Source: an uncultured Candidatus Saccharibacteria bacterium
GTDB taxonomy: Bacteria > Patescibacteriota > Saccharimonadia > Saccharimonadales > JACQNP01
DNA: 63,712 nucleotides
Assembly (NCBI GenBank): GCA_964610775.1
Contig: CAZSZC010000004.1
Location: 1-63,712 of the forward strand
Reading direction: 5' to 3'
Part shown: positions 1-63,712 of the stretch, piece after piece
Position numbering within the stretch: the first letter of the stretch is position 1
Layout: each line of letters starts with the position of its first letter
The notes under the pieces: model-generated
What the model was told of the DNA's origin: nothing
Databases searched by the model: none
Seen by the model: the letters and a program-made list of their open reading frames with translations, nothing else
Made by a program: the position numbers and the translations under genes

Positions 1-479
<479 letters not shown>

Positions 480-666
480 AGTAGAATTTGTTCACTTAGC
501 ATCAGTCAGAAACTGACTAATTTACTAATTTAAAACAATTCAAAAATGAACTGACGTTGATTGACAATCTTCATCTTACGAATCAGATTGTCGTTTGCAC
601 TATCTAAGTTTTTAACGTTCGTTGTTTTTAGAGACACTTTAATAGAAGCTCCAAAAGACTCAGGTA

Positions 667-696
667 ATCTTACAGCGTAGCCGCCCCTATTGTCAA
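667..696 (-). promoter_or_regulatory. Putative sigma70 rRNA promoter
   Basis: TTGACA (691-696), 18-bp spacer, TAAGAT (667-672), about 190 nt upstream of the 16S 5' end. Confidence 0.6.
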
Positions 697-739
697 GAAG
701 TTTTTTATGCATAACCTTTTTTACAACGTTTTAGGTCGA

Positions 740-1105
740 TTATCCCTGTTCCTGGACTCGAATAATATCCAGAACACTAGGAAGCACTATGGAACCTGCA
801 AGTCTACCCGAACGAAAATGAAAACCTTCAGTTTCGAACACCTCTCCAAGTAGCTCAACAGTACCAAAAAACGCTAATGGGCTTTCCTCTCCAAATCGAG
901 AAGTAACTTTTTTATAGTATGCTACATGCGAATCATGAACGTCTACTGGAAGCCATACGTGAGTAGATGAGGTAGTAGAGCGTGGGTCGTGCTTCCCTAT
1001 TTCCGGCCCAACTCTCAGATATCCTTCAAGAACATCTTGACCCGAAAAATCTAGGTCCTTATCGAATAATGGTATGTGGCCTCTTGCTATACGATGTATC
1101 GGCAT
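740..1105 (-). CDS. Hypothetical protein, 121 aa
   Basis: Open frame with GGGAG SD-like sequence upstream; no recognisable motif. Confidence 0.55.
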   Translation of the reverse strand: MPIHRIARGHIPLFDKDLDFSGQDVLEGYLRVGPEIGKHDPRSTTSSTHVWLPVDVHDSHVAYYKKVTSRFGEESPLAFFGTVELLGEVFETEGFHFRSGRLAGSIVLPSVLDIIRVQEQG

Positions 1106-1209
1106 ATTCTCTCCCTTTTCTTCTAAGAAGTTATACGCCCGTTACAAACAAATGCAAGCATGAGCAAGTTAAGTATGGAATTTTCGGTGTTTTATGATAT
1201 AATTAGTAT

Positions 1210-1416
1210 ATGGATAGGTCGCCTCGCTACAATCAGCCAGAACAACTACTACCTTGGATTGCGAGTACTATCAAAAATATCGGCCATTCCGCATTAGTGT
1301 ATCTCAGGACATCAGATCCAAATCTAGGCGAAGGAAAGCTACGCTCAAGTATAACGCCGGCTGAGTACATGGAAATTCCCGATTACCCACCGGTGCACGA
1401 CGATACTATTTCTTAG
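1210..1416 (+). CDS. Small hypothetical protein, 68 aa, probably leaderless
   Basis: Extended -10 TGaTATAAT (1198-1203) 6 nt before the ATG; overlaps the gyrA 3' end by 11 nt. Confidence 0.55.
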
Positions 1417-4003
1417 ACTTAGGGGTTTCTGCAGTATCTTCCTCTGGAAGAAGTTCTTGGTTTTCTGGTTCGTCTTCTTCGTTGTCTACAGCCTTATCAA
1501 CCAAGGCTAGAGACACAACTTTGTCATTGTCGTTCAGGCGCATAATGCGAACACCCTGAGTGGCTCGGCCTAATTGAGGAATATCCTTAAGCCCTAATCG
1601 AATAGTTTGACCCTGTTGAGAGATAATAATTACCTCTTGGGTGTCATCATCACTAAGTGCCTTCACGCCAATCAGCGCACCCGTCTTAGTGTTCACTACT
1701 GCTGAACGAATACCAACACCACCACGAGCATGAGCTGTGAATTGCGACATCTTGGTTCGCTTGCCATAACCCTGGTCACTTATAACAAATATGCTGGAAT
1801 TCTCGTCAACAATATCCATACCTATGACCTGATCACCGGCACGCAAACGTATACCACGCACACCGCGAGAGACACGACCCATTGGTCGAGCATCCTTCTC
1901 GTGGAAGCGAATAGCTTGACCCTGCGAAGTCGAAATCACTACCTCGTTCTCGCCTGTTGTCATGCGAATCCACTTAAGCTCGTCACCATCATCTAGGTTT
2001 ATAGCAATAAGACCCGTCTGTCGCACGTTCTGATACTGCTCAAACGGCGTTTTCTTGACGACACCGCGAACTGTACACATTAGAAGATTTCCGCCCTGAG
2101 ACTGCTTAGAAACATTAATTACCGAACTAACAGTTTCTTCTGGTTGAAGTTGCAGTAAATTAACTAATGCAACACCTTTGGCATTCAGACCAACGGCTGG
2201 CACCTCATAGGTCTTAAGACGGAATACGCGACCCTTGTTAGTGAAGAACAATAGGAAATCGTGGGTACTAGCATTTACTACGTGCTCGATAACATCTTCT
2301 TCGCGAGTCGCCATACCGCGCTTACCCTTACCGCCACGGTTTTGCTTGCGGTAGTCTGCAATCTGGCTACGCTTGATGTAATTGGCAGATGTTAGTGTTA
2401 CGACAACTTGCTCGTCAGGTATAAGATCTTCGTCATTCATCTTACCAAGTTCTTGAGGTATAACTTTGGTTCGACGTTCATCACCAAACTGCTTCTTAAC
2501 CTCGAGTAGTTCGTCTTTGATGATCTTCAGTATCTTCTTTTCGTCGGCCAATATAGATTCTAGATTAGCAATCAGTTTGAGTAGTTCAGCTAGCTCGTCT
2601 TCAATCTTTTGGCGCTCAAGACCAGTTAGTGCACGAAGCTGCATAGCCAAGATAGCCTTGGCCTGAATCTCTGATAATTTGAACTGTTTGATTAAGTTGG
2701 TCTGAGCCTCTTCACTACTCTTGCTAGCCCTAATAACCTTAATAACCTCATCAATGTGATCAAGAGCAATCTTGAGGCCTTCTAGGATGTGAGCACGGTC
2801 TTTTGCCTTACGAAGCTCGAACTCAGTCCGGCGACGAATAACAACTTGTCGATGCTTAATATACTCCTGAAGAATGTCTTGAAGACCTAAAACACGTGGC
2901 TGAATACCATCAATCAAAGCCAGCATGTTGTAGTGGAATGTCTGCTGCAACGGAGTGAGTTTATAAAGCTGGTTAAGCAGCTTCTTTGGGTATGCGTCTT
3001 TCTTGAGATCAATGACGATGCGCACTACACCACGAGCGGTTTCGTCACGTAGGTCACGAATACCGCCAATTTTCTTTTCCTTGTAGAGGTCAGCTATCTT
3101 TTCGAGTAGTCCTGCCTTGTTGAGACCATAAGGGATTTCAGAAATTACGATCTGTTGTACACCCTTCTTATTCTCTTCAACGTTTGCGACACCACGAACG
3201 ACAACTCCGCCCTTTCCAGTTGCGAGAGCTGTACGTATAGAATCTCGTCCATAAATAATACCGCCAGTTGGGAAGTCCGGACCCTTAACGTGTTCTAGTA
3301 GATCATCAAGTGTGGCTTCTGGATTATCAATAAGGGTAACTGTTGCATCGACTATCTCAGTCAAGTTATGGGGTGGAATATTAGTTGCCATACCGACAGC
3401 AATTCCGATCTGTCCGTTTAGAAGTAAGTTTGGTAGCTTTGCTGGTAACACCTCTGGTTCTTGCTCGCTACCATCATAGTTGTCGCGGAAAGGTACGGTA
3501 TCTTTATCAATATCTTCTAGCAAGGATTGACCAGCTTTGGCCATTCTAGCTTCCGTATAACGCTGTGCAGCTGGTGGATCACCATCCATAGAACCAAAGT
3601 TACCTTGCCCATCAACCAACAGATAGCGCGTTGACCAATCTTGAGCTAAACGAACCATGGCGTCGTAAATAGCCACATCACCGTGAGGGTGATATTTACC
3701 CATGACATCACCGGTAATACGAGCACTCTTAACAAACTTGGAACCTGGCTTCCAGCCGTTCTTATCCATGGAGTACAAAATACGACGATGAACTGGCTTA
3801 AGACCGTCTCGCACATCAGGCAATGCACGAGCCACGATAACACTCATGGAATAGCGAAGGTAGCTATCTTCCATGACATTTTCGACACTACGAGACTCTA
3901 CAGTCTTTGAGTGGGTAGCATCAATAATCTGCATGTTATCTGAGGCTAAATCTGGGCTGCTTGGTTCTTGATTAACTTCTTCTGGTTTCTTGTCTTCTTC
4001 CAT
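1406..4003 (-). CDS. gyrA: DNA gyrase subunit A
   Basis: [29 protein letters not shown], catalytic AAQRYTEAR, GyrA box QNRGGKG, C-terminal pinwheel repeats. Confidence 0.99.
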
Positions 4004-4004
4004 C

Positions 4005-6080
<2,076 letters not shown>

Positions 6081-6124
6081 TTAATAGTCATTAGCATTTT
6101 CTAACAAAAATAAAAGAAGAAAAA

Positions 6125-8035
6125 ATGTTCAGAAAACTAGCCAGCAATCTACCTTTTAACCCTAGTTTGATCAACCAGGTAAGTTTCTACGCGAAGCGCA
6201 TGCACCAAGAACAATCGGTACGTCGTATCGGTCTTGCGATGGTAGCCTTAGCCATGGTTTTGCAAATATTTGCCGTCGTATCTCCCCCACAAGGAACCCT
6301 AGCAAGAGTCGGTAACGATCTAATACCGGGTGGCGCAGCTTCACAAGGTGAATTGGTCAATCACTGTAATGCCAATAATTACGACTTTGCAACCATACTG
6401 GATTACTTTGGCATTCACTGTCAGGACCTATTCTTCGGCCAAGTACGGACTATTAATGCCAATGACTATGGTGGTCAGCTCTATTCAATGGGGCGAGCAC
6501 CTTATGGCAAGCCGGGCGAAACACCCGTTAATATAGCTGGGCTTGGTACATTCTATATGCGACCATTAAATAGCTGGGGCAACGCCAACTACCGTGCCAT
6601 AACAGGCACTCGTTCTGACGGCACTCCATTTATGGTGCTATTTGATTGTGGCAACTTAGTAATAGTTGGTAGGCCGCCAACCGAGAGGCCTCAAAAAGTA
6701 GTGAGTTGTGCAAACCTTATTATTAGCGTTACACCCGGAAGTCGCGTACCGCTTAATTCAGCCATCGGTGTTCGTGGCCAAGCTACTGGCGACAATTTAG
6801 CTCCTGGGGAGCTAGCTGATATGTACTACGATATGGTCTACATGAAATCAGGGCGTGTCGAAGGCAGTGATTTAGCTAGAGGCGTACCCTTCAAGGGTAA
6901 TGTAGCCGAGGACGAGGTTATTAGAGGCTTCACTGTTAGTAAGCCAGGTCATTATCAATTCCGATTATCTGTTAAATATTTCGATGGCGGACCAAGAGAC
7001 GCCGGCGGAAATGCCGTAGGTGGATGTGTGCGAGATGTTTACGTGAACACTCCTCCGCCAACACCAGAGAAAGTTATTGAATGTAGCAACTTGGTTACTA
7101 GCTTTAGTAACGGTCAAAAAATAGTGGCTGGCTCAAACGTTACTGTGCGTGGACAAGCCTCTGGCAGAGACTTACCGCAGGGCGAACTAGTTGATATGTA
7201 CTACGATTACACAGACGCAAATGGCAAAGTCTTGGGTGACCAAAAAGCACTAGGTGTACCATTTAAAGAAAGCTTGGCAGAGGATAACGTGCCGCGTAGT
7301 TTCAAGCTTGATAAAGCCGGTAAATACACCTTTAGACTAAGTGTTAAATATGACGGGTCAAAAAAGTCTGCCAAGGGCAATCAGACTGGAGATTGTTTGA
7401 AGGTAGTTATAGTTGAGGAGCCTTGTCTAGAAAACAAACAAGGCAAAGAAGCAACGGAATGCTTAATATTGAGTAAGGTTGCGACTAACAATACTCGTAA
7501 CGTTCCGAATGCAGATGGCACCACTGCCCAAGCTGGCGACACAATAACCTACACTCTCGCTACCAAGAACACTAGCAAAAATACAACTGTTAAGCAGTAC
7601 GTTATAAAGGAAAATCTGATTGATGTTCTACAGTACGCAGATGTAGTTAACCTAAGTGGTGGCACTATGGACAAATACAGCGTAGTTAGCTGGCCAGCGG
7701 TTGATATTAAGCCGGGTGAAACTATCAACAAGAAGATTGTTATTAAGATTAAAAATCCTATACCTAATACACCCGTGTCCACATCTGACCCAGGATCTTA
7801 TGATATGAAACTAACCAACATCTACGGTAATACCGTTAACATAAAATTACCGCCAAGTGTTACTAAGACTACCGAATACGTTGCTCGTGAACTACCAAAC
7901 ACTGGTCCTGGCGAAACACTAGCCGGTGGATTCATGATAACTGCAATAGTTGGATACTTCTTTGCCCGCAGCAGATTGCTAGCTAAAGAATCAGATATTT
8001 TACGTACTGAGTACGCAATAAGTGGAGGTATGTAA
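6125..8035 (+). CDS. Secreted/surface protein with two internal 125-aa repeats, a DUF11-like segment and an LPNTG sorting signal
   Basis: N-terminal hydrophobic helix; repeats KVVSCANL..GELADMYYD and KVIECSNL..GELVDMYYD; TAQAGDTITYTL segment; LPNTG (7892-7906) followed by a hydrophobic stretch and basic tail. Confidence 0.85.
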   Translation: MFRKLASNLPFNPSLINQVSFYAKRMHQEQSVRRIGLAMVALAMVLQIFAVVSPPQGTLARVGNDLIPGGAASQGELVNHCNANNYDFATILDYFGIHCQDLFFGQVRTINANDYGGQLYSMGRAPYGKPGETPVNIAGLGTFYMRPLNSWGNANYRAITGTRSDGTPFMVLFDCGNLVIVGRPPTERPQKVVSCANLIISVTPGSRVPLNSAIGVRGQATGDNLAPGELADMYYDMVYMKSGRVEGSDLARGVPFKGNVAEDEVIRGFTVSKPGHYQFRLSVKYFDGGPRDAGGNAVGGCVRDVYVNTPPPTPEKVIECSNLVTSFSNGQKIVAGSNVTVRGQASGRDLPQGELVDMYYDYTDANGKVLGDQKALGVPFKESLAEDNVPRSFKLDKAGKYTFRLSVKYDGSKKSAKGNQTGDCLKVVIVEEPCLENKQGKEATECLILSKVATNNTRNVPNADGTTAQAGDTITYTLATKNTSKNTTVKQYVIKENLIDVLQYADVVNLSGGTMDKYSVVSWPAVDIKPGETINKKIVIKIKNPIPNTPVSTSDPGSYDMKLTNIYGNTVNIKLPPSVTKTTEYVARELPNTGPGETLAGGFMITAIVGYFFARSRLLAKESDILRTEYAISGGM

Positions 8036-8598
8036 TGTCAGAATCAATGAAACACTCTGGTGGTGAGCATAAAATAGAAAACCATAATACTGAGCACGTC
8101 AGCCACAAGAATCTGGAACGCATAAAAGAAAAAGCCGAGAAAGCCGAAGAGCATGGTGAAGATCACATAGATAAAATTCGTGCCGAGATCAAGACACACG
8201 CTATTAGCGGTAAAGAGTTCACTGTTGGCGAAAAAGAATCAACAGCACCTTCTAGTCACCACTACACAAATCAAAAGGAACTCAAAGCTAATGCCTATAA
8301 CAAATCAATGCGTCAAATTAGGAGTAAGCTCTCTAAACCAGATAAGACATTCAGCAAGGTCATACACAATAAAACTGTCGAGTCTGTTAGTGAAGTTAGT
8401 AGCAAGACGATTGCTCGACCTTCAGGTTTATTAGGTGGTGGAATCTGTGCGCTATTAGGTAGCGCATACCTTTTGTACATGACTAAGCACTATGGATTTG
8501 AGTACAACTACTTTGTGTTTTTCTTGTTATTTGTGGGCGGATTCTTTGTGGGTATGTTTGGCGAATTATTACTACGTTACGTCTTTCGAAAAACTTAG
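8035..8598 (+). CDS. Conserved hypothetical membrane protein, 187 aa
   Basis: Coupled to the upstream gene (TAATG); charged N-terminus and two C-terminal TM helices. Confidence 0.85.
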   Translation: MSESMKHSGGEHKIENHNTEHVSHKNLERIKEKAEKAEEHGEDHIDKIRAEIKTHAISGKEFTVGEKESTAPSSHHYTNQKELKANAYNKSMRQIRSKLSKPDKTFSKVIHNKTVESVSEVSSKTIARPSGLLGGGICALLGSAYLLYMTKHYGFEYNYFVFFLLFVGGFFVGMFGELLLRYVFRKT

Positions 8599-8609
8599 AT
8601 ATAGAACTG

Positions 8610-11600
8610 CTAATCTCGCTTAATATGAAGTGTATCCTGAACACCCGTAGCGTCTTCGTGTTGTAAGGTAATCTCAACCTCTGTGCGATGTTTTTTGGTG
8701 TTATCGGTAGTTATTGGCTGTGAAGTTGGCAAAGCAGGCTCTAGATTGATTGGTGGCTGCTGCACTTGGTTTATTTGTGACGGCGTCTGGAATGCAGCGT
8801 CGGCCTGTTGTGGTTGCTGTGTAGGCTGTGCTTGCATAAAAGAAGGCATGGGCTGTGACGAAACTGGAACGGTCGAGTTATTAAGCTGAGCATCTCCCTG
8901 TTGTTGCCCAGCATCATTTTGATGTAACCCGCCTCTTATTTGTTGAGCTATAGTATTAACTTCTTGCCTTTGCAAATCATTACTAGATATATTCTGAGTA
9001 ACGCCGGTGCTGGAGCTGGCTGCGGGACCGGTAAATCCATTCGCAGATGTTTGGGGTTGTGCGAAATTAGGTGGTATATAGCCATTCTGTGGTTGGAGAG
9101 ATGACTGTGCAGGTGCCATTGTAGGCTGAGGAGTTGCAGATGGCGCCATGCCTGGAGCACCAGTTGTAGCGGCTTTCTTCTTAGCTAGCCACTCATCTAA
9201 AAATGATGATCCGCTTGTTGGCGCCTTTGCCCTAGGCATAGCACCAGCTTGAGGAGGTCCAGAACGCTGGCCAAATGGGCCTGGAGCACCCGATGCCGGT
9301 TTGGGATCATCTTTAGTCGCCAGACGTGAAAATATTTCTTTTTCAACCTCGGCTTTCGGTCTTCCAAACTTTGCTGCTGATAACTGCTTTAGGGCTTCAC
9401 CAAGCTCAGGCTTAGGATTGCCTAACGGCGCTAGGCCGGTCATACTAAACGGCTGAGTTGGAACTCCGCCCACCAAAGTTCTAACCACGGCATTATAGTT
9501 TGGAACACGTAACAAGTCGTCGGCATCGAATAATGGCTGGAAATACCTGGTCAATGAATCAACATCGTTTTGTCCAATACGAAACGCCACTATGGTACCC
9601 ATGTTTCCAAATACAGCATCGCGAATTTCTTCTGATAACTGAGTCGTAAACTGGTTAGCTACAATTAAATTAAGGTGATACTTTCGGGCTTCTGACATGA
9701 TTGTGGCAAATGATTCTGTTGAGAAGTTCTGGAACTCATCAACATACAGACAGAAATCAACACGATCGCTTTCTGGTATATTGGCGCGACTCATAGCTGC
9801 CGCCTGGAATTGCATAACAAAAATCATGCCCAGAAGTTTAGAGTTTAAGTCACCCGTTTTACCCTTACTGAGGTTAACAATCAAGATTTTTTTGTTATCC
9901 ATTATTTCACGTAGATCAAATGAGCTCTTGGTCTGACCGATAATATTACGCATCATTTCATTTGACAAAAAGGCACCGAATTTACTAACAAACCAACCCA
10001 ATACCTCACTCTTGTGATAGTCACTAGTACTAGCCATCTCCTTGTTCCAAAAATCCAAAACGGTATTATCGGTAACATGCTTTAGCAGATCTTTAGCGTA
10101 TTTGTTATCGGTGAAAACTTTAGGAATATCAATAAATGTTCCGCCTTCGGGATTAGCCATAACAGTCAACGCAGCATTCCTAAACCAGTGCTCGTAACGT
10201 GGCCCAATAATACCTTGATGCTGAGGATCATAGAGTTTATAGAGCATGTTTATAGCTTCTTGGATCAAGAAATCGCGCTGTTCAGGAAATTCATGCTCAA
10301 ACAAATTAAGACCCATTGGCCTATCCATTTCGGCTGGACAGAAATAAATAACGTCCTCAGAGCGATTGGGCGGCACCATACTCAACAACTTTTCTGCAGT
10401 ATCGCCGTGAGGGTCTATAAAGCAAAAGCCTTCACCATTCACCATATCCTGTAGAGCCAAGTTCTCTAAGAATGTGGATTTACCCGTACCAGTCTGACCG
10501 ACGGCGTACATATGTCTCTGTCGATCGCCTAGACTGAGTCTAATTGGTTTTTTAACACCACGGAAAATGTTGTAACCAAGCAATAATCCCTCGTCTGGTA
10601 TATTACGTGGTCCATCAACCTGTTTTGATGCCTGTCGCTCAAGCTGTGAAGTTGGTATATTCTTTTGGTCTGGGAAGTGGAACAAAGTCGCCAACTCTGT
10701 AGAATTAAGTATGTTACTTTTATTCTCGGGTGGGAAAAAACGCATGATATAAGCTGTAACAAACTGCTCAATATCTCTGGCTGGCGTATATTTAAAGCCG
10801 TTTTTACCCGGTGCATCAAACAAAGAGAATGTTGATACTATATTGGCCAAGACTGCCTGTGAGCGTTGAGAAATATTAGATGACGCCACTACTCTAATCA
10901 AGACTTCGAAGCCGGGTGATTGGGTTTTCAAATCAATTGAATCAAGTATGGCCTGTTCAGCGTTAGACAGCTCTGGTTTATCTCCGCCTTTCTTATCTTC
11001 TTTAGATTCAGGTGGTTTTGCAACAGCTACAGCAAGATCTTTTAATATACCGCCAGCAAGAGCTGCACCTTTTTTGGATTCTTTCCCCTTGCGCTTACTG
11101 CTTGCTACTTCACTGGCAGCCTTACGCCAGCTTGGATCGGCTGGTCGCATAAGTATCTGAATGCCCACACCATCTTCCTTATCTAATGTCGACATCGCGT
11201 TCAGGAGCGACTGCATTGCATCGCGCTTCAGGTCTTGATAGGTTGCTATTGGATAGGCGAAGTTTTCTTTAAGTGTGAGTTCACCACCAATTGTTCCACT
11301 AATCTTACCGACAGGACTAAAGATATTATGTTCAGATACTTCCTCCATTCGCGCTGCAGGATATGCACTAACAACACCTTGTTTCACTATCTCAACTAGA
11401 GCAATAGGAACGGCGGCGTAAAAATGTACGAAACCCTTAGATCCAACTATCTCGAAGCCAAAGTGACGTTGTCCATAAAACTTAGTTTTGCCACCTTTCT
11501 GGAGAGTGCTGGCGATTATGTTATAGATTATCTGGGCTTTGGAAATATTTTCATCAACAACATCACGAACATCTCTTCCACCACCCTCAGTATCATCACT

Positions 11601-11756
11601 TGATGGTGGTAAGTGAATAAGTAACGGGACCATCTTAAGACCGCGTTCAAAATTCTTCTGTTCTCGAAATGTTTTGCGCACCTGCAAATATACAATAGGC
11701 CCAGCAATTGCTGCTATAGCGGCTAAAATAAACAGGAATAAAAGTACTCCCGGCAT
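8610..11756 (-). CDS. VirD4/TraG/HerA-like P-loop ATPase with N-terminal TM anchor and P/Q-rich disordered tail
   Basis: Walker A GQTGTGKS, IDPHGD, Walker B LYVDEFQNF, SEARKY, VANQF. Confidence 0.9.
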   Translation of the reverse strand: MPGVLLFLFILAAIAAIAGPIVYLQVRKTFREQKNFERGLKMVPLLIHLPPSSDDTEGGGRDVRDVVDENISKAQIIYNIIASTLQKGGKTKFYGQRHFGFEIVGSKGFVHFYAAVPIALVEIVKQGVVSAYPAARMEEVSEHNIFSPVGKISGTIGGELTLKENFAYPIATYQDLKRDAMQSLLNAMSTLDKEDGVGIQILMRPADPSWRKAASEVASSKRKGKESKKGAALAGGILKDLAVAVAKPPESKEDKKGGDKPELSNAEQAILDSIDLKTQSPGFEVLIRVVASSNISQRSQAVLANIVSTFSLFDAPGKNGFKYTPARDIEQFVTAYIMRFFPPENKSNILNSTELATLFHFPDQKNIPTSQLERQASKQVDGPRNIPDEGLLLGYNIFRGVKKPIRLSLGDRQRHMYAVGQTGTGKSTFLENLALQDMVNGEGFCFIDPHGDTAEKLLSMVPPNRSEDVIYFCPAEMDRPMGLNLFEHEFPEQRDFLIQEAINMLYKLYDPQHQGIIGPRYEHWFRNAALTVMANPEGGTFIDIPKVFTDNKYAKDLLKHVTDNTVLDFWNKEMASTSDYHKSEVLGWFVSKFGAFLSNEMMRNIIGQTKSSFDLREIMDNKKILIVNLSKGKTGDLNSKLLGMIFVMQFQAAAMSRANIPESDRVDFCLYVDEFQNFSTESFATIMSEARKYHLNLIVANQFTTQLSEEIRDAVFGNMGTIVAFRIGQNDVDSLTRYFQPLFDADDLLRVPNYNAVVRTLVGGVPTQPFSMTGLAPLGNPKPELGEALKQLSAAKFGRPKAEVEKEIFSRLATKDDPKPASGAPGPFGQRSGPPQAGAMPRAKAPTSGSSFLDEWLAKKKAATTGAPGMAPSATPQPTMAPAQSSLQPQNGYIPPNFAQPQTSANGFTGPAASSSTGVTQNISSNDLQRQEVNTIAQQIRGGLHQNDAGQQQGDAQLNNSTVPVSSQPMPSFMQAQPTQQPQQADAAFQTPSQINQVQQPPINLEPALPTSQPITTDNTKKHRTEVEITLQHEDATGVQDTLHIKRD

Positions 11757-11757
11757 A

Positions 11758-12201
11758 TTATTCTTCCACTACTTTAACTTCTTTATTGTAGCGTTTTTTA
11801 AGATAGTCGGCCTTCATCTTACTGATTTCCTTATTCTGAAGATGTGGGTCTAGCTTTGTGTGCTCAACTATCTGTTTTGCCTTCTCAACCCACTCTTTCT
11901 CAATCAGATCATTATCGTCTGCTATGTCCGGAAGTCTACCAGCTGGATGAACTAAAGACCCAGGATCAGTAGTTGGGGAGACTGCTGGCGGCGGACCTAG
12001 ATTAGGATCAAACGGCGTGGATGTCGTTGGATCTTGTGTAGGTATTGGTGCTGGTTGCGATATTCCCTGCTCAATAGCTTGAGCCGTTGCCGTCTCTGTA
12101 ACTGGAGTATTAAGTTGACCTTCCTGTAAATTAGACTGTGGCTCGGCTACAGGTGCGGGCAACTCCATAGCTGGAATTTGGTCAGGATTTTGCTGATTCA
12201 T
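11758..12201 (-). CDS. Conserved hypothetical protein, 147 aa
   Basis: Pro/Thr-rich N-terminus, helical C-terminus DLIEKEWVEKAK..KADYLKKRY; TGaTATAAT 8 nt upstream of the start. Confidence 0.8.
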   Translation of the reverse strand: MNQQNPDQIPAMELPAPVAEPQSNLQEGQLNTPVTETATAQAIEQGISQPAPIPTQDPTTSTPFDPNLGPPPAVSPTTDPGSLVHPAGRLPDIADDNDLIEKEWVEKAKQIVEHTKLDPHLQNKEISKMKADYLKKRYNKEVKVVEE

Positions 12202-12247
12202 AATGGTTTATTATATCAAAAGCACATCCATAATAACAGAGGAGGAT

Positions 12248-12598
12248 TTATATAAAATCTATCTTCTGTAAGTACCAAACACAAAGTACCCACAAGCCAA
12301 GAACAATGAGAGTATCCTTGATAGTTAATTGCTGAATAGACTGTAAGATAACCAGAAGTGTCGGTAGGGCTGACGCGACCCCAGCAATAAAGCGCCGTTT
12401 ATTCTTTAGCATCGAAGGTCTCAACGCCGCTAAAATCGTATCGATCAATATGTAACTAATTATAAATACCAATATTATAGGCACCATAAGAAGTGGCAAT
12501 GGTAATTTTTCAGGATTAGTCAGTGTCAAAAACAGAGGCAAAACTAGCAAAGATAACACTATGATGCCCGTTTTACGAAAACTTTTTAATTTCATCAT
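12248..12598 (-). CDS. Hypothetical membrane protein, 116 aa
   Basis: Four hydrophobic segments. Confidence 0.75.
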   Translation of the reverse strand: MMKLKSFRKTGIIVLSLLVLPLFLTLTNPEKLPLPLLMVPIILVFIISYILIDTILAALRPSMLKNKRRFIAGVASALPTLLVILQSIQQLTIKDTLIVLGLWVLCVWYLQKIDFI

Positions 12599-12619
12599 CT
12601 TTAAGAATATCAGATGTAT

Positions 12620-12815
12620 AAAAATACCGTTTCATTCGAACGAAACGGTATTCAAGGAGATACATGGAGCCGGGACGGTAAATCCGCTCTATAAATAATA
12701 AATACTTAGCGCTTACCGTCCTGGGCTTGACTGACCGCTCTTTTCGCCTTTAGGGCGAATTGAGCGCTATGTTTAATTTGTTATTTTTGTATGTCATTTT
12801 GTTTCCGACTTACGC
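12620..12815 (-). ncRNA. Candidate structured leader/sRNA with a 15-aa uORF and intrinsic terminator
   Basis: uORF 12750-12797; 9-bp stem 12673-12681/12713-12721; 11-bp terminator stem 12623-12633/12642-12652; promoter immediately upstream. Confidence 0.45.
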
Positions 12816-12820
12816 TATCC

Positions 12821-12849
12821 AATCTACTATTTTACTCACAAAAAGTCAA
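12821..12849 (-). promoter_or_regulatory. sigma70 promoter
   Basis: TTGACT (12844-12849), 17 bp, TAGATT (12821-12826). Confidence 0.65.
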
Positions 12850-12859
12850 GTATTTTTTG

Positions 12860-12877
12860 TAGTTATATTTATAACTA
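12860..12877. promoter_or_regulatory. Perfect palindrome, candidate operator
   Basis: TAGTTATA-TT-TATAACTA; a degenerate copy lies at 12961-12979. Confidence 0.45.
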
Positions 12878-13514
12878 AACAGTTTTCAGCTATTGATTTG
12901 TGGATAACTAAGTTAAATAAAATGCGTTGTAATAATATCAATGATAATACTTTAACAATTTAGTTACTATTTATAACTATATTTATATATAATCGCATAC
13001 ATTATTTATTAGTAGTCGTTGTGATCACAATCATGTATGTTGGTATTTCTTTGGTGTTGAGCTAGTCTTTATCTAGGTCTGTCGCGTCTTGAGTAAGCTG
13101 GGCTAATGTACATCTGTTATTGAGTGATTTAACGACAATGTTCATCACAGTTCGTATCGTACACGATATTTAGACACTTATTGATCACCAAACTGCTGGT
13201 ATATGTCTTTCATATATTAAGCGCCAGTACACTATTATTTTGAATCTAGCGTTGTTTTGATCGAACTACGCAAATTCACTTTCATCTAAGCCAGTTCTTA
13301 TACTTGGTAAATGATCAAATTATTAAAAGTCCAAACATGCTACCACGCCTACTCGTCATGTCATTATGATTTAAATTATGTGCATCGCCTACTAACACTC
13401 GTGTAACGCTTAAGTGACTATAAAAATAGATGATTTTAGTAGCTATATATTTATGTAAACTTGTTTATGGGCATAAAGTTATACACAGGTTTGTTAATTT
13501 TAACCACAATCGTG

Positions 13515-13717
13515 TTGACAGTAGTAATTTGGCTAGACTATTATTGGGATAGCACTGAATAAAATTAGTGCTCAAAAACAAAAAGCATCTGTAACAACGG
13601 CTTCTCGCAAGCCGTTGTTCCATGAAATCACTAATCAAAACCAAGACCATAAAAACGCTCTAATAAACATCTAAACTTCGCCTAACAGTCCGCACTAAAC
13701 TCCATGCGGACTGTTTT
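13515..13717 (+). ncRNA. Candidate sRNA / small-ORF transcription unit (promoter, three hairpins, terminator)
   Basis: TTGACA (13515-13520), 18 bp, TATTAT; hairpins AGCACT/AGTGCT, 13593-13619 and 13684-13715 with T tail. Confidence 0.45.
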
Positions 13718-13763
13718 AATTTGCGCTCATGGTTGTACTTAGAGAGTGTGGTATTAATAAATT

Positions 13764-15284
13764 ATGCGTAGCGTGATGGAGACCGGCGTAGATGGATTAA
13801 TCATCGACGTGGAGTGTCATCAATCTAACGGACTACCTAACATTGTTATCGTAGGCATTGCCAATCGTGCCGTCGACGAAGCCAAAGAACGAATCCGCAG
13901 CAGTTTTGCTAGCACGAAACTCAACCTACCTCGTAAACGGATCACTATAAATCTTGCACCGGCTGATGTGCCAAAAGACAGTAGCAGCTTTGACCTTGCC
14001 ATGGCCATTAGCATTCTGGCTGCGAGCGAACAGATACCTAAGAATAGTTGGGGTGATGCTCTAGTCATAGGAGAACTCGGACTAGATGGCAACATCCGTC
14101 CAGTTAGGGGTATCATTGGCAAGATACTTGCCGGCAGAAAACTGGGTTATAACAAGTTCGTCATTCCGGAAGGCAATCTAGAGCAAGCTAAGTTAGTGCC
14201 AGAAATAACTATCGTGCCCGTGGGTAACTTGCGAGATATATATGTTGCATTATCGGGTGTAGGTAAGTTCAATGAGGTGCGAACTAATGAAGGTTCATTG
14301 CCGCAACTAGCAACTCGTACCTATACAACTGATATACAAGAAGTTGTTGGCCAAGTTAGAGCAAAGCGAGCCTTAGAAATTGCAGCCGCAGGCGGTCACA
14401 ACATTTTGTTGACTGGAGCACCTGGTACTGGTAAAAGCATGCTAGCAAAATGCCTACCCACAATTTTACCCGATCTGAATAGAGAAGAGATCCTAGAAAT
14501 TACACATCTTCATAGCCTAGCTGATAAGAAATATGATCGAATCATTACAGCTCGACCCTTTAGGGCTCCACATCATACCGCCAGCGATATATCAATTATT
14601 GGAGGTGGCCAGAAGCCTAAACCAGGCGAAATAAGCCTTAGCCATCACGGTGTGTTGTTTTTTGATGAGTTCCCGGAATTCAATCGTAGCGCAGTAGAAG
14701 CACTAAGGCAGCCCTTGGAAGATCACATCATAACCGTGTCACGAGCCCAAGGCAGCTTAATCTTCCCTGCTAAGTTTATACTCGTAGCTACCTCTAACCC
14801 ATGCCCTTGTGGCTACTATGGTACAAGCAAAGAGTGTACCTGCACAGCAAACGAGATAAACCGCTATCAGAAGAAGCTATCTGGACCGATTTTGGATCGC
14901 ATAGATCTATATGTGTCCGTTGATGAGATTAAGCACGATGAATTATTGAAAGAAGACGCCAATGGGGAAAATAGCATGGATGTAAGAAATAGAGTGGTCA
15001 AGGCGCGACAACTTCAGATCAAACGCTATGGGAGTAAGATCAAACAAAACTCAAACCTAAGCAATAAGGATGTCAAGAAATTAGCCAACCTGAAACCAGA
15101 TGCGAAGGAGCTTCTTGATAAGGCTGCGGAACAACTAGGCATATCTGCCCGTGCATATATGAAGATAACTAAAGTTGCGAGGACCATTGCCGATCTAGAC
15201 AATTCACCTACCATAGAGATTCATCACCTGACCGAGGCACTGCAGTATCGCAAGCAAGAAGTCAGCAATATATTTGTATCTTAA
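13764..15284 (+). CDS. comM: YifB/ComM Mg-chelatase-like AAA+ ATPase
   Basis: NLAPADVPKD..FDLAMA, GELGLDG, AAGGHNILLTGAPGTGKS, RPFRAPHH, FFDEFPEF, NPCPCGY. Confidence 0.93.
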   Translation: MRSVMETGVDGLIIDVECHQSNGLPNIVIVGIANRAVDEAKERIRSSFASTKLNLPRKRITINLAPADVPKDSSSFDLAMAISILAASEQIPKNSWGDALVIGELGLDGNIRPVRGIIGKILAGRKLGYNKFVIPEGNLEQAKLVPEITIVPVGNLRDIYVALSGVGKFNEVRTNEGSLPQLATRTYTTDIQEVVGQVRAKRALEIAAAGGHNILLTGAPGTGKSMLAKCLPTILPDLNREEILEITHLHSLADKKYDRIITARPFRAPHHTASDISIIGGGQKPKPGEISLSHHGVLFFDEFPEFNRSAVEALRQPLEDHIITVSRAQGSLIFPAKFILVATSNPCPCGYYGTSKECTCTANEINRYQKKLSGPILDRIDLYVSVDEIKHDELLKEDANGENSMDVRNRVVKARQLQIKRYGSKIKQNSNLSNKDVKKLANLKPDAKELLDKAAEQLGISARAYMKITKVARTIADLDNSPTIEIHHLTEALQYRKQEVSNIFVS

Positions 15285-15363
15285 CAACTTTATGCTTGAC
15301 CTCTAGAAGCTTATCTGTTAGGATTACCTGTAAACCAGTTACGTTAGTAGAGGAGAAAGATCC

Positions 15364-15894
15364 ATTAACCAAAGGACACGTCTGAATCACCAGATTCAGG
15401 CATCGCAATTAAGAGTGATTGACGAAGACGGCTCGCAGCTCGGCATTATGTCTAGAACAGACGCCCTGCAGTTAGCCGACCAACGTGACCTTGACCTGGT
15501 GGAAATTTCACCTAATACTGACCCGCCGGTATGTAAGATTGTCGACTGGGGTAAGTTTAATTACCAGAAGACCAAGCAGCTCCAAAAGAGCAAGAAAAAT
15601 GCCAAAACCCTCGAGGTTAAGCAAATGCGCTTCGGTCTGAAAATCGGCGATCACGACCTAGGCGTTAAGCTGAACAAAGTGAATGGTTTCCTAGAAACCG
15701 GACACAAAGTAAAGCTGACTGTGTTTTATCGCGGACGCGAGCTTGCTCATAAGGAATTGGGCTTTAAACTCGCCGAACGCATCATTACCGATTATGGTGA
15801 TAAAATTATTGTCGATCAAAAACCACAGTTTGCCGGCAAACAACTAAACTTCGTGATAAGGAGCAACCCCAATGCCAAAGCTAAAGACTCATAG
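15364..15894 (+). CDS. infC: Translation initiation factor IF-3, AUU start
   Basis: GAGGAG (15350-15355) then in-frame ATT (15364) giving NQRTRLNHQIQASQLRVID; PPVCKIVDWGKF, KVKLTVFYRGRE. Confidence 0.95.
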   Translation: MNQRTRLNHQIQASQLRVIDEDGSQLGIMSRTDALQLADQRDLDLVEISPNTDPPVCKIVDWGKFNYQKTKQLQKSKKNAKTLEVKQMRFGLKIGDHDLGVKLNKVNGFLETGHKVKLTVFYRGRELAHKELGFKLAERIITDYGDKIIVDQKPQFAGKQLNFVIRSNPNAKAKDS

Positions 15895-16069
15895 CGGAAC
15901 CAAGAAGCGAGTACGCGTTACCAAAAATGGTAAGGTGCTTCATGAGAAAGCTACAAGTAATCACTTCTTACAAAAGAAGAGTGCTGCACGCAAGCGTCGT
16001 TTTGCCATTGGTAGTGAAATGACCGGCAAAAGCGCTAAGAATATGAAATTAAGACTCGGAGTAAAGTAG
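15872..16069 (+). CDS. rpmI: 50S ribosomal protein L35
   Basis: MPKLKTHSGTKKRVRVTKNGK; infC-rpmI-rplT order. Confidence 0.97.
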   Translation: MPKLKTHSGTKKRVRVTKNGKVLHEKATSNHFLQKKSAARKRRFAIGSEMTGKSAKNMKLRLGVK

Positions 16070-16070
16070 T

Positions 16071-16421
16071 ATGCGCGTAAAACGAGGCGTTACCGGCCAC
16101 AAGAGACATCAGAAGATTCGTAAAGCTACCAAGGGTATGACCCGTGGTAACCGTTCAAGTATCAAGCGCGGCAAGCAAGCTGTTACTCGTTCATTAGTAA
16201 ATTCTTACAATGACCGCCGTAACCGTAAGCGCAGTTTCCGTCAATTATGGAACGTTCGTATTAATGCTGCTGCCCGATTGAACGGTACTACTTATAGTCG
16301 ACTTATCGCTGCCCTCAAAGGCGCCAAAATTGATCTAGATCGCAAAGTACTATCAGAACTAGCTGTCAACGAACCCAAAGCTTTCGAAGCAGTCGTCAAA
16401 GCTGCTAAACCTGCCAAATAA
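16071..16421 (+). CDS. rplT: 50S ribosomal protein L20
   Basis: MRVKRGV, DRRNRKRSFRQLWNVRINAAAR, LDRKVLSELAV. Confidence 0.98.
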   Translation: MRVKRGVTGHKRHQKIRKATKGMTRGNRSSIKRGKQAVTRSLVNSYNDRRNRKRSFRQLWNVRINAAARLNGTTYSRLIAALKGAKIDLDRKVLSELAVNEPKAFEAVVKAAKPAK

Positions 16422-16458
16422 CAATCTTGCACAATCGGTTGTGCATTACATACAAACT

Positions 16459-16487
16459 AAAAAACGCCGTTTTAAATGGCGTTTTTT
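16459..16487. terminator. Bidirectional intrinsic terminator
   Basis: AAAAAACGCC..GGCGTTTTTT between convergent rplT and purD. Confidence 0.8.
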
Positions 16488-17803
16488 GATAGATAATCTA
16501 TGTATTCGCCGTTTATCACCGTCTTACCTAGATCACCTCTGAACTGTTTACCGACAAAATTTATCAACATAGATGCATACTTTGCACGGTCGCAAACTGA
16601 TCTAAGCGACTCTCCACCTTGACCAGTCACCACTACATTTAGAACTCTACCGCCGTTAACCACTATTTTGCCGTTATCTTTCTTAGTACCGGCATGTAGA
16701 ACTTTAACGCCAGCCGAGGCTAGTTTATCAATTTCTTCCAAGCCTTCAATTTCATCGTTAAGTACTGGCGTATCTGGATACCCATCGGCAGCTAATACCA
16801 TAGACACGGATTCGTTCTTATCCCACTCCGTTTGCTTTAAGGTGTTGAGTTGACCTGTACTACTAGCAATCATTAGTTCTACGACGTCACTTTTTAACCT
16901 CGCCAACCATGCTTGAGCTTCCGGGTCACCAGGCCGAGCATTATATTCCAAGCAGCGTCCCGCCCTCACACCCGGGAACAGCATACCTCGAAACGGTGTG
17001 CCTCTTTGATTTAGCCACTTCAAAACTGGCGCCACAAAAACTTCACCCATTCGCTCAATATCATCTGGTAAGATGTGGCTACTAGGTATAGTAACTACAC
17101 CCATGCCACCGGTCATCGGGCCTTGGTCATCGTCGTAAATTGTCTTATGGTCACGCATCGCAAACGGAATCATCCGGTAATTTTCGCCGTCACACCAAGC
17201 CTGTAGCGATAGTTCTGGGCCAAGTAGTCCTTCTTCTATAATTACCATTTGGCGAACACTAAGTTTACCTGTATATCTAAGCCTTTGAAGTACCGCGTAC
17301 ACCTCTTTAAGCGAATCAGCCTCGCTCACACCTTTCCCAAAAGCTAAATGATCTTGTTTGATATATTGCGGAAACACACCTTTAGACTCCGAATAGGCCA
17401 GAGCGCTATCAAGGGACGAAAAAGCACCGTAGCTAGCTGTCGGTATACCACTGTCTACCATGCAGGTTTTGCCCGTAAGTTTCGACCATTCAATTTCCGC
17501 AGCCGAGCGAGTCGGTCCAAAAACATACAATTCCCTACCTTTAAACTCTTCTTGAAAAGCATCAACCGCACCCATTTCCAAAGGGTTATCTGCAGTTATT
17601 GCAATCAAACCAATGTCTCTATTTCTGGCAACAAAATCGAGCTGCGCACCTATATCTAGTACGTCTATACCTGTATTCTCGGCAAATCCCTCACTGCCAG
17701 GATTATTGCCAGCGACAAATACTCCATCTAGATGTGAGGATTCTGCCATTTTCTCGACAAAAGCCTGACCTCTGCCACCACTGTCAATTACAAATCCCTT
17801 CAT
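16472..17803 (-). CDS. purD: Phosphoribosylamine-glycine ligase-like ATP-grasp protein (divergent PurD)
   Basis: SGGR, GNPG, FGPTRSAAEIEWSK, GKGV, RDHKTIYDDDQGPMTGGMG, EYNARPGDPEAQ, HAGTK, GGRVLNV. Confidence 0.85.
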   Translation of the reverse strand: MKGFVIDSGGRGQAFVEKMAESSHLDGVFVAGNNPGSEGFAENTGIDVLDIGAQLDFVARNRDIGLIAITADNPLEMGAVDAFQEEFKGRELYVFGPTRSAAEIEWSKLTGKTCMVDSGIPTASYGAFSSLDSALAYSESKGVFPQYIKQDHLAFGKGVSEADSLKEVYAVLQRLRYTGKLSVRQMVIIEEGLLGPELSLQAWCDGENYRMIPFAMRDHKTIYDDDQGPMTGGMGVVTIPSSHILPDDIERMGEVFVAPVLKWLNQRGTPFRGMLFPGVRAGRCLEYNARPGDPEAQAWLARLKSDVVELMIASSTGQLNTLKQTEWDKNESVSMVLAADGYPDTPVLNDEIEGLEEIDKLASAGVKVLHAGTKKDNGKIVVNGGRVLNVVVTGQGGESLRSVCDRAKYASMLINFVGKQFRGDLGKTVINGEYIDYLSKNAI

Positions 17804-17848
17804 ATCTTTAGTTTGTTCGTTGGCAAGATAATTTGCAAGCAAAAGCAA

Positions 17849-17874
17849 AAACCGCCCCTTTATAGGGGCGGTTT
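17849..17874. terminator. Hairpin terminator, copy 1 of a related pair
   Basis: AAACCGCCCC-TTTATA-GGGGCGGTTT. Confidence 0.75.
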
Positions 17875-17918
17875 ATTAAAAGTCTGTACCTAATCCGTGA
17901 CTAATGAAAGGACCAGCA

Positions 17919-18164
17919 CTACCGGATTCTCTGTCCAGTTTGAAGCTCGTAATCAATGAGCGCAGCTACTACTGGATGCATTCTATTATTTTTGTTTTCA
18001 CCTGAAGCAATTGATCTCTCTCGAAAAACAAAATCCCTTGGCGAGCCTAGATAAGGATCAATCGTCACATATTTATCAATCAGATCTTCTTTGTGTGGCT
18101 GTAACAAAGTTATTATTGCGGGTTCTTGTTCTTTGCGTCTAAACTCAGTTTCCATCATTTCCAT
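17919..18164 (-). CDS. Hypothetical protein, 81 aa, own promoter
   Basis: TTGCAA-17-TAGTAT 8 nt upstream of the ATG; terminators on both sides. Confidence 0.65.
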   Translation of the reverse strand: MEMMETEFRRKEQEPAIITLLQPHKEDLIDKYVTIDPYLGSPRDFVFRERSIASGENKNNRMHPVVAALIDYELQTGQRIR

Positions 18165-18204
18165 AATTACATATACTATACTATTTTGTATATTTTTGCA
18201 AGAA

Positions 18205-18230
18205 TAACCGCCCCTTTAGGAGCGGTTTTT
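18205..18230. terminator. Hairpin terminator, copy 2 (downstream of rnpB)
   Basis: AACCGCCCCTTTAGGAGCGGTTTTT. Confidence 0.7.
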
Positions 18231-18320
18231 CATATTCTCCCTTTCGGGAAGAGTAGCCCGACTAAAATGTATTCCATTTTGCCGGCGCGATGAGAAACCC
18301 TAAAAGGGTGTCTCATTAAC

Positions 18321-18653
18321 GCTAGATTATCCGTAAGCCGGGTTCTGTTTTAGCTAATCATCTATCTAGCCCACCGATTGCTCGGCGGATCGAGCGGATT
18401 AAACGATGAACCGTAGCGGGAAACTCTATAGATCCATCTCCTTGCAGCAGACAGGGTTTACCTCTCCCTGGCGTCACCGACAGGGACTGTGGGCTCTTAC
18501 CCCACTCGTTTCACCCTTACCCCTTGCGGGGCAGTTTCGTTTCTGTGGCACTTTCCCTAGGGTTGCCCCCGGTCGCCGTTAGCGACTGTCTTTCCCTACG
18601 CTGCCCGGACTTTCCTCTTACACCAAGTGCAAGCGATTAGCCGATAATCTAGC
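18321..18653 (-). ncRNA. rnpB: RNase P RNA
   Basis: GAGGAAAGTCCGGGCAG and ACAGAACCCGGCTTA on the minus strand; P1 helix GCTAGATTATC/GATAATCTAGC; TATAAT 6 nt upstream. Confidence 0.97.
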
Positions 18654-18667
18654 CGTTTTATTATACC

Positions 18668-19474
18668 CTAGATTGTCTTTTGGGCGTCGAGGGTTTCGTT
18701 AACCATGCCGTCAGCTATCTTATTTAACTCTCGTGGTACATGGGTAAACGTTACCCTCTTGAAACTCGGGATCATGTCTTTAATAGCTTGATGAATTGGC
18801 CATAGGTCACGATTTTTTACCTTAAATATACCCTTCATTTGATTAACTACCAGTAAACTATCTAGAAATACATTTACTTCTTCTACACCTAGTTTTTTTG
18901 CTTCTTCTAGACCAAATTTGAGTGCCTGGTATTCCGCTTGATTATTTGTAGTTATGCCCAGATATTCGCCACTTTTCATAATAACTGCGTCGTTCATATC
19001 CAAGATTGCGTAGCCAGATGCCGAAGGCCCTGGGTTGCCTCTAGAGCCGCCATCAGCAAATAGCTTAACTTCTTTGGGCGCCTCAACCACAAATTCCATC
19101 TGGGTTTCTTTGATTTCTCTGGGTTCTGTGTAGGGCTGAAAGCTAAACTGGATCATCTTTATCGGGGTATTCTCGTCGACATCTTCACCGTAATATTTAC
19201 GAAAAATCTGTAACATTACAGACACGGAGCCATAGACTTCCTGCGCTTCATTATCCTCCGGCGCTATATCCTTGATCCGTTTTTCGTGAATCCTATTTAT
19301 AGTTGCAACGCCAATTTTGCGCCAAGTTTCAGGCTTTTCACGATCAACTTTATCGATCAACTCAACCTGATCGTTGACTGCTAGATTTTTGTCGTCCTTT
19401 AGGCGCCAAGTGTTATTCTTCTCACCACTCAAAACCTTTTGCGCTAGATCATGATCAAGTTTTAATGTTTTCAT
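18668..19474 (-). CDS. rnhA: ASCH/PUA-like domain fused to ribonuclease HI
   Basis: C-terminus FADGGSRGNPG, TNNQAEY, LDSLLVVNQ, HVPRELNKIAD; N-terminus VLSGEKNNTWRL..LAVNDQVELI is ASCH-like. Confidence 0.85.
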   Translation of the reverse strand: MKTLKLDHDLAQKVLSGEKNNTWRLKDDKNLAVNDQVELIDKVDREKPETWRKIGVATINRIHEKRIKDIAPEDNEAQEVYGSVSVMLQIFRKYYGEDVDENTPIKMIQFSFQPYTEPREIKETQMEFVVEAPKEVKLFADGGSRGNPGPSASGYAILDMNDAVIMKSGEYLGITTNNQAEYQALKFGLEEAKKLGVEEVNVFLDSLLVVNQMKGIFKVKNRDLWPIHQAIKDMIPSFKRVTFTHVPRELNKIADGMVNETLDAQKTI

Positions 19475-19501
19475 CTGTCTTACTATAACCTATTTGCTAC
19501 A

Positions 19502-20545
19502 ATGAAGCCTGTGAAAGTTTCTGATTACACCTACGATTTACCAGAAGAACGAATTGCTTTACATCCACCAAAAGTCCGTGGCACTAGCCGACTCTTGGTA
19601 TTGAATAAGCAAACCGGAGAGATTGAGCATCGAAAATACACCAACTTGGTCGACTACCTACAACCTTGTGATGTTGTCGTCCTAAACGATACAAAAGTAA
19701 TAAAGGCCCGATTAATCGCCAAAAACTCTAAAGGCCAAACGCGTGAGCTTTTACTACTTGAAGATCATCATAATACAAACTTTACGAGTCGCAAGACTAT
19801 TTACAGAGGTAAAATTCACGACGGTGAGACATTAGACGTAAATGGGGCTAAGATTGTCGTTGAAAAGGTCTTGGACGGTGGCATCGCCGAAATCAGTAGT
19901 TCGCACAATATTTTAGAATTGGCAGAACATGTCGGCTCAGTGCCCTTACCTCCATATATGCATCGTGACGCTACCAAAGAAGATATAGAGCGCTACCAGA
20001 CGGTTTTTGCTAAGGAACCTGGTTCTGTGGCTGCTCCAACCGCATCACTCAACTTCACTAAGAAGTTAGAAGAGAAGTTATTAGCAAAAGGAATACAAAT
20101 TGCTTACCTGACTCTTCATGTAGGGCTTGGCACTTTCCTACCTATCAGAAGTGATGAAATCGAGGGACACACTATGCACAGTGAGTATTTTGAAGTGCCA
20201 GCGGAAACTATAGAAATAATCAATAAAGCTAAACTTAACAGTAATAAAATCGTTGCGATTGGTACAACAGTAACGCGCACTTTGGAGTTTTGTGCTGACA
20301 AAATTATGAGCACCGAGTTACACCCAAATCAACCACTAAATGGCGAAGCGAACATATTTATTTATCCTGGGTACAAATTTAAATTAGTTGATCACATGTT
20401 GACTAATTTTCATGCACCAAAATCGACCGTACTGATGATGGCGGCTGCCTTTGCGGGTTGGGATAATTTACTCAAAGCCTACGAGATAGCGATTGAAGAA
20501 GACTACTCTTTCCTAAGCTACGGTGACTCTATCTTGATTATCTAG
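19502..20545 (+). CDS. queA: S-adenosylmethionine:tRNA ribosyltransferase-isomerase
   Basis: YDLPEERIA, VLNDTKVIKARL, PLPPY, RYQTVFA, GSVAAPTASLNF, LHVGLGTF, TNFHAPKST, FLSYGD. Confidence 0.97.
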   Translation: MKPVKVSDYTYDLPEERIALHPPKVRGTSRLLVLNKQTGEIEHRKYTNLVDYLQPCDVVVLNDTKVIKARLIAKNSKGQTRELLLLEDHHNTNFTSRKTIYRGKIHDGETLDVNGAKIVVEKVLDGGIAEISSSHNILELAEHVGSVPLPPYMHRDATKEDIERYQTVFAKEPGSVAAPTASLNFTKKLEEKLLAKGIQIAYLTLHVGLGTFLPIRSDEIEGHTMHSEYFEVPAETIEIINKAKLNSNKIVAIGTTVTRTLEFCADKIMSTELHPNQPLNGEANIFIYPGYKFKLVDHMLTNFHAPKSTVLMMAAAFAGWDNLLKAYEIAIEEDYSFLSYGDSILII

Positions 20546-20865
20546 CGATCCATCTGATAATGAATAGTGCCAGCGTGATCGATTTCTTCGATTTCGGCCA
20601 TTCCTGACTTGTAAATCCCTTGGTTGGCGCAAGCTCCCCCAACTATTGTTACGCCAAGCGAAAAAGCAACGAATGATAGACTACGAGAGTCGATGTGTGC
20701 CTCTGATGTCGCATGCATCATACCGGCATATAAAGCTCCACGTACATTCTCTACCCCCTCATAAGCTATCGTAGTAAATGCAGCGAGGCTTCCGACAATA
20801 TAGGCAAACGTACCGGTAGCAGCCATAATATTGCCCTTTGCTTTTTCTCGCTCAAGATTGGTCAT
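20542..20865 (-). CDS. Hypothetical membrane protein, 107 aa
   Basis: Two hydrophobic segments; convergent 4-nt overlap with queA. Confidence 0.55.
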   Translation of the reverse strand: MTNLEREKAKGNIMAATGTFAYIVGSLAAFTTIAYEGVENVRGALYAGMMHATSEAHIDSRSLSFVAFSLGVTIVGGACANQGIYKSGMAEIEEIDHAGTIHYQMDR

Positions 20866-20952
20866 ACAGTATAGATATACTCTTCATCTACGAAACTGCA
20901 AGCTTAAGCAATTTAGCAGATATGCAACTGTGCTAAAATACTGGAGATATTT

Positions 20953-21029
20953 CGGGGTGTGGCGCAGTTGGCTAGCGCGTACGGCTGGGGGCCGTGAGGT
21001 CGCAGGTTCAAGTCCTGTCACCCCGACCA
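20953..21029 (+). tRNA. tRNA-Pro(GGG)
   Basis: Acceptor CGGGGTG/CACCCCG, anticodon loop CTGGGGG, T-loop TTCAAGT, encoded CCA. Confidence 0.97.
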
Positions 21030-21147
21030 TATATCAATTATGAGATATTTTGATGGTTTTTTGTACATAAAAGCCATAAACCTATTGACATGACGTGACA
21101 CAGTACTACCATGGAAGTAGGGACATAAAATAAAGATAGGAGCGAAA

Positions 21148-21348
21148 ATGTCACTAAGCGAAGTTTTTATTCCAAGAAATCTGGCTGAAAAGGTAGAAGG
21201 AAGTTTAGTTCGGCCAGATATATTTAGATACGCTGATCCAAGTGATCATCATGTAAGGCGTATTGGCAGTGCGGCACTACACGAAGAAGTGGCAAATGAG
21301 CCAGCCCCCGAGGTAAAACTACCAGTCAGCAGCGCTGAAGCTGCCTAG
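21148..21348 (+). CDS. Small hypothetical protein, 66 aa
   Basis: AGGAG SD; TTGACA upstream; ends SSAEAA. Confidence 0.65.
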   Translation: MSLSEVFIPRNLAEKVEGSLVRPDIFRYADPSDHHVRRIGSAALHEEVANEPAPEVKLPVSSAEAA

Positions 21349-21415
21349 AAAATTAAATTTACTAATTAAAGCATAAGCATTATCCTTTTCGTGTGGTATG
21401 TGAGAGTATTACTAC

Positions 21416-21655
21416 ATGCCAAACGAAATAGATTTTGAGAGCTTTGAAACTGCAGTAAAAGATATTCAAGACAGGATGAAAGAACGACCCATTATTCAAG
21501 ATGCATTTGACTGTGCTTTTAGCAGCGCACCAAGACCTCTGAATACGACTCTTGGTTCAATAACTTTGCGTGTCACAGAACTAGCAGAAACAGTAGGTAT
21601 TACTTCCGAAGAGCAACAGCTAAAGAGTAGTTTTCGCTCAATAAGAGGTCATTAA
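21416..21655 (+). CDS. Small hypothetical protein, 79 aa
   Basis: Open frame followed directly by a terminator. Confidence 0.6.
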   Translation: MPNEIDFESFETAVKDIQDRMKERPIIQDAFDCAFSSAPRPLNTTLGSITLRVTELAETVGITSEEQQLKSSFRSIRGH

Positions 21656-21683
21656 AAAACTCGAGCCAAAAGCTCGAGTTTTT
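21655..21683. terminator. Bidirectional intrinsic terminator
   Basis: AAAAACTCGAGC-CAAAA-GCTCGAGTTTTT. Confidence 0.85.
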
Positions 21684-21688
21684 ATTTA

Positions 21689-21805
21689 GGCCAGCATGAC
21701 AACCTGGATTGTAATCCCAGGTGGGTCTCCGCACGACAGAACCGCAATTCTGCACGAATATTGGAATCCCAAATGATAAGTATTCAGATTATCATTTTGC
21801 TGGCC
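21689..21805 (-). ncRNA. Compact 6S-like RNA candidate (117 nt)
   Basis: Closing stem GGCCAGCA/TGCTGGCC, central TGGG..TCC/GGA..CCCA stem, CCTGG/CCAGG hairpin; TATAAT at 21815-21820 and terminator just downstream. The 6S identity rests on recalled similarity to Firmicutes 6S. Confidence 0.55.
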
Positions 21806-21831
21806 CGTAGCTATATTATACTGCCTAAATA

Positions 21832-22449
21832 CTAAAGCAAGAAGCGGAGAATAGCTGTGTTTATATTAATCAGCAATGTACTGAACGGCTGGAACATAAT
21901 TACCAAGGCAAATACTATGAATAGGCCGAATGTTTCCATTCGAGCCATAAATTCCTGAATCGGCTCGGGCGCAAAAGCGTACAATAAACGCGATCCATCC
22001 AGTGGTGGAATCGGTACCATGTTAAAGACGAATATGCCGACATTTATAGCAGCGAATAAAGTTAAAGCATTTGTTGCAAAGCCAACCGTTCCGATCAGAC
22101 GAACAAGAACTGCGGCCACAATTGCCATTAGAATATTAGAGACTGGGCCCGCTATACCAATAAGCGCCGCACCATACTCACCCCATTTAACTCTCGTAGG
22201 ATTAAAAGGTACTGGCTTGGCCGCCAAGATTGGCACACCAAATAGAAATAGCGTAACTATAGGCATCAATACAGTTGTAATTGGATCAATGTGCTTAATC
22301 GGGTTGAAGCTAACTCTGCCATGCTCTAGAGCCGTATCATCGCCCAATTTATGCCCAACATAAGCGTGCATAGCCTCGTGTATGCTTAGAGCCGCAATAA
22401 TGCTAATAAGCGTCAGTGCAAGTGTTGTAAAGTCTGTGCCGAATTCCAT
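21832..22449 (-). CDS. Site-2 protease (peptidase M50)
   Basis: HEAMH zinc motif, NPIKHIDP, NMVPIPPLDG. Confidence 0.95.
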   Translation of the reverse strand: MEFGTDFTTLALTLISIIAALSIHEAMHAYVGHKLGDDTALEHGRVSFNPIKHIDPITTVLMPIVTLFLFGVPILAAKPVPFNPTRVKWGEYGAALIGIAGPVSNILMAIVAAVLVRLIGTVGFATNALTLFAAINVGIFVFNMVPIPPLDGSRLLYAFAPEPIQEFMARMETFGLFIVFALVIMFQPFSTLLININTAILRFLL

Positions 22450-22481
22450 CCCAGAATTATAGCACCTGGTTGCTTGGAGAG

Positions 22482-22700
22482 TTACTTAGCCTGCTCAACG
22501 ACTTCAGGTTTAGCCAAGAGGCCTTTTTTCTTGAGAGTACGAATTGCCTGGGTACTGAGCTTCATCTGGATTTTTTTGCCATCAACAATAACAGTCTTCT
22601 TCTGAAGATTTGGCTTCCAGACTTTTTTGGTATGGCGCTGTGAAAAGCTGACATTGCTGCCGTACTGCTTGCCTTTACCAGTTAAATCACATTTCTGCAT
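22482..22700 (-). CDS. rpmB: 50S ribosomal protein L28
   Basis: CDLTGKGKQYGSNVSFSQRHTKKVWKPNLQ. Confidence 0.97.
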   Translation of the reverse strand: MQKCDLTGKGKQYGSNVSFSQRHTKKVWKPNLQKKTVIVDGKKIQMKLSTQAIRTLKKKGLLAKPEVVEQAK

Positions 22701-22744
22701 AATATTTCCTTTAGATTCAGGTTGTTATTCTATCTGTTTTACCC

Positions 22745-25732
22745 CTATAAGTCAACACTCTCTATAGATAGATTTCCCTTTAAGGTTGGTTTTGGCTCAA
22801 ACAAACCCGTTTTTGACCTTTTAACCATCTTGAATGTCCGAGTACCCTTACGGTGCGTATATAGATAGTCATTAAACACCTCAACTGTACCTTTCTTGTA
22901 ATCTACACTTTTTATGATTCCCCAATTTTCTTTATCACTATCATTCGGGTCAAGCCAATTGAAGAATTTACCGATCACTTCGTCGCCAAAATCAGTGAAA
23001 TCATTAAGCCGATCACTATCTATATATCCCTGAGCAGCGTTAACTTTTACAACAAACCTTTCTAGCCAGTCACGCGTGTATGCCAAGATCTCGTTATAAT
23101 CACGGTTATCATAAGATGAATCATAAAATGTCAGTGATTGTAGTTCGAATTTTCGTTTCAAAAGCTCACCGTAAAACGCATCAATATGATCGGATGTTTT
23201 GTGATTAGGTAAAATAATACCCATATCAAGAATCCGTACGTCTGAACCAATTTTTTGCATACGATTATCATCAAGACTGAATTGCAGAGCAACATTAGGA
23301 TTAGTTCGCGACGTAACCATCATTACATCAGTCGTTGGATCATAGCTCACTTCTTGATCACTTAGTGGGATAAATTCGTAACCCTCTTTTTGGTCAAGCC
23401 AATCAAAACCAACCCGAGAGCCAAACTCGATGACTTTTCGAAGCTTCTCAACATAAGGACTGGCCTTCATTATATTTTCTCTGTTGTATGCGTAATTATC
23501 CCATTCATTTTCATTAACACCACTGAAGTTATCTAGAAAAGCTCCAACCTCATCGGCGCGCCTATACGCGTAAAATGGATATTCGTCGTTAAGTGTGCCA
23601 CTAACATCCAGGCTATTCCTAATGCGAATTAACTCTCTGAATAGTTTTACTAATTCAACACTAGCCTGAACATCGTCTTCCATTCTGCTACTACGAAGCA
23701 CCATATCACTTGTTTCCGATACAAAAAACATCTCTAATACTGTCGAATTATCATTATCTGTGGTTATAGAAACATCCCAACCATGACAACCAGATTCGTG
23801 ATCATCTATTTGATCATAATCCGAATGCCAAGAATAAGTGGGTGTCATCCTGTATGTGTAATCTCCAAGGTGCGCAATTATTGAATCTCCAAGCTGGTCC
23901 ATACCTAACCATGTATCACCGAAATCTGACAGATGTACTTCCCTGTCCATAAATATATTATTCCTGCCAATTTTTTTTCGACTTCTGGTGCTTCTATCTA
24001 TAAAGTTAATTGTTTCGGGATGACGATTAATAATGTCTTGAACCGTTAGGATAATTGCATCAGGTAACTCCGTCTCATTTATATCGTTAATAATTTCGTA
24101 AAATGACTTGCTGCCATAACCCACTGCGTTCATCATCTCAGTAAGATCTAAGTCAGTAGCGGCTTGCAGACTCCGAAATGTTGGGCCCATACCTCTCTTT
24201 GACATGTCGGCAAGAACCGTTTTGCTCAAAGGAGCAGTCACTGCTGAATGCTGTTTTGCAACCTTTCGACGACCTATCATATCAACATAAGCTAATGCTT
24301 CAAATTCAGTCAGGTTCTCGAATAGCTTCTTCTTCTCTATATAATCTTTTTGCTCATCAATCGCTTCCACGACCTTCAAAAGCTCTTCATCTAACTCAAA
24401 CTTGGCACCAAGACTTCTCGGTACATTTATCCAGTCTGGTTCGTTATAGTCTTTTTCGTTCGGTTCACTCCGTGAACTTTGTTTATATTCGGTTGCCTCA
24501 AGAGCGTAATTAGTTATACCGTGCATCAGGTTATAAATGAATTCGAGACGTTTCGCATTGGCTACATAGTCCAAAACAAGTAATGAAGACCCATCTTCAG
24601 CCGGCTCAAGCCCACGACCGAGTTGCTGTATAAATATATTCTCCGATTCTGTCGATCTGTAGAATGCGATAACGTTTGCCGAGGGCAAATCAATGCCCTC
24701 ATTGAGCATATTAATCGAGATCACGTGATCTACTTCGCCTTCTCTAAAGCGTCGGATGGCTTCATCGTTTTCTTGATCAGTTTGACCACTGTGAATTACT
24801 GATGAATTCGGCAAGTAGCATGCAATGTCCTCCGCCTGCTGGATGCTTTGAGCAAAATGTATGACTTTTGGATCGCGTATTTCGGCTGTCTCTATTTCTT
24901 TTTGACCTCGCTTAATCATCTCTTTCAGGTTTGGGTCGATTCTAGCAGTCACTTTATTAAGATCAGACACCGATGGCGCACCGTCTTCGACTAGCGATTT
25001 AACTGTATCCTCTAGCATTACTTTGTAGGTCATAGGCCGCAGATTACCCCGAACGATACCTTCTGCAAGAGGGGCATCAACAACTTCCTGACCATAGGTT
25101 CTACGAATGTCTAATTGATCAAGTCTATTCGGTGTAGCCGTAATACCAAGACGAACGTCTGGGACAAAGTATTGAATGACTTCCTTATATGTTGGTGCTT
25201 CTGAGTGATGACTTTCGTCAACTATCTTGAAACCAAAGTGGCGCCTAGAGAATCGTGAGCCAACCTCCCCTCTAATCGACTGGAAGGTGCTAAACAGCAT
25301 ATCGAATTCATCAAATTCTTTTTTACCTCCGTGAAATTCTCCAGCCGAGAAGGTGTCGCCCCAACGACGTTCAAATTTTTCACGCCCATCTTTTATCAAG
25401 CCTTTTGTGTGCGCAAGATATAAACCGCGAGCATCTGGATTTTCCTGCTTGTAGCGGTTGAAAAACGCCATGGCTACCTCAAACTTACCCCAACGCGTGT
25501 GGGCATTCATGAGCATATTAGCTATTGTGAACTTCTCTTCGCCGTCTTCTGTTATTACGGTGACAATTTCAGGCGATCTGGGATTTGCTTCCTCATAAGA
25601 CAATATCTCTAGAGCTGCTCTCTGGTCGTCGCGAAGAAACGCCTCGTTGTCATGAGGCTCGGGTAAGCTATCAATAAGATGCAGATGGGTTGTGTGTGGA
25701 CCAATTTCTGGCCACACTTCTTGAGCAGACAT
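22745..25732 (-). CDS. Superfamily II helicase-like protein (ResIII type) with degenerate ATPase motifs and a long unknown C-terminus
   Basis: DESHH, TATPNR, EGIDLP, QQLGRGLE; Walker A is AHTRWGKF. Confidence 0.85.
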   Translation of the reverse strand: MSAQEVWPEIGPHTTHLHLIDSLPEPHDNEAFLRDDQRAALEILSYEEANPRSPEIVTVITEDGEEKFTIANMLMNAHTRWGKFEVAMAFFNRYKQENPDARGLYLAHTKGLIKDGREKFERRWGDTFSAGEFHGGKKEFDEFDMLFSTFQSIRGEVGSRFSRRHFGFKIVDESHHSEAPTYKEVIQYFVPDVRLGITATPNRLDQLDIRRTYGQEVVDAPLAEGIVRGNLRPMTYKVMLEDTVKSLVEDGAPSVSDLNKVTARIDPNLKEMIKRGQKEIETAEIRDPKVIHFAQSIQQAEDIACYLPNSSVIHSGQTDQENDEAIRRFREGEVDHVISINMLNEGIDLPSANVIAFYRSTESENIFIQQLGRGLEPAEDGSSLLVLDYVANAKRLEFIYNLMHGITNYALEATEYKQSSRSEPNEKDYNEPDWINVPRSLGAKFELDEELLKVVEAIDEQKDYIEKKKLFENLTEFEALAYVDMIGRRKVAKQHSAVTAPLSKTVLADMSKRGMGPTFRSLQAATDLDLTEMMNAVGYGSKSFYEIINDINETELPDAIILTVQDIINRHPETINFIDRSTRSRKKIGRNNIFMDREVHLSDFGDTWLGMDQLGDSIIAHLGDYTYRMTPTYSWHSDYDQIDDHESGCHGWDVSITTDNDNSTVLEMFFVSETSDMVLRSSRMEDDVQASVELVKLFRELIRIRNSLDVSGTLNDEYPFYAYRRADEVGAFLDNFSGVNENEWDNYAYNRENIMKASPYVEKLRKVIEFGSRVGFDWLDQKEGYEFIPLSDQEVSYDPTTDVMMVTSRTNPNVALQFSLDDNRMQKIGSDVRILDMGIILPNHKTSDHIDAFYGELLKRKFELQSLTFYDSSYDNRDYNEILAYTRDWLERFVVKVNAAQGYIDSDRLNDFTDFGDEVIGKFFNWLDPNDSDKENWGIIKSVDYKKGTVEVFNDYLYTHRKGTRTFKMVKRSKTGLFEPKPTLKGNLSIESVDL

Positions 25733-25798
25733 ACTAACTCCAAATAATCTTGTAGATTATACAATTTTAAGCAAGTTTTTACAATAGTCTGATATCTG

Positions 25799-26065
25799 TT
25801 AGTTAATTACTCTGAATCTTGGCAATTTTTTACCATGATATTCAACATTTTCGAGCCAGTTATCTAGTGAACGCACAAAAGTGAGTTCTGGATCATAATC
25901 GGCACGATAAATTACACATAGCTGGTCGTCTGCCTCAGTTATTGCAATGTTTGTCACGGTGTAAGTTTTATCTGGGCTTTTGTAATGTACGTACTTGCCG
26001 CCAATGATAACCTTCGTACCCGCCATGGCTATCTTGCGCTTTAACTCATTTGCAGGTATGTGCAC
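25799..26065 (-). CDS. DUF1653-like small protein
   Basis: GGKYVHYK..YTV..VIYRA..FVRSLDNWLE. Confidence 0.8.
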   Translation of the reverse strand: MHIPANELKRKIAMAGTKVIIGGKYVHYKSPDKTYTVTNIAITEADDQLCVIYRADYDPELTFVRSLDNWLENVEYHGKKLPRFRVIN

Positions 26066-26067
26066 AG

Positions 26068-26697
26068 CTACAAAACTCCGAGATCAGACAGGCTATCCAA
26101 CAAGGCCTGATAACCCGTATACAGCACCGGTGTATAACCACACTCCGATGCTGTACTCAAGCTCTTCTCGGTATCATCGATAAAGACAAGTTCTGACATC
26201 TCAACTCCAAGTGCTTCAGCAAAAAAGATGAATGCGTCAACACGTGGTTTCATGTGTTTGACTTCTGAGGATGCGTGGAATACATCAAAATGAGCTGGAA
26301 TTCCTAGTGCTCGCATATCAGCTGCACCCGTAAGGGTTGTATTACTGAGTAACCCTAGCTTATAACCCATACCTCTTAATGAATCTACAAGCTCCAAAAT
26401 TTTGTCATCAACAATCTTCAGATTACGCTCCACCTCAGTATTAAGTACAATAATATCGTCGAGTTTTTCCGAACCCTTGCCTAGCTTTTGCAAAAAAAGC
26501 CGCCAAAATTCTTCCCAACTATCTAATTCGCCAAGCTGCATGAGATGATTCATCGAAAAGTAGGTTTCATCGAAATCCTGCTTTGTTATACCTAGTAACT
26601 TACATACCTTTTGAGTAAAAGGTGCGCCATTACTGTTGTTTCCGCCAATCACCCCACCATAATCAAAGCCGATCGCTTTATATTTAGAAATAGGCAC
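26068..26697 (-). CDS. HAD-family hydrolase
   Basis: FDYGGVI, LLSNT, MKP, FIDD motifs. Confidence 0.9.
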   Translation of the reverse strand: MPISKYKAIGFDYGGVIGGNNSNGAPFTQKVCKLLGITKQDFDETYFSMNHLMQLGELDSWEEFWRLFLQKLGKGSEKLDDIIVLNTEVERNLKIVDDKILELVDSLRGMGYKLGLLSNTTLTGAADMRALGIPAHFDVFHASSEVKHMKPRVDAFIFFAEALGVEMSELVFIDDTEKSLSTASECGYTPVLYTGYQALLDSLSDLGVL

Positions 26698-26702
26698 GAT
26701 TT

Positions 26703-27329
26703 CTACTGCCTTTCAAGTACGACAAGTTGAGTAAGCTCGCCAATATCAACGGACTTCAGTTTAAGCTTATCGAGCGGCTCCTTCGGCTCCATACTCAATG
26801 CCTTTAGAGCTTCGTCCAAAGGCTGTTGTGGTACTTCATACTTGAGTACCTTGTCCGAATAGTGAGTAGGAATAATCAGCTTGGGCTCAATCTTCTTAAT
26901 GACTTTCAATGCACCGACTGGATCAAGAGTGTATCCACTGCCGCCTACAGGGATAATTATCATATCGATTGTGCCTATAGCTTCGAGCTGTTCCTCGCTA
27001 AGATCTGGATATATGTGCCCCATAACAGCTACTCTAATATCATCAATTACAAGTCGATAAATAATAGCCGACTTCTTGCCAGCCTCGTCCATATGAGCCC
27101 GGGCAGAGATGCCTTTAATAGACACATTGGATACCTCGTACTCACCTGGCGCGTCTATTACTAGTTTTACATCGGCTTTCGGATCGCTGTGAGTAGTCGT
27201 GAATAGGGCAATATCACCGGCTTTGGTTATAGACTTCTGGCCAAGATCAACCAAATTATCATCTATGACTAAATTAGCTTTTTTGCTACTAATGCGCACA
27301 CAGTTAGCGCCATAAAATTGTACTTCCAC
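26703..27329 (-). CDS. MBL-fold metallo-hydrolase-like protein
   Basis: PGEYEV, VAVMGH, GTIDMIIIPVGG, IIPTHY. Confidence 0.85.
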   Translation of the reverse strand: MEVQFYGANCVRISSKKANLVIDDNLVDLGQKSITKAGDIALFTTTHSDPKADVKLVIDAPGEYEVSNVSIKGISARAHMDEAGKKSAIIYRLVIDDIRVAVMGHIYPDLSEEQLEAIGTIDMIIIPVGGSGYTLDPVGALKVIKKIEPKLIIPTHYSDKVLKYEVPQQPLDEALKALSMEPKEPLDKLKLKSVDIGELTQLVVLERQ

Positions 27330-27332
27330 TAC

Positions 27333-27974
27333 TTACTCCTCCTCTTTTGATTTCTTTTTGAGCTCTTTTTTGGGTTCTGGCTTAGGCTTTGGTGTCAATA
27401 AATAATGCTTGTCGAATAAAACCTGCATCTTGGAACTTAAAACAAGTGCAATAAACCGATCATTAATCTGATTTCTATAGTTATACTCTTCTATCGTCAT
27501 GACAGCGTATCGAAGCTCTTTGCCTTCTTTCTTTTCTAGCTCTGCGACATGTTTTGAGACTTTTGTAGGGTTAACGTCGCCAATTATTACTACATCTACA
27601 CCGGATTTTTCGTCTCGAGTAAACTGACCTGTATAAATGACTAGATCTACATTTCCCAGCGCTGTCAGATCTGAGGTGGCCTCATCTGGTTTTGATTCTG
27701 TTGGTGCACTTGAACCTTGTGCTCCGCCAAAAATAGTTGATAACGGAACATAAAATTCGTATTTCTGATTTACTTCATAGTAAAGCTTATTGTTATTGTT
27801 GTCCGAAGAGATAATGCCAATACTGAGTAAATTAGCGAGCTCTCTCCTGACGGAGTTAATTTGCTCGTCGATCTTTCGAGTAATTTCACGCACGTAGAAC
27901 GGACGATTTGGATTGCTATAGAACAATTTCAATAGCTTTACCCTAGTCTTGCTCCCAAATAATTGCTCAACCAT
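27333..27974 (-). CDS. Winged-HTH regulator fused to a degenerate nucleotidyltransferase-like domain
   Basis: LFGSKTRVKLL, YVREITR..INSVRRELANL; C-terminal TGQF..GVDVVIIGD. Confidence 0.8.
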   Translation of the reverse strand: MVEQLFGSKTRVKLLKLFYSNPNRPFYVREITRKIDEQINSVRRELANLLSIGIISSDNNNNKLYYEVNQKYEFYVPLSTIFGGAQGSSAPTESKPDEATSDLTALGNVDLVIYTGQFTRDEKSGVDVVIIGDVNPTKVSKHVAELEKKEGKELRYAVMTIEEYNYRNQINDRFIALVLSSKMQVLFDKHYLLTPKPKPEPKKELKKKSKEEE

Positions 27975-28005
27975 GCACTCATTGTAACAGATGGGAGCTA
28001 CATTA

Positions 28006-28791
28006 CTACTGTTTTTTGTTCAAGAATGTTGTGAGAATATCTACATAATCTTCCCTGTTATCGAGCCAATGAATACTTTTGTTGCGTTTGAACCATGTGC
28101 GCTGACGTCGAGCGAGCAAATAATCATTCCTAATGAATTGCGCCTTTGCTTCATCGAGTGATATTTTGTTTTCAATAATATAGTCGCGAAAGGCCCGATA
28201 GCCCGGTGCCTGAAGTGCCTTAGTACCATCGCCATACTTTGAGTATAGATACCTCACCTCATTCTCAAAACCTTGACTCAGCATCTCATCTACTCGATCT
28301 GTAATTCGTTGTTTTATAACCTCCAAGTCTGGATTAAGCCCAAGTAATAGTGTGTTATCCCTCATATTGTGTCTGATTTGCGGCTCTGACTTGTCTAGAT
28401 GACGAGGATTGGTTGAATCTCGCTTAGCGTCTTTTGGTGCAAATTCAAAGTCAAACAAGACTGCATCAATATATAAACCACTACCCCCAACCATAATTGG
28501 TAATTTGCCCCTATCGTGAATATCGTGAATAGATTCTTTGGCTAGTTTCTTAAAGTCCACCACAGTGAAGTGCTCATCTGGCTCAACAACATCCAATAAG
28601 TGATGTGACACAAGTTCTCGTTCCACATTAGTCGGTTTGGCAGTACCTATATCCATATACTTATAGACTGTGCGCGAATCAGCACAAATAATCTCACCAT
28701 CAAACTTCTGAGCTACTTCGATTGCCAATGCCGTTTTACCAGAGGCCGTAGGACCAACAATGACAATTAGTGGGGCTATCGTGGATACCAT
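28006..28791 (-). CDS. miaA: tRNA dimethylallyltransferase (short form)
   Basis: GPTASGKT, ADSRTVY..DIGTAKP, HHLLD, GGSGLY, LARRQRTWF. Confidence 0.95.
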   Translation of the reverse strand: MVSTIAPLIVIVGPTASGKTALAIEVAQKFDGEIICADSRTVYKYMDIGTAKPTNVERELVSHHLLDVVEPDEHFTVVDFKKLAKESIHDIHDRGKLPIMVGGSGLYIDAVLFDFEFAPKDAKRDSTNPRHLDKSEPQIRHNMRDNTLLLGLNPDLEVIKQRITDRVDEMLSQGFENEVRYLYSKYGDGTKALQAPGYRAFRDYIIENKISLDEAKAQFIRNDYLLARRQRTWFKRNKSIHWLDNREDYVDILTTFLNKKQ

Positions 28792-29090
28792 TGTAGCTCT
28801 ACCATGGATACCTTATTATTTATAAACTTTATTCCTTCGGCCTCTAGTGCAGCTTGATGGCCGGGTATGCCACCTGGATAGCCTTCGGCCAGTGAACCAT
28901 CCTTCTTGACTACTCGCTGCCACGGTAGTTCTGGATCGCCAAAATGAGCGATTCCGCCAACAATCCGAGCTGCTCTAGGGCTGCCACATATAGCTGCGAT
29001 CTGGCCATAAGTCATGACTTTACCCTTAGGAATCTGCGATACAAGCTCATAAACTCTCTCCTTGAATTGACTATCGGCTCTTCTCGTCAA
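28776..29090 (-). CDS. Alkyltransferase-like (ATL/MGMT family) protein lacking the catalytic Cys
   Basis: IPKGKVMTYGQIA, ARIVG, PWQRVV in place of PCHRV. Confidence 0.9.
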   Translation of the reverse strand: MTRRADSQFKERVYELVSQIPKGKVMTYGQIAAICGSPRAARIVGGIAHFGDPELPWQRVVKKDGSLAEGYPGGIPGHQAALEAEGIKFINNKVSMVELQWYPR

Positions 29091-29676
29091 AATACGCCTC
29101 TACATCGGCCCAGCTATTTACCCTTGTAACTGCCTTAGGCAATTCATCGGCTCTATTCCAACTATAGTCCCCAAAAAGTAGCGATTCAATGCCTGCTTCG
29201 GCAGCCGCCAAACAATGCTTCAGCTGATCATCAATTAAATAATCTGCTCCTAGCTCCCTGCAAATTTCAGCCTTAGTCAATCTATATGATTTGGCGGCTA
29301 AAGTGTCGAAAAACCCTGCATGCCTAATGCTTTTGAAGACTTTACCAAAATATTGCTCAAGCCATACTGCAGTATGAGCTTTCAGGGCATTTCGTCTAGA
29401 GGTTACGATTACTAATTCATACGTCTCAGCCAACTTATGTACCACAGGCACAGCATCTTGAAAATGCGGATAGTCAGCAACGATCCCAAGATCAGCAAAC
29501 TCAACCATTCGTCTTTCTACTTCGTGGTGGTCAACACCCCACATGGTACGAAAATCTTCCTGAAAATCCTCCATGGTGAGTTCGGTATGCCAGCGCCCGT
29601 TACTGAAATCAATAAATGTCTGTGCATTAGCTGCTAGAACATCATCAAGATCAAGTGCGATTATTTGTTTAGGCAT
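29071..29676 (-). CDS. 5'(3')-deoxyribonucleotidase-like HAD phosphatase
   Basis: LDLDDVLA, VTSR, KAEIC, IDD. Confidence 0.8.
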   Translation of the reverse strand: MPKQIIALDLDDVLAANAQTFIDFSNGRWHTELTMEDFQEDFRTMWGVDHHEVERRMVEFADLGIVADYPHFQDAVPVVHKLAETYELVIVTSRRNALKAHTAVWLEQYFGKVFKSIRHAGFFDTLAAKSYRLTKAEICRELGADYLIDDQLKHCLAAAEAGIESLLFGDYSWNRADELPKAVTRVNSWADVEAYFDEKSR

Positions 29677-31538
29677 TACTTCTGAGCTTTCATTCCATAT
29701 AGTGAAGTTTTGTTAGTTCTAGCTTTTGCTTCGTTAGCTACAGTTTTTAGGAATATTTCGGTGTCGACTGGTTCATCCTTTTCCTGAACCACTATGTCCT
29801 TACGAATACGCGGAATAACTTTGCTAGTTTCAATTTCCTTCTCACCGATTACTACTGTGTATGGCACTTTCCAAACTTCAGCCTCGCGAATCTTTTTACC
29901 AACTGATTCATTACTATTATCTACATTGATGCGAATACCCAGCTCTTTAGCCCGCTCAACTATGCCATCCGCAAACTTAATAGTCGTATCTTCTTGATTG
30001 ACCGTAATTAGACGCACTTGTTCTGGGGCTAACCAAACTGGAAAACGCCCGCCAGTGTGTTCTATATAGACACTCAGGAAACGCTCAATCGAGCCCAGAA
30101 TTGCTTTGTGCACCATAGCAGGTCGATGTTTTTGGCCATCTTCACCGGTATATTCTAGTTCAAACCTTTCTGGCTGAACGAAGTCTAACTGAACTGTTGC
30201 GCACTGCCATTTTCGACCAAGTGCATCTGATACATAAATATCAATCTTAGGACCGTAAAATGCAGCTTCACCAAGTTCAACTTTGTAATCAAGTTCTTCT
30301 TCCTTAGCTATCTTCTCCAAAGTCTTCTGGGCTTTATCCCATACTTTTGGATCACCGAAGTAATTATCGCCATCGTCACGGAACGACAAATCGACACTCA
30401 GTGGCATATCAAGCACCATATACATTTGCTTAACTACGCTTATGATCCCACGCATTTCTTCTTCTATTTGATCATGACGCACAAATGCATGTGAGTCGTC
30501 CTGTGTCAGTGCTCTCACCCGAGACAAACCATGAAGTTCACCACTTTTTTCATCACGATACATTGTCGTTGTTTCCATATAACGAATAGGTAGATCGCGG
30601 TAACTCCTAGGGCGGGAAGCGTAGATCTGAGCCACATGCGGGCAGTTCATCGGCTTCAACATAAATTTGTCATCTGACTCAACACTAGAGACATCAAAAC
30701 GCTCAGGATACTTATCATAGTGGCCTGAGACTTTATAAAGTTCAGTTCGTGTCATATGAGGTACCCAAACCGCTTCATAACCAATACCTCGCTGTAGTTC
30801 TTCTGAGAATCTTACCAGCTCATTTCTAAGAATTGTTCCACGAGGAGTAAATAGGGGTAGGCCAGGCCCGACTAGATCGGAGATCACAAATAGGTCAAGT
30901 TCTTGGCCAAGCTTACGGTGATCGCGCTTTTTAGCCTCTTTCAACATTTCTAGATGCTTATCGAGCTCTTCCCTGGTTTCGAAAGCCACACCGTAGAGGC
31001 GTTGCATTTGCGGGTTTTTCTCGTTACCACGCCAGTAAGCACCGGCTACTCGCATAAGCTTGAATGGACCAACCTTGCTGGTCTTTTCTACATGGGGACC
31101 ACGACACAAATCTGTAAAATCACCGTTTTGATAGAACGATACTTCTTCTACTTTACTATCACCTTCGGTAATAGTTCCCAGCTCGTCAGCATCAAGATCT
31201 TTGGCTACAGTGGTACCAGCACGCTTCAAGTCATTAAGTAATTCCTCTTTATATGGCTGATTGCTATCCTTAGCCCATTTTATAGCCTTATCGACCGGCA
31301 TGGTCGATCGCTCAAACTTTTGGCCTAGTTTGATAATCTTCTTCATTTCCTTTTCGATTTTCGGGAAATCATCTTCCGAGATTTTCACATCTCCTAGATC
31401 AATATCATAGTAAAAGCCATTCTCAACTACCGGACCAACACCTAGCTTAGCCTCCGGCCAAAGCGTGGTTACAGCCGTCGCCATTATATGAGCCAAACTA
31501 TGCCTCATTGCATGTAAGTTGTCTTGTTGATCAGCCAT
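29676..31538 (-). CDS. thrS: Threonine-tRNA ligase (no TGS domain)
   Basis: RHSLAHIMA, DLCRGPH, RDHRKLG, KPMNCP, GLSRVR, AFYGPKID, QLDF, HKAILGSIERF. Confidence 0.99.
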   Translation of the reverse strand: MADQQDNLHAMRHSLAHIMATAVTTLWPEAKLGVGPVVENGFYYDIDLGDVKISEDDFPKIEKEMKKIIKLGQKFERSTMPVDKAIKWAKDSNQPYKEELLNDLKRAGTTVAKDLDADELGTITEGDSKVEEVSFYQNGDFTDLCRGPHVEKTSKVGPFKLMRVAGAYWRGNEKNPQMQRLYGVAFETREELDKHLEMLKEAKKRDHRKLGQELDLFVISDLVGPGLPLFTPRGTILRNELVRFSEELQRGIGYEAVWVPHMTRTELYKVSGHYDKYPERFDVSSVESDDKFMLKPMNCPHVAQIYASRPRSYRDLPIRYMETTTMYRDEKSGELHGLSRVRALTQDDSHAFVRHDQIEEEMRGIISVVKQMYMVLDMPLSVDLSFRDDGDNYFGDPKVWDKAQKTLEKIAKEEELDYKVELGEAAFYGPKIDIYVSDALGRKWQCATVQLDFVQPERFELEYTGEDGQKHRPAMVHKAILGSIERFLSVYIEHTGGRFPVWLAPEQVRLITVNQEDTTIKFADGIVERAKELGIRINVDNSNESVGKKIREAEVWKVPYTVVIGEKEIETSKVIPRIRKDIVVQEKDEPVDTEIFLKTVANEAKARTNKTSLYGMKAQK

Positions 31539-31559
31539 TTGTCACTCCTTTTGTCGAAA

Positions 31560-31738
31560 TTAATAAACGCGCCCGATAAATACACATGACTATGTAATTA
31601 TGTAGCGCGTCTCGGGCCCAAAATCATACGTCGCACAATTTTAGGCGGTTCCACCGGACTTTTACTTATGATGCTCGCGTTACGTACGCTGCAACTGCCA
31701 ACGGAGCTCCGTAGTTGGTGAATCTACCTCATCGCTCA
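31560..31738 (-). promoter_or_regulatory. T-box riboswitch upstream of thrS
   Basis: GTCCGGTGGAACCGC (31645-31659); antiterminator partners ATTTTGGGC and CCGAGAC; competing GCCCGA/TCGGGC stem; TATACT at 31745-31750. Confidence 0.75.
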
Positions 31739-31771
31739 TTTACAAGTATAACACGCCCCTGTTAAACAAAT

Positions 31772-31811
31772 AAAAAAGTTGAGTATTCTCGCAATGACAC
31801 TCAACTTTTTT
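31772..31811. terminator. 13-bp inverted repeat, terminator-like
   Basis: AAAAAAGTTGAGT/ACTCAACTTTTTT. Confidence 0.75.
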
Positions 31812-32104
31812 TAGAGAGAGGTGTTGTACTAACACCTCGCAGAACTTCACCGTACCCATGACTATACACCCGCTAGTACAATAATGCTAGTACTTTATTG
31901 GTGTTTTATTTACATTAAAGTGGGGTTTCAAATTTAACACCATATTTGGTATAGTTCCCTTTTACTCTACTTTTTGTTATCCTAGTGTTTGCCAAGTTTT
32001 CTAAACCAAGCATAGCTGTTTAGAAAACTTACAGGAGGAAACGACTAGAGTGTGGAAGAAAAGTAAGTAGTTACTTTTCGGAAGTCGACCGTCGATTCCG
32101 ACGA

Positions 32105-32181
32105 GGGCGATTAGCTCATTTGGCTAGAGCGCAGCATTGACGTTGCTGAGGTGATAGGTTCGAATCCTATATCGCCCACCA
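32105..32181 (+). tRNA. tRNA-Val(GAC)
   Basis: Acceptor GGGCGAT/ATCGCCC, anticodon loop TTGACGT, T-loop TTCGAAT, CCA. Confidence 0.97.
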
Positions 32182-32183
32182 AT

Positions 32184-32212
32184 AAAAAAGCCCAGATTGT
32201 CTGGGCTTTTTT
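32184..32212. terminator. Bidirectional intrinsic terminator
   Basis: AAAAAAGCCCAGA-TTG-TCTGGGCTTTTTT. Confidence 0.85.
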
Positions 32213-32702
32213 ATTGAACAATCTTTGTATAGTCTGACTTCTGTAGTGCCATGAATGTATCTTTTAATTGACCATCTGGAATACTGTGTCCACATGTATT
32301 AAAAGTTTCGGTGTTACCGTTACTATAGAACTTAATAATATAGTCTGTGCCATCTGAATAATTTTCACATCTTCCGGGTGTGGCAAACTTATGCATACGC
32401 TGAAAATCTGCGTGCATAATGGCATCCTTAAGAGCCTGTGTAGATGCAATATCTAAATGTCGAACATTCGGTTCTCTGAAATGATGTATTTCACCCGTTT
32501 CATAAATAACGATATTCATCGGTGGACACTGTTTATCTCCACAATTGCCGCCGTATGACTCCATACTCATCAATACATTCGCACTCTTGTAATACCTTGC
32601 ATACACAAAATAACCAACTCCACACATAATAAGTACAGTGATAACCAAACTAATTATAGTAACGAACCAACTCTTTTGGAGAAGTGTTTTCTTTTCGTTC
32701 AT
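32211..32702 (-). CDS. Membrane-anchored hypothetical protein with Cys pairs
   Basis: N-terminal TM helix; TACAAT 6 nt before the ATG at 32702. Confidence 0.75.
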   Translation of the reverse strand: MNEKKTLLQKSWFVTIISLVITVLIMCGVGYFVYARYYKSANVLMSMESYGGNCGDKQCPPMNIVIYETGEIHHFREPNVRHLDIASTQALKDAIMHADFQRMHKFATPGRCENYSDGTDYIIKFYSNGNTETFNTCGHSIPDGQLKDTFMALQKSDYTKIVQ

Positions 32703-32716
32703 GGTTATATTGTACG

Positions 32717-33787
32717 TTATCTGTATTCTTCGCAAAGGCGTTGCAGATATCTGATATTGTGTATCGATGCCAAGGTGCCGGCTAGTGGCTCGCCAACTTT
32801 AAACTGATGGCGCAAGAACCCCTTACTATAGCCCTTTTGACAGGTATAGCAGTCACACCCTGGGTCAATAACCTTTGTATCCTCGGTAAATCTTTCATTA
32901 GTGAGGTGAATCTTTTTATCGCCCGCAATCCAAACTGTTCCGTGACGAGCATTCCGAGTTGGCAGAACACAATCAAACATATCAATACCATGCTCAATAC
33001 CAAATCGCACATCAACAGGATCGCCTACACCCAGAAGAAATCTTGGTCTAGGCGAATCATCATACAAATCCGCTAGGTAAGCCAGCATTTCGTGCATCTC
33101 TTTTTTGGTTTCCCCAACTGACAAGCCACCGATCGCAATACCATCAACAGATAGCGACTGAACAATTTCTAGACTCTTCTTTCTTAGATCCTTATCCAAA
33201 CCGCCCTGTACTACCCCAAATATTAGTGGCCTTTTGGAGTCGCTCATAGATTTAGTGAGTTTCTGAAATTCTGCCAGAGACCTCTCAAGCCAGCGATGTG
33301 TTCGCTCAAATGCTTCATGTGTACGATCCCGTCCCTTTTCATCCAAAGCGGTCACGTCGTCAAAGGCCACGATCATATCAGCGCCAAGTTTCATCTGAAT
33401 CTGAATTGATTTTTCTGGTGATAAAAATATGGTGTCTCCCGTTTTTGGATCTTTGAATGTCACTCCATCTTCGGTAATCTTACGAATTTTAGCCAAAGAA
33501 AAAACCTGAAAACCACCAGAATCAGTTAGTATTGGACCTTTTCGACGTGCAAACTCGTGTATACCACCAAGTTTCGATATAACGTCTTCCCCAGGCTGCA
33601 GATGTAAATGATATGTGTTACTAAGCACCACTTCAACACCAGTAGATTCAACCTGTTCGGGAGTTAGGCTCTTTACAGCGCCCCTAGTACCATCTGGCAT
33701 AAATGTTGGCGTATGCACTTCGCCAGACCGAGTACTAAGTACCCCAGACCTTTTAAATCCATTTATATTCTTTGCTGTAAAGTTCAT
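32717..33787 (-). CDS. tgt: tRNA-guanine transglycosylase
   Basis: TPTFMP, SNTYHL, TDSGGFQVFSL, GGLSVGE, DMFDCVLPTRNARHG, Zn site CDCYTC..HN. Confidence 0.98.
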   Translation of the reverse strand: MNFTAKNINGFKRSGVLSTRSGEVHTPTFMPDGTRGAVKSLTPEQVESTGVEVVLSNTYHLHLQPGEDVISKLGGIHEFARRKGPILTDSGGFQVFSLAKIRKITEDGVTFKDPKTGDTIFLSPEKSIQIQMKLGADMIVAFDDVTALDEKGRDRTHEAFERTHRWLERSLAEFQKLTKSMSDSKRPLIFGVVQGGLDKDLRKKSLEIVQSLSVDGIAIGGLSVGETKKEMHEMLAYLADLYDDSPRPRFLLGVGDPVDVRFGIEHGIDMFDCVLPTRNARHGTVWIAGDKKIHLTNERFTEDTKVIDPGCDCYTCQKGYSKGFLRHQFKVGEPLAGTLASIHNIRYLQRLCEEYR

Positions 33788-33842
33788 GATCGACTAATTG
33801 TAACAAATATGGGTCACCTTATAAGAATCATCATGCTTATAC

Positions 33843-34241
33843 TTGCAGTTAGTAATCAGTTTTGGCATTGTAGCTTATATGAGTATACAAAAATGGTACG
33901 GACTACCTCCAGACCGAGAATACGATCGCCGCACTTTGAGTTTTAAGACTGCTGTGGCGGCGGTTGCTGTCAAGTACGCTGCCTACTTAGGTGCTCTGGA
34001 AAGCTACATTGATCTAGCTGCAAACGACACTATTACTGGCAGCTACCCACTGCCTAGAACTATAGGGTTTATGGCTCTAGGATTTATTGCTGGCGAGTTC
34101 GGGCAACATCAACTCGAAAGATGTAGATTATCTAAGTTCGACGACAAATCACCGCCAATTGATAATGGCGCTACAGAAGTACTTGAGAATGAAAATAATG
34201 TGGCAAAACCGCATAATGAAGAGGATGATACTCAGAATTAG
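33843..34241 (+). CDS. Hypothetical membrane protein (start uncertain)
   Basis: Open frame with two hydrophobic segments and an acidic tail. Confidence 0.55.
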   Translation: MQLVISFGIVAYMSIQKWYGLPPDREYDRRTLSFKTAVAAVAVKYAAYLGALESYIDLAANDTITGSYPLPRTIGFMALGFIAGEFGQHQLERCRLSKFDDKSPPIDNGATEVLENENNVAKPHNEEDDTQN

Positions 34242-34334
34242 GTCGACTAGTACAAATTACACTTATCGCTGTAGATATTGACTTTTTCATTTCTTTATGT
34301 TAACATAAGCAGGTTAAACGGGAGGCGCTCATTT

Positions 34335-34454
34335 TTGAGTACCAACAAGAAGAGTTCTCTAGTGGACTTTAAACTCTTTTACGAGGAGTTAAAGCCATCA
34401 AAGAATTCTATCAGTCGTATACGACGCGTTCGACCAGTTTCTCAAGTAAACTAG
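34335..34454 (+). CDS. Unannotated 39-aa small protein (TTG start)
   Basis: TTGACT-17-TAACAT promoter with extended TG, GGGAGG SD 9 nt before the TTG, terminator at 34462-34491. Confidence 0.6.
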   Translation: MSTNKKSSLVDFKLFYEELKPSKNSISRIRRVRPVSQVN

Positions 34455-34461
34455 ACGAACG

Positions 34462-34491
34462 AAGCCCCTTGAGGTAACTCGAGGGGCTTTT
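34462..34491 (+). terminator. Intrinsic terminator
   Basis: AAGCCCCTTGAG-GTAA-CTCGAGGGGCTT followed by TT. Confidence 0.8.
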
Positions 34492-34592
34492 CATATGCTC
34501 AAAGAATCTAACAGAGGTGAATATGAGTTATCCCACTACTATTACTCACTTATCCACTTGAAAAAACACTAGCGTGATGTCAATATGTTGTC

Positions 34593-35000
34593 ATGGTTTG
34601 TATATATTGTGATCATAAAACTCAAGTTACTAACTCACGACCCCAGAGGCGACGTAACGGCGTATGGCGGCGGCGACAGTGCGTATCCTGTAAATCTAAC
34701 TTCAGCAGTAATGAAATGATCGATCTTAGCTCCTGTTTAGTGGTTTCTGACAATTCGGGCAAAATAGAGCCCTTTTCGCGCGATAAGCTACTAATTAGCC
34801 TAAATGATAGCCTTCGGCATCGTAAAAGCCATGTATACGACTCCAGTGAACTCACCGATACAGTCATAAATAAGGTTTTACATTTAATTTCTAGCGCAAC
34901 AATCACCCGAGATGAATTAGTAGGTGTAATTACGGAAGTACTAGATAACTTTGATAATGCGGCAGCCGTACAGTTTGCCGCCTTTCACCCTAATAAATAA
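34593..35000 (+). CDS. nrdR: NrdR-like regulator (Zn ribbon + ATP cone)
   Basis: MVCIYC..TQVTNSR..VWRRRQCVSC..FSSNE..EPFSRDKL. Confidence 0.88.
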   Translation: MVCIYCDHKTQVTNSRPQRRRNGVWRRRQCVSCKSNFSSNEMIDLSSCLVVSDNSGKIEPFSRDKLLISLNDSLRHRKSHVYDSSELTDTVINKVLHLISSATITRDELVGVITEVLDNFDNAAAVQFAAFHPNK

Positions 35001-36599
35001 CTATTCCTTGTCCTTTTTGACAAACTTAACGGTTGCGTCAAATGTATCTAGATACCATTTAAACATTAAACGCGTCTGCGAGTTGAGAGCCGCAAGCGAA
35101 TTAAAGGCAATGCTAGTGACCGGCAAAAGCACCCACTGCAAGGTCATAAAAATAGTTCTATGTGCCTTGTAGCGCTTCGGCTTGGGTGGTAGAACCTTAA
35201 AGCTAAGGAATAATGTGATAAATATGCCAAGCATTGCAACTGTCTGAATACGACTGGCAATAATTGGCAGCTGATTGGCCGTGAAGTCATCAGTGTTAAT
35301 TAAGAGTGGCACAAACGCGCCGAAAGCCAAAATTAGAGGTGCCGTAGCCCAACTTACATGCCCCTCAAGGAGTCGCAAGAACTTAAAGGTTACATCAACC
35401 TTGGAAATTTTATTCTTAGTAAAAAAGCCTTTTTCGGCAACATATGCTACATCTGAAGCTCCCCATGCCCAGCGACGAAGTTGAATAAATTGTTGCTTGA
35501 ACGTCTCTTTGTAAGTTGAGGCCAGAACCGCATCCTGATAGACAGGCACTAACATTGGATAAACATTGTAATTGCCGTCGAACCGGAAATAAGATCGCCA
35601 AAATTGGTGACCATCTTCAACAATTGTTCGAACACTTAAATAATTTGTATCTATCATGCCCTGCATACTTTGAGCGTGAGACGAAAAGTTACGAATCATG
35701 TGTGGACGCATAGATAGCACTACATTCCAAAATGAGTTACCGGTCGCAATCACTCGCATAAGCGCTGGTGCATCCCAAATATTGTTGGTGTAAATTGGCA
35801 CCGGTTGATACGAGGAATGAACTGGGTCAAGAGTCGAAGCCACCATGTAGGTTAGAATGGCAAAATAGTTTGGATGCGGCCTATTATCAGCATCAAACAT
35901 CGTAACCATAACTGATGACGGATCGATATTCTTCTTGTCTAAATACTCCTTCAATCTAGCGCAACCCCAGGTACCATTCGGTCCTTTGCCCTTCACCTCA
36001 TTAGCTAGGTCTTTCGGATGCTTGGTGGCAAATGCATGCCGAAAATGCTGACCATATTCTTTGATCAATGCCTGGCATTCTTTTTCTATTTGGAGTCCGG
36101 CGCGTTCTTCATAAGTAAGCACAAGGATAGTCTTTTTTATATCGAATTTAGAGTCGATAATATACTGGATCGTTGGTTCGAGTATCGCCCTTCCGTCGGT
36201 GTGTGTAGGAATAATAATAGCGTGTACGACTTCGTTGGGTTTTAACGGAACAGGCGATGCCTGAATTCGTGCGATATTTTTCTTGTGCCACGCCGGAGAA
36301 TTAGGACTGCTCACTTCCAACTTTTCCAGATCTTCTGTTAACACTGCCCAGTCGAGTTTTTCATACTTTTTCAGCTGTCTCCAGCCTTGAATGACTCGAA
36401 CATTTAACCCGATTGCACGAGCAAACCAGATCAGAAAGAAACCTAAAATAAACATAGCAGTTAGACGAGGATCTAATAAACTAACGGCAAAAGGCAATAT
36501 CAATATACTCCAGCTCAGGAACCCAGGTAGCACCTCAAAGAACCTATAACGTCTGGTCTTCTCTGAGTTAAGCGGGATCTCTAGATCATTAATGTTCAT
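35001..36599 (-). CDS. Membrane glycosyltransferase family 2
   Basis: GKGPN, DAD, EDGHQFWR, QLRRWAWG (QxxRW); multiple TM helices. Confidence 0.92.
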   Translation of the reverse strand: MNINDLEIPLNSEKTRRYRFFEVLPGFLSWSILILPFAVSLLDPRLTAMFILGFFLIWFARAIGLNVRVIQGWRQLKKYEKLDWAVLTEDLEKLEVSSPNSPAWHKKNIARIQASPVPLKPNEVVHAIIIPTHTDGRAILEPTIQYIIDSKFDIKKTILVLTYEERAGLQIEKECQALIKEYGQHFRHAFATKHPKDLANEVKGKGPNGTWGCARLKEYLDKKNIDPSSVMVTMFDADNRPHPNYFAILTYMVASTLDPVHSSYQPVPIYTNNIWDAPALMRVIATGNSFWNVVLSMRPHMIRNFSSHAQSMQGMIDTNYLSVRTIVEDGHQFWRSYFRFDGNYNVYPMLVPVYQDAVLASTYKETFKQQFIQLRRWAWGASDVAYVAEKGFFTKNKISKVDVTFKFLRLLEGHVSWATAPLILAFGAFVPLLINTDDFTANQLPIIASRIQTVAMLGIFITLFLSFKVLPPKPKRYKAHRTIFMTLQWVLLPVTSIAFNSLAALNSQTRLMFKWYLDTFDATVKFVKKDKE

Positions 36600-36961
36600 T
36601 ATTTAACACCGTAAATCAAAGCGTTGCTTACAATTATAGAGAGAACTAATAGCAACACACCCATGCTGAGTATGGCTAACGAATACTGGCGACGAATTGA
36701 ATATAACTTAATACTCATGATGCTGTGTATGGCCATAACCATGCCGGCAAAAATTATAAAACTCATATAAGTTAGGACAGATGTGCTGTAAGTATAAGCG
36801 CTAAGTCTACCCAGATAGGGCCTATATTGAATAAGGTGAAGCTTGCCTCCACTACCCTGACCAATAAATACAGAAACGACCTCTAGAAGAACCAGAAATA
36901 AACTAGCACTTAAAAGCAAGAGAACAATTCGATCATGATAATACTTTTTTGGTATGTGCAT
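36599..36961 (-). CDS. Hypothetical membrane protein, 120 aa
   Basis: Three TM segments; coupled to the GT2 gene. Confidence 0.75.
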   Translation of the reverse strand: MHIPKKYYHDRIVLLLLSASLFLVLLEVVSVFIGQGSGGKLHLIQYRPYLGRLSAYTYSTSVLTYMSFIIFAGMVMAIHSIMSIKLYSIRRQYSLAILSMGVLLLVLSIIVSNALIYGVK

Positions 36962-37026
36962 GGTTTGAGATAATTATAGAACTTCTTGCCGTTTTGAACT
37001 AGTTATGTGTACGATCTTATAAATTA

Positions 37027-37101
37027 TGGTGCGGATGGAGGGAGTCGAACCCTCGTCTCAGCCTTGGGAAGGCTACATAATAGCCGTTATACGACACCCG
37101 C
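37027..37101 (-). tRNA. tRNA-Gly(CCC)
   Basis: Acceptor GCGGGTG/CATCCGC, anticodon loop TTCCCAA, CCA. Confidence 0.96.
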
Positions 37102-37113
37102 TAGCAGTGGTGA

Positions 37114-37620
37114 TTATATTATATCTTGGATGACAGTGAATACCTTTTGAAAATCTTCTTCGGCATCATTACCATTTAGTTTAATAGCAACGTCGCACGT
37201 TGATTCATAAAAGGGTCGCCGACGTTCCTGCAATCCCGCCAGCCCACCTTCGTTCAAGCCGATAATTCGTTCAAGCCGATCTGGGCCGAGCCGTATCTCG
37301 AGTTGAGATGAATCCACGTCAAGAAAAATAACTTTTCCTGTAGACCTTAGGTAAGTCATGGACTCGGCTTGTAACACCATGCTTCCACCGGTTGCTACAA
37401 TCAAACCAGCGGCTTTTATACTCTTAGCGGCGCGTATTTCAGCGTCATTAAAGTATTCAACCCCATGGTTACTAATGATTTCGGTTAAAGACATCCCTTG
37501 TTGTTGCTCTATTACATCATCAGTGTCAACAAACCCAATATTCAATTCGCGAGCCAATCCACGCCCAATCGTAGATTTGCCACTTCCGGGCATGCCGGTC
37601 AAGATAATATTACGTCTCAT
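37114..37620 (-). CDS. aroK: Shikimate kinase
   Basis: GMPGSGKSTIG, FVDTD, F..AE, IVATGGS, RRPFY. Confidence 0.88.
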   Translation of the reverse strand: MRRNIILTGMPGSGKSTIGRGLARELNIGFVDTDDVIEQQQGMSLTEIISNHGVEYFNDAEIRAAKSIKAAGLIVATGGSMVLQAESMTYLRSTGKVIFLDVDSSQLEIRLGPDRLERIIGLNEGGLAGLQERRRPFYESTCDVAIKLNGNDAEEDFQKVFTVIQDII

Positions 37621-37628
37621 GATCTATG

Positions 37629-37704
37629 TGGAGCCGATGAGCGGGGTCGAACCGCTGACCTACGCGTTACGAGTGCGTTGCTCTACCAACTGAGCTACAT
37701 CGGC
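37629..37704 (-). tRNA. tRNA-Thr(CGT)
   Basis: Acceptor GCCGATG/CATCGGC, anticodon loop CTCGTAA, CCA. Confidence 0.96.
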
Positions 37705-37752
37705 ATTTACTCTTTCGAACTGATTTATTATAGCAAAGCTAAAGTTGGTATT

Positions 37753-37986
37753 TTAGTAGCTATCTAGTTCGCTACGTATCTTATCTAAGAGCTTAACGTC
37801 ATCACGTCTAACACCTTCAACTTCAATAAGCGCCTCTCCAACGCTGCTATCCATAAGATTGTTTTCAACAAATTGTTTGATCCTTGTTTGTCGCCTCTTT
37901 GAATCTGGATCCAGATCCATGAGTGATGCATGAATTTCTTCACGCATCCTCTGCCTTGCTTCCGCCGGCTTATCTTCGTAAGTCAT
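37753..37986 (-). CDS. Small hypothetical protein, 77 aa
   Basis: Charged helical open frame. Confidence 0.55.
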   Translation of the reverse strand: MTYEDKPAEARQRMREEIHASLMDLDPDSKRRQTRIKQFVENNLMDSSVGEALIEVEGVRRDDVKLLDKIRSELDSY

Positions 37987-38023
37987 AATTCTAGCTTACT
38001 CTACTTTTGTGAATAAAAACCGA

Positions 38024-38401
38024 CTATTTGCTATTTAGGTTGCGTTTTCTCAAACGGAATCTACTAGCATTTTTGGGCTTTTCGTTTGATTCAGTTTTTT
38101 CAATATCTTTTTTTATATCAGTTAGTGGAACTTGGCCAGTGCGAGTAGCGACACGCCTTAAGCGTTGAGTAATATCAGTATCATCATGTTCTACTGTCTG
38201 GCTGTGCTCAACCTTATTCGTAGGGACAGCATCCACAACTTCAAGCACCGCGCCCTGTGTATCCGATGGCAAGCGACCATGTTTCTGTAGAACTTCTCGA
38301 ATAGTATCACCCAGACTACTAGTGAAACTTTCAGGGAATATATTTGAATCCGATACTTCGTCAACAAACTGTGGTGTACCATTTTCTGATTCAGAAGTCA
38401 T
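38024..38401 (-). CDS. Hypothetical protein, about 125 aa (start at MTSESENG)
   Basis: TATAAT 9 nt upstream of the ATG at 38401. Confidence 0.6.
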   Translation of the reverse strand: MTSESENGTPQFVDEVSDSNIFPESFTSSLGDTIREVLQKHGRLPSDTQGAVLEVVDAVPTNKVEHSQTVEHDDTDITQRLRRVATRTGQVPLTDIKKDIEKTESNEKPKNASRFRLRKRNLNSK

Positions 38402-38518
38402 AATTAAAATATTATACAACCTATGCGTAGTTTTGTAAATTAGACGTTGCGTTTTTTCTCTGTTCTTGGTATGATCCTCTCTGTTCTTATCGCAGATTAG
38501 GTGATGAACAAACAATGC

Positions 38519-38596
38519 GGGCTCGTGGTGTAGATGGCCTAACATGCCTCCCTGTCACGGAGGAGATCGCCGGTTCGAATCCGGTCGGGCCCGCCA
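38519..38596 (+). tRNA. tRNA-Asp(GTC)
   Basis: Acceptor GGGCTCG/CGGGCCC, anticodon loop CTGTCAC, T-loop TTCGAAT, CCA. Confidence 0.97.
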
Positions 38597-38639
38597 AACT
38601 AAGAAAATCACCCAAAGTGGTGGTTTTTTTAGTTTGATG
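38588..38639 (+). repeat. 52-bp direct repeat copy 1 (tRNA-Asp 3' end + terminator; att-like)
   Basis: GGCCCGCCAAACTAAGAAAATCACCCAAAGTGGTGGTTTTTTTAGTTTGATG, identical to 39574-39625. Confidence 0.97.
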
Positions 38640-39573
38640 GTCGTTTCGGTTTTGACTCGGCGATAGCGAATGAAATGAGCAAGATCGCCGGTGCGGTGGA
38701 GCGAGGACACGCGCAGAAGCTTGCTTGGAGCATGCCACAACGGAAAAGGACGAAGTCCGCTATCCGGTCGGATCTGCCAATCCGTATTTCGGTTGCCAAC
38801 AAGCAACTATCGACGGCGACAAAATAGTTCCCCACCCCGGAACTCACAGTCAGTCATGTTGACAATATGCCATCTTTATGATAGTATCTTTTTATAGTTA
38901 ACAAAAATTTATAGTTAACAAAAATAAAAATAAGGAATTTAAACTATGAGCCAAAGCCTAACTGAATCTGCACGAGAAGTTGTAGCAAACGCACAAGATA
39001 AGAAAGCTAGTGATCAGCTTGGAAATGTGGATTTGCGCAATTCTGGCTATGCTGAGGGAGCTTCATCTAAAGTCATTGCACATGCTTCAGCTGAAAGTCC
39101 AGATGGAATTAAGTCAAAAATAACTACTGAGTTCAAAAGTAACGGGCGCACAGGAAGTCATTACGATGGTAATCAGGCAGATCTAGAAAGACAGGGCGAG
39201 CAAGCAACTGCACATTATAAAGCTGCAGAAGGCTTTGTTTACCCTGATTCAGGTCCAGGTGTTCCAGATTATATTGATGGAGGAGTTGAAACTACTGTTG
39301 TAAGGACAGATGAATCTGGCAACGAAGTGTATCGTCATACATCTAAAGACCCTGCCTTTGCCGCAAAGGTCGGCAAAGTTGCAGCAAACAGGATCAACGA
39401 TCAATTTGATGACGGAGAAAAACAAATAGCTGCTTAAATGTAGTCCACTCACGTTAATCAGCAACTGATTGGACCGTCTCAGCGACGGGTCAACTCCATG
39501 AAGTAGAAATTGCCCTTTCGAGGGCTTTTTCGTTTCTAGAGAATACAAAATAGTTCCAGACCTCTAAAGTTAC
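38597..39573 (+). mobile_element. Putative integrase-less cassette 1 inserted at tRNA-Asp
   Basis: Bounded by the 52-bp repeats (986-bp period); holds a GC-rich element, promoter, one ORF and a terminator. Confidence 0.55.
38946..39437 (+). CDS. Hypothetical protein, 163 aa (cassette 1 cargo)
   Basis: TTGACA-17-TAGTAT promoter, AAGGA SD, UUCG-loop terminator at 39512-39530. Confidence 0.85.
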   Translation: MSQSLTESAREVVANAQDKKASDQLGNVDLRNSGYAEGASSKVIAHASAESPDGIKSKITTEFKSNGRTGSHYDGNQADLERQGEQATAHYKAAEGFVYPDSGPGVPDYIDGGVETTVVRTDESGNEVYRHTSKDPAFAAKVGKVAANRINDQFDDGEKQIAA

Positions 39574-39625
39574 GGCCCGCCAAACTAAGAAAATCACCCA
39601 AAGTGGTGGTTTTTTTAGTTTGATG
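39574..39625 (+). repeat. 52-bp direct repeat copy 2
   Basis: Identical to 38588-38639. Confidence 0.97.
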
Positions 39626-39916
39626 TCCGTCTGGTTTTGAGTTGGTGATCAGCGAATAAAATGAGCGAGATCGCCGAGTTCGGTCATCAAGCTCGCGCGC
39701 AGAAGTTCACTTCGAGCACGAATACAGATGTGCGCAGTCGGTCGGACCCGCCAGGTAGCGCTTCAACTCATATCCCGCTTAAGTCAGGCCCGTCAAAGCA
39801 TAAGCACTCCCACAAGATGCGTTTGTCCATTTGTGTTACAACAACTAAATTGACAAACCGACTATCTTATGCTAGTATTAATATATAAGTTAAAAAGTAA
39901 GCAAAGGAAAACAAAA

Positions 39917-40420
39917 ATGCCAGAAAAAGTACATGATCAAATCGCAGAAGCATACCGCTCTATTGATGACATAGAACAGTTAGCTATAAAAACCGGAGTT
40001 GGAGAAGAAGCCCCAGGCCAAGATGGCGTCGCGTATGCGAGTGTTACTAATGAGGGTAGTCATTATATTAATAGAGGGCTTGTAACGGACGATGCTGCAA
40101 TAGCAGTAGAAGATGATCTGATAAGCCAAAATCATAAAGACTGGAAACGAACTGATCCTATAGGTCCTCGTTATGCGAAAACATATGAAACAACTGGCAC
40201 ATATGATACATCTCTTCAAAGAGATGGCAAACTGTATGGTGATACAGTAGTGAAAAGAGCTGACGGCAAAGGCAGTGTTTATCAAGCTACCCTGAAAGGA
40301 GAAAATGGCGAAAAAGCTGCTGTTATTATCGCCAATCGGGCTGCGCGGCGAGTTCGTGAGGCTATAGTTGATCGTACGGTAAAGTTAGCAGACGAATTAA
40401 AACAAGAAGATAAGAACTAG
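39917..40420 (+). CDS. Hypothetical protein, 167 aa (cassette 2 cargo; distant paralog of 38946-39437)
   Basis: TTGACA-17-TAGTAT promoter, AAGGA SD, terminator at 40438-40470; shares GSHY and TVVxxxDxxGxVYxxT segments. Confidence 0.85.
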   Translation: MPEKVHDQIAEAYRSIDDIEQLAIKTGVGEEAPGQDGVAYASVTNEGSHYINRGLVTDDAAIAVEDDLISQNHKDWKRTDPIGPRYAKTYETTGTYDTSLQRDGKLYGDTVVKRADGKGSVYQATLKGENGEKAAVIIANRAARRVREAIVDRTVKLADELKQEDKN

Positions 40421-40638
40421 CGAATTGTATTAATGATAAATAGCCTCGTTGCGGTCGGGGCTATTTTTTTGTCGATACTCAACATATTCATAATACAATC
40501 TGTGATCCTCGCATATCAATACCGATTATCGCTCATTTATTAGTCTTCTAATGAGCACACCAGAGCAAGAACAAATAGTTACGGGAACAACTATAGATAT
40601 TATAGAATTACCGACGTATTTTTTGCTATGATGAGCAC

Positions 40639-41040
40639 ATGAAGTCATTCATATCTTTAGATGAGCTGAAACCCGGTGGCCAGTCAGCACTTTACCCGAG
40701 CTGGCTTACTAATATGTATGAGGTCAAAGAGTTCATTGGCCGAGCCGGAAAAATGCAATCCGACCAAATTAGAGTCGGGATTGTGACACTGAAGCACGGT
40801 GCAAATTACCCTAGTCACAGCCACCCAGCACCAGAGATATATATTCAGATAAGTGGCAAAGTTAAGTGGAAAGTTGGAGATGAGACAAGATTAATAAGTA
40901 GCATCACTGCGATTAACATACCCTCCGGTACGTCACACGCCATGCGTAACATGGGTAATATAGAGGCACAATTGATTTACCTTTGGTATGCACCGGACAA
41001 CGACAAAAGCTTACTTGAAGAGGATGCACAACTCGATTAA
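40639..41040 (+). CDS. Cupin protein, DMSP-lyase (DddQ/DddW)-like motif
   Basis: YPSHSHPAPEIY..SG and IPSGTSHAM cupin motifs; TGcTATGAT 6 nt before the ATG. Confidence 0.8.
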   Translation: MKSFISLDELKPGGQSALYPSWLTNMYEVKEFIGRAGKMQSDQIRVGIVTLKHGANYPSHSHPAPEIYIQISGKVKWKVGDETRLISSITAINIPSGTSHAMRNMGNIEAQLIYLWYAPDNDKSLLEEDAQLD

Positions 41041-41129
41041 ACATGTCAAAATAACATATTCTGTATTGTTCACCAAAATGGATTCTCGACGAATGGCTGT
41101 ATTCATTACCAAGCAAGATAAGTTGTAGG

Positions 41130-43028
41130 CTAAAGTTTTATGAGGGTGCGCATTTCGACTGTGTTTTCAACTGGCAACTTAAAGTAATCACTTGGGTTGG
41201 TGGCACTATTGGACATTATACAAAAGAGCGATTTACGCCAGCGTGCCATAGTATGACTTTTGGTTGGCACAACCTTCGCCAGCGATACAAAATATGACGC
41301 AGCGTATGGATCAAAGTCTATCTCTGAACTAAGCTTGCGCAGCGATTCAAGCGTCTTGGGAATATTAATGGAGTCGTGATATCCATAATGGAGAGTTAGA
41401 TGGCTAAGTCCATCCGTGGCATTGCCAAGATCATCAAATACCGCCCTTTCGTCTCGAGACACGTGGGCAATGTTCCTTACTTGCACCGAAACAATTGTCG
41501 CCTTTTCGTGAAGCTCATGTAGTTGCTCAACGGCTGCATGCAGAGCCAATGGGGTTAAGTCACTGTGATGCCCAATATAAACTGCATGACCCGGAACTCG
41601 ACTAATTGGCGGCGACCTACTATCTAGCTCCTCAACGTAAGCCTTTAACGAGCCCTCCTTGGCGCTTCGTTCTTTGTTAATAACTTTGCGTCCCCTAAGC
41701 CAAGTTGTAATTATTATCATAACCCCAATCGCTACTGTTAACGGGAACCAGCCACCGTGAGTTAGTTTTAGAGAACTAGACACAACAAAAACCAAATCAA
41801 TCATCAGGAATATTGGCATAAGTACATACAAATACCATGGCGATTTACGCTGAATACTACGAGCAGTAACTGCGAACAATACTGTTGTCATAGCTATAGT
41901 AATACTAACCGCCAGCCCAAATGCTGCCGCCAATTTTTCTGATCCTCCAAAAATCAACACAAGCAGAACCACGCCCATAAACATCATCAGATTAATGAAC
42001 GGCAAATAGACCTGCCCTGCCCGAGAATCAGAAGTATGCTTTATAAGCATCTTGGGTAAAAAATCTAGGTGTACTGCTTGGCGCGTCAACGAAAACGCAC
42101 CAGAAATCACTGCTTGAGAAGCGATTAGGGTAGCTGCCGTTGCCAACATCACCACAGTAACCTGCAGTGAACTCGGGAAAAGCAAGAGTAGTGGGTTGCT
42201 AATTGTCGATGAGTTGTTCAACAATAGCGCGCCTTGACCCATATAGCACAGAGTTAATGCCGGAAATACAACCACAAACCAGGCTTTTGCAATTGATTTA
42301 CGACCGAAATGCCCCATATCAGCATATAGAGCTTCGGCGCCAGTTATCGCTAGTATCACGGCCCCCATAGCAACAAAGGCTAGAAGAGGCTGGCCAGCAA
42401 CGAAGCGGTATGTGGACATGGGAGATAGAGCATTAATAATGTTCGGGTGCTGCCAAACTTGCCAGGCTCCGCCAGCTCCAATTGTTAAAAACCAAACTAG
42501 CATGATCGGGCCGAAGAAGTTCCCGATAGTCCCCGTCCCATACTTTTGAACAAAGAACAAAAACGCAAGGATTATTAGAGTCACAGGTATGACAAACCTA
42601 GATAGTTCCGGGGCAATTACGTGAACCCCTTCGACAGCCGATAATACCGAAATAGCTGGGGTTATTAGGCTATCGCCATAGAATAAGGCAACGCCAATCA
42701 GCCCTAGAATTATAAAAAAGCTGATCACTTTCTTTGGCAATTTACTATTCTTGATCAGCCCAATAAGCGCGATTATGCCACCCTCGCCTTCGTTGTCGGC
42801 ACGCATAATGAAATATATATACTTAATCGATACGACGAGTGTTATAGACCAAAATATTAGAGATATAATGCCGTAAACATTGGTAGTATTTATGGTCAGA
42901 TGCTGCCCTAATGGGCCAAATATAGCCGGCAAGGCATAGAGCGGACTAGTACCAATATCTCCAAAAACAATACCCAGCGCACCAAGTGCAAGCAATGATG
43001 TAGCTGTTTTTGTTTTATTCACAAGCAT
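41130..43028 (-). CDS. kup: Kup/HAK/KT potassium transporter
   Basis: GDIGTSPLY, ADNEGEGG, GDSLITPAISVLSAVEG, TGAEALYADMGHF, ASQAVISGAFS. Confidence 0.97.
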   Translation of the reverse strand: MLVNKTKTATSLLALGALGIVFGDIGTSPLYALPAIFGPLGQHLTINTTNVYGIISLIFWSITLVVSIKYIYFIMRADNEGEGGIIALIGLIKNSKLPKKVISFFIILGLIGVALFYGDSLITPAISVLSAVEGVHVIAPELSRFVIPVTLIILAFLFFVQKYGTGTIGNFFGPIMLVWFLTIGAGGAWQVWQHPNIINALSPMSTYRFVAGQPLLAFVAMGAVILAITGAEALYADMGHFGRKSIAKAWFVVVFPALTLCYMGQGALLLNNSSTISNPLLLLFPSSLQVTVVMLATAATLIASQAVISGAFSLTRQAVHLDFLPKMLIKHTSDSRAGQVYLPFINLMMFMGVVLLVLIFGGSEKLAAAFGLAVSITIAMTTVLFAVTARSIQRKSPWYLYVLMPIFLMIDLVFVVSSSLKLTHGGWFPLTVAIGVMIIITTWLRGRKVINKERSAKEGSLKAYVEELDSRSPPISRVPGHAVYIGHHSDLTPLALHAAVEQLHELHEKATIVSVQVRNIAHVSRDERAVFDDLGNATDGLSHLTLHYGYHDSINIPKTLESLRKLSSEIDFDPYAASYFVSLAKVVPTKSHTMARWRKSLFCIMSNSATNPSDYFKLPVENTVEMRTLIKL

Positions 43029-43141
43029 TATTATAACTGATCCACTCTCAAGCCTATCAAATACTAGCTTTGACCAATGTACGCTAATTGACTTTTTGTC
43101 TACTTTCTGCTACTATTAATATGTCAGTTAAAAAAACAAAA

Positions 43142-44080
43142 ATGCCAGAAACAGCACCACATCCAACTATAGAACAAATAGATGACCCAATGGCTCGTAT
43201 GACGGAGGCCGATAAAGCTTGGGTAGAACAAGTTGGAGCAAAGCTAGGCGAGCAACTCCTTGGCGGGACAATACAATTAGAACTACCCTATCCGGAAACA
43301 CCCAACATAGGTGATGCCAAACCCAGCAACACTAGCCTAGACACTACAAATGTAGCAACAACTAATATGTTTATGGACGCTGTTGATGTAGGTAAGCAAA
43401 CGGAAGCCGCCTCAAGGGAAACAATAGAATCCCAACAAAATGAAGCTTGGGATAACCACACTGGTGCAAATGCAAAGCAACAACTAGATGAAGCTGAAGA
43501 AAGAAGTAAACAAGCAGATGCCGAGATGGAGGCAACTATTGAAGAATCTATGACAGATAAGCTTACAGGACTTAAAAACCGCGAGGCATTAGAGTTAGTA
43601 ATTAGCAAAGTTGGTATCGAGGGAATAAGTGGCCTAGCGCTAGTAGATTTGAACGATTTTAAAGGTGCAAATGACAACTTCGGACACCGTGCCGGTGATC
43701 AAGTACTTCAAAGATTCGCAGCCTTAGCTCAAAAGCGATTGAGCGGTGACGAAAACATGCCAGGAAGTGAACTAGGTGAGATTTTCCGTACAGGTGGCGA
43801 CGAATTCGCAATTGCCTTTTATGGTGGTAGGAAATTAGAAGACATACAGCAAGCCATTACCGACATAGAGGCTGAAACGTCCGCTATAACTTTTGGGCCA
43901 GAAGACAACCCACTTCCGGAAGCTAAACGAACTACCTGGACGGCTGGTTCAAGTATTGGGTTTGCTCCAAGCAATGAGTTTTCTGATCTTAGCACTGGTC
44001 TCTCACTAGCCGATCAAGACATGTTTGCAAGAAAAGAAGCCAACCGCCCGGAAGGTTACGTCGGCCGAGCCGCTGCCTAG
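43142..44080 (+). CDS. Diguanylate cyclase (GGDEF) with an acidic coiled-coil N-terminus
   Basis: DKLTGLKNR, DLNDFKGANDNFGHRAGD, RTGGDEF, SIG, AD..MF. Confidence 0.92.
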   Translation: MPETAPHPTIEQIDDPMARMTEADKAWVEQVGAKLGEQLLGGTIQLELPYPETPNIGDAKPSNTSLDTTNVATTNMFMDAVDVGKQTEAASRETIESQQNEAWDNHTGANAKQQLDEAEERSKQADAEMEATIEESMTDKLTGLKNREALELVISKVGIEGISGLALVDLNDFKGANDNFGHRAGDQVLQRFAALAQKRLSGDENMPGSELGEIFRTGGDEFAIAFYGGRKLEDIQQAITDIEAETSAITFGPEDNPLPEAKRTTWTAGSSIGFAPSNEFSDLSTGLSLADQDMFARKEANRPEGYVGRAAA

Positions 44081-45138
44081 TTTTTTATATACACTCGGGC
44101 GTTTTGCTTGTCTTTTAGATCATTTACGTAATCTTGGATATCTTTAAATCTAAACACAATCTGAGCACCACGAATTTTATCGCCGTTTGTTTCGATATTT
44201 TTCACAATGACCAGTTCATAACCAGTGTTTATAACATCTGAATGCTGAGTTGGCTTTAGTTTGAATAATGCTTCGGCCGCCTTGGCATTAACATCTTTGC
44301 TCGATCGATCGATTGCGAAGCCGAATTCACCACCATTTAGTTTGGTATTCTCCTCGTCTGAGTATTTTTTGGCCAATTCACCAAAATCGGCACCCGCATT
44401 TAGCTCTGCTAAAGCGTTTTTTGCCCTCTCTTGCGTCTTAGTGTCTAGTGTTGCTACAACTTTTTGAGTTAACATCTCCTGCTTCAAGCTGCGTTTGAAA
44501 TCATCAATTGTCCAGCCCCAGAAATCTTTTAGTACATCTTCAAACACTTTGTCACTGTTACCTAATCTGTTTTGATTGCGAACTACCTGAATCTGATCTT
44601 GAACCTCACTATCACTCATGGATATATTGTTCTGTTTAGCCAATTTCTTCACATATGCATCATTAACAACCTTGTCCAAGGCTTGTTTCTTGAACTGAAT
44701 AAGCTGCTCTTGATTCTTGGGGTCTTTAAAGTCTAGCTTCCCTTGAGTCTGGTAGTAATGGATATAACGCTGCAACTCAAACAGATAATTTTCGTAGGCA
44801 ATAAAATCGTTACCTATACGACCAACCGGAAATGGCACAACTTGAGTAACCTTATAGAGGAATGTCGACGACTCCTTGAGGCGATACAAAGAAATAGTAC
44901 AGTAAGTAAAGAATGCTATAAGCGTAGCTATCAGTAGGCTTATGGATATGATTACGATTCGGTGTTTAGAGTGTTGTAATGGATAGATAAACTTACGCGC
45001 ACTTCCGAGAACGTCTTCACGATGCTCAGCAACGGTCTCGTTGGTTATTCGAGGCACTTTCTCGGCACCAGTTAAAGTCGGTGCTTGTTTTTTTCGACGC
45101 ATTTTATGCAGTAGCTTCGGCTTCTTCATCTTCCTCAC
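44077..45138 (-). CDS. SurA/PrsA-like peptidyl-prolyl isomerase (foldase)
   Basis: TM anchor, SurA_N-like helices, parvulin motifs DFGELAKKYS and NGGEFG. Confidence 0.85.
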   Translation of the reverse strand: MRKMKKPKLLHKMRRKKQAPTLTGAEKVPRITNETVAEHREDVLGSARKFIYPLQHSKHRIVIISISLLIATLIAFFTYCTISLYRLKESSTFLYKVTQVVPFPVGRIGNDFIAYENYLFELQRYIHYYQTQGKLDFKDPKNQEQLIQFKKQALDKVVNDAYVKKLAKQNNISMSDSEVQDQIQVVRNQNRLGNSDKVFEDVLKDFWGWTIDDFKRSLKQEMLTQKVVATLDTKTQERAKNALAELNAGADFGELAKKYSDEENTKLNGGEFGFAIDRSSKDVNAKAAEALFKLKPTQHSDVINTGYELVIVKNIETNGDKIRGAQIVFRFKDIQDYVNDLKDKQNARVYIKN

Positions 45139-45679
45139 TTAAATTATCCTTATCGCCATCTTTATCCTTAGCTGGGAAATTGTTGGCAATAATTCCCTGA
45201 TCACGCAGAATATGTATCATTTTCTTCTGAATTTTAGCTGGATGATGTACGTCATGAATTACTAAATCACCCAGATAAGTCTGCATCATTATTGTACCAA
45301 ATCCTAGTAATGTTTCCTGCAGACCGGATATTTCGTAGTTAACCATCTGAACTTGATTGAGGCCTATGTCGACCACACTACGATGAAATAGACCCTTTTG
45401 TGTAATCTGGATGAAACGCTGGTCGGTGACTATATATATACTGTAATACCAAGCAAGCCAAGACGGAAAGAATAGTAAAAGCCCGAGTATACATCCTGCG
45501 GCCAAACCACCAAAGAACCAACTAAAGCCTAGATCGGGCTTAATCGCGGCTGGTAGCACCCCTATTAGGGGACCAAGTGCACCCAATACTAAACCTTTAC
45601 GCATTACCACAGGATGCTTACGAAAAACATAAAGCACCTCTTCGTCGTCAAACTGGTCTGCAAAGTACTTTACTGGCAT
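45104..45679 (-). CDS. Membrane protein with a bacterial PH domain
   Basis: RKHP, two TM helices, IVTDQRFI, FGTIMMQT. Confidence 0.8.
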   Translation of the reverse strand: MPVKYFADQFDDEEVLYVFRKHPVVMRKGLVLGALGPLIGVLPAAIKPDLGFSWFFGGLAAGCILGLLLFFPSWLAWYYSIYIVTDQRFIQITQKGLFHRSVVDIGLNQVQMVNYEISGLQETLLGFGTIMMQTYLGDLVIHDVHHPAKIQKKMIHILRDQGIIANNFPAKDKDGDKDNLSEEDEEAEATA

Positions 45680-45752
45680 AAGCTCTATTTTACAGTATCA
45701 GCTTGATATAATGTTGCGTGGAATATGCTTTATATTTTAAAAAGGTTTTTGC

Positions 45753-45953
45753 ATGGACGGATTTAGACTCGAATTAACCCTGAGGCACTATTTATTGTTT
45801 GCAGTCGTTCTATTTCTTCTTGTCTTTATAGGTTGGGTAATTGCATGGGTTATAAATAAACGTACCGGATTTTCGTTCCCAATTTCAGCAGCAATTGGAG
45901 CAGTAATAGTAACAATAGTATTAATGTTCTTTTTGATAGTAACTCCTAGATAA
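45753..45953 (+). CDS. Small membrane protein, 66 aa
   Basis: Two TM helices; AAGG SD-like sequence. Confidence 0.6.
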   Translation: MDGFRLELTLRHYLLFAVVLFLLVFIGWVIAWVINKRTGFSFPISAAIGAVIVTIVLMFFLIVTPR

Positions 45954-45999
45954 TCTACCAATGGTTTAATATAAAATAAAGGTATACAATTTTACATAC

Positions 46000-46074
46000 G
46001 TCCCCATAGTTCAATGGATAGAATACCTCCGTCCTAAGGAGTAGATAGCGGTTCGAGTCCGTTTGGGGATACCA
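46000..46074 (+). tRNA. tRNA-Arg(CCT)
   Basis: Acceptor GTCCCCA/TGGGGAT, anticodon loop GTCCTAA, T-loop TTCGAGT, CCA. Confidence 0.93.
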
Positions 46075-46076
46075 GA

Positions 46077-46592
46077 TTACTTCTTTTTGCGTTTTTCGGC
46101 TTGTGTATAGACTTCGTGAACGGTTTTATACTCAAATAATTCAGCCTCACTAAACCAGTGAGCTATTTCTTTTTTGGCTTCTTTTGGATCACCAGATGCA
46201 TGAATAAGATTCGGAATACTAACCCCAATGCCGTTGGCATACTCAAAGCTTATATGCGCATAATCACCCCTTATTGTTCCGGGTAATGCTGACTTGGGTT
46301 CAGTTGTGCCAACCATCTTGCGCACCAGTGAAACAGCTTCGATTCCCTCTAATACCACTGCAATTACTGGTCCATCCTGCATGAATTCCAGTGTCACATC
46401 GAATGCCTCCTGGCCTCGTCGAGAGATCATCTCACCAATTTTTTCGTAATGATGATAATAGTGATCATAATCTGGCTGCATCATCTTTGTTCCGACAATT
46501 TTTAAACCCGCTTTTTCAAAACGAGATAATATTTCGCCTACGATACCGCGCTTCAATGCATCGGGTTTTAGTACAATAAGTGTTCGTTCCAT
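46077..46592 (-). CDS. ndk: Nucleoside-diphosphate kinase
   Basis: ERTLIVLKPDA, GPVIAVVLEG, PGTIRGDY, NLIHASG. Confidence 0.96.
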   Translation of the reverse strand: MERTLIVLKPDALKRGIVGEILSRFEKAGLKIVGTKMMQPDYDHYYHHYEKIGEMISRRGQEAFDVTLEFMQDGPVIAVVLEGIEAVSLVRKMVGTTEPKSALPGTIRGDYAHISFEYANGIGVSIPNLIHASGDPKEAKKEIAHWFSEAELFEYKTVHEVYTQAEKRKKK

Positions 46593-46687
46593 TTGTATCC
46601 TTATGTTATACACCTATTTTAACAGAGATGGAGTTGATATAAAAGAAACACTAACGCGTCGCACAATATTCACGATACAATAAACGT

Positions 46688-47599
46688 ATGCAATTTCAAA
46701 AAGCCAAGGTCGATTTTCTAGAATACTTAGAAATTGAACAGAACCGATCGCAAAAAACCATAGCTAATTATGACCATTATCTTACGAGACTTAGTGATTT
46801 TGCGGGTGATATTAAAGTTTCGGATATAGATCCAGAGCTTATTCGTAAATGGCGACTATGGCTGAATAGACTAGGTACTAACACTAGTGATGAACTGCAA
46901 AAAACAACTCAAAATTATCATCTAATCGCACTCAGAAGTTTTCTGAAATTTTGTGCCAAGCGCAGCATACCGGCCCTGTCTGCCGACAAGATAGAACTGG
47001 CTAGAACCACCAGAAAGCAAGTTACCTTCCTAAATCCCGATGAGTTACAGAGAATGTTTGATCAACCAGACATATCCACCCTCAGTGGCCTAAGAGATCG
47101 AGCGATATTGGAACTGCTTTTTAGTAGTGGGTTGCGTGTTTCAGAACTAGTCGGGCTTGATAGAGATCACATCAATGTCAAACGGCGTGAATTTATGGTT
47201 CGGGGTAAGGGTCAAAAGGATCGCCCGATATTCATAAGCCAAGAAGCGGCTGATTGGGTAACAAAATACCTAGATAAGCGCACCGATACCACCAAACCAC
47301 TATTTATTCGCTACAGTGGACGCAAAACAGTTGATTTGAGTGGTAATTTTCACCGCCTAACCGCGCGTAGCGTACAAAGAATGGTTGCACGCTATGCACT
47401 ACTAGCCGGCATCACTAAACACGTCAGCCCTCACACACTCCGACATTCATTTGCAACTGATTTACTTATGAACGGCGCAGATCTACGCTCAGTCCAAGCT
47501 ATGCTTGGCCACAGCAATATATCAACTACCCAAATATATACTCACGTAACAGATCCACACCTCAAATCGGTTCACGAAAAATTTCACCGCAAAACTTAA
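46688..47599 (+). CDS. Tyrosine recombinase, XerC/D family
   Basis: RDRAILELLFSSGLRVSEL, GKGQK, HTLRHSFAT, LGH, TQIYTH: full catalytic set. Confidence 0.95.
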   Translation: MQFQKAKVDFLEYLEIEQNRSQKTIANYDHYLTRLSDFAGDIKVSDIDPELIRKWRLWLNRLGTNTSDELQKTTQNYHLIALRSFLKFCAKRSIPALSADKIELARTTRKQVTFLNPDELQRMFDQPDISTLSGLRDRAILELLFSSGLRVSELVGLDRDHINVKRREFMVRGKGQKDRPIFISQEAADWVTKYLDKRTDTTKPLFIRYSGRKTVDLSGNFHRLTARSVQRMVARYALLAGITKHVSPHTLRHSFATDLLMNGADLRSVQAMLGHSNISTTQIYTHVTDPHLKSVHEKFHRKT

Positions 47600-47608
47600 A
47601 AACAACCT

Positions 47609-48652
47609 CTACCAATTAGCAGGATCGCAGGTAGCAACCTCGTTAGAGTCAGCACCCGCTGGATTGTTTATTTGTACATCCGATTCCACGCCTGTGTCTG
47701 ATACAAACAACCTCTTACATAGGGAATTGGTTGTTTCGGTAGCATAATTTATATCAGAAATATTATCGGTAAGTGGTACATGTACCACTAATCTTCTTAG
47801 CACATCGCTTGTGCGCCCTGTACTATCTATTTCGCGCTGGGCACCAACAAATTTAACCAAATTATTACTTGCATCCTTGCCCATGATATTGATTTTGGCA
47901 GCTTTATATACCGGCCTAAGTCTTAGGTAAAATTTATCGGTTGGAGCTATGTTTAAATTTGATATCTTGGATGTGCATTTGTATGTACCACCGCCAGCGG
48001 CATCACAATGACCATCAACAAAATTGCCCTTTGTTGTGTAATTATCCGGTAATGGTACAGAATATGTGTCACTACAAGAAGTATCAGAGCTAGGATATAG
48101 CAGCAAGGTTTGCATCTTATCAATAATAGTAGCTCGACCGCCCGAGCTTGGCATTAACATAACTCTTAGAAGTGGATGGTTATTGCCCCAGTCCGATGCA
48201 GTCAATATATTATGCCCGCAACTTGCATTATTTATAGGTACCCCTCCTGTAACGCCTTCCCAACTTATAATTAGTTCCGTTAATGGGTTAGGACCGGCTG
48301 GCTGAATTGGCACAACTATAGATTTACCGTCATTAACACTTGAATAATCTAGTCTCTCTAACTGATCATTTACCAGCACACAGCTTGCACTAACGCTAGG
48401 GTCGCTCCCTAAAGGCACAGGATTAGTGCAGCCACCCGAACCGCCGTGTATAACATCATTAATTCCCGATTCGGCAGCATAGAAGGCCTGAGTATTAAGT
48501 TGCTGGTCTAGGGCCTGTCTTTGTTCTCTATTGGCTAGATTTGCAAAACCCAACGCAATTAGTGTAAGAAGAGACATTATTACTAACGTAGCAACGATCG
48601 ATATTAATCCACTTTCGTTATTAAGTTTTTTAAGCTTTAGCATGTTTTTCAT
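47609..48652 (-). CDS. PilX/K-like minor pilin
   Basis: ESG|LISIV cleavage site without E5; QAFYAAESG. Confidence 0.85.
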   Translation of the reverse strand: MKNMLKLKKLNNESGLISIVATLVIMSLLTLIALGFANLANREQRQALDQQLNTQAFYAAESGINDVIHGGSGGCTNPVPLGSDPSVSASCVLVNDQLERLDYSSVNDGKSIVVPIQPAGPNPLTELIISWEGVTGGVPINNASCGHNILTASDWGNNHPLLRVMLMPSSGGRATIIDKMQTLLLYPSSDTSCSDTYSVPLPDNYTTKGNFVDGHCDAAGGGTYKCTSKISNLNIAPTDKFYLRLRPVYKAAKINIMGKDASNNLVKFVGAQREIDSTGRTSDVLRRLVVHVPLTDNISDINYATETTNSLCKRLFVSDTGVESDVQINNPAGADSNEVATCDPANW

Positions 48653-48656
48653 TGTA

Positions 48657-49349
48657 TCACTGGACCTTTGATGTTCTCTTCATTACTTGGGTTGTTAGAT
48701 ATGAGCTAGCACACCACTGCGATCCCACTACCCCGCCCAAGCAGCCTACTGCTTCATCTGGAGATGTTTCCTCTACTAAATCATTGTCACCGTATATAAC
48801 ACCAATTTTTATTCCAATAGCTCCATTGGACGATAGAGCTACATCAAAATCTCTAAGCCTCATATTGGCCCCTAGCAATTCCCTGCCAGAACCTGACACA
48901 CCACCAGACAAGGAAGGATCGTCATTAGTTAAATCAGCAGCCGGACAGCTGGAGTCATTAGTAGAATCTTGCCATAACGCATGACGAATTTGCCTCTGGC
49001 CCTTATCAATTGAAACTCCATCGGTAACACGAAGATTTTTTACAAAACTAAATCTAGTATTACCTATGCACCTACTCTGAACAACAACAAATGTGTTAGG
49101 AGTAGCCGGATTACCAAATGAAGCACTACCACTTTTGGGCGTACCTGCATCTAGCTGTGCAGATTGACTAACTGATGCCAATGCGTTTCGCGCAGTTTCT
49201 TGAGTATTGATTGTATTTATACCCTTGTAGTACATCTTTCCAATTTGCAAAATTGTCAGCCCGGCTACGAGTACCATCGCCGAAAACGCGGCCATAGAAA
49301 TAAGAAGTTCGATTATGGTGTAGCCATTTTGATTAATCTTAATTCGCAT
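48657..49349 (-). CDS. PilW-like minor pilin
   Basis: NG|YTIIELL prepilin motif. Confidence 0.88.
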   Translation of the reverse strand: MRIKINQNGYTIIELLISMAAFSAMVLVAGLTILQIGKMYYKGINTINTQETARNALASVSQSAQLDAGTPKSGSASFGNPATPNTFVVVQSRCIGNTRFSFVKNLRVTDGVSIDKGQRQIRHALWQDSTNDSSCPAADLTNDDPSLSGGVSGSGRELLGANMRLRDFDVALSSNGAIGIKIGVIYGDNDLVEETSPDEAVGCLGGVVGSQWCASSYLTTQVMKRTSKVQ

Positions 49350-49884
49350 ATAATTTATACTCTACTTTTACTTCTTGTCTCTCACCTCCACCCAATCGGT
49401 CCCAACGAATGCGTACAATAAAAACACCACCAGTTGCATTACCCGGAGGTGTGATTGATACGTTATACAAACCACTAGTACCACCAGATGGGTCAACATC
49501 CCTACACCCGGGAGGATAAGAACTGAATTTATCCAGACTAACGTCGACATTCCAGTCATTTGACGGTGTTGCGAATGGGTTATTTTTGTCTACTGGAAGT
49601 GGTGAATTTGGTGAATTTTTATCAAAACAAAACTGTGGTGTAGTGATAGTCCTTGCTGCATAATCTGCAAAATTACTATTATTGCTAGTTTTTAAAGCCT
49701 TTAGTTGCTCTAATTGACCCTCAGCCAATTTTAGAGCCTCAACTCTTTCTTGGGCATTACGAATACTCTGTTGGGCTCTCACGGCTATTTTATAAGTAAC
49801 CCCCATTACTGAACCAAGAATAACCAAACAAACCAAAACCTCTATTATAGTGTCGCCTCTTTGATCATAATTTCTTATGAACAT
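49339..49884 (-). CDS. PilV-like minor pilin
   Basis: RG|DTIIEVL; ALKLAEGQLE. Confidence 0.88.
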   Translation of the reverse strand: MFIRNYDQRGDTIIEVLVCLVILGSVMGVTYKIAVRAQQSIRNAQERVEALKLAEGQLEQLKALKTSNNSNFADYAARTITTPQFCFDKNSPNSPLPVDKNNPFATPSNDWNVDVSLDKFSSYPPGCRDVDPSGGTSGLYNVSITPPGNATGGVFIVRIRWDRLGGGERQEVKVEYKLYAN

Positions 49885-50720
49885 ATACCGCTCCCTAAAC
49901 CATCTATATTGGGTGTATCAAAAATGACCTCTGTTTTGGCTATACCTGCTCTACCGCCTATCAGTATAGCAGCCTGTCTTTTATCGGAGGCGTCCGTTAA
50001 ACACATCAGAATTCCGCCAGGCCTGTTAACATTTGACGCATCCCATCCATTAACTAAACCATAAGACTTAATATCTGTAGCAAGTTGTTGCCGCGATTCC
50101 GTAAAGGTCGTCCCTCCCATGGGTACAATATCAACCTGGCCTCCGCTAGTGTTCCCTGACAACTTTGACATAACCGCAAAAGCACTCATATTTATTGGGG
50201 TTGATGAGTTAACGACCGTTATCTTATTAACCTTAAGCCCCCATTTGGTTTGGTAAGTCTCTGTTAAATTTGGAATAGCGGCATCATTGGTGTCGGGCGC
50301 TACAGCAGTAGGTGTTGCTTCTGCTATTGTTTGAGAATTATGTCCATTAACCTGTCGCTTACCAACTACAGTTAGTGTGTCAATTAAATCACGGTTAGCT
50401 GAACTTCCATTGGCTGCAATTACTTTACCCAAGAACACACAATCCTTCCGAGTGCCCTGTTGAGTGCCACCATTTGCCTCAATTTTTATGCTGTTAGTGT
50501 TATCAACGTAACATTTTATATCACTGCTTGGAAAATAACCCGTTGATACATCATTAATAACATCCTGAATTTTATTATCCAGGTCACGAACTGATTCAGA
50601 AAATCGTACATTATCTTGCCTACCAATAAAAGTTGGTACTATAAGTGCAAACAAAACACCACTGACTGCCAAAAAAATCAATGACTCCAAAATTGTATAG
50701 CCTGCGCTAGGGCGCTTCAT
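49875..50720 (-). CDS. FimT/GspH-like minor pilin
   Basis: AG|YTILESL prepilin motif. Confidence 0.85.
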   Translation of the reverse strand: MKRPSAGYTILESLIFLAVSGVLFALIVPTFIGRQDNVRFSESVRDLDNKIQDVINDVSTGYFPSSDIKCYVDNTNSIKIEANGGTQQGTRKDCVFLGKVIAANGSSANRDLIDTLTVVGKRQVNGHNSQTIAEATPTAVAPDTNDAAIPNLTETYQTKWGLKVNKITVVNSSTPINMSAFAVMSKLSGNTSGGQVDIVPMGGTTFTESRQQLATDIKSYGLVNGWDASNVNRPGGILMCLTDASDKRQAAILIGGRAGIAKTEVIFDTPNIDGLGSGICS

Positions 50721-50753
50721 AAGGATAAGTATAACATAAGCACATTGATTCTA

Positions 50754-51596
50754 TCAGGGATAGATGAGGTTCTTATACAGGTTAATCATACTCGATCCGT
50801 TAAGTACTACTATATAGGTAGCAAGTAGCAAAAAAGGTCCGAACGGTATATGTATATTCTTCTTATATTTGCCAACAATCAGTAATAACAATGCATAGGC
50901 ACACCCAAGCAGCGAAGCCATAAATAGCATCAACATCGAGTTGATTGGTGTTAGCAATAAAAGACCGAGAGGAAAGCCTAGCTTAACATCACCACCACCT
51001 ATCCATTTACCATCCGAAATCTGATATAAGACATAAAACAGGCCACCCGAAACGAGAATAGCAAGCACAAGTTGAAAGACGGTGCTCAATGGATTGTCGG
51101 ATTTTACTATATATAGTCCGGCATAAAATATCGCGATGATTGAGAATATTTTTACAAGCCTATCGGGCAAAAGCATCCACTTAAAGTCATATACAGACAA
51201 TGCTACCCCAACAACCGTGGCAGATAAGAACATTCCGATCTGAATAATACCGAATGACCAACTGTCTAAATTACTAGGCCACGATAAATATACAACCACG
51301 AAAAGCAAAGCAGTTAACATTTCTACCGACGGATACTGCCAAGAGATGGGTTTACTGCAATACCTGCATTTGCCACCCAGTGTCAGCCAACTTATAACTG
51401 GAAGAAGATCTTTTGTAGAGAGAGTGTGTTTGCAATTAGGACACATGGAACGTCCACTTACGACCGATATCTCTTTATCGCTAGCAGCTCTCTTTTTCTT
51501 TGGTTTCGACTGTTCATGTATGCGCCACACAAGCGCATTCACAAAACTACCGAAACACACACCCAGCACAAAAAAAATGACAATTAATAAATCCAT
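50754..51596 (-). CDS. pilD: Prepilin peptidase
   Basis: GSFVN, RSMCPNC, GKCRYC, catalytic YD and GGGD, IPFGPFL. Confidence 0.96.
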   Translation of the reverse strand: MDLLIVIFFVLGVCFGSFVNALVWRIHEQSKPKKKRAASDKEISVVSGRSMCPNCKHTLSTKDLLPVISWLTLGGKCRYCSKPISWQYPSVEMLTALLFVVVYLSWPSNLDSWSFGIIQIGMFLSATVVGVALSVYDFKWMLLPDRLVKIFSIIAIFYAGLYIVKSDNPLSTVFQLVLAILVSGGLFYVLYQISDGKWIGGGDVKLGFPLGLLLLTPINSMLMLFMASLLGCAYALLLLIVGKYKKNIHIPFGPFLLLATYIVVLNGSSMINLYKNLIYP

Positions 51597-51645
51597 TTTT
51601 GTATCTTACCGTAATTGCCAGCAATACCCCAAGATTAAAGTGCTG

Positions 51646-52212
51646 CTAGTTACCAGAAACACAGTAAATAGCGCCACCCTCGAGTTTTGCCATAAGAATA
51701 TAATCATTAGTGCTTCCGGCTACAGCGCTCTCACCGCTGCAACTATATCCATTTTTGTAGTAAATTAACTTGGTTTGATTTGGTGGACCTACTGCAGCTA
51801 CCTCGGCGTTGATTGAAGCTGCATCAGGCTGAAGTGAGTAAACAATTCTAGAATTTTCACCGGACAGTGGATCGGTTATGTTAACTTCACAGGCATCGAA
51901 TAGGTCGGCGTTGTAAACAATATTCCACCAGTTAGTTGACCCCACACAGCCCAAATAGCGATCCATAAAGCCAACCATGCCGGCAAGGTTCGTGGGAATC
52001 TTTCCACCATTATTACCTTTATAACTACCTATTTCTGTAGACATTCTATTAACCACACTCTTCCTAGCTGTATTCCTCTGGTTCCTCTGTAGCTGAGGGA
52101 TTGCAATAAGCACAATCACCAAGATCAATGCTGCAATAGCAAGCACAATCAAGACTTCAATAATAGTGAAGCCTTCATTTCTTTTTTTAATATCAGTTAG
52201 TTTACGTAGCAT
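51646..52212 (-). CDS. pilA: Type IV major pilin, copy 2
   Basis: EG|FTIIEVLIVLAIAALIL; ATG at 52212. Confidence 0.92.
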   Translation of the reverse strand: MLRKLTDIKKRNEGFTIIEVLIVLAIAALILVIVLIAIPQLQRNQRNTARKSVVNRMSTEIGSYKGNNGGKIPTNLAGMVGFMDRYLGCVGSTNWWNIVYNADLFDACEVNITDPLSGENSRIVYSLQPDAASINAEVAAVGPPNQTKLIYYKNGYSCSGESAVAGSTNDYILMAKLEGGAIYCVSGN

Positions 52213-52224
52213 TTGCAAATGCCC
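52067..52224. repeat. 158-bp exact direct repeat (pilin 5' end), copy A
   Basis: Identical to 52755-52912 (offset 688). Confidence 0.97.
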
Positions 52225-52333
52225 ACCCAGCATAGCTATTTTATAATCAATATATGGATTGATTATAGCACGTCATATAATAAATAAAGCGAGATAAACT
52301 CGCTCTATTTATTAGCATTAGATAAAGCTTATT

Positions 52334-52900
52334 CTAATGATTGTCTAGACAGTATCTTGCACCACCCTCTAGTGGAATTACTAGAGCGTAGTTCCTGCCA
52401 CTAGCTCCAGTTGTAGTTACGTTTTCTGGTGCTGCTGGGTCACACACATAGCCAACATAGTAGCCCATGTCATCTGTTGTAGTTGGTGTGTTAGGTGGAT
52501 AGGCGGCGGCGGTTGGAGCGGTAGCTACGTTTGCCGCAACAGGGGTATAAGGTTTACCGGTGCTTGGGTTATTAATATTAGTGGAACAAGTTGTGGCGCC
52601 CGTACAACCAAGATATCTGTTGAAGAAACCTGTTGTTGCTGGTGTTCCAAGATTATTGTTTCCAGCCGCAACGCTAGCAACGGGTAATTGGCCATTGTTG
52701 TTACCAGCATAGCTACTTATTTCCGTTGCAATTCTAGAACCTACATCCTTACGGGCTGTATTCCTCTGGTTCCTCTGTAGCTGAGGGATTGCAATAAGCA
52801 CAATCACCAAGATCAATGCTGCAATAGCAAGCACAATCAAGACTTCAATAATAGTGAAGCCTTCATTTCTTTTTTTAATATCAGTTAGTTTACGTAGCAT
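52334..52900 (-). CDS. pilA: Type IV major pilin, copy 1
   Basis: EG|FTIIEVL; TTGCAA-17-TATCAT promoter (52946-52974). Confidence 0.93.
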   Translation of the reverse strand: MLRKLTDIKKRNEGFTIIEVLIVLAIAALILVIVLIAIPQLQRNQRNTARKDVGSRIATEISSYAGNNNGQLPVASVAAGNNNLGTPATTGFFNRYLGCTGATTCSTNINNPSTGKPYTPVAANVATAPTAAAYPPNTPTTTDDMGYYVGYVCDPAAPENVTTTGASGRNYALVIPLEGGARYCLDNH

Positions 52901-52912
52901 TTGCAAATGCCC
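52755..52912. repeat. 158-bp exact direct repeat, copy B
   Basis: Identical to 52067-52224. Confidence 0.97.
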
Positions 52913-52978
52913 CCTTTGCATTTATTGTTTAACGCTTATGTTTAGATGATATACACTACTATGACAATTTGCAATAGT

Positions 52979-54199
52979 TTATTTACCGAAGCCACTCTGT
53001 CCAACTAGCCCATAAATCGGCATCATGATCGCCGCTACAAGACCAAACGCTACTACTCCTAGTACTACCATCATAACTGGCTCAATTATTGTCGAGATAG
53101 TTTTAATTTGATTATCCACTTCCTTTTCGTAATAGTCAGCCGTCTTGCCCAACATTTGTTCTATAGAACCTGATTCTTCACCGATTTTAAGCATATTTGG
53201 CACCAGATCCAGGAAGTTTGGGTCACCTGATATAGAATCAGATAACGCCTTCCCACCCTTTACCTTCTCGGTAGCTTTCTTAACAGACTCTTCGATATGA
53301 AGATTATTGACCGATTTACCGACAATCTCAAGTGTCTGAATTAGTGGAACGCCTGCCGCAACTAACGTTTCTGAAGTCCTAGCAAAACGAGCCATATACA
53401 TTTTCATGAACAATGGTCCAACAGGCCAAGCTTTCATCTTGAATTTATCTATGTAGCGCTTGCCTCCCAGAGTTCGGGCCCAACGCGTCAAGAAGAAACC
53501 TAGAACAACTACTACAATTAGTTCTATCCACCAATATTTACGGGTAAACGCCGAGAAGGCTAGGAGCGCCTTAGTTATAAACGGCAACTTGGCGCCCTTT
53601 ATACCCTTATAGACTTCTTCTACTTGTGGCAAAACTTTCAAAACCATAAAGCCAATTACGAAAACCATAACTAACAAAACAACGGCTGGATAGACCATAG
53701 CGCCACGAACTTTACTAATAATCTCGGCGTCCTTTTCTTGCTGATCAGCTATCCTTGCCAAAGATTTATCGAGCGTACCAGAAGTCTCACCGGCAGCTAC
53801 AAGGTTAATGAAAACCGGGTCAAATACTAATGGATGCTTGGCCAAGCCTTCCGAAAAAGCTTTACCTGCCTCCACGTCTGTAATTACTTCGTTTATTACT
53901 ATTTGAAAATTCTTGTTAGTAGTTTGATTGGAAACGTTGCGTAAACTTTGAACAAGCGGCAGACCAGCATTAATCAGTGTAGATAGCTGGCGCGAAAACA
54001 ATACCTTGTCTTTGGTTTTGACACGCTTAAAAAATTTGCCGCCAGGCACACCTTTCTCGCCTTGTGCTTTGATGTCAAGTAGGGCCAAGCCATTTTGTTT
54101 GACCAACTTAGCAGCTGCTCGCTCATCGGCAGCCTGGACCTGAGACTTTACCTTCTCACCTGTTTTAGGATCACGAGCCGTATATTGATAAGTAAGCAT
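52979..54199 (-). CDS. pilC: T4P platform protein (PilC/GspF)
   Basis: FSRQLSTLINAGLPL, AGETSGTL, AMVYP, IGEESG, IEP. Confidence 0.97.
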   Translation of the reverse strand: MLTYQYTARDPKTGEKVKSQVQAADERAAAKLVKQNGLALLDIKAQGEKGVPGGKFFKRVKTKDKVLFSRQLSTLINAGLPLVQSLRNVSNQTTNKNFQIVINEVITDVEAGKAFSEGLAKHPLVFDPVFINLVAAGETSGTLDKSLARIADQQEKDAEIISKVRGAMVYPAVVLLVMVFVIGFMVLKVLPQVEEVYKGIKGAKLPFITKALLAFSAFTRKYWWIELIVVVVLGFFLTRWARTLGGKRYIDKFKMKAWPVGPLFMKMYMARFARTSETLVAAGVPLIQTLEIVGKSVNNLHIEESVKKATEKVKGGKALSDSISGDPNFLDLVPNMLKIGEESGSIEQMLGKTADYYEKEVDNQIKTISTIIEPVMMVVLGVVAFGLVAAIMMPIYGLVGQSGFGK

Positions 54200-54200
54200 T

Positions 54201-55274
54201 TTAGCCTCGCATTAACCTTTCGAGTTCATCAAGATCAACAGCGTAATTCCGAGCCTCTTCGTAGCTAATAGTACCGTTATGAATTAATCCAACTAGTGTT
54301 TTATCCATTGAAGCCATACCGAACTCGGCACCCGTCTGAATAACTGCTTCGAGCTGATGGCTCTTGCCTTCGCGAATAATATTTCGTACAGCCGGAGTTG
54401 CAATCATAATCTCTGCAGCCGCGACACGCCCGCCACCGATCATTGGTACTAAACGCTGCGAACAAATAGCCATAAGGATATTAGCTAACTGAGCCCTAAT
54501 TTGTGGCTGTTGATGAGGTGGGAATACGTCAATCATACGGTCAATACTCTGGGCGGCTGAGTTAGTATGCAAAGTGGCAAAAACTAAGTGACCAGTTTCA
54601 GCAATCGTAATAGCTGCGGCTATTGTTTCTAGGTCGCGCATTTCTCCAATTAGCACTACGTCTGGGTCTTGTCGCAAACTACTACGAAGTGCAGCGGAAA
54701 ACGAATAGGTATCATAATGGACTTCTCTCTGCACAATAACCGACTTAATAGATTTATGCGTAAACTCAATAGGATCTTCAATAGTTACAATATGTGTTGC
54801 TCGTTCAACGTTAATCTTGTGAACTAAAGCTGCTAAAGATGTTGATTTACCTGAACCCGTCGGTCCCGTAACCAGCACAAGACCACGAGGATAATCAGCA
54901 AACTTGCTAACTATTGTCGGTAATCCTAGTTGTTCAATAGTAAGTATCTCGCTAGGTATCAAACGCAAAGCTGCTGCCAAATTGCCACGTTCATGAAACG
55001 CATTAACACGGAACCTACCGAGGTCACCAAAGGCAAAACTAAAGTCAAACTCTTTGTCTTTTAGTAGTATTTGCTTTTGATCATCATCCAAAATGGCGAA
55101 TATTAACGTTTCTACCGTTTCTTCGGTGAGTGCTTCGTTACCCGCAACTGGCGTCAAGGATCCATCGACGCGTAACATAGGTGGCAAGCCAACCTGTAGG
55201 TGAAGATCAGAGGCCTTGCGCTTGATGACCTCTTCTAAAAGGATTTCTATTCTTGGTTGTGATTGTGATGCCAC
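54201..55274 (-). CDS. pilT: T4P retraction ATPase
   Basis: ASDLHL, GPTGSGKST, EDPIE, RQDPD, ETGH, TLHT; GTG at 55274 with a GAGGGA SD. Confidence 0.96.
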   Translation of the reverse strand: MASQSQPRIEILLEEVIKRKASDLHLQVGLPPMLRVDGSLTPVAGNEALTEETVETLIFAILDDDQKQILLKDKEFDFSFAFGDLGRFRVNAFHERGNLAAALRLIPSEILTIEQLGLPTIVSKFADYPRGLVLVTGPTGSGKSTSLAALVHKINVERATHIVTIEDPIEFTHKSIKSVIVQREVHYDTYSFSAALRSSLRQDPDVVLIGEMRDLETIAAAITIAETGHLVFATLHTNSAAQSIDRMIDVFPPHQQPQIRAQLANILMAICSQRLVPMIGGGRVAAAEIMIATPAVRNIIREGKSHQLEAVIQTGAEFGMASMDKTLVGLIHNGTISYEEARNYAVDLDELERLMRG

Positions 55275-55296
55275 CCTTATTCCCTCGCTTACCTTT

Positions 55297-57075
55297 CTAT
55301 GCTTCTGCTGCCGCGACACGATTAACTTCTTGTAGTGTTGTCTGCCCTGCTAAAGCTTTTAAATACCCGTCCTGACGCATACTAACCATACCCTGCTCAG
55401 CTTGCGCAACCTTTTGAATTTCAGTACTGGTTGCACGTTTGATGATAAGATCCTGAATGGCTTCTGATACCTCAAAAACCTCATACAGACCCATTCTTCC
55501 TTTGTAACCGCCAGGTGCATCAGGCGTGTCTTTGCCCTTGTACAAAGTATAAGCGTTTTGACCCATAAGAGGCAAGTCCTCATAGCCTAAGTCTTTTGAG
55601 ACATCCACAACCTCTTCTTGTGTAGTGGGTAATAAACCAGCTAGATTTGAATGAATTGCTTCTACTTCGTTTGCATCCGATTGGTATTGTTCCTTGTCGG
55701 TGCCTATTCGCCGAACAAGGCGCTGACCAATTACAGTATGTACGGTACTAGCTATTAAAAATGGCTCAATACCCATATCAAGTAGACGAGGCAAGATACC
55801 CGCTGCCGAATTAGTGTGAAGTGTAGAAAACACCAAATGCCCAGTCAAGGCCGCCTGGACAGCCAATGTAGCTGTCTCGCGATCACGAATTTCCCCGACC
55901 ATTACAACGTCAGGGTCCTGACGCAAAATCGAACGTAGGCCATTGGCAAAAGTCAGTCCAACCTCATTATTAACCTGAATCTGGTTTATGCCAGCCATTT
56001 TATATTCGACAGGGTCTTCTAGGGTAACAATATTGATTTCGTCATTCATAATTTCCTGAATAAGAGCATAAAGAGAAGTTGATTTACCTGATCCAGTTGG
56101 ACCCGACGTTAGGATCATGCCATTTGGACGCTCTAAGCCTTTACGAATCGTCCTAAGGGCGCGGCCATGATAGCCCATGTCCTCTAACTTAAGGCTGGTA
56201 CCCGACTTATCCAGTAGACGAATAACCACCTGCTCTCCCCATACAACTGGAGAAATTGCTATACGAAGATCAATATCCTTATCTAAAACCTTAATAGTAA
56301 ACTGTCCGTCCTGGGGAACGCGATGCTCATCTATCTTTAGAGTTGCCAATATCTTAATACGCGATACCAGTGGCGCCTCTGTACTCTTAGGTAGCTTCAT
56401 AATCTCGCGCAACACACCATCAATCCTACAGCGTATTTTAAGTACTTTCTCTAGAGGCTCGATATGTATATCACTAGCTCGATTATTAGCAGCATACTCC
56501 AATATTGCTGACAGAGCTTTACTTATTGGCGAATCCTGAACGATCGTTTTGATGTTCTTTTCTTTGCCCTTAGGACCCTGTAGCTCTTCAACGACATCAG
56601 GAGCAAGTGCATCAGTAACTTCTTCACCAATCTGAGTTTGATATTGTTTAAGCACATTCCTTATACCGTCTTCACTAGCCGCATAAACTTTTAGGGGTCG
56701 ACCAATCTTATTTGATAAAAAATCTACAGCCTGAACATTGTCGGCATCAAGCATACCAACAACTAGACGGTTCTGCATTTCGCCTAACGGCACTGCCATA
56801 TAGTGCTCTGCAATGTCTTGAGGCAGCAAAGCCAGAATATTTTCATCAACGAAAGCGTTGCTAAGATTTACATAAGGTACATGGTTGATCTCAGCTAGAA
56901 TTTTGGTCAACAACTCACTTGTTATGTGACCATCACTAACAAGTAAGGTTAGAAACGGCGTACCTTCAGTATCCGCCTTTTTATGTGCCTCAGCTAACTC
57001 GTTCTCGGTTATGTAGCCACCTTTAATAAGTTCCTGCTCCACATTTGACTGTGTTTCGGCAGATAAGACGCTCAC
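55297..57075 (-). CDS. pilB: T4P assembly ATPase (PilB/GspE)
   Basis: ASDIHIEP, PQDG, GPTGSGKS, EDPVE, RQDPD, GEIRD, TLHTN. Confidence 0.97.
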   Translation of the reverse strand: MSVLSAETQSNVEQELIKGGYITENELAEAHKKADTEGTPFLTLLVSDGHITSELLTKILAEINHVPYVNLSNAFVDENILALLPQDIAEHYMAVPLGEMQNRLVVGMLDADNVQAVDFLSNKIGRPLKVYAASEDGIRNVLKQYQTQIGEEVTDALAPDVVEELQGPKGKEKNIKTIVQDSPISKALSAILEYAANNRASDIHIEPLEKVLKIRCRIDGVLREIMKLPKSTEAPLVSRIKILATLKIDEHRVPQDGQFTIKVLDKDIDLRIAISPVVWGEQVVIRLLDKSGTSLKLEDMGYHGRALRTIRKGLERPNGMILTSGPTGSGKSTSLYALIQEIMNDEINIVTLEDPVEYKMAGINQIQVNNEVGLTFANGLRSILRQDPDVVMVGEIRDRETATLAVQAALTGHLVFSTLHTNSAAGILPRLLDMGIEPFLIASTVHTVIGQRLVRRIGTDKEQYQSDANEVEAIHSNLAGLLPTTQEEVVDVSKDLGYEDLPLMGQNAYTLYKGKDTPDAPGGYKGRMGLYEVFEVSEAIQDLIIKRATSTEIQKVAQAEQGMVSMRQDGYLKALAGQTTLQEVNRVAAAEA

Positions 57076-57078
57076 AAA

Positions 57079-57318
57079 TTACCTCGCAGGCTGGGTAGGT
57101 TGATTGCCGCCAATAGTGATGGTTTGTGTTGGATTCAACGATTGCTCATTGAAATACTGCTTACTTGGTGCGTTGAAGTCGGTTTTTATTTGTTCTACTA
57201 TTTTTACTTCTTTAGATCGGTTTTTCTTATTCGCAAATAGAGCCTTAGACAAAAAGTAGGAGCCTACGGCAGCTACAAATACTGCCACAATAATTACTAT
57301 CCAATCCTTTTGTTTCAT
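57079..57318 (-). CDS. Small membrane-anchored T4P accessory protein
   Basis: N-terminal TM helix; located between the pilO-like gene and pilB. Confidence 0.75.
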   Translation of the reverse strand: MKQKDWIVIIVAVFVAAVGSYFLSKALFANKKNRSKEVKIVEQIKTDFNAPSKQYFNEQSLNPTQTITIGGNQPTQPAR

Positions 57319-57989
57319 TTTACAACCTCAGTCTTAACTTCAAATTTTTTCTTAGGTTGATAATAAACGCTCAGTTGTGCACTGACATCTAAACTACCAC
57401 TGGAGTCACCACTAAATGTAACCGTTTTTATACTCGCAGGGCGAATTGACCTATCAAGAACATTCAAAAAGTCCTGTGCGCTAGTGAAATTTGCTTTAGC
57501 AGACACGGTATATGGCAATTCAACTGCTGTCGGCGATGCATTGGCGCTTTGCGCAACCTCCTGATCAGACCCGCTAAATGATGGTTCAGTGAAACTTTGT
57601 CCGCTTAAAATCTTATTGAAGCCCGATACTGTTCCTGGGAAATCATATACACTCGGCATGGCATCCAGTGTAATCTTGGCATTGTCACCGTCTTTATCTC
57701 CAGTACCCACAGAACTACCGCCAATTATGTTGGTAGGTTCGCGCACAAACGCTTCGTACGAAGTCTTGAGTTGACTCAATGATTGAATATTTGACTTGAC
57801 CATCTTGGCAGATTTCTCTTGTTCTTTAATTACTTTGCTATTGTACTTGGCTTGCTGCCACAAGGCCTGAACTGCCACAAGTGAAAACACAAAACATGCT
57901 GCAGCTCCAGCGATGGCAATAACCATTAAGGCATTTGCCTTATCGATCTGGATGTGACGAAGCGATACTCGCGCTCTTTCTCCGGCCAT
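57315..57989 (-). CDS. pilO: PilO-like alignment protein
   Basis: TM helix + coiled coil + ferredoxin-like region; position in the operon. Confidence 0.75.
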   Translation of the reverse strand: MAGERARVSLRHIQIDKANALMVIAIAGAAACFVFSLVAVQALWQQAKYNSKVIKEQEKSAKMVKSNIQSLSQLKTSYEAFVREPTNIIGGSSVGTGDKDGDNAKITLDAMPSVYDFPGTVSGFNKILSGQSFTEPSFSGSDQEVAQSANASPTAVELPYTVSAKANFTSAQDFLNVLDRSIRPASIKTVTFSGDSSGSLDVSAQLSVYYQPKKKFEVKTEVVK

Positions 57990-57991
57990 GG

Positions 57992-58687
57992 TTACTGCCC
58001 TCCCGAATTTTGATTTTTATCAATAAATTCTATGTTTGGTTTTTCCGTACTTGAGCGAGTACTAACTATACCTGGAATATTAAGCTCTACCGTTTCAGTG
58101 TTTTTGAATAATATTGGGTCGAATTTCATACTGATAGTAAAGTTTGATTTTCCGGCTTCTGTACTATAGCTAGACAATACAACTTCAGAAAACGCCCTGC
58201 CGGTTTGTTCGTCATTGGGATTGTCTTTCTTGGTGCGATATTCGGCAAATTTTAGTGTATCGACTAATTTATTAGTGCTATTTATATCACTAGTTGTACC
58301 GGATAAGTTAATTATTCCTGTGGTAAAATCAGCATTCAAAGATGTTAGCTTAGCACCAGCAGGAAGTGTTTGGGCAATATAAGGAAGTATTCTAGCTGCT
58401 GCTGGTTTTTCTTCATGTTTGGCATTTATTACCTGTAGTTGATTTTGTACAGTTAATATCTTATCGATCTCGGGCGTCTTCTGGATAGTGCTTATTCCGT
58501 TTTTTATATCTTTTTCTAGGCTATCGGAGCGATGTTTTTGGACGCCAAATACGAAGCCAAACATAATAACAAAAAGTCCAACCGAAACAGCAACAACTAG
58601 AGCCGACAATAACATGACAAATCTCTTATTGCGCTTGGCCTTAATGTACTGAAGTTTGACGTCTGGAAGAAGGTTTAGCTGTACCAT
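57992..58687 (-). CDS. pilN: PilN-like alignment protein
   Basis: N-terminal QLNLLP motif, TM helix, coiled coil. Confidence 0.88.
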   Translation of the reverse strand: MVQLNLLPDVKLQYIKAKRNKRFVMLLSALVVAVSVGLFVIMFGFVFGVQKHRSDSLEKDIKNGISTIQKTPEIDKILTVQNQLQVINAKHEEKPAAARILPYIAQTLPAGAKLTSLNADFTTGIINLSGTTSDINSTNKLVDTLKFAEYRTKKDNPNDEQTGRAFSEVVLSSYSTEAGKSNFTISMKFDPILFKNTETVELNIPGIVSTRSSTEKPNIEFIDKNQNSGGQ

Positions 58688-58692
58688 ATGCT

Positions 58693-59733
58693 CTACTCCG
58701 TCCTCTCCGCCAAACCAACGGCCACACCAAATTGACTAGAAACGGATAGTAGATCGTTTTGTTTGTCCTGACCGTAGCTGACGTTACGCCAGGCGTTACC
58801 AATTTCTACGTTAATACCAAGTTGATTAGCAACATAGAGTGGGAACTCAGGCAGTGTTGATGCGCCACCGGTTACAATAATGCTGGCTATTTTGTTCGTG
58901 GGATAGCGCGTATCAAAGAATTTGATGGACTTCTCTATGTCTGTCATTAACAGATCTATGGTACCGATTATACCTTGGTAGATTTGACCTTCGAGCTTAT
59001 CCTTTGTAAGACCAAACTTAAATACAAATTGTTCAGCTTGCTTTTCATCAATACTTAGATTTTGCATGGCTGCTTTGATTATGGCTTCTGAACCGGTAGG
59101 AATTGCACGAGTAAGTCTTGGTGACCCGTTCATGAGAATTACCAAATCCGTACTCTTACTTCCTATATCCACTACCATCTGAGGGGCTGTCGCATCGGGC
59201 GCAATCATTGCCCTGCTAAGTGCTAAGTTATCAGGCTCGAAAGCAATGACATTCAAACCAATCGATTCAAGCATATCTAACCTGGCTTCAACGAATTCAT
59301 TCGGTACACTTGATAGCAACACCTCTACTTTAGTTTGATCCTTAGGAGAATCACCTAATAAAGCCCAGTCAATTTTTGACTCATCAACTGGAGTTGGAAT
59401 AAGTGAATCAGCTTGGAACTTAATTGTCTGGGCTAGTTCGGCCGGCGATAATCTATCAATATCAACTATAGTCGTAAATACTCTCTGTGACGGCAATCCA
59501 ACGGCTACGTTCTTAGTACTTACGCCGGATTGAGCCACTACATTTCTGATGACTTCAGCAACTTTTTGCTGATCAGCTTTAGAGTCACTCAATACAATGC
59601 GAGAATCTAGTGGGGCAAAGGCATAACGAACCAGAGATTTAACCGGTCCACCACCCGATAGCTGCACTACACGTATAGCGGTAGTCCCTATATCTAAACC
59701 AAAGAAGTCGGATACACCAGTTATCACACTCAT
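58693..59733 (-). CDS. pilM: PilM actin-like protein
   Basis: GLDIGT, VDIGS, TGGAS, VAVGLA. Confidence 0.96.
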   Translation of the reverse strand: MSVITGVSDFFGLDIGTTAIRVVQLSGGGPVKSLVRYAFAPLDSRIVLSDSKADQQKVAEVIRNVVAQSGVSTKNVAVGLPSQRVFTTIVDIDRLSPAELAQTIKFQADSLIPTPVDESKIDWALLGDSPKDQTKVEVLLSSVPNEFVEARLDMLESIGLNVIAFEPDNLALSRAMIAPDATAPQMVVDIGSKSTDLVILMNGSPRLTRAIPTGSEAIIKAAMQNLSIDEKQAEQFVFKFGLTKDKLEGQIYQGIIGTIDLLMTDIEKSIKFFDTRYPTNKIASIIVTGGASTLPEFPLYVANQLGINVEIGNAWRNVSYGQDKQNDLLSVSSQFGVAVGLAERTE

Positions 59734-59870
59734 TCAGTTAAAGCCCTGTTGGTCGTTTTATTTTCAATCATACGTATGTTGTTTCCGAGACCGCTAGCCC
59801 ACCCTGAGCTTTACGTGACTCTTTATGGTTGTGATTATAACATAAGCATTATGATCTTACGCAAGTGTTT

Positions 59871-62800
59871 TTAGAAAACTGGTGGCAAGTTATTAACTGA
59901 GTCGTAGGTTCCCGTCGTATTAGATGAGCTAGCACTCCAAACCGTTTGCTGCACATATATCTCTGGGCTGAAATTAAAGACTTCGGAAATGTTACTATCA
60001 CTTGATGGTTCGGCACCCGAAGCGGGAGCGGAAATAACATCCTCGCATAACCAATTATCGCCCCATGTTCCGTCATGATTATCAGGACCACCAATTGCGG
60101 CCGAATCTGATGGTTCGCTGATGCGTACACACCTTACCTGTTTGCCATTGCTTGGATCTCCTGTTATTTGGTTAGTCCCTTGCCAAGTATTATTTGGTGA
60201 CACCATAACCGAATTTGCCCATCCAGGAGCGGAAGAATTAAGTGAAGCCGCACCCGGGAAAGGTTTTGGACCACCATAATAAAACTTTAAGTTATGTCCG
60301 GCTGCATTGTTGTAGCACAAATAATTATCTTCCCAGCTAGTGGCATTGGTATAAGGAGGCGTATTATCTACAAGCCACTCTGTTGGTTCTTTAAACATTA
60401 CGCAGGTCTTACCATTGCCCCTTGGATCACTTATTTCTTCTTTGTAGTTCTCGTTCAAAGTATTCGGAGTAGTGCCAGTAATTTTGAGATTATTAATACT
60501 CGTGAACGCTGTCATAAACGGAACCCACTCCAAACCATAGCGACTAACTGCGCCAGGATCCGTACATAGCCCGTTATCATGCCATGTACCTCTTGACGCC
60601 CAGTCACTACCCTCTTCGATACGTATACAATCAGCTGATATTGGTGAAGGTGCAGGCACAATCGAACCGAACGTGAAATTAAAGTTTGTATCGGGATTTG
60701 CTAGGCCATTACTCAATGAACCGTTTGTTCGAAGCAGCTTTACTTCCTTGGCTATGAATGATCCATTAACCGTCAATTTATTAGCACACCCATTTGCACC
60801 ACTAATAGCCATTAGATTTCCGGCTATTTGTGAATTGCCATTTGCACAGGTAATTATCTTGCCTTTGCTACCGTCTGATAGTGGCTGAGCTATATATAAG
60901 CCATCTAGTTGAGCTGTCTGATTATCTATGTATATGTTCCCTTTAACAATAAGTGTGAAGTTTGGCGCGTTGTCTATACTGCCAAAATTAGCGTAAATTA
61001 TATTGCCAGCAATAACTGCGTCACCGTTCACATATACCGTGTGTTTTTTGTTATTGGCTAAAGTTGCGGTATTGATCGTTACATAGCTATTGCCAGCCGA
61101 CGGACTTACATAGCTGATTGTGGCACCATTGCCATTCTGGTCACCGGCAGTAATGCCGCCAGGAGTAACGCTTGATACCTGCGCACCAGAACCAGGAATA
61201 GTGTTCCTGCTGAAATAGTCAGGTATACAGCTACCAAGCCCACCTTGTCCGCCGTAATCTGACTTAAGAGTTTTAACACTTCCGACGATATTGGTATTGG
61301 CAAATGTCTGATCATTCAACGCATCACCAGCCTTCATACCAGAACTAGGCACCTCCTGAATCACGCCAAGAGCAAATAAGCCAAACTGCGCCCCAGTACC
61401 ACGCATATAGTCATAGCTTGCTCCGCCCTTATTAAAGCCTCTAAAAGTAGCATTGCCGCTTGGTGACGAGCATTGTGATGTCCCATCATCAAATCCGTAC
61501 CCCACTGCAGCATCATTCCCGTAGACTTTATAGTAAGGCATACGTCCAGCTTTTTTGCTATTAGAACAACGAAGCGTTGCATAAAAATTTGAACCAGATT
61601 GATAATAATCATACGGTCCACCTGCATTATGATTATTGCGTAGCCCATTAAGTAAGTCGGAGTCTGCAGGTGCAACCCATTGTATTCGCCAAACAATATT
61701 ATAAGTACCCGGACTCGTAAAAGTTAAATTGAATGCCGCAACTTCATTACTTATAGTTGAGCCTCCCGGTATAGGCTGAGCATTTAAATTTATTGGAGTA
61801 TTGCCGTTTGCAAAGTATCTATTGCTAACCGTAGCAACCCGAGTTCCGTCTGGCACATCAAGTCCTATGTCGTTATGCACGGCAATACCTGACGACCCTG
61901 GTGAGTAATTAAAGTTGGCTCTTGCATCGAATGGAGTATTTACCTCTATATCCCCACTAGGTGTTGTTGCGATGGAACCACATTGAGGCATCGCACATGG
62001 ACCAATCGTTACCACACCAAGACGCACCTGTCCCTCGACAGAGCCATTGGATCTTTTGTCAACTACATTAATAATAAAGTCATGTCTATAGGCATCATTA
62101 TATCTGGCTATATCAGCCGTAGGCACCATCCACCAATCATGAAATGCAGCCGGAGGTCCTGGCCCAACCGGAACGCCAGGTGCCGAGTTGTTAGCGCCAT
62201 AAGTCCCAATAAATGCCAGATCCGTTAGTGCGGGTGGACCAGGTGTCCCCTTCGCTCTTTTGTCCATATATACCTGTACTTCCGTAGGATAATAATCTAG
62301 ATCTTGAGCATAGCCTTTAATTGCAACATCTTGATTCCTGCCCGTAGTTGTATCAAACGGCCCTAAGTTACAACTGGCACCTTGAATGCTACCCCAGGGA
62401 TCGACATAGATTTGAATGTCACGCGATATCGTTCCTTCTTCGCATGGATTAAAATCCCAGCCATTTGTACTTACAAACGATTGTTGTATACATCTATACC
62501 CTGTAGGGGCATTCCCTGGGTTAGTTATATTATTAATAGCCCTGACTCGAAATCGTATGCGTATTTTTCGTATAGAATCAATCCCTTGTCCCGGGTTTGG
62601 ATGATATTGGAAATCATCAACTGACGCCCTGTAATCACCCTGTGTAGGACCACCATTATTAAGCGTAACGACGCTACCAGCGCCAATATTATCTATATAA
62701 CCGGCACTACTCCCATCTGTTCCATCTGGATTTACATAAACAACATCAACACTCATAATCTTTAGTCGTGATTCTGGCACTTCGTTTAAGTTCTGACAGA

Positions 62801-63116
62801 CTGCACTAGCCCAGTTAAAGTTCAAATCGACTGTCTGAGCGCCATATGTAACTGTTGTTTCGTCAGACCCATTCGCCCCAAATACACCAACCCAATATCT
62901 GAATGCTGGCGAGATACCATAATTCAAGTAATTACAGTTCTCTAGCTGATCTTTTTCGTATGCTGGTATGCCATATGGGGGAGGTCCAGTATTATTTACA
63001 AGCGGTGGATTCGGGTTGAGTCCAAATGCTGCAGCTTTTTTGGTTCCAAAAAAAACAACAAATCCAAACGCAATAACTAATACAAGTAGGAGTTTTAGCG
63101 AACGATTATGGACCAT
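59871..63116 (-). CDS. Large secreted Cys-rich T4P-associated adhesin candidate, 1081 aa
   Basis: Signal peptide ending KAAA; PilX-C-like NGSFIAKEVKLLRT..SEVFNFSPE; three CxxxxE..WxDNxLC repeats. Confidence 0.8.
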   Translation of the reverse strand: MVHNRSLKLLLVLVIAFGFVVFFGTKKAAAFGLNPNPPLVNNTGPPPYGIPAYEKDQLENCNYLNYGISPAFRYWVGVFGANGSDETTVTYGAQTVDLNFNWASAVCQNLNEVPESRLKIMSVDVVYVNPDGTDGSSAGYIDNIGAGSVVTLNNGGPTQGDYRASVDDFQYHPNPGQGIDSIRKIRIRFRVRAINNITNPGNAPTGYRCIQQSFVSTNGWDFNPCEEGTISRDIQIYVDPWGSIQGASCNLGPFDTTTGRNQDVAIKGYAQDLDYYPTEVQVYMDKRAKGTPGPPALTDLAFIGTYGANNSAPGVPVGPGPPAAFHDWWMVPTADIARYNDAYRHDFIINVVDKRSNGSVEGQVRLGVVTIGPCAMPQCGSIATTPSGDIEVNTPFDARANFNYSPGSSGIAVHNDIGLDVPDGTRVATVSNRYFANGNTPINLNAQPIPGGSTISNEVAAFNLTFTSPGTYNIVWRIQWVAPADSDLLNGLRNNHNAGGPYDYYQSGSNFYATLRCSNSKKAGRMPYYKVYGNDAAVGYGFDDGTSQCSSPSGNATFRGFNKGGASYDYMRGTGAQFGLFALGVIQEVPSSGMKAGDALNDQTFANTNIVGSVKTLKSDYGGQGGLGSCIPDYFSRNTIPGSGAQVSSVTPGGITAGDQNGNGATISYVSPSAGNSYVTINTATLANNKKHTVYVNGDAVIAGNIIYANFGSIDNAPNFTLIVKGNIYIDNQTAQLDGLYIAQPLSDGSKGKIITCANGNSQIAGNLMAISGANGCANKLTVNGSFIAKEVKLLRTNGSLSNGLANPDTNFNFTFGSIVPAPSPISADCIRIEEGSDWASRGTWHDNGLCTDPGAVSRYGLEWVPFMTAFTSINNLKITGTTPNTLNENYKEEISDPRGNGKTCVMFKEPTEWLVDNTPPYTNATSWEDNYLCYNNAAGHNLKFYYGGPKPFPGAASLNSSAPGWANSVMVSPNNTWQGTNQITGDPSNGKQVRCVRISEPSDSAAIGGPDNHDGTWGDNWLCEDVISAPASGAEPSSDSNISEVFNFSPEIYVQQTVWSASSSNTTGTYDSVNNLPPVF

Positions 63117-63711
63117 TGTGACCCGCCCCTATTGACTTATCTTCGCTCAATCTTTTATTCTGTTGCTCTCGGAATTCTATAGCTACTTGTAAATTTGGCA
63201 AGCCCTTTATATTGGGGTTAGACGCGACTGCTTTATCAATTTTTTCAGCTATAAATATCTTGTTTAGCTTATCGAAGTTTAGGCGAGCATTTTTCGCATC
63301 TTGAGTCATTACGTAGTAGTTAGTAGTAATCATTAAGCAATTCGGGTCTTGATCATACTTTTTGAGCAGTTCAATCTTTTTAACCGTTTCGCCTAGCTGC
63401 TGTAACTTGGTGGTTTGAAGATTATCTAAAGCTTGCTTTTGAATTCCACCCGAATAATCTCCAGTGCAGACAGTAGAAAGCTTAACCTTACTAACTGCTT
63501 GCTTATTGAGCTTTTTGTACCCAAACAAAACACCGATTACCAAAACAATGGCAATAATGATGAAAAATGTAATGGTCTTTTTATTAATAAAGGGGCTTTG
63601 CGTTGATCTGGCTGGCGAAGATTCAGATACAGTATTTAAACTGTTGGAAGAGTTGGGAACTTGGGTGTTTGTTTGGTCACTTGGTAAATTAGCGCCCTTT
63701 TTTCTAAAGAG
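63106..63711 (-). CDS. Membrane-anchored hypothetical protein, 5' truncated by the window edge
   Basis: The frame stays open from 63543 to the window end (..LFRKKGANLPSDQ..TITFFIIIAIVLVIGVL). Confidence 0.75.
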   Translation of the reverse strand, partial: LFRKKGANLPSDQTNTQVPNSSNSLNTVSESSPARSTQSPFINKKTITFFIIIAIVLVIGVLFGYKKLNKQAVSKVKLSTVCTGDYSGGIQKQALDNLQTTKLQQLGETVKKIELLKKYDQDPNCLMITTNYYVMTQDAKNARLNFDKLNKIFIAEKIDKAVASNPNIKGLPNLQVAIEFREQQNKRLSEDKSIGAGHNGP

Positions 63712-63712
63712 T

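What the first reader, a model, noticed from the sequence alone, without database searches (positions are those of the whole stretch)
38519..40470. Tandem integrase-less cassette array at tRNA-Asp: att repeat + GC-rich element + strong promoter + paralogous cargo gene
Seen: a 52-bp exact repeat (last 9 nt of tRNA-Asp plus its terminator) recurs 986 bp later. Each copy is followed by a roughly 230-nt GC-rich element that is homologous but diverged (GGTTTTGA; AGCGAATxAAATGAGCxAGATCGCCG; CGCGCAGAAG; CGGTCGGA), then TTGACA-17-TGnTAGTAT at nearly the same distance (271 vs 276 bp from repeat start), one ORF and a terminator. CAAAATAGTTCC occurs at 38820 and again at 39546, just before repeat 2. The two ORFs align by eye (GSHY; ETTVVRTDESGNEVYRHTSK vs DTVVKRADGKGSVYQATLK). 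Known: tyrosine integrases duplicate tRNA 3' ends. Inference: exact identity at att with decay beyond it fits repeated site-specific insertion of one family of 1-kb self-expressing cassettes mobilised in trans, an integron-like array on a tRNA. No integrase lies inside; the nearest is 46688-47599.
Basis: partly seen in the sequence, partly recalled or inferred. Interest (0 to 1): 0.78.

Follow-up and report, generated by a model that had tools for sequence, protein, structure and literature searches.

The report
Gene-cassette stack behind tRNA-Asp
Behind the aspartate tRNA gene of this tiny Saccharibacteria genome lies a stack of small, self-expressed accessory-gene cassettes left by mobile elements that use a large serine recombinase. 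The stack is interleaved with copies of a widespread folded "tRNA-trailer" element. It is a miniature, tRNA-anchored version of the island arrays known from other bacteria.

Summary
There is a 52-bp exact repeat (38588-38639 = 39574-39625), two diverged GC-rich blocks, two TTGACA-17-TAGTAT promoters, two ORFs and their terminators.

The 986 bp between the repeats is a true insertion. Four metagenome relatives (95-96% identical) read tRNA-Asp, repeat, GC block 2, ORF2, cupin, without it.

The motif before repeat 2 (AAATAGTTCCAGA-N13-GGCCCGCCA) bounds one to five small same-strand cassettes behind tRNA-Asp. It occurs in 14 of 201 genomes of the order. In the 6-7 kb full-length elements it is the far end of an island whose large serine recombinase (LSR) gene overlaps tRNA-Asp. 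The window holds a recombinase-less cassette (ORF1), a collapsed LSR-island scar, and older decayed sites before ORF2 and the cupin gene.

- The enzyme is an LSR, not a tyrosine or Xer integrase.
- The repeating unit is not "att + GC element + gene".
- ORF1 and ORF2 are not demonstrably paralogous.
- The GC-rich element is a separate family. It is a covarying structured module found in 120 of 201 genomes, 1-19 copies each. It trails many tRNA genes and ends in an 18-nt copy of that tRNA's 3' end, like the E. coli tRNA-linked repeats.

The closest known systems are the Dehalococcoides ssrA islands and SCC. I rate this a new variant of a known kind.

The parts
38519..38596 (+). tRNA-Asp(GTC), intact, CCA encoded. 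Its last 9 nt (38588-38596, GGCCCGCCA, 'O') are the recombination core.
   Evidence: ARAGORN; Rfam tRNA 58.8 bits.
38588..38639 (+). Direct repeat copy 1: O (9 nt) plus hairpin/terminator H (43 nt).
   Evidence: The 52 bp are identical in the relatives' empty site.
38640..38779 (+). tRNA-trailer unit 1 ('GC-rich element 1'). It has a 5' part; a T-stem 5' strand of tRNA-Asp (GATCGCCGGT); a ~75-nt conserved core that replaces the middle of the T-loop; and an 18-nt tail at 38762-38779 (ATCCGGTCGGATCTGCCA, 15/18 identical to tRNA-Asp positions 59-76).
   Evidence: Covariance model R1 hit at 38684-38779, 102 bits, E = 2e-26; tail match; covariation.
38780..38818 (+). Left-arm (P') remnant of a G050-type LSR island, abutting the pseudo-tRNA tail. 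On the minus strand, 38741-38806 still encodes the last ~22 residues of the recombinase.
   Evidence: 26/32 identical to the sequence after tRNA-Asp in G050; tblastn of LSR aa 496-517 gives 59% identity, E = 0.001.
38822..38856 (+). Decayed right arm plus core (P-O): AAATAGTTCCCCACCCCGGAACTCACAGTCAGTCA. This closes the collapsed island scar.
   Evidence: 24/35 to the P-O site at 39548-39582, with the first 10 nt exact (my alignment by eye).
38859..39573 (+). ORF1 cassette. It comprises a promoter (38859-38887); a 17-bp perfect tandem duplication in the leader (38891-38924); ORF1 (38946-39437, 163 aa, near-orphan); a terminator (39512-39525); and the right arm P (39545-39573, ACAAAATAGTTCCAGACCTCTAAAGTTAC).
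   Evidence: The P arm is shared with 18 sites in 14 of 201 genomes, against 0 in the control.
39574..39625 (+). Direct repeat copy 2: O plus H. This is the resident tRNA-Asp trailer displaced by the insertion.
39626..39753 (+). tRNA-trailer unit 2 ('GC-rich element 2'). It is a degenerate member that lacks the last hairpin. Its tail is at 39736-39753 (AGTCGGTCGGACCCGCCA, 15/18). It is resident, because it is present in the empty-site relatives.
   Evidence: R1 hit at 39670-39753, 27.8 bits, E = 4e-5.
39791..40470 (+). ORF2 cassette. It comprises a decayed core GGCCCGTCA (39791-39799) followed by AAGCATAAGCAC, a left end seen in other arrays; a promoter (39850-39878); ORF2 (39917-40420, 167 aa); and a terminator (40438-40466).
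   Evidence: ORF2 homologues: 92% in the relatives, and 51% at a different, non-array locus.
40573..41040 (+). Collapsed att remnant (40573-40597, AAATAGTT|ACGGGAACAACTATAGA) followed by a cupin gene (40639-41040). This is probably the oldest cassette of the stack.
   Evidence: A cupin is also cargo in another array (L112). The remnant call rests on inspection only.

Best explanation
The 3' end of tRNA-Asp is the landing site of a family of integrative elements of Saccharimonadales that are moved by a large serine recombinase (LSR). Crossover occurs within the last 9 nt of the tRNA (GGYCCGCCA).

Full-length elements are 6-7 kb. Their LSR gene is convergent with the tRNA and overlaps it. Their far end is a conserved ~26-nt arm (AAATAGTTCCAGA..GTTAC). 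Each integration rebuilds the tRNA and pushes older inserts outwards.

Most of what is seen today are recombinase-less units of 0.3-2 kb. Each is bounded by arm plus core, and each has its own promoter and one to three same-strand accessory ORFs.

In this window the stack reads, in order:
1. tRNA-Asp
2. hairpin + trailer unit 1
3. a collapsed LSR-island scar
4. the ORF1 cassette
5. core + hairpin + trailer unit 2
6. the ORF2 cassette
7. the cupin gene

The 986 bp between the 52-bp repeats entered (or left) as one composite block, by a single crossover inside the 52-bp identity. This is accretion and mobilisation of neighbouring units. No cognate LSR is in this genome, so the units are now either fixed or dependent on an enzyme supplied in trans.

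The GC-rich elements are not cassette parts. They belong to a separate, order-wide family of structured modules that trail tRNA genes and end in an 18-nt copy of that tRNA's 3' end. They are analogues of tRNA-linked repeats. Most likely they are transcribed, or fold as a single strand, in the sense of the tRNA.

Shown: the anatomy, the insertion polymorphism, the shared junction motif, the link between LSR and tRNA-Asp, and the covariation.

Inferred: catalysis by the LSR, mobilisation in trans, and the RNA nature and function of the trailer units.
For: - Empty site. Four metagenome samples at 95.5-96.3% identity read tRNA-Asp, the identical 52 bp, unit 2, ORF2, cupin.
- Shared junction motif. 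P-O bounds 1-5 cassettes of 308-2073 bp behind tRNA-Asp in G003, G049 and 15 GTDB species. It occurs at 18 sites in 14 of 201 genomes, against 0 in the reversed control.
- Cassette layout. In the 23 small cassettes the largest ORF is on the tRNA strand; it begins within about 100 nt of O in most, and a TTGACA often follows O directly. Cargo is diverse: RelB/YafQ, PIN, GNAT, CDF, EamA, cupin and unknowns. Only one homologous pair was found among 35 ORFs.
- Full-length islands carry an LSR with Resolvase + Recombinase + Zn_ribbon domains. Examples are G050 (7.1 kb) and L116 (6.2 kb). In 9 of 10 loci with an LSR at least 39% identical, the gene overlaps the tRNA-Asp 3' end. LSRs at about 30% identity sit at tRNA-Ser and tRNA-Leu.
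- Both ends of that island type are present in the window: 38780-38811 is 26/32 identical to the G050 left arm, an LSR C-terminal remnant is detectable at E = 0.001, and the right arm is present.
- The own genome has the same layout at tRNA-Arg(GCG). There an LSR gene lies next to the tRNA, followed by a 12.3-kb island, then the arm GTTCCA..|GGTGTACCA, a hairpin, a trailer unit and a 17/18 tail.
- Trailer family. Model R1 matches in 120 of 201 genomes, 1-19 copies each. 94% of cells are paired and 21 of 23 pairs show compensatory change, against 30-40% paired in slid controls. GU/UG pairs number 116 against 19 AC/CA. 34 of 44 hits have a same-strand tRNA upstream, about 25 of them 59-95 nt away, and the 18-nt tail is 18/18 identical in 16.
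Against: - No LSR gene lies in or near the window's array. The genome's two LSRs are only 20-22% identical to the tRNA-Asp clade.
- No circular or excised form was seen.
- The left ends of the small cassettes are not conserved; they are usually just a promoter. A canonical two-half-site attP for an LSR is therefore not evident.
- The 986-bp event could equally be RecA-mediated.
- ORF1 has no close relative elsewhere, so its cassette has not been seen in a second context.
- Single-sequence folding of the GC elements is no more stable than shuffles (z = +0.6 and -0.4). No promoter is apparent between hairpin H and the unit.
Confidence: 0.7

Rival explanations
1. The small units were never mobile as such. 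They are deletion relics of successive full-length LSR islands. Each integration was followed by loss of the recombinase module, so the 'array' is a graveyard and not a cassette platform.
For: The window does contain a collapsed island scar: P' directly followed by a decayed P-O at 38780-38856. Some LSR genes in relatives carry in-frame stops. Cassette left ends are not conserved. Older sites in the window are decayed.
Against: None of 23 small cassettes in 16 loci (the window included) retains an LSR fragment at E <= 1e-5. The main ORF is on the tRNA strand in all of them, begins within about 100 nt of O in most, and a promoter often follows O directly. Random deletions would rarely produce this layout. 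P-O sites stay about 90% conserved while the cargo is unrelated.
Confidence: 0.2
2. The 986-bp block arose by an old local tandem duplication of 'trailer + gene'. The 52 bp were later kept identical by gene conversion or by selection.
For: The two GC elements and the two promoters are homologous and similarly spaced.
Against: Relatives at 95-96% identity lack the block. The ORFs are not detectably related. The left border of repeat 2 is the P arm, which is shared with other genomes' arrays and with LSR islands. Identity drops abruptly on both sides of the 52 bp.
Confidence: 0.04
3. This is an integron-like system run by a tyrosine recombinase (the XerC/D-type gene at 46688-47599). That enzyme would recombine folded single-stranded sites.
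For: Tyrosine integrases commonly target tRNA 3' ends. The Xer-type gene gives weak, sub-threshold hits to integron-integrase models. The GC elements are folded modules that rebuild a T-arm-like helix.
Against: The P-O junctions do not fold on either strand (z about 0). The recombinase found inside intact elements at this site is an LSR in every case. The Xer-type gene scores as XerC/XerD and sits between ndk and a pilus gene, 6 kb beyond the array. The cassettes have their own promoters.
Confidence: 0.04
4. The tandem arrangement is an assembly chimera of two strains, joined through the 52-bp repeat.
For: The genome is a 25-contig assembly. Other populations carry only the short form.
Against: Common final assembler k-mers exceed 52 bp (my own knowledge). 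The block's internal anatomy (P arm exactly at the repeat border) is what a real integration gives. The same tandem logic occurs in many independent assemblies.
Confidence: 0.03

Closest known systems
Dehalococcoides ssrA-specific genomic islands (McMurdie et al. 2011, PMC3146451), and the related SCC / pseudo-SCC composite islands of staphylococci
   Same: Both are tandem islands stacked behind a single-copy, essential RNA or protein gene. Each island is bounded by a short direct repeat of the target's 3' end. A CcrB-like large serine recombinase gene lies next to attL on the reverse strand. Some tandem members lack a recombinase and may be mobilised with, or by, their neighbours (accretion).
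   Different: Here the target is a tRNA (Asp, with sister clades at Arg, Met, Ser and Leu). The repeat core is only 9 nt. Most units are 0.3-2 kb with one to three ORFs and their own promoter, against 10-60 kb. I recognised no second small serine recombinase or integration module.
Tycheposons of Prochlorococcus (Hackl et al., bioRxiv 10.1101/2020.12.28.424599)
   Same: Cargo-carrying elements integrate at a few tRNA genes of a streamlined genome. Newer elements push older ones outward. Partial tRNA repeats and degenerate remnants fill the island.
   Different: 910 of 937 of those elements use tyrosine recombinases, and many carry replication modules. Here the enzyme is an LSR, no replication genes were seen, and the units are far smaller.
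Integron gene-cassette arrays
   Same: Both are one-directional stacks of small, mostly single-gene units of unrelated accessory function, including toxin-antitoxin pairs and GNAT genes. A conserved recombination site sits at each 3' boundary, and insertion is next to a fixed anchor.
   Different: There is no IntI, no attI/Pc and no folded attC. The junction sites do not fold. The cassettes bring their own promoters. The anchor is a tRNA gene and the enzyme is a serine recombinase.
E. coli tRNA-linked repeats (TLRs; Egan and Landy 1978; PMC8144298)
   Same: For the GC-rich element: it lies directly downstream of a tRNA gene on the same strand, and its last 18 nt repeat the 3' end of that tRNA. 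TLRs show 18-19 bp. Function is mostly unknown.
   Different: There is no sequence relation to the E. coli TLRs and no Rfam match. This family has a strongly covarying ~75-nt core placed inside a copy of the T-arm. It occurs behind at least 13 tRNA species and in 60% of the sampled genomes of a whole order.

Membership tests
LSR-integrated tandem genomic islands (ssrA-GI / SCC type) | A large serine recombinase gene lies inside the element, next to the target gene. | tested here: not met
   In the window there is no LSR gene, only a 22-residue C-terminal remnant at 38741-38806. The feature is met in the full-length relatives: G050, L116 and 9 of 10 LSR loci overlap tRNA-Asp. The window therefore holds non-autonomous derivatives or relics, not an autonomous member.
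LSR-integrated tandem genomic islands (ssrA-GI / SCC type) | Each unit is bounded by a direct repeat of the target's 3' end, and the target gene is regenerated. | tested here: met
   GGCCCGCCA occurs at 38588 and 39574, with decayed copies at 38771, 38848, 39745 and 39791. tRNA-Asp is intact.
LSR-integrated tandem genomic islands (ssrA-GI / SCC type) | Presence/absence polymorphism exactly at the repeats (empty site). | tested here: met
   Four metagenome samples lack the 986 bp, with one copy of the 52 bp.
LSR-integrated tandem genomic islands (ssrA-GI / SCC type) | An excised circular intermediate and recombinase-dependent integration. | not testable with these tools
No free attP was found in viral contigs.
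Integron | An IntI-type tyrosine recombinase with adjacent attI and Pc. | tested here: not met
   The only tyrosine recombinase nearby is of XerC/D type. Its integron-integrase model scores are 134 against a 265 cut-off and 85 against 435. It lies 6 kb away, beyond housekeeping genes.
Integron | Cassettes end in attC sites that fold as imperfect hairpins. | tested here: not met
   Three P-O junctions folded as ssDNA (the window's on both strands) give MFE of -0.6 to -2 kcal/mol and z of 0.06 to 1.2.
Integron | Cassettes are mostly promoterless and are expressed from Pc. | tested here: not met
   TTGACA-17-TAGTAT lies in front of ORF1 and ORF2. TTGACA follows O directly in many cassettes of other arrays.
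tRNA-linked repeats (TLR) | The element lies immediately downstream of a tRNA or rRNA gene, on the same strand. | tested here: met
   Unit 1 starts 44 nt after tRNA-Asp. 34 of 44 family members have a same-strand tRNA upstream, about 25 of them 59-95 nt away.
tRNA-linked repeats (TLR) | The last 18-19 bp are identical to the 3' end of the upstream gene. | tested here: met
   15/18 in both window copies, and 18/18 in 16 family members. The definition is taken from PMC8144298.
tRNA-linked repeats (TLR) | Sequence homology with the E. coli TLR family. | tested here: not met
   No Rfam family matches at E <= 10. I did not compare directly with E. coli TLR sequences. The relation is one of architecture, not shown descent.
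Tycheposon | A tRNA-targeting element with a tyrosine recombinase (mostly) and a replication module. | tested here: not met
   The G050 island has an LSR, a HigB/HigA-like pair, an ABC-F ATPase and unknowns. Pfam found no primase or helicase.

The most novel reading that the evidence does not exclude
Saccharimonadales possess a true gene-capture platform on tRNA genes. Promoter-bearing, recombinase-less mini-cassettes carry only a ~35-nt arm-plus-core site. They are excised and inserted next to the tRNA by a large serine recombinase supplied in trans by a visiting full-length element. This would be a serine-recombinase counterpart of the integron in ultra-small episymbionts. In the same reading, the neighbouring trailer units are expressed tRNA-minihelix mimics, or single-strand recombination modules, that create extra landing sites.
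Probability: 0.3. Interest if true: 0.8.

Novelty: new variant of a known kind. Interest (0 to 1): 0.62.

Why it matters
Saccharibacteria have genomes under 1 Mb. I found no published description of how they exchange accessory genes at tRNA loci; my two literature searches on this were not exhaustive.

This locus shows one concrete route. A clade of serine recombinases is specialised on tRNA 3' ends, and compact stacks of single-gene, self-expressed cassettes lie behind tRNA-Asp. The stacks carry toxin-antitoxin pairs, acetyltransferases, transporters and many unknowns, and they differ between close relatives.

If the small units prove mobilisable in trans, the system would be a second, mechanistically unrelated invention of the integron principle. 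It would also offer a short, defined att site and enzyme pair for genetic tools in Patescibacteria.

The trailer element is a separate, abundant, strongly covarying module with no Rfam family. It ties the old E. coli 'tRNA-linked repeat' puzzle to a whole bacterial order.

Tried and rejected
- Rfam scan of 36500-42500 at E <= 10. Nothing matched the GC element, and nothing relevant matched the third genomic copy.
- tmRNA, permuted-tRNA and ribozyme readings. ARAGORN and Rfam gave no support.
- A reverse-transcriptase origin of the 18-nt tail (tRNA primer copied up to m1A58). RVT_1 is absent from the own genome and from most of the tested genomes richest in units, including those with 18-19 copies. 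Rejected as a resident mechanism.
- An IS200/605- or TnpB-guide-like reading of 'scaffold + 18-nt flank'. I considered it but did not search for a transposase or TnpB, so it remains open.
- Pfam and NCBIfam on ORF1 and ORF2. No family was found.
- Word-based homologue search. ORF1 found only itself, and ORF2 found three relatives. Exhaustive phmmer for ORF1 found five remote relatives.
- AlphaFold2 on both small alignments. pLDDT was 39 and 45, too poor for a fold search.
- Viral-contig scan for the P-O site. Six hits, all coding repeats.
- Read-based tests (empty site, circles, expression).
- Single-sequence folding of the units. They are no more stable than shuffles, so the case for structure rests on covariation alone.
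- 12-mer scan for AATAGYTCCAGA. It was only about 2.5-fold enriched over the control. The longer P-O pattern was needed for specificity.
Full report
**1. Observation**

tRNA-Asp(GTC) lies at 38519-38596. Its last 9 nt plus a 43-nt hairpin/terminator (38588-38639) recur exactly at 39574-39625, 986 bp later.

Each copy is followed by a GC-rich block of about 56% GC. The two blocks align only in patches. After each block comes a TTGACA-17-TAGTAT promoter with an extended -10 TG (38859-38887 and 39850-39878). Then come one ORF (38946-39437, 163 aa; 39917-40420, 167 aa) and a terminator-like hairpin. CAAAATAGTTCC occurs at 38820 and 39546.

The claimed ORF similarity is not significant. BLASTP gives E = 0.84. 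After I collected relatives of each protein, profile-profile comparison gave E = 0.11 over the same C-terminal beta-hairpin/helix motif. AlphaFold2 models were too poor to help, with pLDDT of 39 and 45.

**2. The 986 bp is a real insertion**

An exact-match scan for the hairpin found a metagenome contig, L108 from ERZ724512. It is 95.4% identical to 39574-40421, and in it tRNA-Asp runs straight into the same 52 bp, GC block 2 and ORF2.

Looking up the ORF2 orthologue found three more samples with the same short form: ERZ724543, ERZ724507 and ERZ724545. One of these contigs extends through the cupin gene to 41116.

So 'tRNA-Asp, hairpin, GC block 2, ORF2, cupin' is the resident arrangement. The block 38640-39625 (equivalently 38588-39573) is present only in this genome. 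Identity between the flanks is limited to the 52 bp and falls off sharply on both sides. That is what a single crossover between a circle and the chromosome leaves behind.

**3. What bounds the block**

Directly left of repeat 2 lies ACAAAATAGTTCCAGACCTCTAAAGTTAC. The same arm, followed by GGYCCRCCA, turned up behind tRNA-Asp in other genomes:
- G003, in the same family, has three successive units of 751, 516 and 583 bp.
- G049 has one unit of 674 bp.
- Fifteen species representatives of the GTDB collection, nearly all labelled Saccharibacteria, Saccharimonadales or Patescibacteria, have it. They carry up to four intact sites after the tRNA, with units of 308-2073 bp.

A stricter pattern (TAGYTCCAGA-N11-14-GGYCCRCCA) hits 18 sites in 14 of 201 genomes of the order. 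The reversed control hits none.

The main ORF of every small unit lies on the tRNA strand. It begins within about 100 nt of the 9-nt core in most units, and a TTGACA box often follows the core directly.

The cargo is heterogeneous. It includes RelB/YafQ and PIN toxin-antitoxin genes, two GNAT acetyltransferases, a CDF and an EamA transporter, a cupin, an exoribonuclease-like protein and many proteins with no family. Only one weak homologous pair was found among 35 ORFs.

**4. The enzyme**

In G050 the same arm closes a 7.1-kb island. The first gene of that island, convergent with tRNA-Asp and overlapping it, is a 517-aa large serine recombinase with Resolvase, Recombinase and Zn_ribbon_recom domains. 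L116 has a 6.2-kb island with a 60%-identical enzyme.

Across 201 genomes, 69 carry LSR homologues at E <= 1e-30. For the ten best (39-100% identity), nine genes overlap the 3' end of tRNA-Asp. Two 30%-identical enzymes sit at tRNA-Ser and tRNA-Leu.

The window's own genome has no member of the tRNA-Asp clade; its two LSRs are 20-22% identical. One of them shows the same design at tRNA-Arg(GCG) on contig 6. There the order is tRNA, LSR gene, a 12.3-kb island, the arm ..ACGTTCCAATTCGTAACACCCA, the 9-nt core GGTGTACCA, a hairpin, a GC-rich unit and a 17/18 copy of the tRNA-Arg end. A third such arm lies about 3.9 kb from tRNA-Met on contig 11.

All three arms carry GTTCCA 20-21 nt before the core. 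The tRNA itself has GTTCGA (T-loop) 15 nt before it. As I recall from the literature, serine integrases contact attP about 5 bp further out than attB. I did not test this here.

The tyrosine recombinase at 46688-47599 scores as XerC/XerD and lies beside ndk. I see no reason to link it to the array.

**5. Anatomy of the window**

- Right after the pseudo-tRNA end of GC block 1 (38762-38779) comes ATCCGTATTTCGGTTGCC.... This is 26/32 identical to the sequence that follows tRNA-Asp in G050. On the minus strand it still encodes the last ~22 residues of the recombinase (E = 0.001).
- Thirteen bases on, 38822-38856 is a decayed arm plus core, 24/35 identical with the first ten exact. So 38780-38856 is a collapsed island scar.
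- The ORF1 promoter follows at once, as in cassettes elsewhere. The ORF1 unit ends in the intact arm at 39545-39573.
- After GC block 2 lies a further decayed core, GGCCCGTCA at 39791 (GACCCGCCA in the ERZ-sample relatives, GGCCCGCCA in the JGI contig L148). It is followed by AAGCATAAGCAC, a left end seen in other arrays. It precedes the ORF2 promoter.
- A collapsed site (AAATAGTT|ACGG..CTATAGA, 40573-40597) precedes the cupin gene. That last call rests on inspection only.

The 986-bp block is therefore composite: hairpin, GC block 1, scar, ORF1 cassette. It must have been assembled at a tRNA-Asp locus before it moved as one piece. This is the accretion-mobilisation behaviour discussed for tandem ssrA islands (PMC3146451). 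Whether the last step was catalysed by an LSR or by RecA acting on the 52-bp identity cannot be told from sequence.

**6. The GC-rich element is something else**

A third copy of its core lies on contig 6. BLASTN found it in 29 of 61 relatives, at up to 93% identity across families.

A covariance model built from 17 copies matches 120 of 201 genomes, with 1-19 copies each.

On 45 distinct sequences, 94% of cells are paired and 21 of 23 pairs show compensatory changes. Slid controls give 30-40% paired. That alignment was fitted to the model, which favours the structure. The independent MAFFT alignment had already shown 13 covarying pairs.

G-U pairs outnumber A-C mismatches 116 to 19, so the fold belongs to the strand that has the sense of the tRNA. 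Folding energy alone is unremarkable.

Context is strikingly regular. 34 of 44 copies have a same-strand tRNA upstream, about 25 of them 59-95 nt away. At least 13 tRNA species are involved. The last 18 nt of the unit repeat tRNA positions 59-76, with 18/18 identity in 16 cases. The bases just 5' of the core repeat the T-stem 5' strand of that same tRNA. The core thus sits where the middle of the T-loop would be in a partial tRNA copy.

In the own genome 11 of 35 tRNA genes have such an 18-nt tail copy downstream, attached to at least four other core types.

No reverse transcriptase is present in most of the unit-rich genomes I tested.

I rate 'expressed structured RNA with a tRNA-like 3' end' at about 50% and 'DNA-level or single-strand recombination module, or a minimal integrative unit' at about 35%. 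Either way, the pseudo-tRNA end offers a secondary landing site, and the scar at 38780 sits at exactly that place.

**7. Comparison with known systems, and verdict**

The closest known systems are the Dehalococcoides ssrA islands and SCC elements. Both have an LSR beside attL on the reverse strand, tandem islands bounded by repeats of the target's 3' end, and recombinase-less members. Tycheposons share the tRNA-anchored stacking in a streamlined genome.

The differences here are the tRNA target, the 9-nt core, and above all the miniaturisation into single-gene, promoter-bearing units. These resemble integron cassettes in form but fail every defining feature of integrons.

My two literature searches found no description of this system in Saccharibacteria. 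Earlier unchecked notes of this scan, from other genomes, point the same way.

I file it as a new variant of a known kind. The enzyme, the unit definition and the paralogy claim do not.

Noticed in passing
own genome contig C6:29877-42425 (outside the window): This is a complete example of the same design at tRNA-Arg(GCG). The order is tRNA, an LSR gene on the reverse strand (about 30495-32170), a 12.3-kb island, the arm ..GTTCCAATTCGTAACACCCA, the core GGTGTACCA, a hairpin, a GC-core trailer unit, and a 17/18 copy of the tRNA-Arg 3' end.
   Followed up: partly
own genome: C2:99560-99730(-), C5:41600-41765(-), C6:45446-45575(+), C3:11970-12176(-), C10:34446-34822(+), C11:7700-7960(-), C7:5190-5358(+), C6:29010-29192(+): At least four further families of small structured modules lie behind tRNA genes (Gln, Arg-TCT, Ser-CGA, Leu-GAG, Lys, Met, Thr-TGT, Ser-TGA). 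Each ends in an 18-nt copy of that tRNA's 3' end. Several share an AGTCC-AGTG-GACT hairpin and a 5' GGATTCGAAC that can pair with the ..CGA|ATCC junction. In all, 11 of 35 tRNA genes in this genome have such a trailer.
   Followed up: partly
window 38891-38924: A perfect 17-bp tandem duplication (TTTATAGTTAACAAAAA, two copies) lies in the leader between the ORF1 promoter and the start codon.
   Followed up: no
window 39850-39926 and 43088-43151: The ORF2 promoter/leader and that of the GGDEF gene are near-identical in stretches (..GCTAGTATTAATAT.. against ..GCTACTATTAATAT..; AAACAAAAATGCCAGAAA spans both start codons). A first-stage note says the same. The GGDEF gene may have acquired a cassette-type expression module.
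   Followed up: partly
L124 (GCA_040384045.1, JAWVHH010000456.1) 6001-6576: The only distant homologue of ORF2 (51% identity) sits between prmC and prfA, not in a tRNA-Asp array. The gene family therefore also exists as an ordinary chromosomal gene.
   Followed up: no
L116 (CAWDVI010000003.1), reverse-complement coordinates 7412-7610: After a 6.2-kb LSR island, the displaced tRNA-Asp trailer carries an intact GC-core unit whose tail is 18/18 identical to tRNA-Asp. It is immediately followed by a TTGACA..TATAAT promoter. This shows the resident 'hairpin-unit-tail' module being pushed outward as a block.
   Followed up: partly
window 38762-38779 against 38678-38690: The three substitutions that distinguish tail 1 from tRNA-Asp (GGGCCCG to GGATCTG) make it complementary to AGATC just 5' of the unit's T-stem strand. 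This would give a minihelix-like closing stem with a 3' GCCA overhang. It may be compensatory change or it may be chance.
   Followed up: no

What the first reader, a model, noticed from the sequence alone, without database searches (positions are those of the whole stretch)
51646..52974. Two major pilins with an exact 158-bp shared 5' block and unrelated heads
Seen: 52067-52224 = 52755-52912, including all synonymous sites and 12 nt of UTR; the C-terminal domains are unrelated. Known: pilin N-helices are conserved at protein level, and Neisseria varies pilin by recombination. Inference: recent gene conversion or a switch in which recombination between the direct repeats deletes 688 bp and puts head 2 under the strong pilA1 promoter. 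This could alter host attachment in an epibiont.
Basis: partly seen in the sequence, partly recalled or inferred. Interest (0 to 1): 0.62.

Follow-up and report, generated by a model that had tools for sequence, protein, structure and literature searches.

The report
Tandem pilin genes homogenised by gene conversion
Two neighbouring genes for the main pilus subunit of an ultrasmall Saccharibacteria-type bacterium keep their front ends letter-identical by copying between the genes, and the same repeat probably lets some strains lose one gene; this is a clean case of a known process, not a new switch.

Summary
52067-52224 and 52755-52912 are an exact 158-nt direct repeat, offset 688, present only twice in the 887-kb genome. 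It covers 12 nt of leader RNA and codons 1-48 of two adjacent minus-strand type IV prepilin genes. These lie between pilC and pilD in a locus with the gene content of Saccharibacteria T4P locus one.

The heads are not unrelated: 34% identity, E 6e-19, same length and same four-Cys framework.

A related lineage (~96% identity) carries the same tandem with its own exact repeat of 172 nt. Both of its copies share the same five synonymous differences from the window. That is concerted evolution by gene conversion. Relatives with tandem pilins show normal synonymous divergence.

Two low-coverage assemblies of that lineage show pilC-repeat-head 2(-pilD), the form expected from the predicted 688-bp deletion. 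One is identical over 590 nt to a tandem contig from a sister sample.

A programmed switch is not supported. Both genes are complete, each has its own promoter-like site, a terminator-like hairpin separates them, and no dedicated recombinase or conserved site was found.

The parts
55297..57075 (-). pilB-type assembly ATPase
   Evidence: Pfam T2SSE 2.3e-122 plus MshEN
54201..55319 (-). pilT-type retraction ATPase
   Evidence: Pfam T2SSE 3.9e-51, 372 aa
52979..54199 (-). pilC platform protein
   Evidence: Pfam T2SSF 9.2e-61
52946..52974 (-). promoter-like site of the upstream pilin gene (TTGCAA-17-TATCAT) in the 66-nt leader region 'U'
   Evidence: consensus scan, 9 of 12. U is conserved in lineage B and in the outgroup L048
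52755..52912 (-). repeat copy R-up: 12 nt of 5' UTR plus codons 1-48 of pilA-up
   Evidence: exact 158-nt identity with 52067-52224
52334..52900 (-). pilA-up, 188-aa prepilin with head 1 (Thr/Pro/Ala-rich, GAST 43.5%)
   Evidence: N_methyl PF07963 5.1e-07. TIGR02532. Head-1 family relatives are 41-50% identical. AF2 pLDDT 79, helix 17-67 plus beta strands
52279..52313 (-). terminator-like hairpin AATAAATAGAGCGAG-TTTAT-CTCGCTTTATTTATT after pilA-up
   Evidence: 16-bp stem; spacer folds at -32 kcal/mol, z -4.7. The stem was also found by the scan
52262..52270 (-). extended -10-like TGCTATAAT in front of pilA-down
   Evidence: read from the sequence; not tested for function
52067..52224 (-). repeat copy R-down
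   Evidence: exact identity with 52755-52912
52036..52066 (-). 31-nt patch just 3' of R-down. It has the ancestral head-2-type sequence in the window; in lineage B the first 14 nt have been overwritten by pilA-up sequence
   Evidence: 11 of 31 nt differ between lineages, against 0.8% in the rest of head 2. The outgroup L048 matches the window's version
51646..52212 (-). pilA-down, 188-aa prepilin with head 2
   Evidence: N_methyl 4.9e-07. Nearest other head is P0018, 46%. AF2 pLDDT 77
50754..51596 (-). pilD prepilin peptidase
   Evidence: Pfam A24_N_bact 9.8e-30 and Peptidase_A24 4.9e-12
47609..50720 (-). four further pilin-like genes (49875-50720, 49339-49884, 48657-49349, and PilX_N-type 47609-48652)
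   Evidence: G[FY]T(I/L)(I/L)E starts. N_methyl over the cut-off for 48657-49349, below it for 49339-49884, none for 49875-50720; PilX_N for 47609-48652

Best explanation
The locus encodes two complete, separately promoted major-pilin paralogues of the T4P-1-type pilus. They have the same leader peptide and alpha1-N helix and different, homologous globular heads. The identical 158-nt 5' module is kept identical by repeated homologous (RecA-type) gene conversion between the tandem copies. Conversion can act there because protein-level constraint keeps the two N-terminal modules similar enough to pair. Tracts stop where the heads diverge. The ancestral state in this genus was a single head-2-type pilin behind pilC. 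The head-1 gene, whose relatives sit in more distant Saccharibacteria, was added upstream and now carries the resident N-terminal module. The same direct repeats are a substrate for a one-way 688-bp deletion that removes head 1, the terminator-like hairpin and the second promoter-like site, and leaves head 2 behind the pilC-proximal leader. This is a by-product of the repeat, not a dedicated switch. Shown: the exact repeat, head homology, the concerted pattern between lineages, the differing tract ends, and the polarity from the outgroup. Inferred: the RecA mechanism, co-expression of both pilins, and the reality of the deletion form.
For: The repeat is exact and occurs twice only. Lineage B contig L045 has the same tandem (offset 688) with its own exact repeat of 172 nt. 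The five A/B differences in the block are all synonymous (codons 25, 26, 29, 31, 45) and are present in both copies. So paralogues are identical within each genome while the lineages differ by 3.2% in the block. For the site nearest the 3' end (52766/52078), copy-specific sequence lies 12-28 nt away, so the linkage cannot be an assembly collapse. Outgroup L048 (~77-80% nt identity) has one head-2-type pilin directly behind pilC and the conserved leader. After the N block it reads GCTAGGAAA...AATAGAATGTCTACAGAAATAGG, like the window's pilA-down. So in lineage B the 14 nt after R in pilA-down were converted from pilA-up. Relatives with tandem pilins show 40-58% codon differences at amino-acid-identical N-helix positions. 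Each head is closer to pilins of other organisms (head 1 to P0002, 49%; head 2 to P0018, 46%) than to the other head (32-35%). The N module of pilA-up (AIAALILVIVLIAIPQLQRNQRNTARK) is of the resident type seen in P0018, not of the head-1 family type. recA is present. Deletion form: L046=L044 runs pilC-U-R-head 2-pilD. It is identical over 590 nt to the tandem contig L047 but has a different upstream sequence. L039 shows the same U-R-head 2 join.
Against: Perfect identity in any single assembly could therefore hide rare differences. The two 'deleted' contigs are short; L046 is at k-mer coverage 1.7 and the coverage of L039 is not known, so they may be mis-joins through the 172-nt repeat. A-B divergence is mosaic: head 2 0.8%, spacer 0.9%, R 3.2%, pilD 6.1%. 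The tandem may therefore have moved between lineages by recombination, and the order and timing of events are uncertain. Expression of both genes rests only on consensus-like motifs.
Confidence: 0.8

Rival explanations
1. A selected on/off or antigenic switch. Recombination between the repeats deletes 688 bp so that cells change from head 1 (or head 1 plus head 2) pili to head 2 pili. This would change host attachment, and the system would be maintained for that purpose.
For: The predicted product (pilC-U-R-head 2-pilD) exists in assembly L046/L044 and partly in L039. L046 is nt-identical over 590 nt to a tandem contig of the same strain from a sister sample, as expected for a frequent, recent event. 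In TM7x the equivalent locus makes an essential pilus (PMC11623550), so pilin choice could matter.
Against: A deletion is irreversible without re-acquisition of DNA. pilA-down is not silent: it has its own RBS-like sequence, TGCTATAAT and a preceding terminator-like hairpin. No invertase or dedicated recombinase was found; the only tyrosine recombinase nearby is Xer-like and lies 4 kb away. The 9-nt palindrome in R is not conserved in relatives. No G-quadruplex motif is visible in the leader. Both 'deleted' contigs may be mis-joins; L046 is at coverage 1.7.
Confidence: 0.12
2. No ongoing conversion. The identity reflects a very recent single event that created the tandem, for example Campbell-type insertion of a circular or transformed fragment carrying R + head 1 + spacer, or a fresh partial duplication.
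For: A single crossover of a 688-bp circle [R-head 1-spacer] into a single-pilin gene gives exactly this structure. Single head-2-type loci exist (L048). The pilin region is less diverged between lineages than pilD, which fits recent movement.
Against: Two lineages share the same tandem with the same 5' junction and the same 688 offset. They nevertheless differ at five sites in both copies, and their identical tracts end at different points, 158 vs 172 nt. One insertion event cannot give that without later conversion. In lineage B, pilA-up sequence has replaced ancestral pilA-down sequence just 3' of R.
Confidence: 0.05
3. Assembly artefact. The two copies differ slightly in reality and were collapsed to one consensus, or strain variants were stitched into a false tandem.
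For: The repeat is longer than the k-mers common assemblers use. The same-genus genome G001 has a 100-N gap exactly at its pilin. Contigs of other samples break at the repeat.
Against: The unique spacer joins the head-1 stop to R-down, and the tandem is the only linear path that uses all pieces. The tandem was assembled independently in JGI 3300045377 (L045) and ERZ724528 (L047). Logan k=31 contigs L040 and L041 stop exactly 30 nt (k-1) into R, as expected for a true repeat with two entries. All five variable sites lie within 53-104 nt of copy-specific sequence.
Confidence: 0.03

Closest known systems
Concerted evolution of duplicated bacterial genes by RecA-dependent gene conversion (the textbook case is tufA/tufB of Salmonella and E. 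coli, from my own knowledge; kinetics reviewed in PMC5485169, seen and not read)
   Same: Paralogues in one genome are more alike than orthologues between lineages. Tracts have variable ends. No dedicated machinery is needed.
   Different: Only the 5' module (leader plus alpha1-N helix) is homogenised, while the heads stay 32-35% identical. The copies are tandem direct repeats, so deletion is a side reaction.
Neisseria pilE/pilS pilin antigenic variation (from my own knowledge)
   Same: A type IV major pilin with a constant N-terminal region and variable head. RecA-dependent non-reciprocal recombination. Deletions between repeated pilin sequences give variants.
   Different: There, silent promoterless, 5'-truncated cassettes donate head segments to one expression locus with the help of a G4 element. 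Here both genes are complete and separately promoted, the converted part is the constant region, and no G4 motif is visible.
Tandem major-pilin paralogues in other bacteria, such as Legionella pneumophila PilA1/PilA2 (PMC13170364, abstract seen), and from my own knowledge Pseudomonas stutzeri pilAI/pilAII and Thermus thermophilus PilA4/PilA5
   Same: Two related major-pilin genes share one assembly machinery, sometimes side by side.
   Different: A letter-identical 5' module with population evidence for concerted evolution is not part of those descriptions, as far as I know.
Saccharibacteria T4P-1 (locus one) of Nanosynbacter lyticus TM7x (PMC11623550)
   Same: Same gene content (PilB, PilT, PilC, PilM/N/O-like, PilD, several pilins), with the major pilin between pilC and pilD.
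   Different: The TM7x description has one pilA1 in locus one. No tandem pilA1 pair or recombination is mentioned ('tandem' and 'recombination' each occur 0 times in the text). Orthology to TM7x genes was not tested here.
Moraxella bovis/lacunata Q/I pilin inversion (Piv) and the R64 shufflon (Rci), from my own knowledge
   Same: One constant pilin N-terminal coding region is combined with alternative C-terminal coding regions by DNA rearrangement.
   Different: Those use inverted repeats and a dedicated site-specific recombinase. Here the repeats are direct, no such recombinase or conserved core site was found, and the rearrangement would be a one-way deletion.

Membership tests
Type IV (class III signal peptide) pilin | Short basic leader ending in Gly, then Phe+1 and Glu+5, with a hydrophobic alpha1-N helix | tested here: met
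   Both genes read MLRKLTDIKKRNEG|FTIIEVLIVLAIAALILVIVLIAI. Pfam N_methyl is over its cut-off (29.5 and 29.4 bits vs 21.2), as is TIGR02532
Type IV (class III signal peptide) pilin | Prepilin peptidase and assembly genes in the same locus | tested here: met
   pilD is directly downstream (A24_N_bact, Peptidase_A24). pilC, pilT, pilB and pilM lie upstream
Type IV (class III signal peptide) pilin | Lollipop fold: long alpha1 helix packed on a beta sheet, with a disulfide-bonded C-terminal region | tested here: inconclusive
   AF2 models (pLDDT 79 and 77) give helix 17-67 plus 4-6 strands, and each head has four Cys. Foldseek against the PDB found no match with E below 0.3
Major (rather than minor) pilin of the T4P-1-type locus | Small pilin between pilC and pilD; highest expression; forms the filament | not testable with these tools
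   The position matches the single pilin of most relatives checked.
Concerted evolution by interlocus gene conversion | Paralogues within a genome are more similar than orthologues between lineages over a bounded tract | tested here: met
   0 of 158 (window) and 0 of 172 (L045) differences within genomes, against 5 shared synonymous differences between lineages in both copies
Concerted evolution by interlocus gene conversion | Tract ends vary between lineages; a derived sequence is copied from one paralogue into the other | tested here: met
   158 vs 172 nt. In lineage B, pilA-down carries pilA-up's GCCCGTAAGGATGTAG where the outgroup and the window have GCTAGGAA...
Neisseria-type pilE/pilS cassette system | Silent, promoterless, 5'-truncated donor cassettes | tested here: not met
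   Both genes have an ATG, leader peptide, RBS-like sequence and promoter-like motifs
Neisseria-type pilE/pilS cassette system | G-quadruplex-forming element upstream of the expression locus | tested here: not met
   The 66-nt leader and the 109-nt spacer printed each hold a single G run of three or more, not the four a G4 motif needs
Site-specific pilin switch (Piv inversion, Rci shufflon) | Dedicated recombinase plus conserved core sites, with inverted repeats | tested here: not met
   The repeats are direct and no inverted repeats were found in 50000-55000. The nearest recombinase is Xer-like (XerC 257 bits, XerD 253 bits). The 9-nt palindrome in R scores 2-8 of 9 in relatives, so it is a codon coincidence

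The most novel reading that the evidence does not exclude
The 688-bp unit (N module + head 1 + terminator-like hairpin + promoter-like site) behaves as a portable head cassette. It would be lost by recombination between the identical N modules and regained, or swapped for other heads, by natural transformation and recombination in the same modules. Populations of this episymbiont would then shuffle the surface of their essential pilus, and possibly their host range or phage exposure, at strain level.
Probability: 0.12. Interest if true: 0.6.

Novelty: new member of a known kind. Interest (0 to 1): 0.36.

Why it matters
The T4P-1-type pilus is essential in cultivated Saccharibacteria and drives motility on the host (PMC11623550). 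This locus shows how its major subunit can diversify: a constant assembly module is kept identical by gene conversion, while whole heads are added, and probably lost, at strain level. That gives a concrete, testable example of pilin repertoire change in an episymbiont. It also warns that such loci break or mis-join in short-read metagenome assemblies. The mechanism itself is standard homologous recombination.

Tried and rejected
2. Exact look-ups of the two 188-aa pilins found nothing outside the window's own record. The related alleles came from cluster members.
4. Cluster look-ups of PilC and PilD gave no further strain variants.
5. A site-specific recombination site was considered and rejected. 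The imperfect 9-nt palindrome AAGGCTTCA-N7-TGAAGTCTT in R is made of the codons for EGF..EVL and is not conserved in 35 relatives' pilins. The neighbouring tyrosine recombinase is Xer-like.
6. Foldseek of both AF2 models against the PDB gave no significant match.
7. Pfam ComEC (PF03772) was not found in the genome, so I make no claim about competence in this organism.
8. A literature search for concerted evolution of pilin paralogues found nothing specific.
9. The idea that the single-pilin contigs show the ancestral state was rejected. They carry pilA-up-derived sequence just 3' of R that the outgroup lacks, so they derive from a tandem or from an assembly of one.

Full report
**Observation.**
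The window holds an exact 158-nt direct repeat, 52067-52224 = 52755-52912, offset 688. At that offset the next longest identical run is 8 nt. A search of the whole 887-kb, 25-contig genome finds only these two copies. Both lie on the minus strand at the 5' ends of two adjacent ORFs. The likely starts are the ATGs at 52900 and 52212, each 12 nt inside the repeat and each preceded by a G-rich RBS-like run. Both products have 188 aa and begin MLRKLTDIKKRNEG|FTIIEVL, a class III (prepilin) signal. Both pass Pfam N_methyl and TIGR02532.

**Locus.**
On the minus strand the order is:
- a 1081-aa protein without Pfam hits;
- pilM, then two small genes;
- pilB, pilT and pilC;
- pilA-up (52334-52900) and pilA-down (51646-52212);
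- pilD, three pilin-like genes and a PilX_N protein.

This is the gene content described for T4P locus one of Nanosynbacter lyticus TM7x. That locus makes the essential thick pilus linked to twitching (PMC11623550). I did not test orthology to TM7x genes.

**The heads are related.**
- Residues 51-188 align at 34% identity, E 6e-19.
- In a 16-member alignment both fit one framework with four Cys: RYLGC...C..NI.DP.TG...Y..G..C.GE...LEGGA.YC. Variation is concentrated in loops.
- AF2 models (pLDDT 79 and 77) give a long helix (residues 17-67) followed by beta strands.
- Foldseek against the PDB found nothing significant.
- Head 1 is richer in Gly/Ala/Ser/Thr (43.5% vs 34.1%).

**Is the identity more than protein constraint gives?**
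In 40 relatives of the same order, the 30 loci examined mostly show one major pilin followed by pilD and the first minor pilin. Three genomes (G020, G024, G026) have tandem major pilins. In those three, 15/38, 19/37 and 18/31 amino-acid-identical N-helix codons are spelled differently, and the longest exact matches in their N blocks are 16-23 nt. In the window, 0 of 48 codons differ.

**Related strains.**
Exact-protein and cluster look-ups brought in contigs of a lineage about 96% identical to the window, here called B.

L045 (JGI 3300045377) carries the same tandem with the same 688 offset and the same 5' repeat boundary. Its own exact repeat is 172 nt. Lineage B differs from the window at five positions of the block. 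All five are synonymous (codons 25, 26, 29, 31, 45), and both B copies carry all five. So the two copies are identical within each genome but differ between lineages. That is the signature of concerted evolution.

For the site nearest the 3' end (52766/52078), copy-specific sequence lies only 12-28 nt away, so the linkage holds for any assembler k-mer. The other four sites lie 53-71 nt from the 3' end of the block and 86-104 nt from its 5' end.

An outgroup contig, L048 (Logan SRR34539590, 77-80% nt identity), has a single head-2-type pilin (P0018) directly behind pilC and the conserved leader. Just after the N block it reads like the window's pilA-down. Three things follow:
- The ancestral state was one head-2-type gene.
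- The extra 14 nt of identity in lineage B were copied from pilA-up into pilA-down.
- Conversion tracts end at different points in the two lineages.

Each head is closer to pilins of other organisms than to its neighbour: head 1 to P0002 at 49%, head 2 to P0018 at 46%, against 32-35% between the two heads. The N module of pilA-up is of the resident type seen in P0018, not the type of the head-1 family. pilA-up is therefore a resident front end joined to a head whose relatives lie further away. recA is present.

**The deletion form.**
L046 (identical to L044; ENA ERZ724514, 1317 nt, coverage 1.7) runs pilC, leader U, the repeat, head 2, pilD, with one pilin only. L039 (JGI 3300045378) shows the same join and ends inside head 2.

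L047 (ERZ724528) runs head 1, spacer, repeat, head 2. L046 and L047 are identical over their whole 590-nt overlap from the repeat start, yet have different upstream sequence. The same strain thus appears in both arrangements.

Because the single form carries the pilA-up-derived 14 nt, it is secondary and not ancestral. It is what the predicted 688-bp deletion would give. However, both single-form contigs are short, the repeat exceeds usual k-mer sizes, and L046 is at very low coverage. Missing junction k-mers there could produce the same join. I put the reality of the deletion form at about 0.6.

**Mosaic divergence.**
Window against L045:

| Segment | Divergence |
|---|---|
| repeat (each copy) | 3.2% |
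| head 1 | 2.7% |
| spacer | 0.9% |
| 31-nt patch after R-down | 35% |
| rest of head 2 | 0.8% |
| pilD | 6.1% |

The locus has a history of recombination between lineages as well as within genomes, so I do not date the events.

**Not a programmed switch.**
- pilA-up has a promoter-like TTGCAA-17-TATCAT (52974-52946).
- The spacer holds a 16-bp hairpin with flanking A and T runs (52313-52279; spacer fold z -4.7).
- The hairpin is followed by TGCTATAAT (52270-52262). pilA-down is thus a complete gene with its own signals, not a silent cassette.
- No inverted repeats occur in 50000-55000.
- The nearest recombinase (46688-47599) is Xer-like.
- The 9-nt palindrome inside the repeat is a codon coincidence that relatives do not keep.
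- No G4 motif is visible in the leader.
- A deletion is also one-way.

**Assembly artefact for the window itself.**
This is unlikely. The unique spacer links head 1 to the second repeat copy. The tandem was assembled independently in two other datasets (L045, L047). Logan k=31 contigs L040 and L041 end exactly 30 nt into the repeat, as expected when a true repeat has two entries.

**Comparison with known systems.**
This is concerted evolution of a constant module between tandem paralogues, as known for duplicated bacterial genes. It occurs in a setting, the constant N-terminus and variable head of type IV pilins, that is classic for recombination (Neisseria pilE/pilS, the Moraxella Q/I inversion, shufflons). 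It fails the defining features of those dedicated systems. Earlier notes of this scan describe similar homogenised modules in other Patescibacteria pilin-like gene pairs. These are unchecked leads and did not enter the argument.

**Verdict.**
Gene conversion is well supported. A 688-bp deletion variant is probable but unproven. A programmed switch is not supported. This is a new member of a known kind, of moderate to low interest.

Noticed in passing
L051 (G001:C25) 2847-2946, the same-genus genome: The sister species' locus reads pilC, conserved leader, pilin start MLNRLTELKKRNEGF, then exactly 100 N that end inside pilD. Its major-pilin region is an unresolved gap (or masked stretch) that starts about 45 nt into the N block. 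That would fit a repeat there too.
   Followed up: partly
L039 around position 1960 (window equivalent 52870-52876): The A7 run in the leader-peptide codons (GATATTAAAAAAAGAAATG) is A6 in this JGI contig, which would frameshift the only pilin seen there. This is either an assembly or sequencing error or slippage at a homopolymer. L039 also has a private C>A at the equivalent of 52831.
   Followed up: no
L042 (Logan SRR13287419), start = window 52078: This contig is 100% identical to the window. It ends 12 nt into the repeat, exactly at the G/A site that separates the two lineages, instead of the 30 nt (k-1) expected from the repeat end. This may hint at a co-existing repeat variant in that sample.
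   Followed up: no
window 52036-52066: The 31 nt after R-down differ at 11 positions between lineages, while the rest of head 2 differs by 0.8%. Only the first 14 nt are explained by conversion from pilA-up. The next codons (AAT AGA vs GCC AGG) match neither copy.
   Followed up: partly
window 46688-47599 (+): A Xer-like tyrosine recombinase (XerC 257 bits, XerD 253 bits, both below the equivalog cut-offs) sits directly beside the last gene of the pilus cluster. No link to the pilin repeat was found.
   Followed up: partly
own genome, all contigs: Pfam ComEC 'Competence' (PF03772) has no match at E <= 0.001 in this 97%-complete genome, although Saccharibacteria are reported to be naturally competent. 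recA is present at C5:10259-11041.
   Followed up: no
window 59871-63116 (-): A 1081-aa ORF directly upstream of pilM has no Pfam match at all. Another first-reader note flags it as a putative pilus adhesin.
   Followed up: no
own genome C9:37590-37796 (+): A third, weakly similar pilin N-terminus (32% identity, E 1.2e-7) lies elsewhere in the genome. The genome may also encode a second pilus type.
   Followed up: no
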